Source: Psammoneis japonica (Eukaryota). From it: a DNA stretch of 64,000 nucleotides. Below are positions 1-64,000 of this stretch, in pieces (the stretch's first letter is position 1; the number at the start of each line of letters is the position of its first letter). The notes beneath the pieces were generated by a model. The model made no database searches, was not told the DNA's origin, and saw only the letters and a program-made list of their open reading frames with translations. The stretch spans positions 1-64,000 of the forward strand of contig QPGO01000202.1 in NCBI GenBank assembly GCA_008632985.1, given 5' to 3'. Made by a program: the position numbers and the translations under genes.

Positions 1-3000
1 GGAATTGAGTTTGTCGCTGGACAGATTGATTTGGCTGGATGTCTGTGATTCATGGAAGACATGATGAACATGTTTCTTGTGACTGATCATGTGGGCAGCC
101 TTTTGGTGGTGAGTTTCTTGCATTCAGCATGCATGAGTGCAAAATCCTCATGAGGTCAGCACACTGTTCAGTCGTGCTTCTGCGTGCAGAGTGCTTGTTT
201 GCTGCAAGGTTTGTTTCCTCATCCTTCTCCATTGACTCTTCAGCTGTGACAGCCTTCAGATGAGGACTGCCACCATCTTGCCACCTTGTGGCATTTTCAT
301 CTTCTGGCACTGGCATTCCCTGCATGCATGGCAAATGGTGTGGCGGCAATTTTTAAAGTTTGTTGTCTTGGTGCCTCCCCCCTTGTGGACAAACACAACT
401 CAACCAACTGAAGTGTTGCTTGGGTTGGACCTGTCAATGGCTGTCTCTTTTAGCAAAATAACCAACACACCACTTGGACAGGTTTCCTTGGGCAACTCTT
501 GATCATTCAGTCTGAGAATGGAGACACATGGAGATTCCACAGTGCCATCTGCTGTTGCAATCCAGGCAAATTGGACCCATTGTCCAGCTGGAGAGCTCTT
601 GCTGTGCTGCCCACACTTTGATCAAATGCTTGCATCCTCACCATCCTGTTTGGCAATTCTCCAGCTGCACCCTTGCTCTGTCATCTCCGAAACAAAATGA
701 GTGCCACTGTCATTGGTGAAGCAAACATTGTGAGAGTGCAAGGGGCAAACTGGCAGGCCACCACAGTGTTGAGAAACAATGTGTTCAAAGGTTTGCACCT
801 CTTGAGTTGCCTCGGCAACTGGTGAGCAACCAGTCTGGAGCTTGCCAATTTCGAACATGGTGGCAGCGGCAACCATCAAGAATGCACTTGTGCTTGAAGG
901 GATTTTTCAGCAACCTGTGGACCTCTGACTTGACCACAGCTCATTCTGGAAGGGTGGTTGGGACAATGCAAGCTGCCCCAGTGTCGTGCAATTGTTGATC
1001 ATCTTGGAGGTTGCTTTCAAAATTCTGAGATCACAGCAGCCTTCTTTTGAGTCTCTGTTGGCTCGCATCCTCACCAGCATTTCCTGAATCTCTTTGTTTC
1101 CCATTGCTGCAGCACCTTGTCTGAATTGGTCAACAAAGTCAATGACCTTGGCTGCTTCTGCAAGAGGCCTTTGCATGGCTCTCCTCCTGCCATTGTCATC
1201 CTTTCCCTTGCATCCTTGCTTTCAAAAAGGCATCTCAACAATCTTGCACCAGTTCTGCCTTGACGTTGTTGGAGCACATCCGCTTTGCAACCAATGTGCA
1301 AATGGCTCTCCCCTCTTTTTCTTGTGCTTGCACTCACTGAACAATTGGCACGCCATTGAGGTGGGGCCCATCTTCCCTTCTGAAGGGGGTGGCAGGAGGT
1401 CTGGAATCACTTCAACATTGTCAGTTTCTTCAGTGCTGATGCTTGCAGCCTTCCTCATGCTGGAGTGTCATGGCACCAATTCTGTTGCTTCTCTCGTCCT
1501 TTCAAATCCATGATGAGCTGTCTGTTGGGATGAGTCATCCTTGACACTTGCAACTGTTGGTGCTGCAGTTCTCAACCTCTTCATGGCATGACATGGATTG
1601 CTTGTGATGGGGGTGCAAACAGCGGTGCAAGATTTAACTTTGGTGGAAACTGCAGACAGTGCTTCCAAGACAACACTCAAAATAGAATGCTTGTCTTGTG
1701 TGCAGAGGTGCTGGGGGGGGGGGGATCATCATCACAATTTGTGGCACCAACCATCTTGCTGCCAGTGCATTGTGATTGGCATGCAAAAAGTTGTTCCAGC
1801 ATCACACCTCATTTTCTTTGTTCCATCAACAACTTGGTCCCATCAGCGGTGCCAATGCTGACCTTGAACCTCTTCTCTCTCCAACATCAACCTGCCCATC
1901 CCTTCTGCAATGAGTGAAGATCATTCCAATGCTTTGGCACCATCAAATGCTGTCAGTTGTGCCCTGAGATTGGTGCAAGAGTCGGGCCAAAAGCAAACCA
2001 TCACCTTTGCTTCTCCCCACCCTCATTTTGACAACAAACAAGCCAACTTGCACTGTTCACATGTCTCTGTTCCTCCCAACATACAATGGAACAACTCAAA
2101 AAGCATCAACCAGGCCTTCCCACCAGCAAAAGGCTTTTGTTGGATGGAGCATGCTGCTCATGCCAATTTTGGACATTCCATCAGACAGCATGGAAGACAA
2201 GCTCTCTGCGGTCAATTGGCGGCAATCAGTGTCCTCTGAGGAGCAAACCACGGCTCACAGGGAGCTCAATCTTCTGTGTGCAAACCTGTCAAAGTCAAAC
2301 AAGAAGGTGGGAAACTCGACAAGTGTGCAAGATGACGCCACTCCCGAGCTTCGAGAGAATCGTCGTGACGTTGGGGTCACAGCATCCTTTTTGTGGTTCT
2401 GCTGTCCAGTGCATTGAATTCTACACAGATGCTCCACAGCATCCTTGTTGGGACAATGCACCATGGATCCAACAAACACTTTTCCACCAGCGAAAGGGTT
2501 TGGTGCAGTGCAAGCTCCCGCGGGGCCGTTGATCGACACATCTGATTCCATGCCAAAAGACAAACTTGCCGTCATCAACGCATGGAGGTCCATGACCACC
2601 AAACAACAGTTGCAGAGCAAAGAAGCACTGAAATTGTTCTGTCGTGCACACACGAGATCCAATGATGAGGTTGCTGACGAGACAGTGAAATCATCTCCGG
2701 CGCGATCTGGGTTCGAATCCCCCCGACACTGCTCATGTGGCTGCGCCACCTGACGAAATCATGTTTGTCGGGCCTGCTGACAAGCAATCTGTTTGGGACG
2801 TTGCAAAAAAGCACTCTGCAGGTGGGTGATCAATCAACAATCCCAGTGTGAAATGCCGAAAGTTGAAGGATCTCCCAGCATCCACGAACCAGGTTGTGGA
2901 TTGTCCCAAATGCGGAGGCAGCATGTCCAAGTGGAGCTTGCAGCAACCATGGCAAACAGAGTGATGCAGAAGCTGGATGGTGCCCTCTTTTGCTGGAGAA

Positions 3001-3400
3001 AACTCTTTTGTTCTTGCAAATTTTTGGACTGCAGCTTCACCAGAAAAGAGCGGCAGGGCATTGCACGATCATCCACTTCAGAAGAAGAGCTGCTGCTTTC
3101 TGTGTGCGGTGTTGCGCCCAAGTTCGTCAGCCATGCACTTGAACAGACCACCACGGCAGATGGGTGTGAACATCAGAATGCAGTTCATGGTGAGGTGCCA
3201 CCAATGGTTTTGCACAGCGACCATCACAAGCATGAAAAATGGAAGACAAGCCAGGAGCTCAAAGCCAACTGGAAAAGGCACACACTTGAAGGCAATGCAG
3301 TGCATTTCTGGCACCATTGCAGCTGCCGCTGAATGCATCATTGCATCCATTGCTGTTGTGGACTGCTGTGCCAAAGAATGTGCACTCACAAAATGGCTGC
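1..3400. mobile_element. Heavily decayed repeat/TE-derived block, family not identifiable
   Basis: Near-total loss of TpA, strong CpG loss, and only broken Tyr-free, Cys/His-rich frames. Same composition as the identifiable TE remnants elsewhere in the window. Confidence 0.35.
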
Positions 3401-5560
3401 AGAACTCATGACCAAAAACCATCTGGTGTCACAAATGCTTTGTTGAATCCAGGACACCTTCTCACCTCCGGAACGAAATTCATGTGTCCATCAAGAATTT
3501 CAGTTTGACGCTTGTCTGTGTCAGTTTCTTCCAATGGCAAGTCCTTGAGAGCTTCTTCTGGCAAGGCACTCTTCAGCTCACTTGACTCTGAACATGCAGC
3601 TTGGTGGACAGCTTCCAACTCTTGTGCGATTGGATCCTTTGCCATTTCCATGTTGAGATTTGGAACCCAGGCATCACAACTTGCTAAATTGTTGACTTGT
3701 TGAATGAGTTGTTCCTCTGCACCAGACTTGGATGTCACTGATTTGCTCTCAGACATGACCAACTTTTCCATTTTGTCACAGAGTTTTTTCACCTTTTTGG
3801 TGGCAGTTGCAAAAGCTGGCATGCCCATGTCCTTCTCAGACCACTCATTTTGGCTCTGAGTTTTCAAATTGTGCCTTGTTGTGCATTGGCAAGCCCGGCA
3901 CTTGCTCTCTGTTAGAAATGAGAATGTCTTGATCAGCATGTCTGACAGGAGGAGGTTGCCAGCATTGGATTGGTTCTGACTGCAGTGGCAATTGCCGTCT
4001 GCCTCAGTGTTTCCTCATGCGATCGTTGAAGACCTTGCAGACTGGCTCAGCATTCTTGTGGATTTCCAGTTGGTTGGAACAAGGACAGACAATGCTTTTG
4101 TTTTGGAGTCAAAGTGTGAGTGATCCATGACCCCACACCCCCAACACCCAGCTTTGCCTGTGGTCTTGCAGCATGCAAGAGCACTCTTGGCAGCATTGTG
4201 AGCAACAGTTGTTTGATCCTTGGCTGCTGCATTCATGATGGTGGCCGCATCCAATGTGGGCTGTTGAAATGAGGTGGTGAAGCCATGGGTCTTGTGAAGC
4301 TCACCTTGGATGAAGAGATGGCTGGCAGCCAGATTGGACTCTGCTGTTTTAGCTGCTGTGAAAGCTGCTTGGATCAGCTTGGTCTGCTTGGAGCAACAGA
4401 GGGACACTGTTGCCATGTGACTGCAGAGCCCACTGGCTTCCATCTTCTGGCAGATCTGGGGGTCAAGATTGTCAACAAAAGTGTGCAGCGGGTTAGATTG
4501 CTGTTGCACATCTGCCTGATTTGGAAGGGTTTCATCATGGCACCCTGCAAATGCACGGGGACCCTCCTGCAGAGGTCTGCATGCATTTTTGCATGTGGTG
4601 CTGAAACACGCAGCCCACACACGCAAAACTGTGCAGATTTTATGACAAAATTTTGAAAAAATGCCCAGTTTGCGAGATGGCTCTGGCACAAAACTTGTGT
4701 GAACAGCTCCCACACATGCACGCACAACTCAACACATTTCCAGGTTGTGGGTCCCCACTCATTTGTGAGATTGTTCCACAATGAGGTTGCTGGGACAATG
4801 TTGCAGTTGTTGCAATGTTGCTGGAAGGTTGACTGGATGATGCTGCCATCAGACAAGGCAGGCAAGGCAGTGACCTGGTGCACACATGATTGAGCATCTT
4901 GGGTGGGTCATTGACAAGTGCAGGAGCACCTGTGGACAGGAGGATGTCCTGCAGGATGAACTTGCAGCCCGCGCCAATGATGAGTGAGTCAATTTTGGTG
5001 CCTGCTGTTTCCGCAGATGGTGTGGCTTCATTGGGGTCAGTGAAGTCAGGGGCTGGGAGGTTGAAGGGCTTGTGGATGGCATTGTCGTCATCGTCGTTGT
5101 GCACAAGTGCTTGGTGCTCTGTGTTGGCTGAAGCCATGTGATTGCTTGGGCCACTGAAGGCACACACATGTCTGCAGGATTGCCACTGCATTGAGTGGTT
5201 GAGTGTTGTCCATGGGCAGCACAATGAAGAATGCAACGGCGGGGTTTCAGGTGGGTGTCATTCAAGGAGCAAAGGTTGACAGTGCTCCTGATTTTTGCAC
5301 ACATGATGCCATTGGATTGGCGGTCTCTGATTGGGCCATCCTGGATTGGCTTGAGCTCACCTGCATTGTCCAGACAATTTGCAATGACATTGCCTGTGGC
5401 ATTGTGGCAGGACAGCACTTGAAGATTTGCAGATTGCTTGAGGGACTGCTTGCTGATGGCTTTTTGCTCATTGACTCAGATGTCAACAGCGCTGGTGGAA
5501 ATGGTCAAATTGCCCATGATGTTGTGTTGGTCATCAGGAGAGAGACCAGATGAGCTGGCC
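3400..5560 (-). mobile_element. Decayed Copia-like gag remnant
   Basis: Broken minus-strand frames (4015..4725, 4640..5236) ending in a zinc-knuckle-like GCWGCGxxxH, in TA-depleted sequence. Confidence 0.35.
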
Positions 5561-6129
5561 ACTGCACTCTTGTTGATGTTGAACATGAGGCAGCCAGCGC
5601 TCGGCGTCACCCATGTCAGCAGTGGTGGCTGGATGAGACGCAAAGGCAACATGTCTGCAGGTGTGTGACACCTGCTGCTTTGGGATGAACATCTTTGGCA
5701 GGGGGGTTGCAAGATGCTCGTCCAAAAATGACAGCTTGAGCACTTGTTTGGCAAAGCCTCTGTCATGGTTGATGATGTGTTGTGTTCGAATGGCGACCAA
5801 AACACCACTTGAAAGTGGGAGCAGCATGAAAAGTGAGCAATTGTCTAGATTGTGAGCTGCTCTCCATGGTGAACTGAAAAAGTGGAGAGGAAAGAGGAAA
5901 ACCATTGGCGATTGGCGATTCTTCATGTGCCAACGGCTGGTGGTTTTCCAGAGATGATGTGGCTGACATCAGCTTGGATGAGCTCTGGGCGGTTTCCATC
6001 CATGACACTAACTCTCACAACTGCTCTCCAGTCAGTGGGGTGCAGCTGGAGCAGAGAGGGTCCAGCTCTCTCTGGCCAGCTAGAGTGGAGAGTAGAGAGT
6101 CTACCTGCCAGGTTTGCTGTGCCGCATTT

Positions 6130-7460
6130 CTTTGGCCATTCCCTTGCGAATGAGCGGACAGTCAGTTGTCCTTGGCAAATGAAAAAGGACAAAACACTTC
6201 TGCACAAATCTGGCTGAAATGATGCAGGCAAGTCGCAATCAAAGACAATGAAGTGCATGCACCGGAATCAATGGAACTCGTGGTGGAAACGTCCGCGAGT
6301 GACGCGGATGACTCGACCGTGGTCACAGCCGCCGAAATGGTGCAGGAATGGTTAAAAACCGTGACCGACCGACAGCAAGGAGTGCTCTGGAAGAAAATCG
6401 AAAGCCAACAGTTGAATGTTTGTCATTGCTGGCAAGTGAAAATGAGTGGCTGTCGATGAACAGGTTGATCAAGGTTGGCATCATTCTCGGCAAGCTTCAG
6501 CTGCCAGAAAAGGTGGACGTGATGGGCCTCGCCACACTCTTTGTGGATGCTGTCGAAGAAAGTGAACAGATGGAGTGGAAAAAACGCACGGCGATGCTGG
6601 ACTGCAAAATTGAAGAGATGGCACTTTCCCACACGTTCAACGTAAATCAATTTTTGACTCACATTACAATGGTGTCAAAATGTCATGAAAAGGGCAACCA
6701 ATTGCAGGACGCCCCGCACTTTTGCTCAATTCAATCAAGTGGAATGGGCAAAACCAAGATCATGTGTCATGCCTGTCAGGAATTAGAGAGCAACCATGGG
6801 TGGCAGTGCTCCCTGGCACTCCCGAGTCAGATGAAGATGGGTGATGCATCGCCAGCAAATGCACGCCGAGTTTTCAAAAAGCAAACCTTCAAGGAATTCT
6901 TGCATCAAACACACCTGTTGTGGCACAACAGTCGATCGAGGCTTTGAAGCACTGGATTGGTTCATGGATGAAACTGTGGAAGGAAAGGAGCAGCCCACCA
7001 AACATGTCTTTCTTTGCTTTGATGAAGCCCAGGATTACTTGGGCTCATTCAATGAAACAAGTGAAGACAAACCATTGAAAACAGAGCACCCATCACTGCT
7101 TTTTAGGATCATTCATTTGTGGCTGCAAAAGAAACGATCTGATGGCTTAAGAATTGTTGCTGGCTTTGCCGGGACGACCGCAAATTTGAACAGTGTTTGC
7201 TTCAAGTTTGACAATGACAAAAGATTGATGGACACAGTTCCTTCAAGGGAATGGAAAGCTCAGGTTGCCAAGTTCTATGAAAAAGGATCTGAGGTTTTTC
7301 CGGTGTCCACTCTGACCAGGTTGCCAAGTTCTGTGAAAAAGGATCTGAGGTTTTTCTGGTGTCCACTCTGACCACTGCTGTGGGTTGTGTTGCCAAGACG
7401 AGCAAAGGAAGCGAATGCAAGAAGGCAGTTTGCTGCGGGCACCCACTTTTTGCAGTTTCA
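6130..7460 (+). pseudogene. Decayed, 3'-truncated paralog of the Crinkler-like P-loop NTPase gene at 32957
   Basis: Aligns by eye to about 32830-34100. Keeps QSSGMGKTK (Walker A) and FLCFDEAQ (Walker B) but has frameshifts, a 56-bp internal duplication and Tyr-to-Cys/His changes. Confidence 0.9.
7261..7372 (+). repeat. 56-bp tandem duplication inside the pseudogene
   Basis: caggttgccaagttct(a/g)tgaaaaaggatctgaggtttttc(c/t)ggtgtccactctgac occurs at 7261 and 7317. The two differences are TA/TG and CG/TG. Confidence 0.95.
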
Positions 7461-7462
7461 CA

Positions 7463-8858
7463 TTTTCTCAAAAAGGAAAAGAAATGATTTGTGTCAATGC
7501 AGTGCTCTTTCTTTTGGGGGCATGGCATTTGCAAGACAAACCATTGCAATGGCAACAGGCAAATGAGGCAGAAGCAAAAAGGGGTGCAAGGAGCAGCATT
7601 GGTTGCAGGTCAAAGAAAGGAAACAATGCAAGGAAGAGAGGAAGCACCAATGCCAATTCTGACATGTAGTGACAATGATGATGACAACCAAGAAGAAGAC
7701 TTGTTTGAGATTGGAGAGGCTGGCATCACTTTGGACTCAGTGTTTGAAGACAGCGATGAACTGCCAAACCAGCTCTGTTGCTCAGACACCAGAGAATTGC
7801 CATCACCAGCTGCTTCAAAGTTCTTGGTGCACCAGAAGATGAAGACTCAGGGAAAGGTCACAACAGGAAGGTTTCTACAATCAGAAACACACTCAAGCTT
7901 CCTGAGGGCACTGATGTCACTCCTGTCTTTCATGCTCTTTTGGAGTGCCAACAAAAGAGCATGCTGCATGATGGAGAACACCACAAGATCATTGAAAGCA
8001 TCAATTCACACAGCAACAGGAGGGCTTCAGAAGCCAATGAACGTGGAGGGTCAGATTGCTGCAGACACACAAGAAGATGAGCTCAGCTCTTCTCAAAGTC
8101 AGCATGCTGTCAACCATCATTGCAAAGAATTGGGTGAAAACAGTGTGACAAAGTTGCCATCTCTTTTCACTTGTGAGGCAATGAAAGCCAAAGTTGTCAA
8201 ATTGAAACCACAGCCAAGGAAATCATGAGGGGAGCTCAAAAGGGGTGACTGCATGCAGTCTCTCTCCAACCCAATTTTTGATGCATCTTGGATTTCTGGA
8301 TTTGCAACAGAAAAAAGTGAAGGCAGCATCTCCCTGTCACTGACAACACCACCATCTGTGTCCCAGAAAATTGGGGCAAGACAAAGCTTGCTCAAACTCA
8401 ACTTTCACAAATGGCTTGGTGAGACAAACCCATGAACAATGCATGGTTGGAAAGCTGAGCAAGAAAGTTTTCTTTTTGGTGTTTCCAAGAGATGAAAACA
8501 GGTGTCCGTTGTGATCTGTGTGGAGCCTGTGCCAAGAAGGGCATGTCAAATCTGCAAGTCAGTGAGCCTGTTAGGATGTGTTTGCATTGCAGACATTGTT
8601 GAGCACATGTGTGAGGTTGGCAAAGGTGTTCAAAGGGGTGGCACACAAAGACAATTTGTGTTTTTGGCATGATGCTCTGTCATCTCAATGGCTGCAAAAG
8701 ATGCAGTTGAGCAGATGAAGAAAGAAGAGACTCGCAAGCACTGGAGATCTCACTTGAGCTTGACTTGTGTCACAACTGTCCAAGCATGCAAAAATGTGGG
8801 CAATTGTCCAGTTGGTGACACCCCACTGGTGTTGCCACTTGAAAACAGTCTCAAACAA
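7463..8858 (+). repeat. Duplicate of about 36161-37598, a decayed DNA-transposon-derived segment
   Basis: Near-identical sequence from ttttctcaaaaaggaaaa to gaaaacagtctcaaaca, with matching translated frames such as MQSLSNPIFDASWIS and VGDTPLVLPLENSLK. Confidence 0.9.
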
Positions 8859-9869
8859 GCATCAACAGGTTCCACATGGAATTGTGAGATGTTGCACTGC
8901 TGGGACCACTAAATCAGCGATGTGATGGTGGGCCGATCGCCAACAGTGCACAAACTGCCTGTGTTCATGACAGAATGTCAGCATTTGTTCAAACAATCAT
9001 TGGCCACTCAGTGGTTGGCGATTGCAGACTTTTTCGTGTCGGTCCGGCAGTTGGGCAGTTGGGCAGTCGGGCAGTCGGTGGGTCCATCCAAATTTGAAAG
9101 TGTGTCCCTTGGATTTTGAAAGGGTGTGGGTGTTCAGCACAAATGGACCATTCAGATTCTTGGAATGATCATTGAGGACATGAGAGGTTGTGGGGACATC
9201 CTAAAAAATTGACAAATTCCCTGTGACAGGCACCTGGAACGGTTTTTTGGGAGAGCTCGAAAGTGCTGTAAAATTGGCATTGCTGGCGTGGCATGTTAAA
9301 AAAGCTTCACTCAACTTTGGACAAAGACAATTTATCATGAATTGTGCGAGACAGTCATGCGTTGGAAAAAACGTGTTGAACAACAAGTGCTTCTGTGTGA
9401 TGCGCCATTTTGGCGGTAAATTGGAAAAAAAGAGTGTCCGTGCACCTCGCCACAGCCCCAAACATGGCATCCATCCTGCGTGCCATGCACGTGCTGTGCC
9501 CTGCCACTGCTCGTATGGTGACTGACGCCAGCCAGGCCCTGCACATCAAAAATGGCCTGAATCATAAAATGCAACGGCCGTCTGGTGTCTGTCATGTTTG
9601 ATGATGTTGTGACTTGCTCCTGATTGTTTGTGGTGGGTGTGACTGTGCGAGGTAAAATGACTTTGTGATCCTGTCAAATTGGGTGCACATGAAGGCCAGC
9701 ACACAATGGCTTCATTGCGCATGAACGTTGTGAGGATTGCTTTGGGCAGTTTGAATTGTGAAACATGGGTCTGGGCAGAGAGAAGGCGAAGGAGTCTAAG
9801 AGACTGGCAGCAAGAAAACAGCAAAAAAAAAAGAAAGGAGCTGACGAATGCAGAGAATGCCGCAAGAAG

Positions 9870-11090
9870 GAATCGGAGGACCAACGTCAAGAGAGGTTGC
9901 AATGGGAAGCGGCACACAAAGCAGATCAGCAGAACAAAGAGTTGGAGGTCCAATGTCGGGAGAGGCTGCAATGGAAGGCGGCACAGGAAGCGGACCACCG
10001 GAACACAGAGTCGGAGGACCAACGTCGAGAGAGGTTGCAACGGGAAGCGGCACACAAAGCGGATCAGCAGAGCAAAGAGTCGGAGGTCCAATGTCGGGAG
10101 AGGCTGCAACGGAAGGCGGCACAGGAAGCAGACCGCCAGAACACAGAGTCGGAGGACCAGCGTCGAGAGAGGTTGCAACAGGAGGCAGCACACAAAGTGG
10201 ATTGGCTCCACAAAGAGTCGGAGGTCCAACGTCAGGAGAGGCTGCAACGAGAGGCGGCACAGAAAGTGGGCCGCCGGAACACAGAGTTGGAGGAGCAACA
10301 TGAGGAAAGGGTGTGACGGGAGGCAGCGCACAAAGCAGATTGGCTCCACAAAGAGTCGGAGGTCCAACATCGCGAAAGGCTGCAACGAGAGGCGGCGCAG
10401 AAAGCGGGCTGCTGGAATGCAGAGTCGGAGGACCAACGTGAGAAGAGGCTGTGACAGGAGGCGGCGCACAGAGCGGATTGGCTCCACGAAGAGTCGGAGG
10501 TCCAACATCGTGAAAGGTTGCAACAAGAGGCGGCACAGAAAGTGGACCGCCGGAACACAGAGTTGGAGGACCAACGTGAGGAGAGGTTGCAATGGGAGGC
10601 GGCACACAAAGCGGATCGGCTTCACAAAGAGTCGGAGGTCCAATGTCGGGAGAGGTTGCAATGAGAGGCGGCACAGAAAGTGGACCGGAGAAACACAGAG
10701 TCGGAGGACCAACATGAGGAGAGGCTGCGACGGGAGGCAACACACAAAGTGGATCGGCAGAGCAAAGAGTCGGAGGTCCAATGCCAGGAAAGGCTGCAAC
10801 AAGAGGCAGCGCAAAAAGCGGACCGGCGGAACGCAGAGTCAGAGGACCAGCATGAGGAGAGGCTGCGGCGGGAGGCGGCACACAAATCGGATCAGCTCCA
10901 CAAAAAGTCGGAGGTCCAACGTCAGGAAAGGTTGCAACGAGAGGTGGCGCAGAAAGCGGACTGGCAGAACACGGAGTCAGAGGACCAACATGAGGAGAGG
11001 TTGCAATGGGAGGTGGCGCACAAAACAGATCTGCGAAGCAAGGAGTCGGAGGAGGAACATCAGGAGAGATTGCAGCGTGAAGCTGCGCAG
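9870..11090 (+). repeat. 69-bp coding tandem repeat, about 18 units, alternating A/B types
   Basis: The marker t(c/t)ggagg recurs every 69 bp from 9873 to 11046. Encodes 23-aa E/R/Q-rich coiled-coil-like units (ESEDQRRERLQREAAHKADQQSK). Confidence 0.95.
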
Positions 11091-13256
11091 GCATTGCAAC
11101 AACAACAGGATGAATTAAATGAAGCCGAGAAAGAGATTCGAGGCTTGGATTCGGGCCATGTGTCTGAAGCATTTTTGATGGAAAAATTGCGAGAAATGGA
11201 AGAACACCCTGAAGATGATGGATTCTTGGAGCATTTTGACAAAGATGTTCTGAGGTCGTTGTTGTTGTGTCATGCAAATTCAGGCTGTCTTCAGTTTGAT
11301 CATCACAGAGAACATGACAAGAAACATGACGGAAAAGAGGTGGATGTCGAAAGAATCACAAGTGACATTTTGAAAGAGGGAATGAGTGAGGAAAAATTGG
11401 CAAGCATGCCACAACATTTTTTTCTGTGTCATTTGCACATGAATGGGCGCATGATTGCTTGTGGAGCATGCGGGATCCGGATGTTGGAAAGACCTGCGGA
11501 ACCCGAAATCAAGCACATCAGGGTGTGGTTGAAGAATGGAATCTTGGGGCCCTTGTGATTTCATGCGGACGAAGACATGCAAAAAGTTGGAGTGGCGGTA
11601 AAGTTGGGTCATGTGGCAACTCCGGCAGATGGAAATGGCAAATTCAAAATGATTGATTTGAAAAAAGTGCATTCCATGTGCGAGTCCCAAGAATCTGTTG
11701 GTGAATGGTGCCATCTTCATCCAGAATTGGTGGACACAGATGATGCCGGAAAGGAGTTCACTCACTTGTGTCCCACGTGCCATGAGTGTTCAGAAGAAAA
11801 GGCTGAACAACCAAAACTGTCAACAGCAGCGGGGATTGATTTTGGCTGTTTCAGACGGTTGGGTTTGGAGCCATTGAACTTGCATGAACAACTCATTTTA
11901 TCATGCAATCGGTTGTTTGACAGCATGAGACATTTCTACATTGCGGACAGTGCGGGATCAACTTGTCAAGACGAAATCACAATGAGAACGGCTTGTCTTT
12001 GATCTTTTGAACAGTTGGCATGTCAGCACAAGGGACGAAAAGCAGAAGAGAACGTGAGTGCTAAAAGCAATGGAGAACATTCTGACGACTCTGATTGGTC
12101 TGTCAGCAGCAGGGGTGACAACGACTCCAGAAGTTCAGCATCAGAGTCGGAATTGTCAAGGAAGAAAGAAGGCGAGGATGCGGACGGAAAGTGTTTGGTA
12201 GATTCAGATTGTGAGCCTGACGCTGCAAATGTTCATGACAGTGAAAAGGAGGATGTCATGTCGGAAAGTGACAAAGACAATGATGCCGCGGAAGACCACT
12301 CTCCTTTGGATGATGTAAAACCGCACAATGATTGCGATGACACGCCAATGCCGTCGCTTCCCACCGAGAGAGATGGAGTGCACGACAGCTGCCGCGTGAG
12401 CAATCTGATCAATGAATTTGCTGCAAGTGATTTCGAAGTGGCGACCACGTTCTCCAACGTGTTTGTGTTTGGACGTATGTGCGACAAAGCACTGGGAAAA
12501 CTGAGTTGCATTGAACGAAACCATCTTTTGCGACAGTTCACTCGAGTGCCTTCGTCGGACAGGAGGTTGTTGGCTTGCTGTTTCGACAGCAAGAAACGGT
12601 TCGAAGCAATTTTTCAAGTGAATTCTTGTGTCCGAAATGGCAAACAGTCCACTGCAACAATCGCAAGCCTGCTCCGAGATGAAACCGAATTGAAGAAGCT
12701 TGATGAAGCGGTGGCGAATCTGGGTGGAAAAGTGGCAAAAGACTTTCAGCAGAAATGTCTGGGACATCTTCGATTTGTGGGAAAGGACACGTCGCATGGT
12801 TGCAATGAACCCAGCAAGTTAACATCGATGACTCTCAAAATGTCAAAAAGAGTGGGCCTTCCATCTTGTTTCATGACATTGTCATTTGACGACTGCAGGA
12901 ATCCTCGTGCCATTCGGATGACTTTCTGAACTGTTGACAACAAGACGTTTCCGGTGGTCTTTGATGAGACTTCGGGGTGCGGTCGCAGCGGGGCAGAGTT
13001 TGTGGAGAACACGAGACATGCGTCTGCGGAAGTTGGTGCAGGAGTTGTCGATTCACCTGGTTTGTCCAGAAAGGATCGTGCTTCCAAAGGAATTGAAGAC
13101 CCCGTCGCGTTTGTGGTGGAGAGTCAGTTGTTGATCAACGATGTCTGTGCATTGCTTTTGGGAACGCCGCCGGACAACTTCTTTTCTCGATGCATGAGTG
13201 AGTCATGTCGAAAGACTCGACATTTTAAAATGGCAAACAAGGGCATTTTTGGCCCA

Positions 13257-14234
13257 GTGTGGGGTGGGGTTTGGTCAGGGAACACCCCCCTTCCTTGCTG
13301 TGCCCAGGGTTGGGGTTCGCACGGTGCAGGGTGGGGTTCGGTCAGGGAACACCCCCCTTCCTGTCATGGGTTGTTGTGTGAGCGGACGCTTGCCGAGTTG
13401 GGGTCGACTGCGAAGCAAACCCCGTCGCACCTTGTTGTTGAAGCATTCACACATGTTTGTCAGGGTTGTCGAATGCAGGTGGGGCGACTTCGTCAAGCAA
13501 GTGACCTCAACCCGTTTCCGGGTTGCCGGTTCAAGCACGTGTGTGCGGAAAAAGGGAGGGACTCGAACCCCCGGCCTCGTCCTACGACAGGCGAAGCTCT
13601 GCCACTGAGCTTGCCTTTTCACTGACACGTTGGGGACCAATCAGAGCATCCAATCTGTTCTGAGCACTGGTGGTTTGCCAGTGCCCAGAGGTCCCATCCT
13701 GCTGGCACGTGGGCTCGAGCAGGTGTGCTTGCAGACGCGGGGCTATGAACGTCGCCTTGTCTTCTACATTTGGTTCGCAGCTTCAAGGTGTGATCAGCAC
13801 CTCTGCTCCCTTGGGGGTTGCCATGGCTTTGCACGTGTTCCAAGTGTTTTGCTTGGAGCTTTCCAGTGCTTGCTTGGTCGAAGGCGTCACTGCCGCGCCC
13901 TTCCCCAAGTGGGACAGGGCCACCCGTTCCCAACCACTGGGGTTCCAGTTGGGGTGCACTGCCCAGGGTTGGGGTTCGCACGGCGCAGGGCAGGGCTTGG
14001 TTGGGGAACACCCCCCTTCCTTGCTGTGCCCAGGGTTGGGGTTCGCACGGTGCAGGGTGGGGTTTGGTCAAGGAACACCCCCCTTCCTGTCATGGGTTGT
14101 CATGTGAGCGGACGCTTGCCGAGTTGGGGTCGACTGCGAAGCAGCCCCCCGTCGCACCTCATTGTTGAAGCATTCATGCATGTTTGTCGGGGTCATTGAA
14201 TGCAGGTGGGCAAGTGACCTCAACCCGTTTCCGG
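13257..14234. mobile_element. ~1-kb non-coding insertion with ~255-bp terminal direct repeats, inside the Helitron Rep
   Basis: Repeats at about 13257-13521 and 13983-14234, each with a ~68-bp subrepeat. It splits the Rep frame between GIFGPV and INPHVMQRF. No TSD is visible. Confidence 0.8.
13548..13620 (-). pseudogene. tRNA-like sequence with Pol III A and B boxes and a non-canonical anticodon arm
   Basis: Minus strand reads GAAAAGG CAA GCTC AGTGGCA GAGC T TCGCC TGTCGTA GGACGA GGCC GGGGG TTCGAGT CCCTC CCTTTTT C. Acceptor, D and T stems pair; 73 nt. Confidence 0.7.
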
Positions 14235-16362
14235 ATTAATCCACATGTGATGCAGCGTTTTGTGCATTTGAAGGAAGTTTGCAAAGCATTGTCAGAGACA
14301 CTGGATCGAATGTGTCAATCCTCTTTGCCGAGACCGGTGCTTTTTGATTGTGGCATGCAGCAGATTGTCGACAAGAAGAGAGACGAGTGTGGGTTTTCCA
14401 AAGAATGTCTTAGACGGGTGAATCGAAATCCGTTGCTAGAAAGATCGAATCCATTGGAAGTGATGGAACCAGAAGGACACGTGCAATGTGAACGAGTGCA
14501 AGAAAAAGCTTCTGGGCAAGGAGGCCAACAACAAATGCACGATCACATGCTGACTTGCCACCAAGGTACAATGGGCAGCAGTGGTTGTTGCTTGTCCCAA
14601 CCAGCTGGCCTTGTAGAAGAGTCTGGAGCAGTGCGTTTGGTGCTGAAGAAAGAGGTGCTTGAAAGAGAAGAAGACGATGGCAGTTGGGCTGAGGAAAGTC
14701 AAACAGCAGGTGTGGTGCAAAAAGAAGAAAAGGAAGACTGCAATCTGTGTGATGCAGAAGAGATGGAATGGAACGACGAGCCGGAACGGCACAAGACCAT
14801 CGACATTTTGGAAAGAAGGACAGAAGATTCCGCAACAGTGTGGGAGACAAAAAGACCGCGTGTGCAATTGGATGACATTGAGTGTCGGTTGAACAGTGGA
14901 GAAATGTCAAAAGATGAAATGCTGGCATTGTCGCGAGATGGCGTCTCGGACACGTGTCGTAATCGTGAATCTTTGTGGACGGCTCTCGACAAATTGACGG
15001 AGGAGAAGTTGACTGAATTTTATTTGGAACTCCTCGACTTCGTAAAGGAGGGCAATGGCAATGTTTCCATGTTCAATGTCGTCATCTCCCATTGCACCGG
15101 TTCTCACAACAACTGTCAGTCATTGGGAAGTGCTGGACAATCGAAAGGAGCCATCTTCTGCACATGCCCGCACATGGGCAAACGCAAGCATCCCTTGCAA
15201 CATTGCATGGCATTGTTTCGAGAAGCCGTCAGTCATGCCAAGCAGTGTGCCAGCAAGGCAGACGATGGAGGAACCTCCGGACGCAATGTGAAACAAGTCC
15301 TCCAATGTGTGATGAACAAGATGAATTTGCAAATGGAGTTGTCCGATTGCCAGATGTGTGCCGACTTGCCAGGTCTGCCGAGCATCATTGCTTTGGAGAA
15401 ATTTGTTTGCAGCAATCCGGCTTGCAACTGGGCTTGCAGCACACCAATCCAAATAGAGGAAGATGGCAAACAGCACATGGAACGACTGTTTGAACGGCTG
15501 TTGGAACAAAGAGAGAAACACAACTTGGACGACAGCATGTTCATTGACGATTCGTGCGACGGGTGTGAGGACAGTGATGAAGAAGGCATTGAAGATCACA
15601 GTGGTGTATTTTGAACAAATGAAGCACGTAAAATGACGGCCAAGATGGAAGCATTCACATCAGAAACATGCAGTGCTGCAAGTGCAGCAATGCAGTGCAG
15701 GCCAGTTGACGACACAGCACAAACGAATTTGGATTGGCCCTCCAGCTGGCTAGAGAGTAGAGAGACTGCACACCGGCAGCCCACATTGAGATGGCTAAAA
15801 CCAACATGAAGCCAACAACACAATGGTTGTGATTGTTGTGCTCCAGCAATGCTGTGCGCACAGTCACAGCACCTGCTCTCTGCAGTGCTGTGGCAGAGGG
15901 CGGGCCCTCCTCGTGGTGACAATGGTGCACAAACTGAGTTTGATTGCACCACATTCGGATGTAAAACTCACATGAAGCCAGTTGGATGATGGCTGCGGTT
16001 GTCCTCCAGCAATGCAGTCACAGCGCCCATTCACGCACTCCTTGCTAGCATCATTTTGTCACCGGATGACTCCCAGACTGATGAGCCATGCAAAATGAAC
16101 GTGCACCCATTCACGATGCCCCAACTCATTTGACTGACACAGTTCCACAATGGCAGCGCACTGATGTTAAGTGCAAGAATGAATGACAGTGGCACCGACC
16201 CTAAAACCTCTCACTGACTGTTGCACTTTCTTGTGACACATCATTGTCACAACGTCGTGAAATGACAACAACTGACAGGGAGTCAACTTCCACTCCACAC
16301 TCTGACATCACGCAGCAGGAACGGCTTAAAAAAAAAAACAACAAAAGAAATGAAAGGCAGAG

Positions 16363-16930
16363 ATGCAGCGTGTCCGTCGGGCTGCCACCAAACATGCTTC
16401 ATTCAAGTCTCAACGGCCTCCCATTGGAAAAACAATCCCAGCAGAACACGGCAATGCAAGAATCAAACACGAAGCTAAAGCACTGCAAGGACCCAAGGTG
16501 TTCGGGAAAGATGATGTGAGGATGAAAACAAGGTGGGTTGATTGCAAGAAAAATGCTTGGGTTCCACACAATGAATGCACTCCAATTGGACACTTCGGAG
16601 CCAAGGCGTCTCCGGAAAATCCCCCCCATCAACCGATTCGATCCTTGAGAGAAGATTCGTCCAAGCAAACTTCATTGCATCAAATGCATTGTCTGTGAAG
16701 ATTGGCGCTTCAGCGACCTTCCGACAACCATGGGAGCCACTGACAAAGAATGCTGCACATGCAGAATGCCTTTCGAAAAGGACGACAACGACAATTGCAA
16801 AGTGGCTGTGCCTCATGCATGCCTTCACACTTTCCACCAAAGCTGTCTCTGTCGTTGCATGCAAAATTCTCAAGGACCTCCAAGTTGTCCTTTTTGCAGG
16901 CGGGAGCATTGATTGCCACACTGTGTGACG
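16363..16930 (+). pseudogene. Chromo-like domain followed by a RING-H2 finger (frameshifted)
   Basis: HEAKAL...KTRWVDC...WVPH restores to YEVKAL...KIRWVDY...WVPY if TA is put back. It is followed by C-x2-C...C-x-H-x2-H-x2-C...C-x2-C in ORF 16730..16912. Confidence 0.65.
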
Positions 16931-17659
16931 TTGCAACCACGCTTTAATTTAAAACGCATTCGCTGCCAATCACAATGGAAAAGCAATTCTTGTCCCGGAT
17001 GGACTCTTTTTGCAGCAACGACGGCACCATCTGTCTTTGCTTCACAGTTTGCTTTACTCACTTTCCCACCAGACAAAGTGGGGTTGTTGACAAGATGCAT
17101 TCCAAGGTGCAAGGGACGTCCAGATGCAATGCCTCCTCCGGCATCAATTCCCGTCACAACATCTCCGACCACCTTCTGTTTCAAAAAGTGCCGGTGCCGT
17201 TTTTGGACACACACCGAAGCTTTTTCCAACTCAGCGGTGTTCACGCTCCGTTCTTTTCCGACGCACACTCCTGCAGTGCTGCCCTTTTCAAAATGACACG
17301 ATGCAACCACTGCATGAGGGGCGTCACCATCGACAACGTCCTTCACAGGAAGGGACTTTGCCAAGATGTGATCTTCCATGACACCATTCTTGGAAAGAAT
17401 GGACAGCTTGCACATGGCATTCTTGTCATGTCATTTCACGGTGACCTTCTGTGACACACTGTCAACCTCCACAGGCAACATTAAAGTCCATTGACAATGA
17501 CTTCCATGTTTTTTTTACATTTTCCGGATGTGTGCAATCCATTTGAAAGTCTTCGAACAAATCATGTTCTGTGCCATCTGTGCCACTCATGGCATGTTGC
17601 GCTTGCTCAGATGCTTTCCTTTTCGATCGCTTCAATGCCATCCCTTTCTTGTGACGCAA
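16930..17659 (-). pseudogene. SET-domain protein pseudogene
   Basis: FEKGSTAGVCVG ... IDAG ... MHLVNNP ... NC ... AAKRVHPGQELLFHC matches the SET layout (GxYxG; NxxxxxxN; AxxxIxxGxELxxxY) with Tyr changed to Cys/His. Confidence 0.7.
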
Positions 17660-18296
17660 TCAAGGCAGGCCCCTGCTGTGTCTGTGAAAGTGTTCACGAG
17701 ATGCCTTGCAAGCCCTCATGACCTTTGCCGGAGCATTGTCTTGTTTGTGATTCTTGCCGACTGGAAATGGTTCTTGAAGTTCTTGTGCAGTCCCTTTGTG
17801 ACCAGCACGAGCCATTGTTGCACTGCACTGCAAACCACCTGTTGCAATGCAGTGCCACCACCACACTGCAACACAGACAGCAATGACTTGTCATGAAGAC
17901 GCCAACAAAAACAGTTGTCTTGGTGGGACTTGTCACTTGCTGGTCTGTGCTGCAAACTGCAGCAGATGCACGCGACACCGTGCCACAGCACTGCAGCACT
18001 GGTGCTGCACAGCAGTTGGCAGCTGCCACAAAGTACAATGCTCTGCAGTGAGACACAGAGAGAAGTCCCAACAATGGGCTCATTGCCCCCAACAATTGCT
18101 GCACGTTGTTGCCCATTCCATCCATGCCAACGACTCTGGCCTTGCACACGAACAGATGGCATTTGAAACCTTCCATGGGTGGCATCGGTCCTGCAGTCCC
18201 CAAGTTCAACCCATCCTTGCTGCCTCCCAAAGAGAAGCACCGACACACAACTCACAAATGTTGTGTCAACAAAGGACGCCAACGCAAGAAGACAAA

Positions 18297-20929
18297 ATGC
18301 TGCAAGAAAAAGCTCGCGATTGCTTCGTTAAAAAAGCAAGGCATTGACATTGCCAAGATTGTTCCAAACAAAGCAACGCACCCCAAGGAAACTTTGAAAC
18401 TTCCTGTCACACGCAAATGGACGTGTCCAGCATGCATGACTCGTCAGAATCCCATGGACAAGAACCGTTGATGCCTCGTTTGCCACAATGAAAGGCAATC
18501 ACGACCAAACACAGACAAACAGCATGTCTGCAACTTTGTGCTGCCACCGGATCCAAAGGACAGTGAAGATGATGACAATTCCCGAGAAGAAGATTGTGAC
18601 ATCACGGATTGCGACGACGATCTGTCAAACTGTTCGGACAATTTGTGGATTCCGAAGAAATTACAAGATGAATTGGATCGCGAGAAATGGAAACTCGAAC
18701 GATGATCCAAGAAATCACAGTGCAGCAAACATCGCCTTGAAGCTTGCCGGGAAAACCAGACTTGGCGGGATTCCATGATGGAACTCTGACAAACCACCCT
18801 GGACGAAACATGATGCACCATGGACGACATGTGTGTCTGGTGTCTCTTCTGCTTTGCTCCCAAGCTGCAAAAAGCAACTTCCATGCTTTGCTTCAAATGA
18901 GGCCACCTCGCTTGGAAGTTCCTCCGAAAAAAAAAAACACGTCGACAAGATCTACGCTGTCCAATGCGCTCCCTTGAATTTAACTCTCAGCAAACTTCTC
19001 AACATCGTGCACCACGGTGCAGGACCCATTGCGAAAATCCCCAAGCTGGAAGAGGAGTGCAATCAGGAAGCAATCCCGCTGCACAACGATGAGAACCATT
19101 TTCTGTCCAATGATCCACTCCAACCTACAGCAACAAATCATCATGATTTGCTGCAACCCATTGGTGCCAAACTGTTCCGCACTGTCCACTCGCACCTCAA
19201 CAAATTTTGCAAGTGGGCCAAAAAGGACTGCAAATGGAGTTTGATGTCACTGAACGTCGGGACAAGCAACCAGCAAGCACAAGTCATGTGCAAGCACGAA
19301 GGCATGATGTTTCCCGGTGTCGGCAGAAAAACAGAGCATCTCAGCAAGGAATTTTTGAGAGAGATGGCGGAACTGTCGTCCATGGTGCACGATTTTGTCA
19401 TGTTGGTGATCTTCCACAGTGACGAGTCGCAATGTTTTCCACACTGCCCACACCGAGAGTTCATGCTGAAACATCTCCGCCAGAAGATGAGTGCGGAAGA
19501 CATCACCGGCATGAAACACCACGCCATGCAATTCCACGTCACGGACTTGACGGGGTTGCACCTTGATGCCAGGGATTCTTCCACAGACAAGCACTGCTGT
19601 TCCACAGGACTCAATGTGAAAGTGGAAATGTCCAATCATTTCAGCAAGGCACAACAGAAGACCCTCCTCAACGCAGGCATGCAATCCCGAATCATCAACC
19701 TCGGCGCAATGTTCCACAGCAAACAAGTCATCTGCTCCAGAGCAATGAGCTTGGAAAGATCTGTTGCGGCCAGCAGCATCTGCACGGACTTCCTTGCTGC
19801 CCTCACGGATGAAACTTGGTTGGACGTCAACCTGTTTGATTGCAACAACAAAAGACCAACCCACACGACGATGGAACGGCTCAGCAAGTGGTGCACCAAC
19901 AGACAGACATTTGCAGAGCACAACGGCCGAACGACAGCACACGCGTGCTTCCTTTTGGAGTGCATTGCTAAAATGCTGAACTGCTCCAGCACAGTCAACG
20001 TCATCCTGCACTTCCTCCGATGGCTCGACACCATGGAATGCGCCACCATGGTGGTGGTTGCGAAGGACTTGGTGTTTTTGTGCCTTTTCGTCACACGCGA
20101 ATGTCCGGGGCAGTGGCTGATCCTCACCATCCTGCACAATTTCATGGAGAACCACTTCAATGGACAACCCGGCACCTTCTTCACGGCCATCCATGTCGAA
20201 CGCAATTTGTGCATGTTGTGTGTGGTGGAATTGCACTGCCTGTCCTTTGGCGAGCCACTCTCACTGACACAACCGACAAGCCGCAAGGGAGACAAATGCC
20301 GTCCAAGATGTGCCCACCCCCGCCATCGCGCGTCGCAACCACCGGCGGTCCAATCTTGCACAGACAAACCTGTCATCAAGGCCATGGGAAATTGCACAGA
20401 GGAGCTGCTACGAACCTTGCATTCGGGAACCAGATCAGTGCCAAAAACAGCCGACAAGGTTCATCGAACCATCACACAAAGTCACACATTGAAAGGATTG
20501 GGCCACCTCCTGGCAATGGACCTTGTCCAGCTCTTCTCCCTGTTCGGACTGGCAAATCCCGCTTGTGCACTGGAGGCACTCGTCTCCAAGAACCTTTCGC
20601 ATGGTCCTGGACGCTGGTTTCTCACGCATGGTGGGACGTCCTGCTGTGATGACAATGGCAATGAACTCACGATCTGTGCCCAATTCGACAACATCATGTC
20701 GGAGCCACATGAACTCAAGTGGACACACGTGGAAAAATCACATGTTGAACAGTGCGGCTGTGGTCGGGCAAGAGGCAGTGATTGCAAGTGGGAGTTCCTT
20801 GTGTTCATTGCAAACCAAATGCAAACAGCATCCAGCATGTGCCGAGTTCCGTCCAAGAAAAAAATCCACCACAAAATTTTAGTGGACGCTCGTTTGCACC
20901 GCACCTCCCGACGGAACATGCAAGGGTGA
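18297..20929 (+). pseudogene. Large decayed ORF with an N-terminal RanBP2-type zinc finger, an acidic tract and an unknown ~700-aa region
   Basis: WTCPACMTRQNPMDKNR*CLVC near 18418-18485. The 698-aa frame 18833..20929 has coding-like codon use and only one Tyr. Confidence 0.55.
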
Positions 20930-21698
20930 TTGGCAAATCCAGTTCTTGCTTCCAGAAGGAACACCATGGCCAGCTGGATGCACATTTTTGCCTTGATCAC
21001 AGTGACAATTACATTTTATTTCCACCATTGCGTGTTTCACTTTACACTGTCTTTCCCACTGTGCGTGCAACCACCTTCACGAAATGCCAGCCTGCACCCC
21101 AACTGAGCACCTCCGGCAAGGCATCTTGTCCCACCCACACACAACACCACACGTGCCTGCCCCACTTGACAGCTGTTGCGACTGTCGCTCCCATGTGTTG
21201 ACACACCCACATTGCCACCCAGCCCAATTGCCAACGGCGCGACCATGCCCATGCCCGCAGCACCATGAAGGCCCACAGCACCACGACAACACACAATCAG
21301 TTCCCAGCAAATTTGCCATGCTTGTGCAGGCACAAAATCACTGATGCACTGTCCGCCGAGACACCGCACCCCCTGCGAAACAATTGTGGGCCACGACTCT
21401 TTTGCAAAAAACCTGCGATTCCCCGGACAAACCACCCCTTGCAAGACACTTGTCCTTTGCTTGTGCAATTGTGAACCTGTCATTGTTTGGACAAACCACC
21501 CCCACAAACCAATTGTGCCTTTGACTCGATTGCGAACCCTCCCTTCTTCGGACAAACCACGTCTCGCCAAACAGTCATTTCAGAGTCATCACAATTTCCT
21601 CATTTCCGAACCCTCCCTTCTTCGGACAAACCACCTCTTGCAACCCATTTGTGCCTTTCACCGACTTTTGGCCAACCCTCCAATCTTCGGACACACCA

Positions 21699-22087
21699 GA
21701 CGCGTTCCAGGTCTAGGTGGGACCTCGCACTGCTGAACTGTGACATCGACAGTTTTTTGAATCGCGTCGTATGTCGCTCACGTACATTTCTACGTGATTT
21801 TGGCGAAATTTTGCATCATTTTATAGTGCAATTATCAGGCGATCCATTCAACAACTTTTAACATTTTTTTCTTCTACGCCATTCTCGAGTGTCTTAAGAA
21901 TGGCGTAGGGCAGGCGCATTGTCCAAAACTTCGAGTACGAACAGAGATGCATGCACTGCAAGCTTGGCCGTTTATTTTGTGTCGAAGATAAATATATCCA
22001 TTAACCAGAGTACGAACTACAGAGCTCGCACGTAGAATTCTACGGGGCAAATGTCACAAAAAGTCCCACCTAGGACTGGAACCCGTC
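21699..22087 (+). mobile_element. MITE copy 1 (389 bp), ~25-bp TIRs, 4-bp TSD ACCA
   Basis: gacgcgttccaggtctaggtgggac ... gtcccacctaggactggaacccgtc, flanked by acca on both sides. TA-rich. Confidence 0.95.
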
Positions 22088-22503
22088 ACCACTCCTTACA
22101 AAAAAGATTTGTGCCTTGGAAGCAAAACTTGCCTTTTTTGTTCTTCGAACAAACCACAATTGCCCCTGCATCCTTTGAGAACCTTCCATTCATCAGACAA
22201 CCCACCCCTTGCGAAACCCTTTGCAAACCCAACATCCATCGGATGAACCACCCCTTGCAAATGAGTTGAGCCATCGTCGAAATTGCGAACTCTCTCTCCT
22301 GCAGATAAACCACCACCCCTTGCAAACCAGTCATGTCACGATCAATGCAATTGCCTCTTTTCCAAATCCTCCGCACTTCAGACAAACCACCCCACACAAC
22401 CATTTGTGCCTCCCCCTCACCATTTGTGAACCCTCCCTTCTTCGATCACACATTTCTCCTCCCACAAAACGAAAGAAGCCACAGCAACACCGCTTCCACA
22501 ATC

Positions 22504-22895
22504 AACGCGTTCCAGCCCCAGGCAGGACTCCGTGTGACATTGGGCCCGCAGAACTCTGCATGCGAGCTCCGCATTACGAGAATTTAATCAATGGACACAT
22601 TTGTCTTCAACATCAAACAAACGGCCAAGTTTGTGGTGCAATTGTGCCTCTTGCCACTCGACGTTTTTGCAGGCGCGCCTGCCCTGCGCGATTCTCAAGA
22701 CATTGTAGAATCGCACTGTGACAAAAAATGTCAAAAGTTGTTGGACAGATCGCTCAATGAGTGCACCGTAAAACATGACACAAAATGTAGAAAAAATCAC
22801 GTAGAAACACACGTGCACGAAATGCGACGTGATTCAAAAAACTGTCGATGTCACAGTTCAGCAGTGCGAGGTCCCACCTGGACCTGGAACACGTC
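22504..22895 (-). mobile_element. MITE copy 2 (392 bp, inverted, partly mutated), TSD AATC
   Basis: Reverse complement of copy 3, flanked by aatc on both sides. Many TA sites have become CA/TG. Confidence 0.92.
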
Positions 22896-22928
22896 AATCA
22901 CACCCAAGAACGCCCCATCCACCATCAC

Positions 22929-24006
22929 CATGCCAAACGATCCCAAGAAGCAAAGCACCAAGTCAACGGCCGCTAAATCAAAATCACCTTCCGAAAGTGA
23001 GACGCCGACCCACAGTCCTTGAACACAGACAGAACTTCAAGGCAACCACCGACGACAAAGAATCTCCGACCAAGAAAAAACCCAGAAGCAGAAACCACAT
23101 CAACCACTTTGGCACTTGATCAGGAGAAATCATCACAAGGCTCATCAGCTGCAATGGTTCCACCACGATGCCACCTTTCGCCAAACCATGGTGGGATGCC
23201 TTGGAGACCAACAAGATTTTGTCGATTGCAGGCATTCACTTCATAAAAAATCTCGTCAGCACCTGCAACCCGATCTGCACATGGTTGGCAGAGAGCAAAT
23301 CCAAGTCCGATCCAACCCAGGTGCACGAAACGCACTGGCCCCTCATGATCCGGGTCCTGTCAGACCCCAAGTTGAACACACCAACCCTGCGCAGGAAATG
23401 GGTGATGCGCATCTGCGACATCCTAAATGAGATCATCAAGAGAGATTTCAAGTGGAACAATCCCTGCGACGTCGGGTCCGACATCACTCCTGTCAATGGG
23501 CCAAGCGATGCTTGCCTTGGAAACTGCCTCACCATCGCCGACACGATGGACGTCATGCAGTGCAGCTTCCCGGACAGCACCCAAGATGGCATTTGCACCA
23601 ATTGAGAAACCATGGAACTGCACTGTGGCCCAAACAAAGTCAACACTGCCCTTTGAGAGTTTGGCTGCACAGTCGAAGACAACAAAGATGGCAAACAAAA
23701 AGCCTCCAAAGGCGCAAGTCTGGTGAAGCAGGACGTCCCAGACACCTTCGAAGCCTGCGATTGTTGACAACTCACTCTGGACATTGCGTGGAAAGGACTC
23801 CGCCGCCGGCAATGGCAGCAGAGATTCACACCCACCTCGCCGCGCCCGCGGCCGACCCTGCACCTGCACCTCTGCGCACATCCATTTCTCCGTTCATCAC
23901 AACTGGACAATGCTGCACATCACTTGGTGACGATCCACACAACTTTTTTGTGCTAGAACTGCAACACTGCAAAACACACACAACAAATGACAAACACACG
24001 CTCTAA
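22929..24006 (+). pseudogene. Decayed ORF of unknown function
   Basis: Starts MPNDPKKQSTK. Continues as broken coding-like frames (23168..23605) with TGA interruptions. Confidence 0.3.
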
Positions 24007-24135
24007 TCTGTCACACTGCTGACTTGAACACTGCGTGACACATCCGAACATGCAACAACATCCCTGCATCTCAACCATGCAAGAAGTCCCTCCTTGCTTC
24101 CGAACAACCAGAGGCCGCCAACCTCTCTCTTCCAA

Positions 24136-24558
24136 CTGGCAACGTTCACCATGAATGCGTCGAGCCAACATCAGATCCTTTGGCATGACAGTCACATGCC
24201 CAGCATGGACAGTGCAAAGATTGCTGTCATGAAGCAATCCAATCAGATGCGCTTCCGAAGCCTCCTGCAATGCCAAGACAGCCGTAGACTGGAATCTTGC
24301 TCCCTGCACTCCCAATTCACTCATCACTTCACCAGCCACTTGACAAACAAGATGCTGAAACGGTGCCTTCTGGATCAACAACTCCATCGACTTCTGATGC
24401 TTCTGGATCTCACGCAATGCGACAACTCCAGGGCAGAAGCGACAATGTTTGTTCCTTCCGGCAGCCTTTGAGTTGACCTTCGCCACTTTGCCGTGCAACC
24501 TCTTGCAACCGACGACACCTCCGGCATTTTTACGTGCGGTTTGCTTGACGCGGGCCAT
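24136..24558 (-). pseudogene. Divergent histone H3 variant pseudogene
   Basis: [10 protein letters not shown]...PGVVALREI...ELLI.KAPFQ.LV...[16 protein letters not shown]...[22 protein letters not shown]. The inferred TAG stop now reads CAG at 24136-24138. Confidence 0.9.
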
Positions 24559-26030
24559 TGCGCAACTGGGCACACTTACAACGACGACAATGCACCCAAT
24601 GCAGAAGATTCTCTGTCTGCCACCAACAACAACAAACAATGTCGACATTCCACGAAAACCCAGCAAGATCTGCGTGCGTTTGCCATGACCCTCAATCGTG
24701 CTGTTCCACACGCAAACACGTCACACTGCCTTCAAGATCCAGACTCCAAATTGCTCAATGTGACAGACTCCAATGTGACAACTTTTCAGAAACGTGTCTG
24801 CATTCAACATGCAACAATGTGCATCACACAATGATCAACCACGAGCAAAAACATTCTGCGACACTGCCCCAAACTCGACATGAAACATCTGGCACAACGG
24901 TGATCCACGTCACTGTGCTCGGTGCCATCTGCACTCAATGATGGTCACAACGTCACAACCGTCTGACTGTCCACCAACACAACCCACGCACACACCGCAC
25001 ACACAACATCACACACCACACACGGGCATGCACAGGTGCAACCATTGGCAGCTGCACGTGCGTCGAAGCACATGCATTCACACTGTGCAGCACCGACCTG
25101 CACCAACACATGAACAGACAAGTGGCCAATGCTCCCCACAGGCCTGGTTCTTGCCGCAAAGCTGGGGTTCGCTCATTTCCGGTGCATCGCGCACCAAGGA
25201 TTTGCAAGTCTGTCAGGATGTGCAAGTTCCAGTGCAAATCCACATGAGAGCCTGTTGCCACGCGTGGTGCGAACACCTGCTGGATTTTGCGGAGCTCTGC
25301 GTTGGGCTTCTGATGGGATGAACTTGACATTAAATTTTGTAAAAATGTGTTGATGACTTTCATTTCCAGAAGTGTTCAAAAGTTCTGATGGAAGAATGAC
25401 AGTCGCCATTTTTCCAGAACTTTTGCTTTCCACACATGTCTGTAATTTTAAACGCATTTGCACAAAATGACATCAGAGTTCACACCGTCAAGATTGCTTG
25501 GAGACTCGTCGCCGAGCATGGCAACACACGTTCTGCACACCGGCAGCTTGTGCATCCTGGTGGACTTAGGGCCCCATGTGCACAAATCCTTGTCCGCACG
25601 CACATGCAGTGCCCCACGTGTTTTTGGACATTTTCAATGACTTTGAAACTGTGGAACACTTGAGGGTCGTGCACTGGAGTTTTTGACCCCCAGACCCATT
25701 TTAATGCACGCCCACATGTCTGTGGAATGCATTGAAATGCCAACGGTCCAAATCAGGTCGCGCCCAGCATGTCAAAACTGTCCCACAATTTCGGTTGCTC
25801 GCTGATCAAAGAAATGAGGCACAACATTAATTGTTTCAACAATTGTGCACATTTCAATGATCACACCCAAAACTCACACCTCATCTTCCGAAAAAACCGC
25901 CAGAGCTCACCCCCCATCCCCCCCCCCCCCATGGAATGAGCAGAATCTCAGCTTTCCATCAATGTGTCGCATGTGGGGCAGTTGTGCGCACAAAATTTCA
26001 ACTCATCATAAATGCTTGGGTGCACGCCAG

Positions 26031-26214
26031 TGAACAAATGCTGATGTGCTGTCACGAATGTAGGCAGTTTATGTGCTGTTGGCGATTGGTCCACTTTTGC
26101 TCATTCAGTGGCCCCAGCAGCGCAACATCTCACAACTCCAGAACCTGTTGATGCTGTTCAACACTCTGTCTTGTCTTGCACCCAATTCTCAGCTATCATG
26201 GCAGCATTTGTTCA
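26031..26214 (+). repeat. 5' LTR (184 bp)
   Basis: tgaacaaatgct...agcatttgttca inverted ends, TG...CA termini, matches 32521-32704. Confidence 0.95.
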
Positions 26215-26945
26215 CTTCATCAGAGCCAATGCGCTGTGATGTTCATCGCCTGGAATGGGCATTGCGAACGGTGCGACGGTGTCATTGCGATCGATCGATT
26301 TTTGCAGCAAGCGCCATGTTGGTCTCATGGTTGCTTGCGTGGTCACTGAGTCCTTTGTGTGTGTCAACATTCATGCATGTGAACGACATGCTCTTGGAGA
26401 CCAGAGCTGTGATCCGTCAGACATGACGTCAGTGGACGGAATGTTTGATCACGTGGATGGAATGTGTTGGCCAAGACATGCAAACATTCGTGATCAAGAC
26501 AACATGATGATTCATGCATTGAGGTCTGTCATTTGACAAAATGCATTTCATTGATCAAATGACTGAGGGCATTGTGAAGAGCGTGGATGCCGCCGCTGAC
26601 CCCCAAGTCCGCTTCCCACATCTGGTGAATCGCAAGCTCAAGGCACTGCGTGCATGGATTGACCACCGCAGGGCCCGAAATCAAGAGCCGACTGCTGCTC
26701 TCTTCGCTGGCCACGTCATTGGAACATGGACGGCACGTCTCACGGAACTGGAGCAATTCAAGTCTGCAGACTCGGATGACGAATCAGCTGCCAAAACGGC
26801 CGTGGAGCTCAAGAACCCACATGACTGGCCTGCCTTCCAAGAGTCACTGGAGACCGAGCTGCGTCACCACCGCAGTGCTGTTGCCGGAGTGCCCCTCATC
26901 TGCCTCGCTGGGGAGCATGAGGACGTCACCGCCAAAATGTTGGCT

Positions 26946-27335
26946 GACGCGTTCCAGGTCTAGGTGGGACCTCGCACTGCTGAACTGTGACATCGACAGT
27001 TTTTTGAATCGCGTCGTATGTCGCGCACGTAGATTTCTACGTGATTTTTGCGATATTTTGTGTCATTTTACGGTGCAATTATTGAGCGATCCGTCCAACA
27101 ACTTTTGACATTTTTTGTTACAGCGCGATTCTACAATGTCTTAAGAATCGCGTAGGGCAGGCGCATTTGCAAAAACGTCGAGTGGCATGAGGCATAATTG
27201 CACCACAAACTTGGCCGTTTATTTGATGTTGAAGATAAATGTATCCATTAATTAAATTCTCGTACTACGGAGCTCGCACGTAGAATTCTACGGGCCCAAT
27301 GTCACACGGAGTCCCACCTAGGGCTGGAACGCGTC
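26946..27335 (+). mobile_element. MITE copy 3 (390 bp) inserted in the Copia gag, TSD GGCT
   Basis: gacgcgttccaggtctaggtgggac ... gtcccacctagggctggaacgcgtc, flanked by ggct on both sides. TA-rich. Confidence 0.95.
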
Positions 27336-28338
27336 GGCTGCCACCTGCACTGCCATTGATGACAACCTTGTTGCTGCTGCTCGACTTGCAGGAGCTCAGC
27401 ACACGCAGGACAGGCAATGCCTGCATGATCTCTTGAAGAAGTCAGTGACAGGGGGGCCCGGATGGGCTTTTGCCAAGCCTTCCAATTGCAGTCGCAATGG
27501 TCGCACTGCTTTCTTTGCACTTGAGAGGCAGGCGGAAGGATCGGCTGCCACCACTGCCCGAAAGAACCGTGCTTGTGCACAGATTGCTGCTGCAAAGCAC
27601 ACCGGATGGGGTCGATTTACTTTTGACCAGTGCACTCAGCATCATCAAAAAGCTCACAATGACTTGTCCAAGCTTGATGAACCGGCAGCCAAGACCAAGA
27701 AGGTCTCTGACTTTCTAAAGGGCATTTCCGACCCTGGGTTGGAAACTGGCAAGAGTGCAGTGGATGGAGACCCGACGAAGCCAGCGGATTTCGGGGCATG
27801 CCAGCAGCATGTGAAGACTCTGGCGGAAAATGCTAAGAACCGCAGTGCTGACACTCGCGGGATTGCATCCATCCAACGCCGCAACAACCGGCATGGAAAC
27901 CCTGGCGGAAAGCACCAACCTAAAAAGGATGAGTCCAGGATCTGGGCAGGTCATTGTCCCATTGAAGAGTGGAACACTCTTGACGGTCCTGAGCGAGAGC
28001 AAGTTCAAAAACTCCGCGATGCCAACAAAGCCGAAAAGAAACGCAAAGCTGCAGCTGCATCCTCGGAGGCTGAGTCAGTCGATGCCGAAACTCACGCTGT
28101 TGAGAAAGTGGCCATTGCCGAGCCCAATCCTCAACCCACTGATGAACCAAAGGACTCCGAAGAGCCCTTCAAACCTGCCGCCAATGCAGGCACCCAGTTT
28201 GGACGCAGTGCACACAAGAAACCTCAGAAGGAGGAATGAACAGCTGCGCCAGCACCAAAAGGCACAGAGCCGAATGTTGCTGAACCTGCTGGCACCACAC
28301 ATTCATCCAAGCAATTCTCAAAGGACACACACATCTCT

Positions 28339-31300
28339 TTGTCATCTGCTGGAAATTCAGATGATGAAGCAACCACTGATTTGGACTCACACGCTGACAC
28401 GTGTGCTGTCGGGTCCAATTTTACAATGTGCTCTGATGTTGACAGAACTGTCGTGGTGCACCCTCACTCCGAAGAGCACGCACCAATGGAAAATGTTCCC
28501 ATTTGCATGGCTGCTGCTGTGTGGGTTGATCCAACTGATGGACAACCACACCCACTGCCAGTCCATGAGGCTGTGTTTTTCGGGGACAAGATGACTGACA
28601 CCCTCCCATGCCCCAGCCAACTGTGAGCAAATGGACTGACTGTCCACGACACCCCTCGCCAGTTTGATCTGACTGGCACACACTCTGTTTCTTTCCCTGA
28701 CTTGAAGATCAGGGTGCCATTGCGAGTGCGAGGTGTTGCTTCAGTCTTTGATTCACACAAGCCGACAAAGGAGGATTTGGAGAACCTCCCCCAGCTGGAA
28801 CTCACATCACCCCTGAGATGGGAGCCTTCTGCTGATGCCCTGGCGCAAAAGGAGGAAGCGCACGCATGTGCCAGTGTGCGCCAAGGATCAGCAAAGTCTG
28901 ATGGACAGTCAATGATGATGAATGCGACCAGGTGTGTTGCTTCCATTCATTCGTGCCAAACGTCCCATCACGACAAGAGCGTCATTGTGGACGCCAATGA
29001 CGACGATTCTCTGTGTCACCGCCTGGTTGCTCAGGCAAACGTCTCCCACAATGACATTGAGGGAGACGGGCTACATGACTGGTGTGACCCAGATGTCCAC
29101 ACGGATTGTGCCGAGCGGAAACGGGTGCATGCACTGTCGACCTCGGGTCGTGCATCGACCATCACACCCGAGACACTTTCTAAAAGGTGGAACATTGGCC
29201 TGACGGCCGCCTGGGTCCGTAATGTCTGCACACCATCCGAACAGAAAGTCCGGAAGAAAGCCCCTTGGCTTAAGTTCCCTGCTGTCAAGGGACGCTTCTA
29301 CTCTGACAAGATGTTTTCGAAGGTCAAATCGACACATGGCGAGATGGGAGGAAGTGCATTTGCCAACGGAAGAGGGTGTGGTGGGTTCTGTCCTTGGAAG
29401 AGGAAACAGGACCACCCAAATGCCGTCATGTCATTCATGCATGACGTTGGCGTGCCGCAAGTCCTTGTGTCAGATGGCGTGCCGGAAATGGCGGAAGGCC
29501 AGACCAAAGAAATTTGCAAGGAATGCAGGACACACCAGGAGGTGTCCACCCTGTGCAGCCCCTGGCAGAACCCAGCCGAGGCATCCATTCGTGAGTTGAA
29601 GAAGAGAGTCCGTGTGACTCTACGCTGGACTGGCGCTCACAGGCGACTTTGGTCCTACAGTGCCAAATGGACATGTGACATCCGACGCATGATTGCAACT
29701 GGCATGTCGGATGTGGGAGGACGAGTCCCAGAAGAGGAGGTGACAGGTTCAACACCTCACATTTTGTCCCTCTCTCTCTTCGATTGGCATCAACCTGTCC
29801 ATTGCTGCATGCCTGTGGCGGAGTTCCCACACGAGAAGAAGTGCATTGGCCATTGGCTTGGAGCAGCTGACAATTGCACTGACGACATGGCATTTGTCAT
29901 TTTGCCCGAATCAGGCAAACCCATCATTCGGAAGGATGCATGGGCCATGCCGGAGGATGACCTTAAAACTCCGGCAATCCAGATGGATCTTGCATTGGCT
30001 GATCAAGCTTTGATCGAACGGCTTAACATCCCGGAACAGGATGCCAGTGCTGACTTCCTTGAACTCCCTGACGACTTCATGGACGAATTGGACGATGCCA
30101 TTGAACCCGTGGAACCCGACGCTTCCAAACCGGAAGCTGATGAGCACACCCCGGAAGGATTGGATGAGCATCTCACAGCTCAAGTCATGTTGCCACGCAG
30201 AGGTGAGCTGACTCATGCTAGGGTCATTGCATGCAAACGAGACAGCGACGGGATTCCCATTGGTGCTGGGAACGACAACCCTGTCCTAGACTCGAGGATG
30301 CATGACGTGGGATTTCCTGACGGATCCACTGATTCCCATGCTGCTAACGCAATTGCAGAGAACCCATTCGCACAGATTGACTCTGAAGGGAATGCCCACC
30401 AGATTGTGAAGGAGACAGTCGATCACCGACGTGATGCCCGTGCCACAATGGCCGATGACGGGCACATGACGACTGAGACTGGCAGGCGTGTTCCCAGGAG
30501 GACGACCGCAGGCTGGGACCTGCAAGTTGAATGGAAGGATGGGACCACATCCTGGGTTCCTCTCAAGGATTTGAAGGAATCCAATCCAGTTGAGGTTGCT
30601 GAGTGCGCTGCAGCAAACAAAGCAGCCAGTGAACCAGCCTTCAACTGGTGGGTCTGAGACGTCTTGCATCGCAGGTCAAGGATCCTGAAGAAAGTCAAGT
30701 CGCGTCACTGGAAACGCGTGCATGAGTTCAGAACTGAACTTCCGAAATCTGTTGAGGAAGCCATGGAGATGGACAACAGAACAGGGACTGACTTCTGGTT
30801 CAAGGCCATCGAGAAGGAAATGTGTGACATCATGCCTGCGTTCGAATTCCGCGATGACGACACTGCACCGGTCGGGCACAAACATGTTGGTTGTCACATG
30901 ATCACTGACATCAAGAGCACCCTCCAACGTAAAGTGAGGTTCGTGGCCGGAGGCCATCAAACCGATCCACCCAAGGAATCGACCTGTTCCAGCATGGCAT
31001 CACGTGACAGTGTTGGGATGGCATTCACCACAGCAGCTCTGAATGACCTGGACGTTCAGAATGCCTGCTTGAATGCGCACACTGGGGAAAAGTGTCACAC
31101 TGCTGCTGGCCTGGAATTTGGGAAGCAGAACGAGGGAAGGCCGGTGATCATTGTCCGTGCCTTGTGTGGTCTCAAGTCTTCATGTGCAAGATTTAGAGAG
31201 CATGTGGCAGCTGCTCTGCGGGATGCTGGGTTTGAGTCTTGCAAGGCTGACCCGGATGTCTGGATGTGAGCTGCGGTTAAGCCGGATGGCTTCAAGCACT

Positions 31301-32369
31301 GGGAACATGCACTTGTCTGCGTGGATGACTTGCTGTGCATCTCCCATGAACCTCAGAAGGTCATGGATTACATGAGCTCTAGGTGCACGCTCAAGGGCGG
31401 AAGTGTCTGCGAGCCGGAAGAGCACTTGGGCACCCAGATCAGAAAGTGCCAGCTGTCTGACTCGGACGGCGAGACATGCTGGGCTGTGTCCTCTGACCTT
31501 TGTGTTAAAAGGGCGTTGGCTGATGTTGAACCAGAGCTTAAGAAAACTGACAGGCATCTTCCGACGAAGGCATTGATGCCCTTGAGCTCAGGATGTGGGC
31601 CTGAACTGGACGGCTCACCTGAGTTGAACGCCAAAATGGCTGACTGCCACCAAGGCCTTGTTGGTGCATTGCAATGGGTGGTTGAACTGGGGCAAGTGGA
31701 CATTTTTGTCAACAAGTTGGACACCTGGACGAGGTGCTCCACATCTTCGCATGCTTGAAGGCTCGCTCTAAGTCTGCGCCAGTGTTCGACGACACTGAGC
31801 CTGTCTTTGATGAGAGTCACTTTGCCAAGTGTGATTGGGAAGAATGTTGCCCTGGTGCAGCTGAACCAGTGCTGCCAAATGTGCCGGAGGCACGTGGGAA
31901 CAGCGTGACAACTGCTTGCTTTGTCGATGCTGATCACGCCGGATGCCGTGTGATGCGCAGGTCCCACACTGGGATCCTGACATTTGTCCAACAAGCGCCC
32001 ATCTTGCATTGCTCTGAATGGCAGAATGCCACAGAGTCCTCCACTTTTGGGTCAGAATTCGTGGCTATGAAGACTGCAGTGGAGCAAATTGAAGCCTTGC
32101 GTCATGAGCTTCAGATGCTCGGAGTCCCCACGGATGGGGCCGCTGACGTTTTCTGCGACAATGAGGCTGTCTTCAAGAGCTCAACTGAGCCAGAGTCCAC
32201 TTTGAAGAAGAAGCACAATGCAGTTGCCCATCACAGGACTCGTGAGGCACAAGCCGCTGGAACAGTGCGCATTGCTTGGGAAGACGGGCGCACGAATTTG
32301 GCGGGCGCACTGACTGAGTTGTTGCCTGGACCGAAGCTCCTGGAAATCACAAGTCACATCCTGTGGTGA
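28339..32369 (+). pseudogene. Copia pol (protease-integrase-RT-RNase H) with in-frame TGA stops and a frameshift
   Basis: Frames 28339..28626, 28702..30657, 30664..31269, 31321..31758 and 31734..32369 carry the motifs in Copia order. Confidence 0.92.
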
Positions 32370-32520
32370 GTCCCAAAAGGGGACAAACTGAGCGTGTTTG
32401 CCACGTGGGTGCGGCTTTTCCCACCCCCACAATGAAAATGCCACCCTGGAACAGGGCAGCATCAGGTTGCACTTGTCTGTCGATCTGGCCCGAGCGGAGC
32501 CAGTGTCAGTTCGAGGGGAC

Positions 32521-32704
32521 TGAACAAATGCTGACACACTGTCACGAATGTGGGCAGTTTATGTGCCATTGGTGATTGGTCCACTTTTGCTCATTTAGTG
32601 GCCCCGGTGGCACAACATCTCACAACTCTAGAACCTGTTGATGCTGTTCAACACTCTGTCTTGTCTTACACCCAATTCTTAGCTATCATGGTAGCATTTG
32701 TTCA
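32521..32704 (+). repeat. 3' LTR (184 bp)
   Basis: Same length and termini as the 5' LTR. Retains TA sites in its distal part. Confidence 0.95.
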
Positions 32705-32956
32705 CAAGCACGGTACATCGGCAGGGCCCTACCGTATGTCCGTCCGTCCCCGCCCCACAGTACGGTACCCAGTACAGTTCTTTTGATTTTGTGGTCGGTC
32801 CCACGCTGCCGACATTCTCGCTCATGGCTAACCCTCTTGCGAATGAGCGAACAACCAATTATCCTCGGCAAACGAAAAAGGAATAAAGAGGTGGATCCAG
32901 CTGAAATGATGTAGCAGGTTTCAATCGAAAACAGTGAAGAAAGTGCACCGGAATCG

Positions 32957-35321
32957 ATGGAGCTCGTGGTGGACACTGCCGCGAGCGCCGTAGCCGTAGA
33001 TGACTCGACCATAGTCATCGCCTCTGAAATTGTGCAGGAATGGTCAAAGGATATAAAAGACCCAGCCGCAAAGAGTGCTGTGGAAGAAAAGCAGCAGCAA
33101 ATAATTGAAGGTTTGACGTCACTAGCGAATGAAAAAGAATGGTTGTCGAGCCACCGCGAAAGCAAGATAGTCGAGTCCGCCGTTGTTCTTTGCGCGCTGC
33201 AGCTGCCACGAAACGTGGCCATTGACGTATCCATTCGCTTTGTGAATGCTATCGAAGAAAGCAGAAAAACCGAGTGGGGAAAACGCGTGGCGACTCTGGA
33301 TTACAAAATTGATGAGATCGCGCTTTCGCACACTCATGACGTCAACAAGTTTTTGAAACAAGCCGTGATAGTGTCTAAATGGTATGAAGAGAACAACCAG
33401 TTGCAGGACGCCCCGTATTTTTGCTTGATTCAATCAAGTGGAATGGGCAAGACAAAGATCATGTATCATGCCTGTCAGGAATTAGAGAGCAACCACGGGT
33501 GGCGGTGCTCCCTGGTACTCCCGAGTCAGATGAAGACGGGTAATGCATCGCCAGTAAATGCACACCGAGTTTTCAAAAAGCAAATTGACCTTCAAGGAAT
33601 TCTTGCATCAAACACACCTGTTGGCACAATAGTCGATCGAGGCTTTGAAGCACTGGATCGGCTCGTGGATGAAACTGTAGAAGGAAAGGAGCAGCCCACC
33701 AAATATGTCTTTCTTTGCTTTGATGAAGCCCAGGATTACTTGGGCTCATTCAACGAAACAAGCGAAGATAAACCATTGAAAACAGAGCACCCATCACTGC
33801 TTTTAAGGATCATTCGTTTGTGGCTGCGAAAGCAACGATCTGATGGCTTAAGAATTGTTGCTTGCTTTGCCGGGACGACCGCAAATCTGAACAACATTCG
33901 CTTCGAGTTTGACGACGACAAAAGATTGATGAACACAGTTCCTTCAAGGGAATGGAAAGCTCAGTGTGCTAAGTTCTACGACAAAGGATCTGAGGTTTTT
34001 CCGGTGTCCACTCTGACCACTACTATGGGTTGTATCACCAAGACGAGCGAAGGAAGCGAGTACAAGAAGGCAGTTCGCTACAGGCGCCCGCTTTTTGCAG
34101 TTTTGGATGCCAATAATGCACTTGAAGAAAAGGTGCAGAACATTCTTGGTCGTATGCTCTTAAGTAAGAATGATTGGGAGGAAAGCTTGCCTGCCTGTTT
34201 TAGTGTGCTTGCTACAAGGATGCAGATGGGCCAAACGACCTTTGCAATCGCTTCCGATCTTGTTGCCAACGGATATGCAAACCTCACTTCAGTCTCATCC
34301 AAGACCGCAAAAATCTGCTTTATGACTGATCCCGTGTGCGCCCGTCTTGCTATGGGCTTGATGGATGAAGAGTTTGCGTGTGGGCCGTTCATGGGAAAAA
34401 ATCCACATTGGTGGGTTAGAAAGATGACTATGTTATTCTCTCGGGGTATGTGTAGCCCCGAAAAGGGCGACTTTGGTGAGGTGATGGTTGCTTTTTACTT
34501 GCTGCTCTGTGGGGATGCGATACGTGGACCCCTTTCGGACGAAACCTTTTCAGTTTCATTGGATGATTGGCTTAGTGTTCTGCAGGGTGGAGGGCGTTCC
34601 ACGAAGCTCGCTAAGCCTCCCTATAGTTACCAAGTGACAGTTAACTTCATTCAAGTCTGTCGAAACTACCTTCGTTCTTACGGAGTCTGTTGGGAGGGTT
34701 TCAACGACCAAGGTTTCTTGAAGTACCTATACGAATCCGCCACCGCTTTCTACGTTTTTGGCGGCTGTCCTGTAATTGACATGGCCGGTGCTATCAGAAT
34801 TTCCAGTTCAACCGGAAGTGAAATTTCCTTTGCGCCGCTTGTCATTTCTATCAAGTCACACCACTACTTTTCACCGAAGCAGGCCAAGGAGGAATGCGAA
34901 AAAATGTTGAAGAAGGCGGTCGACAGTGGCATTAAGCGGGCGTTGTGTCTTCTCATTGTATTTGGGTCACCAACGTTGCCGGGAAAATCGTCTAGTGACG
35001 ACGAATATGCCTTTAAGGGATGTGTGGCAGACCAAAATCGTTGGAGACAAACCTGTAGCTTGTATTATTCGGATCCCGTACAATGATGCTTTTGGGCTCA
35101 CGGATTCCTTTGTGGAGCTGACATCTTGTGGAGTTGCGGTTGCTGAGTTGTTGGCGTCACATCCTTACATTCGTGCGAATGTCGGAGTGCCGGAGGTGCT
35201 TAATCCCGATTTCGCACTCCGGCGAGGACAGAAAGACACAGAAGCAACGGCAATGTTGGGAGCTCTTTCAAAAGATCTCAGAAAAGAAACCAAGCCTACC
35301 ACCGACCACATGAATGGGTAA
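32957..35321 (+). CDS. Crinkler-like P-loop NTPase with a probable C-terminal nuclease-like region; one apparent frameshift near 35025
   Basis: 709-aa ORF with normal Tyr content, QSSGMGKTK and FLCFDEAQ. The coding-like C-terminus continues in frame 34926..35321. Confidence 0.75.
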
Positions 35322-35539
35322 GCCACTGAGCTATTTGGTTGCATGGTTACTACATAGGCAACAGGAAGCAGTGTTATGTTACTATGATGGACGTTAAATT
35401 CTTCTCTCAGGGTTGCCTCAAGATAATTCTTCCAGAAGACGTCATAGTCTAAGTTGTTAGGAAAGCAAATGTATTGCATGTCGCATTGGATAGAGTTGCC
35501 GCACTCTCTGTTTCACACAATGAAATTTGCAGGATGGAC

Positions 35540-38500
35540 AAAACACATTTTTATGCTAAAACGATGATTCTTGTCTTTGCCACATGCCCCAAGAAGTTGT
35601 TCTTGGATGCACACTGGAATGTGTCACTGGCCGAGCACCCATGCTTGTGCATGGTGTGGTGTTGCAGTCTGCTTTCTTTGATGGGAGAACAGTGCCACAG
35701 CCCCTCCCACCTGCAGAAAGGGAAGGGGAGCCAACATCACTCATTGGTTTCACACCACCTGTAAACAACCCAGCTTGAAGATTTGGGATGGTGGTTGGAG
35801 TGAATGATGGGGGCAGAAAATTGTGCAAAAATTGTTGTGCAAACAGATGGGTGCCAGCAATGACACCCCCCACCTGCATGCCCACTCTCTCTGGGCTCCA
35901 GGTGCTGTGCATTTGAGCCCTTTTGATGACTTTGAAATGGGGTGACATTTGAGGGTTGCACTAGATTTTTTAACACCTGTTTGCCATCTACAAAGAGTTG
36001 CCCCATGTTGGCACCAAAGCGATCTAAGAAATGAGGCTCACAAATTTGACAGCAATTGTGTGCTGTCAGTGTCACAATGAAAAAGTGGCTGGAAAAGTCT
36101 GTGCAAATTTAAGCAGTGATTTTAAATGAGTTGACAAGCTGGTGTCATTTTGGTGCCACCTTTTCTCAAAAAGGAAAAAAATGATTTGTGTCAATGCAGT
36201 GCTCTTTCTTTTGGGGGTGCAGCCTTTGCAAGAAAAACCGTTGCAATGGTGACAGGCAAATGAGGCAGAAGCAAAGGGGGCACAAGGAGCAGCATTGGTT
36301 GCAGGTCAAAGAAGGGGAAAAATGCAAGGAAACCAATGTTGCAAATCACCCTCCCCAGCCACTGCTGCCAGAAGAAGCACCAACACCAATGCCGACATGT
36401 GACAATGATGCTGACAACCAAGAAGAAGACTTGTTTGAGATTGAAGAGGCTGGCATCACTTTGGACTCCATGTTGGAAGACAGAGATGAACTGCCAAACC
36501 AGCTCTCCTGTTGCTCAGACACCAGAGAATTGCCATCACCAGCTGCTTCAAAGTTCTTGGTGCACCAGAAGATGAAGACTCAGGGAAAGGTCACAACAGG
36601 ATGGTTTCTACAATCAGAAACACACTCAAGCTTCCTGAGGGCACTGATGTCACTCCTGTCTTTCATGCTCTTTTGGAGTGCCAACAAAAGAGCATGCTGC
36701 ATGATGGAGAACACCACAAGATCATTGGAAGCATCAATTCACACAGCAACAGGAGGGCTTCAGAAGCCAATGAACGTGGAGGGTCAGATTGCTGCAGACA
36801 CACAAGAAGATGAACTCAGCTCTTCTCAAAGTCAGCATGCTGGCTGTCAACCATCATTGCAAAGAATTGGGTGAAGACAGTGTGACAAAGTCAGCTGTCT
36901 CTTTTCACTTGTGAGGCAATGAAAGCCAAAATTTTCAAATTGAAACCACAGCCAAGGAAATCATGAGGGGAGCTCAAAAGGGGTGACTGCATGCAGTCTC
37001 TCTCCAACCCAATTTTTGATGCATCTTGGATTTCTGGATTTGCAACAGAAAAAAGTGAAGGCAGCATCTCCCTGTCACTGACAACACCACCATTTGCATC
37101 CCAGAAAATTGGGGCAAGTCAAAGCTTGCTCAAACTTGACTTTCACAAATGGCTTGGTGAGACAAACCCATGAACAATGCATGGTTGGAAAGCTGAGCAA
37201 GAAAGTTTTCTTTTTGGTGTTTCCAAGAGATGAAAACAGGTGTCCGTTGTGATCTAGATGGAGCCTGTGCCAAGAAGAACATGTCAAATTTGCAAGTCAG
37301 TGAGCCTGTCAGGATGTGTTTGCATTGCAGACATTGTTGAGCACATGTGTGAGGTTGGCAAGGAGGTGTTCAAAGGGGTGGCACACAAAGACGATTTGTG
37401 TTTTTGGCATGATGCTCTGTCATCTCAATGACTGCAAAAGATGCAATTGAGCAGATGAAGAAAGAAGAGATTCACAAGCACTGGAGATCTCACTTGAGCT
37501 TGACTTGTGTCACAACTGTCCAAGCGTGCAAAAATGTGGGCAATTGTCCAGTTGGTGACACCCCACTGGTGTTGCCACTTGAAAACAGTCTCAAACATGA
37601 CCAGCATTGGGGTGCAAATTTCAGCCAGCAGGCTGCATCAAAGCTTCCTGCAGATGAGCAGAAGTTTGACTTGTCAACTCCAAAATGACCTGTTTTTGCA
37701 TGAAGCCACATCTGGGATCCAGAGACAGAACTGGCTTTTCCCCACATGGACAAATTGTGTGGGACATGATGAAGGTGCCACAAGGTTGGAAGGAAGCTTG
37801 TCTTGCCAATGGAGCCCATGTTCACACAGAGCTGAAAAAGGAAATGGCTCAAGAGAGCAGAGCCACAAAGGGACAACAACAAGTGGGTGCACAAACAAGC
37901 AAAGATGGTTGTGGTGATGGGTGCACAAAGCTCCTTCCCAATGCAATGAGACATCTTGAAGCCAACAACAAGGGCTCAAATGACAAAAATGACAGCAAAG
38001 AAAGAAGCAGAGCTGGTGCACTCAGTTTGGTTTTGCCTGTTTGCCCCCCCCCCCCCCCCAAAAAAAAAAATGGCCAGGGCAAGGGGGAGAGTTTCCTTTC
38101 CTTCTTGGGGCAGAACACCCAGGAATTGAGGGAAATTTGGTGTGAAGGAATGCCTGAAAGAGCTCAGAGGAGGGCAACAAAAAATGAGTGGATTGGAGCA
38201 ATTGTCAAGTGATTTTGTTTGGGCTTCAATGTCAGTTGCACTGGCGGCAGCTTGTGGCCAGTTCTGTGTCATGCCAATCCCAGCCATCTTGGCATGGACA
38301 AACCCAAACTGCTGGACCTTGCCAATGGGACCACCAAGGCCCTTGAGCAAGCAACCAACAGACACAATGAAAACAAGTGTCAAATGCTGTGCCAGAGTTG
38401 TCATCTGCAACATCGTGGGTTGCCCTGAAATTGATTTTTTTTTCTCAGACTGGTCCACTGAGGGATGTGAAGTGTGACAATGTCAAGAGAAAAATTGTGG

Positions 38501-39300
38501 AGCAGGTGCAAGGTGCAATGCATGGCACAGAAGAAAGATGCCGTTCTGACTTCTGCACCTTTGAGGAGGCACGCGCCTCTGCCATGACTGGCAAGCTTTG
38601 ACTGGTTCACAAGTGCAGCATGCACAGCATGACTTGAACCAGAGCCAAACACACAACAAAGTCATTTCACCCACAGCATCATGGTTGAGCACAATTTGGG
38701 TGGAAAGAGACAGTGGTTGAGTGAGAGCAATGCCTTTGAAGAAGACAGAACAAACACAAATCACACTCACACTCACATGAGCAGTCGGCAACCTCCAGGG
38801 ACATCACTGCAACCACAGAAAACACCAAACAGAGGCTCTGCAATGCATCTGAATGAATGCCAGAGCTCACCAGGCTTCTTCCAGGGAAGGTCAACTGTGA
38901 TGCCAAGGACTTGCCAGCTGTCATCTTGCAACTCATGCTGCTGGGCGGGTGCACGCAGTTCCAGGCCCATCATTTTCAGACAAACTGCAGATGCCATCCA
39001 CTCAACAGTGCCCTCAGCAACCTGCAACTCAAAGGATCTGCAAAAGAACTCTGCTGCTTGACAAGAGGTGATTCTGATTGGCAAGGCAACAAGAACCAAC
39101 CCAAAGGAATCAGTTGGTTGTGACCAACTCACTTGATCACAGAGTTCAATGTGTGATTTGTGTTTTTGTTGCTGAAAAGCAATCAAGGGAAGAATTCAAC
39201 TGTGCAACATGAGAAATCTCTGAGGCCGTGAAGCAACTGAGGCTGCCCAGTCGGTCGTGACCAACTCACTGAATCATAGAATTCGCTCTTGAAGAAGCAA
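35540..39300 (+). mobile_element. Decayed DNA transposon block including a Tc1/mariner-like DDE remnant (about 36900-37850)
   Basis: TA- and CG-depleted. FWHDALS...MTAKDAIEQMK...W and GDTPLVLPLENSL resemble the second- and third-acid regions of IS630-Tc1-like transposases. Partly duplicated at 7463-8858. Confidence 0.45.
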
Positions 39301-39834
39301 AAATGCAGAAAATTACAACAATTCTGGCTAGAACAGAAAAAGAAAATCATGCGCACTGCAGAGCAATCCCACTCGACATTCTTTTAGGCTCCTCTCTAGT
39401 AGAGTAGAGCTGACTTTGCAGTAAGTACGAAGTACGAGGCATGTTTGTTTCAACTCGTGTTTGAAAGATCCATCTTCCGCCATCTTCCTTTCTTGCCCAT
39501 GCACAGTAATCAACGTCTACCTTGAGCCTTTTGGATGGGTGTGCACCATTGGTTGATTTGTACAGTAGCTTGAACAGGTATCTAATAGTCATTGGCAATC
39601 CGATTAGGCCGACATGCCATAGGCCACGGTACGAGACATTCTACAAGAGTAATGCTTTACAAATAAATACAAACGAGACAAATATTTATCGTTATTGGAA
39701 CTACATCTCGGATCCAATTCAGCTGCCGTCTGTCTAAATAATACAATCCTGTTTCCTACCAAGGCTATGCTGCGCAAACATTACGTAGCATCTTCTTAGA
39801 GCAAAGTAAGTAGTAGGTCATTCGACGTCTCTAC

Positions 39835-41308
39835 TCATTTCGGGTAATAATTGTACGCAAGAAGATACTTCTCCGCCGCCGAGAATCGGCCGCCATGCGA
39901 GTCAATCTTGACCTTGACATGGGCGGGCCCGACAATGCGAGAGGATGTAATGTTGACACTTGTAGGGGGCAATGTGTCGTCTGGGTTGTTATGTTTCACC
40001 CCTACAGCCTTCACGTATGGCTGCTTTCGCTTGTGATCTGCATCCGTCGCAGAAATCATGGCTCCTTCTAGAGACCTCGTGTACACGACAATGTCCAAAG
40101 CCTCACCAGTTTTGACTTCAACACTGTGTGAGTTATGTCCTCTCACATGCACCAGCTCTGTGGAATGACGCAACATGTGGCCAGGGCGACTCTCCAAAAT
40201 GGTGGCTTCAGTGGTCGGTCCCTGGCCACCATAGTCGCTGGGTAGATCGGAAAGCGGGACCAACTCCCGGAGTCTCTTTTCCATCGCACCACGACCAGAG
40301 ATGACCTCAACCTTGGCAGCCGTTCGTGCATCTACCCAGCCTTTGACAACCCTCCAAGTAGCCGAAAAGAAACGTGGAGCATTGACAATGATCATTTTGG
40401 ACATGGTCTCTGGGAAGCATAGTGAATCAATGAAGGACTGTTGCTTGACGATCGTCATGGCTCGGCTTGAAAGCTTTCCCGCCGTAAGATGTTCTAGATC
40501 AAGAATACAAAAACACTCAAAGCTACAAATACAGGTATGAGGGCATCAGTAGATGTGAGAATACAGCAAAAGGATTCAGAGATGAAAAAATTCCTTTCCC
40601 TACTTACCGCACAAACTCAGGATCTTCTGCCTTCTTAGCACGGAGTCTCTTTGCGAAATCGTGCATCATGGCATGCCAGTGGTATCGAATAATCCCATTG
40701 AGGGTCGTAATACACTCCATTGCATCCACGTCGAGTTCGCCAGGCTTGGATATAAACAGGACGGCTCCGTTCTTCGCATTCCCACAGTACAGCTGAGGAT
40801 ACTGCGCAAAGAAAACACTCGGATCACACCCGAGCGCATCCTTCGCCTCGGGATAAAAGTCGTGATCCCTCGCATCCGCGCGGCACTCCGTCGCCTCTTC
40901 GACCATTTTGATCACGTCCTCGTAGACAAACTTTCGCGCCCGGAGCCATCGGCAGAGCGCGTGAGCTTCCCCCTCTTCCTCGCCAAAGCAGTAAATTGTG
41001 TTGCGAAATTCACCGCCACGTTTCTCCACTTCTGTACGGAACTTGAGATACACGTCTACTTCTTCCTTGGTCAACTCCCCGGGCATACCCCACATGGAAG
41101 GCTCGGTAAGTTTGCCTTTGGATTTGCCTCGGCCCAACCGGTTCCGGACAGTGGTACGGACAGACAATCGCTTTCGCATTGTTGTGTTGGGTGAATCGGG
41201 AGAGCCTTCACCCGTTGTCGAGTGATGCATCAAGTGCTCTGCATCCCAGTGTTGTTGTTCGCCAACCATCACCTTGGGACTGCCGTTTCCGTTCTCTCCC
41301 GTCGTCAT
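39835..41308 (-). CDS. Sec14/CRAL-TRIO lipid-binding protein, 2 exons (41308-40608, 40522-39835)
   Basis: LCRWLRARKF and FPETMSKMIIVNAPRFFSATWRVVKGWVDARTAAKV...LPSDYGG. An 85-nt GTAAGT...TAG intron at 40607-40523 joins the exons in frame. Confidence 0.92.
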
Positions 41309-41725
41309 GGTCTTGCATACCCAGTAAGTCGAGATCGACGTGTTGGTGTGACCGGCTCTCTTTGTGGGATGACTTGCGTGTGTCTGTTTGTGGAAAAATG
41401 TGAGACCCCAACGGCTCTCACGCAGTACCGGAAACGCGTAGAAACTACGTATCATTGCCACAGACGTAGACAACCACGTGAAATCTGGTACAAACGATAT
41501 GATGACGTCTCTGATTTATGGAGGACTCTATTTGAGAAGATTCGATTGGTTAAAAAGTCTACAGAGGGCAATATGGTCGGTTTTGTGTACAAAATATTGA
41601 CAGGCGGACAGACACAGCGGACTGACCACTGACGGACCAATCTTTTGAATTTCCCGCCATCCATCTTTCTCATTTTTCTTGATCTGCATCCCAACTGTTT
41701 TGTTTCAAGCAAACAATTTCATACC

Positions 41726-43102
41726 ATGGGCAAGAAATCCAATGCACAAATCAAACGCATGAAGCTTCGGGCTGCTGCTCGAGGAGAAGAGTACGTGGAA
41801 CCAAGAGAATTTGTGGAGCGAAAACAAAAGACGCAGAGGTTGGATGCTGTCTTGAAACTTCAAACGGAGCTAAAGAACATTGAAGAAAACGAATCACTCA
41901 AAGCCAAGGAGCGTCGATCCGCGAAACGAAAAGCGGAAGCAATTGCTTCGGAGGAAGCTGGCTGCTCTTTTGAAGAATTGATGGAATGGTACAACAACAA
42001 TAACAACGAAACACAAAAGACGAGCAGCGCCGACGAACAAAAACTCGCCACTGCGCAACAGCTCCAGAGCAGCTCGAAACCATTGAGAACGACGAAAGCC
42101 TGAATCAAAGGACCGCAGATCTGCAAAACGAAAAGCAGAAGCCATTGCAGCGGAAAAATTGGGCTGCACAGCGGAAGAGCTATTGGAATGGTACAGTCAA
42201 AACAAAAAGAACAGTTCTAGCAGAAAAAAGAACAAGGACGGCAACGACGACGACGACGAAAAGTCCTTTCACAACCCGTACGTTGTCTTTGTTGGTCAAC
42301 TTGCCTACACGACTACTCGTGAAGGCTTGTTCCAACATTTCCAGAAGGAACTAGAAAAGGAATATACATTGACAAACGAGATGCTTCGTGTCCGACTCTT
42401 GACCGACAGTAAAACGAAAAAGTCCAAAGGCATGGCTTTTGTAGAAACAACAGACCCCGAACTGTTGTACGCTTGCCTCAAACTTCATCATACACAATTG
42501 GATGGAAGAAGGATCAACGTGGAACGAAGTGCGGGTGGGAAGCGCAACAGTGACGCGCGCAAGTCCAAGATTGCACAGTATCGCAAAGAACAGGAGAAGT
42601 ACATGTCTGAAACCGTGACAAGATGTTGCAAGATTACAAGGCAAGTGGTGACCTGGAGGAAGATGAGTTAGATGAGGGTGTCATTTCTCTATGCAAGCGT
42701 CATTCCGCGTCAACGGTAGAGGCTGCGCTGGGAGAATATGTCGAAGCAAGAGGTCGAGAAATGGACAACCCCAGTGCGTACTTGACCTTTATCATTGGAA
42801 GAATAGCATCAGAAGGCGTCACTGAACAAAAGAGCAATGATAAATTCAACAAGAATAAGGGAAGAGATAGTAGCGCCTCAAGTGGTCGAGGTAAGAGCCG
42901 TGCAGGTGATCCAGGGAAGAAACGACAGCTTCCAGAAGATACACACGGCACCATGGGAAACAAGCTGCAGAAGCAATCCGAATTCTCCAAAGCTGGTGTT
43001 GACATGAGCATAAGCAGTGAAACAAATAACGATGGCGGGAATATCTCAAAGATATTTCCTTCCATCAGCCGCGGCCGGGGAAGAGGTAGAGGTTACATGT
43101 AG
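41726..43102 (+). CDS. RRM RNA-binding protein (nucleolar-type) with three apparent single-base frameshifts
   Basis: RNP2 VFVGQL, RNP1 KGMAFVE, LDGRRINVE, a duplicated RRSAKRKAEAIA unit and a C-terminal RGRGRG. Shifts near 42070, 42103 and 42617. Confidence 0.85.
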
Positions 43103-43140
43103 TGTGTAGCAATTTTCAGTTGCGCCAAAGACGTCTTGGT

Positions 43141-44802
43141 TTATATCAACGTAGAAGTAATTGCGACCGCCTTTTTTCTCCGACCACGCTTTGGAGACCA
43201 ATTGAATCCTAAGGCATCTAGTTGAGCACGACGTGCGCTCGCTGTGCTGCCCTTCAAGTAAGCACCTTTTAGACGAATGTCTTTCAGGCGCTGCCCGAGA
43301 GGGAGGCCCCACAATTGTTCTGAACGGCATCAAGAAACAAACAACGCAAGCAGCATCTGTAAGGAACATTAATACAGCAAACCAGAAAACAGAAAACGCT
43401 CCATCGAAAAGGCATACCTGGCCACGGCCACGCATCATCGCTGCCAATGATGCTATCATGGTGCTCGTCTCCGTCATGAGACACTTTCGGCGGAGCAGGA
43501 ACCACAAAATTGGCCGGAACGTCTAGGACTCTGTTGTGCATCTTTGAATAGATTGCCGCGGCATGAACAACCTCAAGCCATCCAAGAGTCGCATTTCCGC
43601 TCCATTGAAAACCAATTTGCTCCAGAGCTGCCTGGCGTTCTGGGAAATTCTTGACGTACAGTTGTTTTTGTCGAACTGCCGAACATTTCGCACCCAGTGG
43701 AAACCCCCACAGATCTTTAGGCCATCCACTCTCTTCACCTTTGGGAACCACAAACGTCGATGGGATTCGGAGTACTCTAAAGCTGCTAGCAGCTCCGGGC
43801 CATTCTAGCCTTTCTAGCTTTGAAAAATGCCGCAAGGCTTTATAGAATTTGCGAAAGCGGTGGTCATTAACTTCCCAAACAAAATCTAGGCCATCCAGTT
43901 GTGCCTTACGAGAAGCAGCATTATTGCCTTGCAGGAAATCTCCTCTAGACCGAATTCGATAAGCGTACCTGCCAAGTTGTAGCCCCCAAGTTCCCATAGA
44001 GTATTGCTTGTCTCCATGAGGTACAGTAAATGATATCGGAACCATGAGATGGCCGTTAAGTGAGGAGTACGTTATGAATGCTTCTAGAACAAGATTCCAA
44101 ACTGGTTGAAGACGCTCCCAGACAAATCCGAGCTTGTTCAGTTCTGCGACTCGATCTGGATTCTGCTTCACGTGTTTTTGCCACCACTTCATGTCATACA
44201 CTGTTCCTGCCAAGTCTAATCCATGCCACTCACTAGGATAATCTAATAGAAAGCACTAATTGTCAGAAAATTCCGAAGGAATTGATTCTTTTGAACGGTA
44301 TCCTGAATTTTACCTACCTTCCTTTCAGGAACGACATATCGGGGCAAAATGGCAAGATCACCGTGAACGGCGTGATAAGCTTTCAATGCCTGAACGGTAG
44401 ACTCGTAGGGCAGATGTGATCCCTTGGCCGGGCGTGTTCCTAGTGTCACTTGAGAAAACTTAGGTTTCTTCGCAGCCGCAGCAGCATGCCTCTTATTGGG
44501 CGAATTTTCTGTTGTGCTTCAGGCTTGTCGGATACTTCCTTTCCAGGCACTGCAACACGCCCTCGATTGGACCTCGACTCGCGTATTCGCCGTGCTATTC
44601 CAGTAGAAACCAATGCTCCCGTCGCAACCGAGGCGGATGGTCTCGAGACAAGATCTTTGTGAGTAATCTTTGCCTGTAAAGGCTGTGATTCAACACGCGG
44701 CTCGAACCCGAAAGGACCAGCATGCGACCCATGGAACGATTCACTTCCCTGAACAACAAGCAAAAGCGCCGCACTGCATAAACGAAATCCACGAGATATC
44801 AT
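43141..44802 (-). CDS. Helicase-associated (HA) repeat protein with a signal peptide, multi-exon
   Basis: Repeated HGxLxVP...LG...LxxLGFxW units. Introns at about 44245-44317 and 43320-43417, stop TAA at 43141. Possible frameshift in exon 1 near 44450. Confidence 0.8.
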
Positions 44803-45175
44803 GATCTGTCTAACAAACTCGAATGCATATGGGCACTTTCTTCTTCCTCGATAAAGGTGTTCTTTGCTTTGTGGCGCCTATCATCGATCAATCTCAAATC
44901 GTCATCGTTGGCCTGTGGCGTTGGAGGGAGAAAAATGAAATCCCGGAATTGGTGACGTCATCAGCTCATCAGGTGAATGATGACGTATGACAACTTTGAG
45001 CCAATTGGGCCGGAGAAGATCTAACGACAAGATGGTTAGAAGTACCGGTACTGTAGACTCTAGCTAGCCCTACAGTAGGAACCACTCTCTACTAGCCGGA
45101 GAAAACAGCCCTGCATGTCACTCAAAGCCATCTAGTTGAGTTAAGATTCCTCTCGCCAAAGATAAAGTTTGTGTC

Positions 45176-46266
45176 CTATGAAAAGGTTTTTACAAAGTAA
45201 CCTATTGTAGCCGCCTTTCCTGCCCAGAATGGATTCCATCTTTCACCAACATCGTTGTATCCTTCGTTTTTATACAGATTCAATGCTGCCTTATTTTCAA
45301 GGTCTACATGAAGATAAAGCTTTGAATACCCCCACGTCGTTGTTGCGATGTCTTCCACACATCGAACCAATGCCTTTCCTATACTCTTTCTCCGGAACTT
45401 CTCATCCACGCAAAGATTACTCAAGTATGGTTGCAAGTCTCTAGCACGATCCTTACTTCCGACTCCGATCTTGGCAGCAATATTCCGCTCGATCTTGTCC
45501 ACCCATGGCCAACTAAAAGGTATTTTTGCATCGCAAGGCTGTCAATAAGAGGGGGGGGCGTTAATACAGAATCTGTGATTTCGAGTAAGAAGGTTACAAG
45601 CCACAAGGTCGACTTATGTTGTCATACCTGAAGACGGAGCTCTACGGATGCAATCACGTCAATATGCCAATTGCTATCCGGGTTTTGCTTTGCGAGTGCG
45701 AGAACTAGCGACGTTCTCGCCGCTTCCACAAGTTTTTCCTCTCGAGACATGCCATTCACGCGTGGAGGGGATATATTTAAGTTACGTAAACGCCCTTTCA
45801 ATCGACCTCGCAACCCGGACAAGACCTCCGCATAGGCTACAAGTCCAGAATATCCATTGAGTATGTTCACTGCTGGCTGAAAAAATTCACGTTCAAACTT
45901 GGAAAGATCGGTGCTCAATGCAATTGTATCTGAATCAAACGCATCAATGACAAACCGTGAGAGATCCGGGAGATCGTCTTCTTCGACAAGGCATAGTTCA
46001 TAAATTTCTTCATTGTCGCTTTCCAAGCGCCCCAGTGCATCCAGATTGCATCGGTGGTCATCTGATTTCGATAAAAAGTTAATGTCGGAAGCAAACTTCG
46101 AAATGGGGACCAAATTGACGCGAGACAATGATCGCACGTCATTGTACGAGCACATGGATCTGGTGATCGAGAACGATGAACACGGGCTCACCCAGGCGAA
46201 GGCGCCACATTTCAAAACTATTGTACCGGTGATAATACACGCAACTAGCCGACTTGGTTGTCTCAT
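45176..46266 (-). CDS. GNAT-family acetyltransferase, probably plastid-targeted, 2 exons (46266-45628, 45538-45176)
   Basis: PYLSNLCVDEKFRRKSIGKALV, LYLHVD, N.AALNLY...GY. An 89-nt GT-AG intron at 45627-45539 keeps the frame. Confidence 0.9.
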
Positions 46267-46861
46267 CGTCAACGTTCAGCCAGATGAATCTCTCACTGGA
46301 AGTCGAAACTATGCACTCGAGACTTATTGGTACCTACTAGCAATTCATCAAATCGACCAATTCAAGAGGATCACATTCACTTCCGTCGGTTTCTTCTCTT
46401 CCAGCATCGCTGTGCAGAGCTAGCTCACCTGGTTGGGGCTCACCCCACTGCGCTATTCGCCGGCTTGAGGTTGTCGTGGTGGAATCTTTTGGTGGCGCTT
46501 CTCCGGGTTTCTTGGAAAGCTGCCAACGACGACGGCTCGAGGCTCGAGGCAAAACAATGTTGTCCTTTGCACAAACAGGACCTTAAAAGGATTCAGAGGG
46601 ATCGACTATTCAATAACAATCTCAGTAAGGTGTGAGAGCGCAACACATTTTTAACTCCTACTAGAAAACAAAACTCGCAACTCTTACTACATTGGACTAG
46701 AGCATAGACTACATTCCTTAATCGAGGAAACTGTGCTTGGGAGCTAAATCAATGCCTTTCACGAAAAAAAGAAACTATTCCTCTCTTTCAAACTAACATT
46801 CCTGAAAGTTCCTACTCAACAACGGTTGTGTCTCCGATGCATCCTCCTGCAAGACCCGTAG

Positions 46862-47927
46862 TCATTTGCCCTTCTTCGACGCTTCTTCCGCCAACCTAGC
46901 GTCCTTCTTGATTCCTCGTTTGCGAATACCAAGGTGCATATTTTTAATAATATGAGCCACAACACTGTCTGGAAGGTGATCCATGACAAATCCCATGAGA
47001 GCATGAATCCACAGAGGCGACACAACAGCATCAGCGTATCCAATCTGTTTCATGCCGAGCGCGACATAGGCCTTTGGAGTAGGCACTGTGAGACTCTTGC
47101 GCAACTTCGCAAGTTTGGTGGCAACGTAGAATGGAATCTGACACTGACAGGTGATTCCCTTGCTAGAGTATTCAGAGTTGAGAGCACGAGAGAACTTTTC
47201 GATGTAGCTCTTAGCTGCCGAGTACTCGGCTAGGAGCGGTAAGGTGTACATGGCAGATCCAGAGGAGATGTTGACAATGGCCCCTCTTTTGCGTTCAACC
47301 ATACCGCCTATAACCATTTTCGTCATCCACGTGGTGGAGCTAACATTCATTTCCATGAGAGCAGCAACCTCTTCTGGTGGGAGTTCATGAAAGTACCTGG
47401 GATAGCGGTAACTCATTCCGACATTGTTGATCAGAACGCCAACATCCAAATCTTTGATAGCATTGTTCACTTTGTCCCGGGCCTTTTGGTCGAAGTTAGA
47501 GTAGTCACAAACAACATACTTCGTTTCGACACCATCGTAACCCTTTTCTTTGATCTCCTTCTCTAGATCCTGAAGCTTGGCTTCCGTCCTGCTGATGAGC
47601 ACGACGCTCATTCCCTTTTTCGCCAGAGCAAGAGCATACTCTCTTCCAATTCCATCAGTGCAGCCGGTTACGACAGCCCACTGACCGAGCTTCCTCAAGT
47701 TTTTGCCGGGACGAATAAAGAGTTTGAAAACGGAAGTCAACGTCTTCGGGCGAGGGAGATTCGGAGTGCGGTGAGAGAGAAATTCGGAAGCAGGCAGCGC
47801 TACAGAAGAACTAATCGTTTTCTCGACGTACCTTTGACGCAAAAGAGAGTACAACAAGCGAGCCGACAACTGCGAGACCTGCGACAACAGGGTCTGCCTC
47901 TTTGACTGCGTTAACAAACGACGACAT
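46862..47927 (-). CDS. Very-long-chain 3-oxoacyl-CoA reductase (KCR / HSD17B12-like SDR), 2 exons (47927-47832, 47743-46862)
   Basis: WAVVTGCTDGIG, LINNVG, NISS, YSAAK and PFYVATK. A 32-codon hydrophobic exon 1 and an 88-nt GTAC...AAG intron. Confidence 0.92.
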
Positions 47928-48149
47928 GTTCACTAAAATTGTGACTAAAGAAGGGCGACAACGACGTGGGAAAAAATGCGCCCTTCGTTTCTCGATGACG
48001 TGCGTGCGTGAAGTTCAACTTTTCCCGCGCAAAAGTCAAAAAATTGATTCGCGCGTTTCGAAGTCGGGCGACGGACGGAACGGTCGATTATTTTGTGTTC
48101 AGTGTGTGCGTGTAGTGTGCACCACAAAGAGACAGCCCGGGACAAGACA

Positions 48150-48740
48150 GCAATGAGTGTGTGCGCCACACTGTCAAGAGGTTTTCCATGCAGAGGCAAT
48201 GGAAAAACACAATGCCATGTCTTGTTTCCTATTTTCTTTGCCAGCAAGAAGGAAAGAGGGGAGCGAGAATGTGTTGAAAAGAAAAAAGAGGAGGAGGAGG
48301 AGCGCTTTTGTGCTCTGCCCTTCTTTTCGACTTGATCCTTGTTTGTCATTGTTGCACCATGCTGGCCACCCCACCACAACCAGCTGCAATGAAAAAAGGC
48401 TTGGTGGCAGCGTCAAGTGCACACTGGTGTGCAAGGTTGTCCGTTGCTCTTGTTGTCTGTTTCACGCAGACACAGCTGCTCTCTGCCAGCCACAAAACCT
48501 CTCTCTCCAGCACCATCTCCTCCTGCCTCTCAGCATGACAGACCTTGTGGTGTTGTGACATGGGTGCTGAAAGTTGTGGGGTTTTGAAGCACAGCTCTGG
48601 AACATGGACTGTTGAACACAGCCCCTTGTGTTGCTCTGGAAGAAAGTTGTGGCTGGCTGGTGGTGTCAAAAATGTGGCCAAGGCTGAGGTGCTATTGCAA
48701 TGGAAGCAAAGATCTCCACTGACAACTTGTAAGAAGCCAT
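48150..48740. mobile_element. Small TA/CG-depleted decayed repeat island between host genes
   Basis: Abrupt loss of TpA and CpG relative to both flanks. No intact ORF. Confidence 0.45.
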
Positions 48741-49025
48741 GTAGGATAAAGTCGTGAGTGTGGAGATTGCTTCCAGGGGATTGGCTGCTTTGCAAATCTT
48801 CTTCTTCTCGAGGTTCATACGACGATTTCATTGTGTCAGCCCCACATCATCTTAGCCACCACCCACAGTGATCGGAGGAAAAGACTTAGGAACAAGAAAA
48901 TGACTAAATGAACTCATTTTGAACTGCTGAACTCTACTCTGATGTAACTGATATGAGACATGTAAGCGATTGCAAGGAATGCAGTCCGGGCATCTGTCCC
49001 GACTCTTACAGTACAAATGATGAGG

Positions 49026-49829
49026 TTAGACATCGTCTTCTTCCTCTTCCTCGACCGTCTTCCAGTTTGTCGCAGAGCCACCGGCTCCAAGCTGATCGAG
49101 GTATTGAAGAGCCGCACGGTTTCCAACGACACCGCCACGACTACCTTTCCTCCGAGTCTGACGGTTCGAAACAGATGCTTGCAAGGCCTTTCTGTATTCC
49201 TCTGGACTCATTTCATCCATGCCGGGTATCACGTACGTACTGCGTGTTCCCCGTGCCATGCCCATGCCACCTGTTCCGTCATATGCAGGAGTTTCGTCGT
49301 TTGACAAGTCGGTGATTCCATATCCGCTGGTCGTAGCCACCTCCACCTCTGTTTGAGCAGGAGCACGAACGGCAGATGGAGGAGGAGAAATTCCGAGCTT
49401 CTCGTTCATTTCGTCGACGACACGTTTCATGCGTGCTTCAAAATCCTCCACTTCTTCGACTCCCAGCGCTCCAGCACCCTCCTTGACACGCTTCTCAAGC
49501 ACGAGGAGCGACTGCCTCATGTCTTCCAAAAGGTCGTCCTCAAAAATCTTCGGTGCCTCCTCCATTTCGGGCATTCCTGCAGCCGCTCTAGCTCTATTGA
49601 TGATATCAGTAGACGTTAGTTTCTTATTAGCCGGCGTTTCAGGGGGCGTTGGCTTCTTGTTCGCCGCTTGCTTCATCTTTGGTGAATTCTTGTTCTTCTT
49701 TGTCATCTCCAACGATACCGGCACTACATCATTGCGAAAGAACGGCGCTCCGCAATGGTAAGGCACAAAGGCTGATGCAGCATACAAGATGCTAGCATAA
49801 ATCAAAGTAGTTGCCAAACAGATTTGCAT
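49026..49829 (-). CDS. Plastid-targeted protein of unknown function (267 aa)
   Basis: Signal peptide followed by ASAFVP, the diatom ASAFAP-type motif. Intact ORF with normal composition. Confidence 0.88.
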   Translation of the reverse strand: MQICLATTLIYASILYAASAFVPYHCGAPFFRNDVVPVSLEMTKKNKNSPKMKQAANKKPTPPETPANKKLTSTDIINRARAAAGMPEMEEAPKIFEDDLLEDMRQSLLVLEKRVKEGAGALGVEEVEDFEARMKRVVDEMNEKLGISPPPSAVRAPAQTEVEVATTSGYGITDLSNDETPAYDGTGGMGMARGTRSTYVIPGMDEMSPEEYRKALQASVSNRQTRRKGSRGGVVGNRAALQYLDQLGAGGSATNWKTVEEEEEDDV

Positions 49830-50199
49830 GGTTTCTTATGCAATGGACAGAACTAATAACAACATTACCGCACACTTCTGTTGTTGCGTTGTTGCCATCA
49901 CCCATCACAGGTAGGCAGCTACCATGCCCGCTCGCTGATGCGGCCACCCACGCACCCAGCCACCGGACCACCTGACCTCACCACTACCCATCTCTTCCGT
50001 ACCACTTACAGACCCCCTTGTTGGCAGAGTGCCATGCACCGCTCTGCTGCCTGTGGCACCTGCAGTGGCTGCTCTGCTGCTAGACTACAAGTGCTGCTCT
50101 ACTCTCGTCTCTCTAGAGTAGAGCCAGCAGCAGGGCCACCACACCAACAAAAAGCTCTAGCCAGCAGGGCCCTGCTCTGTCTGTGCAAGGGAAGAGGGT

Positions 50200-52040
50200 G
50201 ATGTGGTTTGGACGTCATCAAATTTTTGTGAGGGGCAGGGCGCGGAGTTGATCGAAACCAGAGTGCGCTTTTCGCGCGTTTTCAGTGATCAATCACCAAC
50301 AGAACTGACCATGAGAATCTCTCTTTTTGCACAATGCTAAAGATCAATGTAAATGTTCACTCTGAACAGTTGACTGGTGAAGGGCCAAGTCTCTGGCAGC
50401 AAGTTCTCGTGGAGTTCTGAGCGAGAGTTTCAAATCTCACCAAAAATTCCAGGCCAGGAAAGGCACACCCTCTTGATGGAAAGTGTGTCTTGTCCTTCAA
50501 CAATGGATGCATTGCACTGGCAAAAGTGATCAAATGTGTTCTGTGGACAATGAAGAACAATGCCAAGCTGGGGTTTTTGGTTGCTCACATGCTCCCACAG
50601 ATGCGGCGCGCCATTGCCGTGAGAAGATGATTCTGTGTTTTTGACATGCGATGACTCAAACACCTTGACACAAAGCACATTTTGTCCTTCAAAACAGATG
50701 CTGTTGCATTGCTGATTTGACAAACATGTTCTGCAAATGATGCAGAACAATGCTGTGCAGTGGTTTCATGATTGTCCACATGGTGGTTGTTGAGACATTG
50801 GCTCACAAACATCAGGTCACATTTTTGTTCACATGAGCTCACAGGTGGCACCAAACAGAATCCTTGATGGTGATGAAAATCACCCAGCTGGACATTTTTG
50901 AGCACACTGAAGCTGGTTTTGTTTGCGTGTTTGCTGAGGATGATCTGAGCATGATCTGAATGACAACGATGATGACAATCGATTGAAATGGGACAAGACG
51001 TCTCATTGTTGAGTTTTGGTTGATGTTTGGCTTTGCACACACTGCTTTTGTGGTTTCATTTCAGCACTCAGACTCACAGGCAGCATGTGACCAGGCCTTT
51101 GGACACAGCGGGGTGCAGGGGGGCCCCGTCATTTTCCATTGGTCGTGCCATGCAGGCTCCATGTGACATGCAGCATGTGAGCCAAGTGGCCAAAAAGCAT
51201 GATCTTCCATGCGCACTGTTGCACCACATGGATCACACACAGAAAACACACACAAATGTGCAGCAGGCCCCGCCGTGGGGATGTGGTCTTTTTTCTTTAA
51301 ATCGCCCCGTTGTGTCCAAAGGCCCACATGTGACATGCCTGTGTCAATTTTGGCTCTGACTCTGAACTTTGATCTGTCAGATGAAGTGAAAAATGGGCCA
51401 AGAGTTTGCAACAACCACACACCCTGCAGTGCACTGCAGTCTGCTCACAAACAACTTTTTGAAAATTTTGGCTTTGTTCTGCAGTTGCCAGGGCTGGGGC
51501 GATGATGCTGTTTCCTGCATTGGCACACAGCACACATGTGAGGCCCTTGCATCTTGCAAATGACCATTTTTTGGAGATGACAGGCACTCTCAGAGTGTGC
51601 CAGAGCTCCAGCCCTCATTGGGAACTGGGCATTGTGGAAGCTGGTGTGGCCAAAGCAAAAGTGCCAGCAGAGGAGCTCCTTTTGAGCTGAGGAGAGGTTG
51701 ATGTTGTGCTTGAATGCAGCTGACAATGTGGCAGCAAGGGTGGCTGCATCTGGAGCAAGAGCATCTGGACCCTTGGCATGAATGGGCTGAGGAGCAGGAG
51801 CCTTGCAGTGGTGGTTGCAGGCATGAGCAAGTGGAGGGTTTGTGGTCAGGTCACAGAGCATGTCAATCAGATTGGTCAGTGCACTTCCATCTGCCTGGTG
51901 TGAGCTGTCAGTCCAGGTGAGATGCTGTGTGCCTTGCATCAGAGGCCCATTTCCATGAATTGTCTTGTGGTCACGCCAATGGACATTGTCTGTGATGGCA
52001 TTTGTGAGAGCCTGCACACACATTTGTTTGCAACGAATCA
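50200..52040 (-). mobile_element. Decayed Copia pol remnant (GAG-pre-integrase, integrase, RT/RNase H fragments)
   Basis: NLSSAQKELLCWHFCFGH ... CAVCQ (HHCC region) in frame 51445..52041, and a TESSSHG-like RNase H fragment near 50620. Confidence 0.6.
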
Positions 52041-52049
52041 CGGCGATTT

Positions 52050-54537
52050 AACGTGAGTCACGACTGTTTGCCACAAATGGTTGTGATTAAAAACAAATGA
52101 ATGTCCACACCAACCAACAAATGTCTGTGGACTTTCCAAAACAGCCATCAATCCCAATGGGTGGGGTGCCGCCCAATCAGTTGATGACTCCGAACTGGTT
52201 GCTTTGTTGGATTTGACTTTTCTCATTGGTGCTGACCAGGTGATGATTGAATGCCATGTTTTGATTCATTTTCAACATTTGCGGTTAAAGTCAATGGGTT
52301 GACTGGTGTGTTCAAACTGTGTTTTCCATGGTCCCATCCATTTGTTGCATGTCTCCGCCACAATTGAATTCAAACAAGTGCGGCTGCAATTCATGGCTGC
52401 TGAGTTGCTCTCAATGAAACCGCCACCAACTCCAGTTTGCATGCTTTGGCACAGTTGACCTGTTGGTCATCTTCATCATCTGGGCCGTCCTGTGCTTCTT
52501 CTGTTGCCCGTTGATCTTGCTTGGTTGCAATGGCTCTGCAGAGCTCTTCCCACCGCCCAGGCATCTGCTTGCAACATCTTGCTTGATCTCCTTGACCATG
52601 TCAACAAAGAACTTGCTGGCCTTTGGCGACCACCCTTTGCTCTTCCTTGGTGTCTTGCGCTTCCTCGGTCCCATGTTTCCATCCAAGTTTTTTGGCTTCA
52701 CCGCCGTGAAATGCTTGAGGTTCCTGACAACCCTTCTCTTTTTGCTGGATGCATCCACATCATTTTGGATGTTAACAAGCTCTTTCATGGCCTTGGTCAG
52801 AGCTGTTGCTCGCAGTGCAGCACTTGACTCTTCTCTTGTCTTCTTGACCATGGCATCACGTTTCGTGACGGATGCTTCCCTTGTGTTCTCAAACTTCTGC
52901 TTCAGTTCTTGTGCTGATGGACCTTTCTCCTCTGACATCTCTTCTTCTTGTGGATCTTTCTGGAGCAGCACAAACTTGCTCTGGTCCTGGCCATCCTTCT
53001 CTTTGGCTGTCGTGATGTCTGGCATGATCGTCTTGCACAAGTCTTTGCCTCCTCCACCATCAACCAACTCCACGTCACAATCGGTCATCAAAGTCCCTTC
53101 CTTGTTTTGGCTCTTGCACTTGGCATGCCATGCATCACAGTTGTTCTTGAGGAGCATGTGGGCAAATGCCTTGGCGCACACTGTGCCCATCCTCTCATTC
53201 TTGGAAATGCACTCTTTCCAGCGTGTGTCTCCGACAATCAGATGCAGCATGCAGTCACAGAACACTGTCTGCAAAGCCAGGTTTCCCAAGCAATCTTGGA
53301 ATCTTTCTGGCAATGGCAAGATGCAATTGTTCTCATTGCAGCATGCACAAAGAGCTTCATTTGTGGCAGGAAAAGCAAGTGATGACACTGTCAGCAATCG
53401 CATTGGCTGTTCTTGTTGCACCCTCTGTCATCACTTGCCGCAGAACTTGTCCTCCTGTGCCTGGCGTGAATTTGATCTCTCAATTGCTGGCCACCACTCC
53501 TGATGCATCTTTCTTGGTTCATTGCAAGCCACAGGCATTGCAGGCATGTTTTTTGCTCCAGCTCGGGCAATTCGTTCAGCAGGCCATGCATCATCTTGGG
53601 GCCGCAATTCTGTTCACAATCTCAGTGGAGCATGCCCATTTCCTCCATTTCCTTTTTGTCAAATGTGAACGTTACACTGAGGAACAATGTTTCCTTTGCA
53701 TGATCCCTCACCTTCACTGTGTCTTCCACCACCTTGGCCTGGTCCGCCATCCACTCGGCTGAGCTCAACTCCCACTCCACATGCACCATCGTCCTCCGCT
53801 GCTGCCGCTGTGTTCATTTCTGGTGTGTGCTGAATCACACGGAAGTGCGTTGAGGGATGTGGTTGAGTCTTGCAGATGACATGTGGGTGATGGTTGTCCT
53901 TTTCCATTCCCCTGCATAAATTTCCACTCACCTGAACAGTGTCTTTCACCAATGTTTCTTCATTTGGCTGGACACTTGCATTGAAATTTAAACAGATCCT
54001 CTCTCCAATTCAAAAAATGTCATCTTTAATTTCCAAACATGTGTGTGCCCTCATGTCCAATTGCCTCCCTGTGGCCAACCCTCCAACAGCTGTTGCCACC
54101 ATGCCAAGTGTCTCTCATTCAAAAATCAACTGGGTGCACGCTGAACAATTTGATCCAAAATTCAATCAGACACCTGCACGCCAACAAATGGTTGTGAACA
54201 AGCATCTGATTGTTTCATCCTGCATCTTTGCCTTCCTCATCTCCAATCGCACTCTTAGCTTGGCATGCTTGTTTGCCACCATCACTGCCACCGCTTGCAA
54301 AATGCAGCCCGTCCCCATGCGTCTGCCACAACTCAATTGAGCCAGTTGTCGCAAGCTGCCGTTTTTGCATTGCAAGAGCAGCAAATTGCTTGTCAGTCAT
54401 CTGCTTCCACATCTGATGATGACAAAGCACTGGGTCACAGCACCGACCTCAATGGAGATGACAACTCACCCAGTTTCCCACCCGTGGACTGTCCGCAGCC
54501 CATGCCTCCCCCCAATGAAGAATCCAAGGAGGATGAG

Positions 54538-54568
<31 letters not shown>

Positions 54569-57330
54569 AGGAGGACGAGGATTGCAATGACGATGAGCAT
54601 GATGACGATGACTCCTCTCTTTGTGAAATGTTCCCTGACACTCTTTTTGGCACCTCTGCATGGAATCGCATGCATCCGCCAGCACAGACTTGATCTGACT
54701 GTGGATGATGCGTTTTTTTCTTTCTCGAAAATTCCAAAACCAACTTGCAGTGATGGGACTTTCTTGCCATTCTCAAGCACATCATGCGACTGACCACAGC
54801 GGCCAAAATCAACCCGGTCCCATTTCTCTGGCTGCTTGGACCAATCATCGTTGTTTTTCTTGTGGCGCATGATCTTCCCATCATGATTGGCATTGGAATG
54901 GCTGTGTTCAAGCACAAAATGGGCAATCATGCCAACATCAACTTGGAGAGATCCAAAGTGTTTCTGCCAAAGACATGAGGATGAGTGCAAAATGGCAGCA
55001 TCATCCTGAATGCATTGAGCTCTGGGTGGGACAACCACCAGCTCCCGGTCATGATTTGCGGCAGAAGGAAGTGGTTGCATCATCTCAAAGGAATGGAGAT
55101 GATGTTGTAGATTGTCAAGCAAGCAACAGTCCGCTGGAGAATGATGCAGGTTTGACTCATGATTGGCAGATTGCTCATTGTCATCATCATCGTCGTCCGG
55201 ATCACAAAAACACAAACGTGAGGAGCACACCTTGAGACATCAGCAAGGGACGCAAAGCGGCAACAATGACCATGGGGGAATCGATCATTGATTGACAAGG
55301 AAGTTGTGGTGCCAGCTGATGTGCTTGGCTTCAATGGAGATGCTGAAGAAGCAACTCCTCCCAGGGATGGACCCACAGCACCGGCATCGGGAACACTCTG
55401 GATGGGGTGGTCATCAGTTGATGATTCACCCGCCAATGATGACTCTCCGTCCGACAACACCTTGGCTTTGTCATCTGCCAAAGGTTGCAACTGGGAGGCA
55501 AGTGCGCTGATGGAGCAATTGGCGGACGGCGGGGTGTCAGCCGTGGTGCTGGTTGGCTGAGCAACAGGATTCTGGTTGGTGTCTTTCTTGGATGAAGTGG
55601 GCGGAGGTGCCAGAGAACCAGCAGACACACTGGATGACTCCTTGCTCTTCTTCCTCCTCGTGGTGGAAGAAACAAACTTTGCCTTGGCCTCACAGGAAAG
55701 GTGTGGATGCATGAGATCGTGGATGCATGATCGCACAATTGCCAGGTTGCGGAACTTGAGACGATTCGTGTCCTTGCAGGAATGCTTGAAGGTGGAATGG
55801 AGCTCACGCTCAACCAACTCTTGGTGTTTTTGTGCCATGCCTTTCACCGTGGCATGAGTGTCGATGCAAGCCTTGACACATTCCAGATGATTGGTGAGGA
55901 TCTTCTTGGCAACCTTCCCATCCTTCAACTTCTGATCCATGTTCATTGGGGTCAAAACATTGTCACAAAACAGCACGACGAACTGTTTCCTCTTTTCACA
56001 GCCGGAAAAAACAATGGTCAACCAGCATCAAAAATTGCCAAACTCTTTGTCAACATGAGGGAGAAAGCAACAGTCCGTTGTGGTGGCAGCGATGCTCAAG
56101 CATTGCACAAAAAAATCCAATTTGGACTTGAAGCTGCTGAGCCGAAGGAAGCAAGGGTCATTGCCAATTCGTTTGCTCCCTGTCATCTTGCATAAATTGT
56201 CAATAATTGCATGGAGATGTTTGCTGAATCGGGAAAGATTGGAAAAGGTTTCGGCCAGCTTGCGGCACTCCAGAACACACCTCCCATCTTTACGACAAAA
56301 ACACATCCAGCCACGACTTTTTGCATGATGAAAGCCATCTTCACAGCCAAGAGAATGGGCAACTGTGTTGTCGACCATCAACACTTCCATGAAGAAATGG
56401 GAGGCTTGATTCTGGCGGTTACAATGAACGAAGGGCAGGGCAATGAGATCGGCGGAGGGTGTCCATTTGCGAGTCTCGATGAACTTCTGACGGTGGTGCT
56501 GCGTCTCGATGATTTTTTTAAATTGAGACTTTGTCATGTGGCCGCCGTCAACACCATTTGTGTGTGCTTTGGCGTGGTTGTCAAGAACAGAAATGTTGCT
56601 TCCATCTGAAGAATCGGCATCTGCGTCATCTTCATTGGGAAAAGAAAGATCACTGGCATGACAACCACCAAGGTCTCCAGATGCAGACTGTGTGCTGGCG
56701 TGATCATTGCCTTGAGCAGACGAGTCGTTGCCTTTGGAGTCATCATCAGATCTAAGATTGATGTCATCAGAGAGGTTTGCCACCATGTTGGATGTCAAAA
56801 AAATGTCATCAAGCAAGCCGTCGTGGTCTGGAGGGTGTGATGGGCAAGTTTCGCATTCGGCGGTGTCCCCAAATGATTCAGAACGAGAAGAGAGACGTTG
56901 CTTTTGCTTGGGCATGACTTTGAGATGGGGCATGGTCACAATGGTGGGAGAGGCAAACCGCCATGGGCGATCACAGCATGAACAGAGGACACAGAAACCC
57001 GCGGACTTCTCATCATGCCACTTTCGCGGTTCTGCGCTGACTCGCCAAAAACACAGGGGATTGGACCCAAAGATCACAAGCAGAAGGGACAAATGCCCCA
57101 AACAGGACAGCTCGGGGGAATGGTGCAAATGAAAGATCATGATTTGGTGGAGAGGAGGGGGTTTTGGAGGGGAGCAGAAAAGGGTGGAAAATTTCGCGGA
57201 ATTGTCAACTTCCATCATGAGGATGGAAATGCAGAAATTTTGGCGAAAATGCCATGTGCAACATGAAAATGAATGTTTTTCAGCTGGGGCAAAATGCAAT
57301 TGTCCTCAGTTGAGGGAATGACAGAGCCGT
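52050..57330 (-). mobile_element. Decayed multi-ORF insertion, possibly Plavaka-like
   Basis: Several Tyr-free minus-strand frames, including AFAHMLLKNNCDAW...KGWS and LVVVPPR..., lying between two Copia-like fragments. The family assignment rests on remembered motif resemblance only. Confidence 0.35.
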
Positions 57331-57339
57331 GTGACTTGG

Positions 57340-58500
57340 TGTTTTGGCACTCAAGTCAGTGAGTGCAAATTAAATAAAATGCATCGTGGAACAACAAACA
57401 CACAACACTCTAATCTGCAAATTGAAAATGAACAAAAATGTTGTCTTTCCAATGGGTGAATGTCGATTTTCATCTGGAGGTGGGTGCACCAATCCAGGCG
57501 CACACGTGCATGCCATGAGATGGTGGGGTTTGATGACTTGTGACTCAAGGCCTTTTCTGCGGGCCTCTGATGTGCTTGATCTCTTTCTCATTGTGTGTCT
57601 TCAAGAGCTTGCAGTGCTCAACAAGCAATTGTTTGCATCCAGCGTGTGGCGTGCAGAGAATTTCAACCTTGATGCCCTGTCTGATGCCTTGGAGCCAAGC
57701 AAACTGAGTGGGTTTGCCAGGCACCAGCCAAGCAGATGGAGACAACATGGTGTTTGCAGGTGTCAAGCAGGTGGGAGATGAAGAGGGTGCTGCAAAGCAC
57801 AGACAAAAGCCGCAAGGGGGGGAAGTGCACTTGCAGAGCCTTGCCAAGGAGCAACAAATGGCATGCACAAGGTGATTTCTTGAGCCAGAGATGCGCTCCA
57901 GGTGCCAGGATTGACAAAGACAGTGTTTGCCTGGGCTTGCATTGCGCTGCATTTGGCACAGCTCTTCTCATTCTCATGTCCATTGGAGGCAGCACACTGA
58001 CCACACAGATCTGGTGCCATTTCCATTGCTTGCCATTTGCAGACTTCAAAGTGGGCTCACTGGGTCCCAGAGCTTGGGTCTTGCAGAAGTCATCCAGACT
58101 CAGCTGGGGACGTTGCTCCTTGTTGGCACCTTTCATGTGGGGGCAGCAACACGCCCAGTGACCAACTTGGACTTGCCAACAGCAGCATTTTCTCAAGTTG
58201 GAGTCTTTGGCACTGCTGGCCGGGGGGGGGGGGGGGGGCACTTGTGATTGTTGCGCTGTGTGGGACACTCATCAATGACGAGCTCAGAGTTGGGGTCAAG
58301 TCAGAAAATCCCGTGATGGCCAGCTCATCAGCATGGTCCTTGATGCATGCCACCATCAACGCCGGGACTGGGTTCTCTCCTGGAAACTGGGAAGGTTGGA
58401 CAAATTGAATCTCGTCCCGCAGCTTCTTGAAATGCTTGACAGACTGCGTGGCGGATCAAGACAATTGCGGAGGAAGGCGACTGCGCCAACATCGTTGGCC
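57340..58500 (-). mobile_element. Decayed Copia-like gag/protease fragment, possibly the 5' part of the element at 50200-52040
   Basis: EPTLKSANGKQWKWH..C gag-like motif, same strand as the pol remnant, TA-depleted. Confidence 0.4.
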
Positions 58501-58622
58501 ACATCACACAGTAACACTACGTGAACGAAACATTCCAGTCGAACTAGCTAGTCCTTTTCTCGTTGCGCAAGGCCTTACGGTAGAATATTGCGAATTGGAT
58601 AACAGACTCCTCGAAAATCCAA

Positions 58623-58938
58623 TTTTTACGAAGTAAAAATGCAATAGTCTTTGTTTCGGTTGCATGCCTTCACGTTCGGGTGTCATTTGCTGAGCATAAG
58701 GAAAAAGCCTGATTAAAACCCAACCGAAGTGCTATCTGCTTGTTTGCTATCCATAGTAAGATGGAACTGTGTTTCTTGCATTTTTACGAAGTAAAAATGC
58801 AATAGTCTTTGTTTCGGTTGCATGCCTTCACGTTCGGGTGTCATTTGCTGAGCATAAGGAAAAAGCCTGATTCAAACCCAACCGAAGTGCTATCTGCTTG
58901 TTTGCTATCCATAGTAAGATGGAACTGTGTTTCTTGCA
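58623..58938 (+). repeat. 158-bp tandem duplication with one mismatch, covering the gene's 3' end
   Basis: tttttacgaag...gtttcttgca at 58623-58780 and 58781-58938. The only difference is gattaaaacc vs gattcaaacc. Confidence 0.97.
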
Positions 58939-60071
58939 AGAGACCACTCGGGAAGGGATGGGCGGACTCCGTCACTCAACGGTGATTGAGCAAGTGCATC
59001 TGCAAGGCGGTGTAAAAATGCCTCGTTCTCCATTGCCTTGTCGACAGCCTCCTGACCCCCTTTCACTCCATCGGCTCCAGGCTGAGAAGAAATGTCGGGG
59101 TAAGATAGTCCACTAAGATCTTGCTCCAACTGTTCCTCTGGTAGTTGAGCAAGTTTAGCACGCTTGGTGCTCTGCAGCTTGGCTGCCCTGGCTTCCGTGG
59201 ACTTCAGAAGAGATTCAAAAACATTCAAGCACTGCCGGCCATCACGGTACTGGGTCAAAGATATGACATTGAAAGCATCGAAATGTATCAAATACCACTT
59301 TTCATTTCCATCTGTACCTAGCAGTAATGTTGACTGCCCCCAAGTACTTTGCTTTGAGAAAGCAGCAAGCTGAAGCAACAGCTGTGCCTTGTTAATCGGC
59401 CTTCTATTTGTCTTCATTTCGACCAGTGCTATTCCATACACATAGAAAGATTCCTCAGTCTGCTCGCAAAGTTCAAGTACCGATTCCTCAGCAATGCATC
59501 CATCAGATTTGCCGTTCGCCTCCTTTCGATCCGCCTTGATGGGTGCTAATTTCTTGCCTTTTACGTCTCTTATGCCAAGCCCCTTGCCGCCGACTGCGAG
59601 ACCGTGTTTTAGTTTGCCAAACAGCCATTCTAATGCACTTAAAGTCCCATCTGATTCTGAAATCTTTGCTCTTCCCCCTGTCTGAAGTTGTTGATCCCAA
59701 GCGAATTTGTCGAGAGCAGATCCGACTCCAACATTCATATCAGGGGGGGTTGCTCGCCAAGAAATTGCCAGCCCCGCTAATAGTTCAGTGGCAAAGACAG
59801 TGTTCGCCGTCGACATGTCTTTTTTCTCTGTCTTTGAATCCATCATCATTGTCTCTATATGCTCAATTTTCGTTTTGATCTCCCCTGAATGATCCGTCAC
59901 GGAGTAGTTCTTGAGTGCTCCCAACTCAGGCAATGTTAACTTGTATTTTTCTTCAATGCGGTTCCACATCGGATCCTCACGGGCACTCGGAAGGTCCACC
60001 AAGGGATACGGCGGAGTCCCCTTGGCAAGTTTTTTCGCGGCTTCATCGAAAGAGCTCATAATGTTCAACAA
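58905..60071 (-). CDS. Crinkler-like protein with a PD-(D/E)xK nuclease-like motif (388 aa)
   Basis: Intact ORF with GKSDGCI...ALVEMKT...AQLLLQL...LLGTDG and a short helical N-terminal header. Confidence 0.75.
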   Translation of the reverse strand: MLNIMSSFDEAAKKLAKGTPPYPLVDLPSAREDPMWNRIEEKYKLTLPELGALKNYSVTDHSGEIKTKIEHIETMMMDSKTEKKDMSTANTVFATELLAGLAISWRATPPDMNVGVGSALDKFAWDQQLQTGGRAKISESDGTLSALEWLFGKLKHGLAVGGKGLGIRDVKGKKLAPIKADRKEANGKSDGCIAEESVLELCEQTEESFYVYGIALVEMKTNRRPINKAQLLLQLAAFSKQSTWGQSTLLLGTDGNEKWYLIHFDAFNVISLTQYRDGRQCLNVFESLLKSTEARAAKLQSTKRAKLAQLPEEQLEQDLSGLSYPDISSQPGADGVKGGQEAVDKAMENEAFLHRLADALAQSPLSDGVRPSLPEWSLARNTVPSYYG

Positions 60072-61094
60072 TGATCATTTCTTTTTTCACTCGGGTCGTT
60101 GTTGAAACGAAGAGATGTTGGTGGTTTACTATAATGGTGACTACGGAAGGCGACACTTTTTCTTTCTTTCTTTCTCTCTCTCTGGTTGTTGTCGAACGAG
60201 AGGTGTTGGTGGTAGTCTCTAGAGAGTAGGAGTAGGTCGTAGACTCTATGGTCGTGCTCTCTCTATCCATAAAGTTCCCTTTCGTAGGGCCTCAAGAGTC
60301 AACTAGCTAGAGTAGAGAGTACCTACTCTAGTAGAGGTCGTTCGAGAAAGGCAAGGTGATCCACTATCTACGTAGGAATGACCCTCTCCACTGACGTGAA
60401 CGACGATGGATCGTCGATCGCGTCGAAAAAGCAGAAGTGGGTAGGTTGGAAACGTTCACCGCCGGTGTATGTTGCGGTTGTTTCGCGATGTGGCACTCCC
60501 GCAACTGGGAGGTGGCGAGTGGCGATGTGGATAATGCTGTAGTAGTCTACTTAGCACCCTTGAAAATCCAGCACCTTTTAAAAAACAGCCCGAAAAGTCA
60601 GCACCTTTAAACGCCCTTGTTTTTCGCTTGTATGATGTAGAAAGCGACTAGAGAACAGGCCATTTTTTTGCTGAATTATGAATCATTTGTGGAAAAAATA
60701 TCCATGAGCGTTTGTGCTCACCGTGCGAAACGACACCACGACAATGGGATAATCTTACGAAGCGATTTCGACGGTGGATCACCTCCACTGCGTTTGACGA
60801 ACGGCATTTGCATGGACTTTGTGAATTTCGCATTTCTCGGTTGCTTTCCGGGTCACTTGTCGATGCAGCATGTATCCTGCATGCATTGGCACGCATGAAG
60901 CACGGAGTGGGCACGGATGTGACCCCTCCACATCCAGTTTTAAACAAAATTCACTGCTGAACATTGTGGCTGTACTTTTAGAATGCTCATGCTGTTGGTT
61001 TAGAAGGGCTTTGCACCCTTGAACTCATTGCATGCACTCACCACTGACTGGTGTGGTGAGCCAGCCGCTTCCTTCTGTCTCAAATCTCCAGACG

Positions 61095-61882
61095 AGATTG
61101 ACACCCTGCTGTGCAAGGATGCTTCACAAAACAAATCAAATGCACAACAGTGCTCTGCAATTGTTGCATGCAAGTCATTCCAAGTGCTTTTGTTGAGTGC
61201 AGTGTCAAGTTGAGCAGTCGTGCACGACGCACGGCCAACAACCAACAAGCAACAATGAGGCACAAGATTGATGCCATGCCGTGCAAGGACACTTCACAAA
61301 ACGAATCAAATGTGCAATGGCACTCTGCAATTGTTGCATGCAAGTCATTCCAAGTGCTTTTGTTGAGTGCAGCATCAAGTTGAGCAGTCGTGCACGATGT
61401 GCGGCCAACAACCAACAAGCAACAATGAGGCACACAAGATTGACGCCCTGCCGTGCAAGGATGCTTCACAAAACAAATCAAACGTGCAACAGTGCTCTGC
61501 AATTGTTGCATGTAAGTCATTCCAAGTGCTTTTGTTGAGTGCAGCATCAAGTTGAGCAGTTGTGCACGACACGCAGCCAACAACCAACAAGCAACAATGA
61601 GACACAAGATTGACGCCATGCCGCGCAAGGATGCTTCACAAAACGAATCAAATGCGCAATGGCACTCTGCAATTGTTGCACACAAGTCGTTCCAAGTGCT
61701 TTTGTTGAGTTTGGCATCAAGTTGAGCAGTCGTGCATGACCCCGCGGCCAACAACCGACAATCAACAACCAAGAATGAGATGCAAGATTGACGCCATGCC
61801 GTGCAAGGATGCGTCGCCAAACAAATCAGATGCCCAACAACACTCCAAAGTCATTCCAGGTGCTTTTGTTGAGTGTCAAGTT
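61095..61882 (+). repeat. ~170-bp tandem repeat, about 4.5 units, with dimeric higher-order structure
   Basis: The marker agattg occurs at 61095, 61265, 61437, 61607 and 61785. Confidence 0.95.
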
Positions 61883-61899
61883 GATCCATCATGGACAAA

Positions 61900-64000
61900 C
61901 AATGCAAAGCGGCACTTGCAGCATCCCCAAAAAATGATCAGCCACTTTGTCTTGGTTTGCCCCCCACAATCCACAACTCAGTCCACATCAATCACAAAGC
62001 TTCAATGCTGTGAATGACACAACGTCAACACCTTGCTCTGGAACATGACATGAAATAAACGACTGTGAGTGAGACAACGGCAGGCAATGCAGCAACACCT
62101 CCAAAAACATCAAAACATGACACTGCACCACCAGACGCAAAACTGCAACTCAGTGCGCTAACTTTTTTCATCACAATGCCACATGTTGCACACATCAGTC
62201 ACAGGACAGGGACTGTCGGCCGCATTGAACCAATCGTCTTTGAAATGAGCATCGCAGAGACAAACGCCATTTTCACCATTGATGGTTTTTGAGTTCTGAC
62301 CTCATTGTTGGAAAAGCACCAGAAGCTGTGCAGCACTTGATTTTGGGCGGATGGGCCGATGTGCGCATTCGCGCAAAGCAGCCGAGATTTTGAAAGGCAC
62401 AAAGTCCATTGGGTGCTGAGTCGTGGCACTGAGCAAAAGAGAGGCTCACAACCTGAGAGTGCTCCACTGTCCACAGTCTGCACAGCACAGCTCTCTCACA
62501 ATTCGCGTTGATCGTCGGCGACAATCTTCCTTTTTGACAAATCTCAGGTGCTGCAAGACCACTGGTGACACCATGCCAGACAAACTGCCAACCTCCCCAA
62601 ATCAGAAGTCTGCTTCCTTGCTGCATCTGCACTCCTGGAGACATGGGCTTCACTCCCATCCATTGTCAACCCCCCCAACGAGCCACCCCCCATCGCGCAC
62701 GCTCTCGGTGCACCTCTCCCTCTCAACAACATCATTTCCTTCCTTTTGGAAGACCCCTTTGATTGCTGCACACCCACAAGCCATCAACAAATGTCAAGAC
62801 AACACCTGTGTCACAATCACCAATCACCTCAACATCTCTGAACCCTCCAACCATGCGCCAAGCTCCTCTCTGCGCCGAACCCACGCGGCATCATCCCCAT
62901 CTTTTTTGCACACACAACGACCCCCCAATCAAGCACAAACTCCTTTTCTTTGCCACCCCTCTTGTCATTGACATCACAGATGCCACCCTTCACCTTTGCC
63001 CTGGCATGATGCCCAAAGATTTGCTCCATGACCCACCCCCCTGTCACCCCCCTCCCCCCCACTCACACATCCACATCCTTTGCCCAAGCAGACAACAAAC
63101 CATCTTGCGACACTCTCTTGGAAATGGCTCTCTCTTTTCTTGAAGCTTTCTGGCAACCTGCACCCACACCAGCATCCACACCGTCACTGATTGCCCCCCC
63201 CCCCCCCTCACCCCTCTCAAACAACCAAAAAATGCTCTCATCCACATGACTCTGACAACTCAACATGCTTGCCCGACACCACCATGGGCCAAGCCGACAT
63301 TGAAACCACTGCAGACCACACCAAGCCCGCAATTCCAACCCAAATCACTGCAGTTGCAGCCATTGAAGACACAATCTGACATGGACTTTGAACACTCTCA
63401 ACGGGACTGTGAGCTCCTCAATGCATTTGATCAATGGGTCCCTGCACCTCTGCACCTGCACACCTTGATGAATGGAATGAACTGGCCTGTGGTGCCGCCA
63501 AACTAAATCAAGACCCCGCTGCACTCCACCCAACCATCCAGAAATGGAGCCCATTGGCACATGCACCCTGCTGGGGGTTGCCAATTGGTCATGACCCCTT
63601 GAGGGCTGCTCTTTTTGCCTTCCAACTGACACCCCTCCGACCCAAGTTCCCAAGCTTCTGCGTGCACATCTGTCCTCTACACACAAACATTGCAGCTTGT
63701 GATCCATGTGCCTGACTCTTTTTTCCAGCAACCACACAATTTACATCCATGTTGTCACTGTCAACATGCCACCAAGATGTGCCTTTGAGACACCCACCTG
63801 CACACCCGCATTTGCAACACCCACCAACAACCTCGCACAACCACCAACATCCACAACTTGTTGCATCATCCTGCCCATGCCAAGAGCTTTCTGAACAGAC
63901 AGCTTCCCTTCAGTGGCTCAACTCACCAGCCCTTTCACCATCACCTTTCCGCACCTCCATTTGGCACAAATTGCCTCCTTCCTCTTGCCTTCAAGTCACC
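61900..64000. mobile_element. Decayed TA-depleted repeat-derived sequence, family unresolved
   Basis: Almost no TpA, C-rich plus strand, broken frames. Confidence 0.35.

Follow-up and report, generated by a model that had tools for sequence, protein, structure and literature searches.

The fungal process RIP converts C:G to T:A, mostly at CpA, so that TpA is created, and it mutates both members of a duplicated pair. The passages dealing with it in studies of Neurospora and other ascomycetes describe a dinucleotide-specific transition hypermutation of repeats (PMC2621366, PMC7296669), and those in a study of Mycosphaerella graminicola describe an inflation of LTR-based ages (PMC4522978). A TpA-only hypermutation, A→G and T→C, is presented in the main text of a preprint on mutation-accumulation lines of Bigelowiella natans, where it affects integrated giant-virus and virophage DNA at a per-generation rate about 1000 times background and is active in some lines only; coding sequences poor in TpA and rich in CpA+TpG are said there to show an excess of reverse transcriptase and DDE domains (Mettrop et al., bioRxiv 10.64898/2026.01.13.699255). 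A flanking-base rule, LTRs and diatoms receive no mention in that main text. Full-text literature searches found this preprint and nothing on diatoms.

The window analysed here, a stretch of 64,000 nucleotides from contig QPGO01000202.1 of the diatom Psammoneis japonica, bears a footprint like the one in Bigelowiella as that text portrays it: changes of A→G and T→C restricted to TpA, yielding TpG or CpA according to strand, in silent or foreign regions that lie beside normal DNA. The hosts differ, a chlorarachniophyte (rhizarian) in the one case and a diatom (stramenopile) in the other, and so do the targets described: viral inserts there, and here LTR retrotransposons together with one MITE copy and a duplicated fragment of a gene. 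The preprint measures a rate, whereas the diatom case is known from its historical footprint alone. With RIP, as sketched in the papers above, the diatom process shares the killing of repeats, a footprint in base composition and inflated LTR ages; it is opposite in direction, since it destroys TpA and raises G+C.

The explanation that we favour, with a probability of roughly 0.8, is that a Ty1/copia element was struck after its integration by two processes that work at the DNA level on silent repeats, an A:T→G:C hypermutation restricted to TpA and ordinary CpG decay. The first would leave TG or CA in place of TA, according to which strand was struck, and the second the same two products in place of CG; of the 13 slots at which the two LTRs differ, about 10 would stem from the TpA process and about three from CpG decay. 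The interior and the 5' LTR would lie inside a TA-depleted domain, near saturation, and the 3' LTR at the edge of this domain, beside an intact gene, where the dose would have been lower and only the most susceptible TAs would thus have been lost.

Judged by its sequence, the element is a dead Ty1/copia-type LTR retrotransposon with the following parts:

26031-26214, plus strand: 5' LTR, 184 bp, with TG...CA ends and a 13-bp terminal inverted repeat; heavily mutated, three TA left (26061, 26070, 26194)
26218-26227, plus strand: putative primer-binding site, close to the inner end of the 5' LTR
26945-27335, plus strand: MITE of about 390 bp with 25-bp terminal inverted repeats, inside the element; unmutated, 22 TA
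27361-31713, plus strand: first part of gag-pol, with protease, integrase and reverse transcriptase; four in-frame stops, all TGA
31719-32366, plus strand: last part of pol (RNase H region), in a different frame after one frameshift near 31710
32513-32519, plus strand: purine run, polypurine-tract-like as read from the sequence, one base upstream of the 3' LTR
32521-32704, plus strand: 3' LTR, 184 bp; less mutated, seven TA left, five of them at slots that are CA or TG in the 5' LTR

Direct repeats with TG...CA ends thus enclose a coding region. A set of 32 homologues, part of which have precomputed PF00665 and PF07727 assignments, aligns colinearly with element positions 1331-6336; from these homologue matches (rve, PF00665; RVT_2, PF07727) the integrase precedes an RVT_2-type reverse transcriptase, which is the Ty1/copia order in pol. 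The element's own read-through pol translation gave no Pfam family. The LTR ends and the placing of rve before RVT_2 liken it to the Ty1/copia LTR retrotransposons of diatoms, which presumably go by the name CoDi. It is unlike them in its TGA stops, its frameshift, its reverse transcriptase motif CVDD where YVDD is expected, and its lack of a target-site duplication; tyrosine codons of pol now read His or Cys. The putative primer-binding site may be of the tRNA-iMet type with one TA→CA change; the window contains no tRNA gene. GCCAG upstream and CAAGC downstream of the element offer no match of 4-6 bp, even with TA/CG changes allowed, so that a single insertion event is unproven. No paralogue of the left flank that could serve as the empty site occurs within the window. 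A contig joining 25609 to 32716 was considered as the empty allele and set aside as a paralogous repeat because its flank differs. The MITE is absent from other copies of the element family, three contigs joining 26941 to 27336 and skipping 394 bases.

A repeat search and pairwise alignment return the two LTRs as one gap-free direct-repeat pair. Counting one common flanking C, the repeat is 185 bp long. Among the 184 aligned positions 17 differ, all by transitions (apparent divergence 9.2%). These differences are confined to 13 of the 51 pyrimidine-purine (YR) slots; none of the 82 non-YR positions differs, nor does any of the 158 positions outside the 13 slots. YR slots cover 102 of the 184 positions, so that the hypergeometric probability of finding 17 of 17 there by chance is 2.3e-5, transition bias not counted. 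TA is opposed to CA or TG at six slots (LTR positions 31, 76, 109, 147, 160, 172), TG to CA at four (15, 17, 47, 88) and CG to CA or TG at three (53, 85, 91). The 3' LTR keeps TA at five differing slots (32596, 32629, 32667, 32680, 32692) and the 5' LTR at one (26061). Where one LTR has TG and the other CA, independent hits on opposite strands are implied. An earlier note on this DNA had placed all differences in 13 slots reading TA, TG, CA or CG, without indels, and had remarked on five TAs retained in the distal 3' LTR and on the opposite-strand hits; the alignment bears out each of these statements, and the strings that the note quoted (gaTGTGct against gaCACAct, ccCAgCAgCG against ccCGgTGgCA) occur exactly so in the pair.

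As a control, 21 terminal-repeat pairs were taken from related copia loci in metagenomes, after two loci on one tandemly duplicated contig (L002 and L003) had been dropped. Seven pairs are identical. The other 14 carry 149 differences, 98 transitions and 51 transversions; 58 of the 149 fall in shared YR slots, and one slot opposes CA to TG. An exact 37-base LTR stretch had no match in metagenome contigs. In the source sample the element family is abundant and heterogeneous, with 10484 contig pieces aligned, of which 1487 reach at least 99% likeness, and contigs of run X1 differ from the element at 1372 transition and 194 transversion places. Among the variant places listed, the family state can be read at one of the 13 differing slots, 26202 (slot 172), where T makes up 2743 of 10402 depth units, and at the shared slot 179 (26210).

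The direction of change can be read from conserved tyrosine columns of pol, from a MITE triple completed by the copy inside the element, and from a duplicated gene fragment:

22505-22896, minus strand: mutated MITE copy, with 6 TA where the other two copies have 22 each
21699-22087, plus strand: third MITE copy, 22 TA; outgroup for polarisation
6143-7458, plus strand: mutated paralogue (copy A) of 32836-34103 (copy B), spanning the upstream region and 5' part of the intact gene; internal polarity control

Tyr is shared by 70% or more of homologues at 24 pol columns, and there the element reads His 10 times, Cys 12 times and Phe twice, with neither Tyr nor Arg at any; Tyr amounts to 0.3% of the element protein P0001, compared with 3.1-4.8% in 18 homologues. 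The 35 private changes of the mutated MITE copy include 16 TpA→CpA/TpG and 7 CpG→TpG/CpA, and 16 of its 22 private A→G or T→C changes lie at TpA. Eight of the 16 MITE TA sites read TG and six CA; polarised by the outgroup, TA→CA/TG occurred 16 times and C→T before A once. In the gene pair, the 32 TA slots of copy B appear in copy A as TG (16), CA (10), CG (2) or TA (4), which gives 26 changes from TA to CA/TG against 1 in reverse, one copy being mutated and the other spared. In these three sets the changes at TA sites are almost solely A→G and T→C, and both the direction and the dinucleotide specificity of the process are shown. The earlier note's derivation of CA and TG from an ancestral TA is upheld, a direction other than that of RIP at CpA. 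The most likely chemistry would be deamination of adenine in 5'-TA-3' of DNA, the product being read as G.

The change is also local. The element has a TpA observed/expected ratio of 0.16, and the 20 kb to its left one of 0.10; in genic DNA at 40001-48000 the 2-kb windows give 0.45-0.66. Depleted DNA as a whole has values of 0.02-0.16, with ApT at about 0.9-1.1, and is thus near saturation; the preprint gives 0.45 for an NCLDV insert of Bigelowiella. No TA occurs from 32067 to 32559, and TA density is normal from 32560 onwards, around a boundary with these features:

32537-32714, no strand: edge of the TA-depleted domain, bounded by 32535-32538, where a site of good context is clearly mutated for the last time, and by 32714, where an RTAY site is first left unmutated
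32957-35086, plus strand: intact 709-aa ORF with a P-loop-like motif, 252 bp downstream of the 3' LTR, in TA-normal DNA

The ORF product gave no Pfam match. That the 3' LTR adjoins unmutated genic DNA, as the earlier note had it, is confirmed by this intact, TA-normal ORF. Surviving TAs are seldom RTAY in depleted DNA (12 of 208) and never in the element (0 of 29); RTAY accounts for 158 of 602 TAs in TA-normal DNA and for 7071 of 20831 in 79 unmutated related loci. The preference for mutation runs RTAY > mixed > YTAR. It bears on the gradient towards the domain edge that the note had described: the raw retention of TA is real (6/7 against 1/7 in a post hoc contrast of distal retention, P = 0.029), but its shape is a step rather than a slope, and it is confounded with context, RTAY being hit first and YTAR spared. 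The spared YTAR sites, three in number, are all distal; the two RTAY sites are proximal and mutated in both LTRs. Compared with a rule of 'A followed by pyrimidine', strand choice gave TG 17/CA 5 at YTAY, in line with the rule, and 8/8 at RTAR, at variance with it (P = 0.098). Long one-strand tracts made by a processive single-strand deaminase were considered and dropped, adjacent mutated TA sites having the same product 26 times and different products 33 times. TpA observed/expected is 0.46 or higher in all 79 related copia loci from metagenomes, a set gathered with peptide search patterns that favour unmutated copies, so the process would not be general among relatives.

It is conceivable, though we consider it unlikely, that the step is instead a junction, the mutated 5' LTR and interior having been joined, by recombination between two family copies or rearrangement of the flank, to a 3' LTR from a copy that was lightly mutated and lay next to the gene. 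The missing target-site duplication speaks for such a history, as does the abundance and heterogeneity of the family. Against it, 0/158 positions differ outside the slots, and the step lies no more than about 180 bp from where TA-normal genic DNA begins, which is what one would expect of a domain edge. A junction would make the LTR contrast one of two histories, and the spectrum would still require a TA-erasing process.

CpG 5-methylcytosine deaminates spontaneously to give TG or CA. Such deamination would account for CG→TG/CA in the element and the paralogue, and most likely at LTR slots 53, 85 and 91; neither the disappearance of TA nor the replacement of Tyr by His or Cys can come from it. 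Polarised CG→TG/CA changes are present in pol, in gene copy A and in the MITE (7/35 private changes). Copy A has lost 31 of 57 CpG slots, and 7 of 31 conserved Arg columns carry codons of the CGN→TGN/CAN type (TGA, CAR, CAT, TGC). A third LTR copy in the window can be set beside the pair:

8858-8991, minus strand: partial LTR copy, LTR positions 1-125, 78% identity, itself mutated

Across the three copies a slot holds either TA, CA and TG or CG, CA and TG, never TA and CG together; six slots have CG in some copy and TA in none of their other copies. The earlier note had taken all 13 slots as ancestral TA and CG as a double hit, so that one process explains everything, and here we part from it. 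Every difference does lie in a YR slot, and a small share of sites has indeed been hit twice, 2/28 mutated TA sites in the gene paralogue being CG. Double hits are however missing from the Tyr codons (0/22) and the MITE sites (0/14), which makes 2/64 polarised mutated TA sites overall, and a strictly TpA-specific mutator would have no target left after its first hit. At position 85 it is the lightly mutated 3' LTR that carries CG, between TAs kept at 76 and 109; the six CG-bearing slots without TA, and a CpG decay demonstrably active in the same DNA, tell against the single process as well. We regard it as decidedly improbable, somewhat more so than the junction. The CG-state test gave 3/20 against 2/64 (P = 0.085). 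On parsimony and rates, the three CG-bearing slots (53, 85, 91) are more likely to be decayed ancestral CpG than TA double hits. Given the rarity of double hits, the active CpG decay and the CG at 85, the ancestral string TAgTAgTA proposed earlier was more likely CGg(TA or CG)gCG.

All 22 scorable conserved Tyr codons were lost while 0/158 LTR positions came to differ outside the slots, which demonstrates the speed of the process relative to background. The earlier note's conclusions that the element was mutated fast and that dating by LTR divergence is inflated both stand, the second because the apparent 9.2% goes with no change at all outside the slots: where TA is erased quickly without background change, LTR-divergence ages are inflated. 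The mutated element contains an unmutated MITE, although no repeat seen is more abundant than the MITE; this is unlike RIP, and an unmutated insert in a mutated element hints at episodic action. RIP also mutates both duplicates, whereas here 6143-7458 alone of the two paralogues was mutated. Targeting would be by chromatin domain rather than by repeat pairing.

In the retroviral replication scheme a single template supplies both LTRs of an insertion; editing before integration therefore cannot make them differ. The 13 differing slots accordingly oppose an origin in double-stranded retrotransposon RNA that had undergone ADAR-like A-to-I editing and was then reverse-transcribed, with the edits copied into new insertions. 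The same signature in a MITE copy of DNA-transposon type and in a duplicated gene fragment, and a depletion that covers whole domains beyond retroelements, oppose it too, and little credence is left to its one attraction, that A-to-G change with a 5' U/T preference resembles the neighbour preference of ADAR as the preprint presents it (bioRxiv 10.64898/2026.01.13.699255). Weakest of all is the reverse direction, with CG, CA and TG ancestral and C→T deamination only (CpG decay and RIP-like CpA→TpA): the CG-vs-CA/TG and TG-vs-CA slots taken alone are compatible with CpG ancestors, and CpG is depleted in the repeats, but this reading is scarcely credible in view of conserved Tyr columns that hold His or Cys in 22/24 and Tyr in none, of repeats in which TA is almost missing and CA+TG stands at 1.5-2.1 times expectation, of an element G+C above that of its flanks, and of the polarised counts in the MITE and the paralogue.

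The hypermutation of TpA in a Ty1/copia element that we favour may point further. A tentative proposal, to which we give somewhat less than an even chance, is that diatoms have a defence mutator targeted to chromatin domains, which would convert A to G in double-stranded RTAY-like sites, on either strand and site by site, in bursts able to saturate a 6.7-kb retrotransposon before one background substitution arises, and which would halt within about 100-200 bp of an active gene. The LTR pair serves as the clock, TAs having been stripped from the element before ordinary substitutions show, and the action of the process stops sharply beside a gene. TA and CG slots need to be masked in such genomes, as otherwise LTR dating, repeat landscapes based on Kimura distance and Pfam-based transposon annotation will give misleading results. 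A local, dinucleotide-specific A:T→G:C mutator runs counter to RIP, to APOBEC editing and to the general GC→AT bias, and the only published description of one is a single 2026 preprint on an unrelated alga. The signature on transposons and on a duplicated gene fragment in a diatom suggests that the process extends beyond one lineage, and it offers a second organism in which to search for the enzyme. If the proposal is true, TA-erasing DNA editing would, with Bigelowiella, be a widespread eukaryotic counterpart of fungal RIP, convergent or ancient.

The sole pair of long direct repeats of this kind detected in the window delimits the element at 26031-32704. Its LTRs begin with TG and end with CA, carry a 13-bp terminal inverted repeat and enclose an internal region of 6.3 kb. 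The longest internal ORF, used as query, gave 32 protein matches (identity no higher than 51%), several of them with precomputed rve (PF00665) and RVT_2 (PF07727) domains; tblastn with the matched proteins was colinear, with a change of frame between element positions 1331-5683 and 5689-6336. Such homologues, the colinearity and the flanking LTRs identify a Ty1/copia-type LTR retrotransposon. Judged by its pol lesions (four in-frame stops, TGA in every case, and one frameshift), the element is dead; in the read-through translation CVDD replaces the expected YVDD. The mutated pol (27361-32366) returned no Pfam family at E <= 0.01, although it can be aligned end to end by tblastn with unmutated homologues. 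Profile-based transposon annotation would overlook such copies. A C run of about 20 bases with one interruption (25918-25932) lies some 100 bp 5' of the 5' LTR. The host is a diatom: for a nearby short-chain dehydrogenase gene the best matches with a name come from Attheya, Odontella, Astrosyne and Craspedostauros, and the top match, an unnamed one, reaches 87%. No Pfam family was found for the intact 709-aa ORF beyond the 3' LTR.

Features in and around the element
26031-26214, 5' LTR, direct repeat, 184 bp
32521-32704, 3' LTR, direct repeat, 184 bp
8858-8991, minus strand, partial third LTR copy, a third state for slot comparison
26945-27335, MITE of about 390 bp with 25-bp terminal inverted repeats, within the element
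21699-22087, plus strand, second copy of this MITE
22505-22896, minus strand, third copy of this MITE
32957-35086, plus strand, intact 709-aa ORF with a P-loop-like GMGKT motif, starting 252 bp from the element

Alignment of the LTRs bears out the claim of the earlier note that they differ, free of indels, at 13 dinucleotides, each being TA, TG, CA or CG. The 17 differing bases, all transitions, are confined to 13 of the 51 pyrimidine-purine (YR) slots. As these slots cover 102 of 184 positions, the pattern is real and far from chance (P = 2.3e-5); none of the 82 positions outside YR slots differs, nor any of the 158 outside the 13 differing slots. For a control, terminal repeat pairs were sought in 79 related copia loci from metagenomes, leaving 21 pairs after two loci from one tandemly duplicated contig were excluded. 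Seven pairs are identical. The other 14 show an ordinary mutation spectrum, with 98 transitions and 51 transversions among 149 differences, 58 of which fall in shared YR slots and only one slot being CA versus TG; the control is rough, many pairs lying at contig ends and possibly representing assembly overlaps.

Differing slots of the LTR pair (positions within the 184-bp LTR)
TA versus CA or TG: 6 slots (31, 76, 109, 147, 160, 172)
TG versus CA: 4 slots (15, 17, 47, 88)
CG versus CA or TG: 3 slots (53, 85, 91)

No target-site duplication adjoins the LTRs (GCCAG versus CAAGC). It may thus have arisen by recombination between two family copies, or have a rearranged flank; if so, two histories would be combined in the difference between its LTRs. 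However, the LTR pair lacks any difference outside the slots, and the step in TA density coincides with the start of genic DNA: there is no TA from 32067 to 32559, while from 32560 one occurs every 4-68 bp, a normal density that continues into the flank and the intact ORF. These two points favour one locus situated at the edge of a domain, though they do not prove it.

The window is a TpA mosaic. Observed/expected TpA is 0.02-0.12 across most of 1-26 kb and likewise at 36-38, 50-58 and 62-64 kb, TpA-poor stretches in which CpA/TpG stands at 1.5-1.9; it is 0.16 in the element against 0.45-0.66 in genic 2-kb windows (40001-48000). By three independent tests of polarity, TA came first. Of the 24 pol columns in which Tyr is present in at least 70% of homologues, 10 read His in the element, 12 Cys, 2 Phe and none Tyr; Tyr makes up 0.3% of its ORF versus 3.1-4.8% in 18 homologues. 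The MITE copy at 22505-22896 has 35 private changes, polarised only where both other window copies agree, including 16 TpA to CpA/TpG and 7 CpG to TpG/CpA. Finally, the genic region 32836-34103 (upstream sequence and 5' gene part) has a paralogue at 6143-7458 within a depleted domain, where its 32 TA slots have become TG (16), CA (10) or CG (2) or remain TA (4); a single slot shows the opposite pattern. These paralogues belong to a segmental duplication (6143-8857 versus 32836-34103 plus 36157-37597) comprising the 5' part of the 709-aa gene and an old TA- and CG-poor repeat. The copy at 6143 lacks the roughly 2 kb equivalent to 34104-36156, and the partial LTR adjoins its end. The old-repeat halves are 92.5% identical, both depleted (2-3 TA, 4-6 CG). 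The stretches 1-2000 and 35501-38000 are older, doubly decayed repeat DNA (CpG observed/expected 0.00-0.19, TpA 0.00-0.23, CpA/TpG up to about 1.8). Tandem repeats lie at 9732-11135 (69-bp unit x17, G+C 0.59, very strong AT skew of 0.55), 61062-61845 (unit about 170 bp, x5) and 58622-58937 (158 bp x2, 99% identical).

Ancestral TA had been proposed for all 13 differing slots, with CG as a double hit. An origin from TA is likely for about 10; about three are more likely CpG-derived. Deriving all 13 from TA needs three CG among 20 mutated states, but double hits are rare at polarised sites (Tyr codons 0/22, MITE 0/14, paralogue 2/28; the excess in the LTRs, Fisher P = 0.085, is no more than suggestive). 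CpG decay also operates independently on this DNA: 7 of 31 conserved Arg columns have changed to TGA, CAA, CAG, CAT or TGC, and 31 of 57 CpG slots are lost in the paralogue at 6143-7458. Across the three LTR copies, CG occurs in at least one copy at slots 25, 53, 57, 68, 85 and 91, where TA is never seen, and TA-bearing slots 31, 40, 76 and 109 have no CG in any copy. A CpG ancestor is the explanation with fewest steps for positions 53 (CG/TG/CG) and 91 (CG/CA/TG). The CG at 85 is flanked by retained TAs (76, 109) in the lightly mutated 3' LTR, and a strict TpA mutator would lose its own target at the first hit. The double-hit reading thus does not stand. The four TG-versus-CA slots are better read as TA-derived. 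With about one third to one half of CpG lost per copy here, loss on opposite strands in both copies is expected several-fold less often than loss in one copy, and only three single-loss slots are seen.

At 32596, 32629, 32667, 32680 and 32692 the 3' LTR retains TA against CA or TG in the 5' LTR, so that this statement of the earlier note is correct as it stands. The gradient it saw at the edge is not demonstrable: at domain scale there is a step, and position is confounded with context because surviving TAs are strongly context-biased, TTAA being the most resistant tetranucleotide.

Contexts of TA (R, purine; Y, pyrimidine)
Surviving, depleted (TA-poor domain) DNA, n=208: RTAY 12 (5.8%), YTAR 96 (46%)
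Surviving, element, n=29: RTAY 0, YTAR 16 (55%)
TA-normal DNA of the window, n=602: RTAY 158 (26%), YTAR 127 (21%)
79 unmutated related loci, n=20831: RTAY 7071 (34%), YTAR 3639 (17.5%)

Mutated sites among 12 TA-derived LTR sites, by context
RTAY (15, 17; both proximal): 2/2 in the 3' LTR, 2/2 in the 5' LTR
Mixed (n=7): 3 in the 3' LTR, 4 in the 5' LTR
YTAR (76, 109, 160; all distal): 0/3 in the 3' LTR, 3/3 in the 5' LTR

The mutation dose is clearly lower in the 3' LTR than in the 5' LTR (distal TA retention 6/7 versus 1/7, P = 0.029 in a post hoc test), but any slope inside the LTR is inseparable from the effect of context. The edge can be placed only between the mutated RTAY sites at 32535-32538 and the unmutated one that comes first, at 32714, 10 bases past the element end. 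It may be the element end itself or fall within the element, as much as about 150 bp from that end.

Because the Tyr-codon, MITE and paralogue polarities all give TA as ancestral, a RIP-like or purely CpG-driven C to T reading is ruled out. Neighbouring mutated TAs show the same product 26 times and different ones 33 times; strands were thus struck site by site, a pattern that makes long one-strand tracts unlikely. In the paralogue pair (6143-7458 versus 32836-34103), one member alone is mutated. When contigs are aligned to the window, no other repeat is covered nearly as deeply as the MITE, yet the copy within the mutated element is unmutated, with 22 TA. That insert is precisely skipped in three contigs of other family copies (joint 26941 to 27336), and its insertion is later than the mutation burst. 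MITEs are not immune, since the copy at 22505-22896, which forms an inverted pair with that at 21699-22087 about 420 bp away, is mutated and has 6 TA left. The site-by-site strands, the one-sided paralogue mutation and the deeply covered yet unmutated MITE speak for chromosomal-domain targeting and episodic action, rather than repeat pairing as in RIP or a constant rate. The chemistry could be adenine deamination within 5'-TA-3' of DNA.

The core reading of fast, post-integration TA to TG/CA mutation stands. Its signature matches the TpA-only A to G/T to C hypermutation described in Bigelowiella natans mutation-accumulation lines, where the targets are integrated giant-virus and virophage DNA, the rate is about 6e-7 per site per generation in some lines only, and adenine deamination in 5'-TA-3' DNA is the proposed hypothesis (bioRxiv 10.64898/2026.01.13.699255); the main text of that preprint is silent on diatoms, LTRs and flanking-base rules. 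A full-text literature search found no description of a TA-erasing process in diatoms. None of the 79 related metagenome loci, found with search patterns that favour unmutated copies, has TpA observed/expected below 0.46, so the process is not general among relatives. The earlier inference that fast mutation inflates LTR divergence is upheld, the apparent 9.2% contrasting with 0/158 outside the slots. A fungal analogue is Mycosphaerella graminicola, in which RIP may have raised apparent LTR insertion ages (PMC4522978). With this element, a process known from a single preprint gains another instance, one in which both the lineage and the targets are new.
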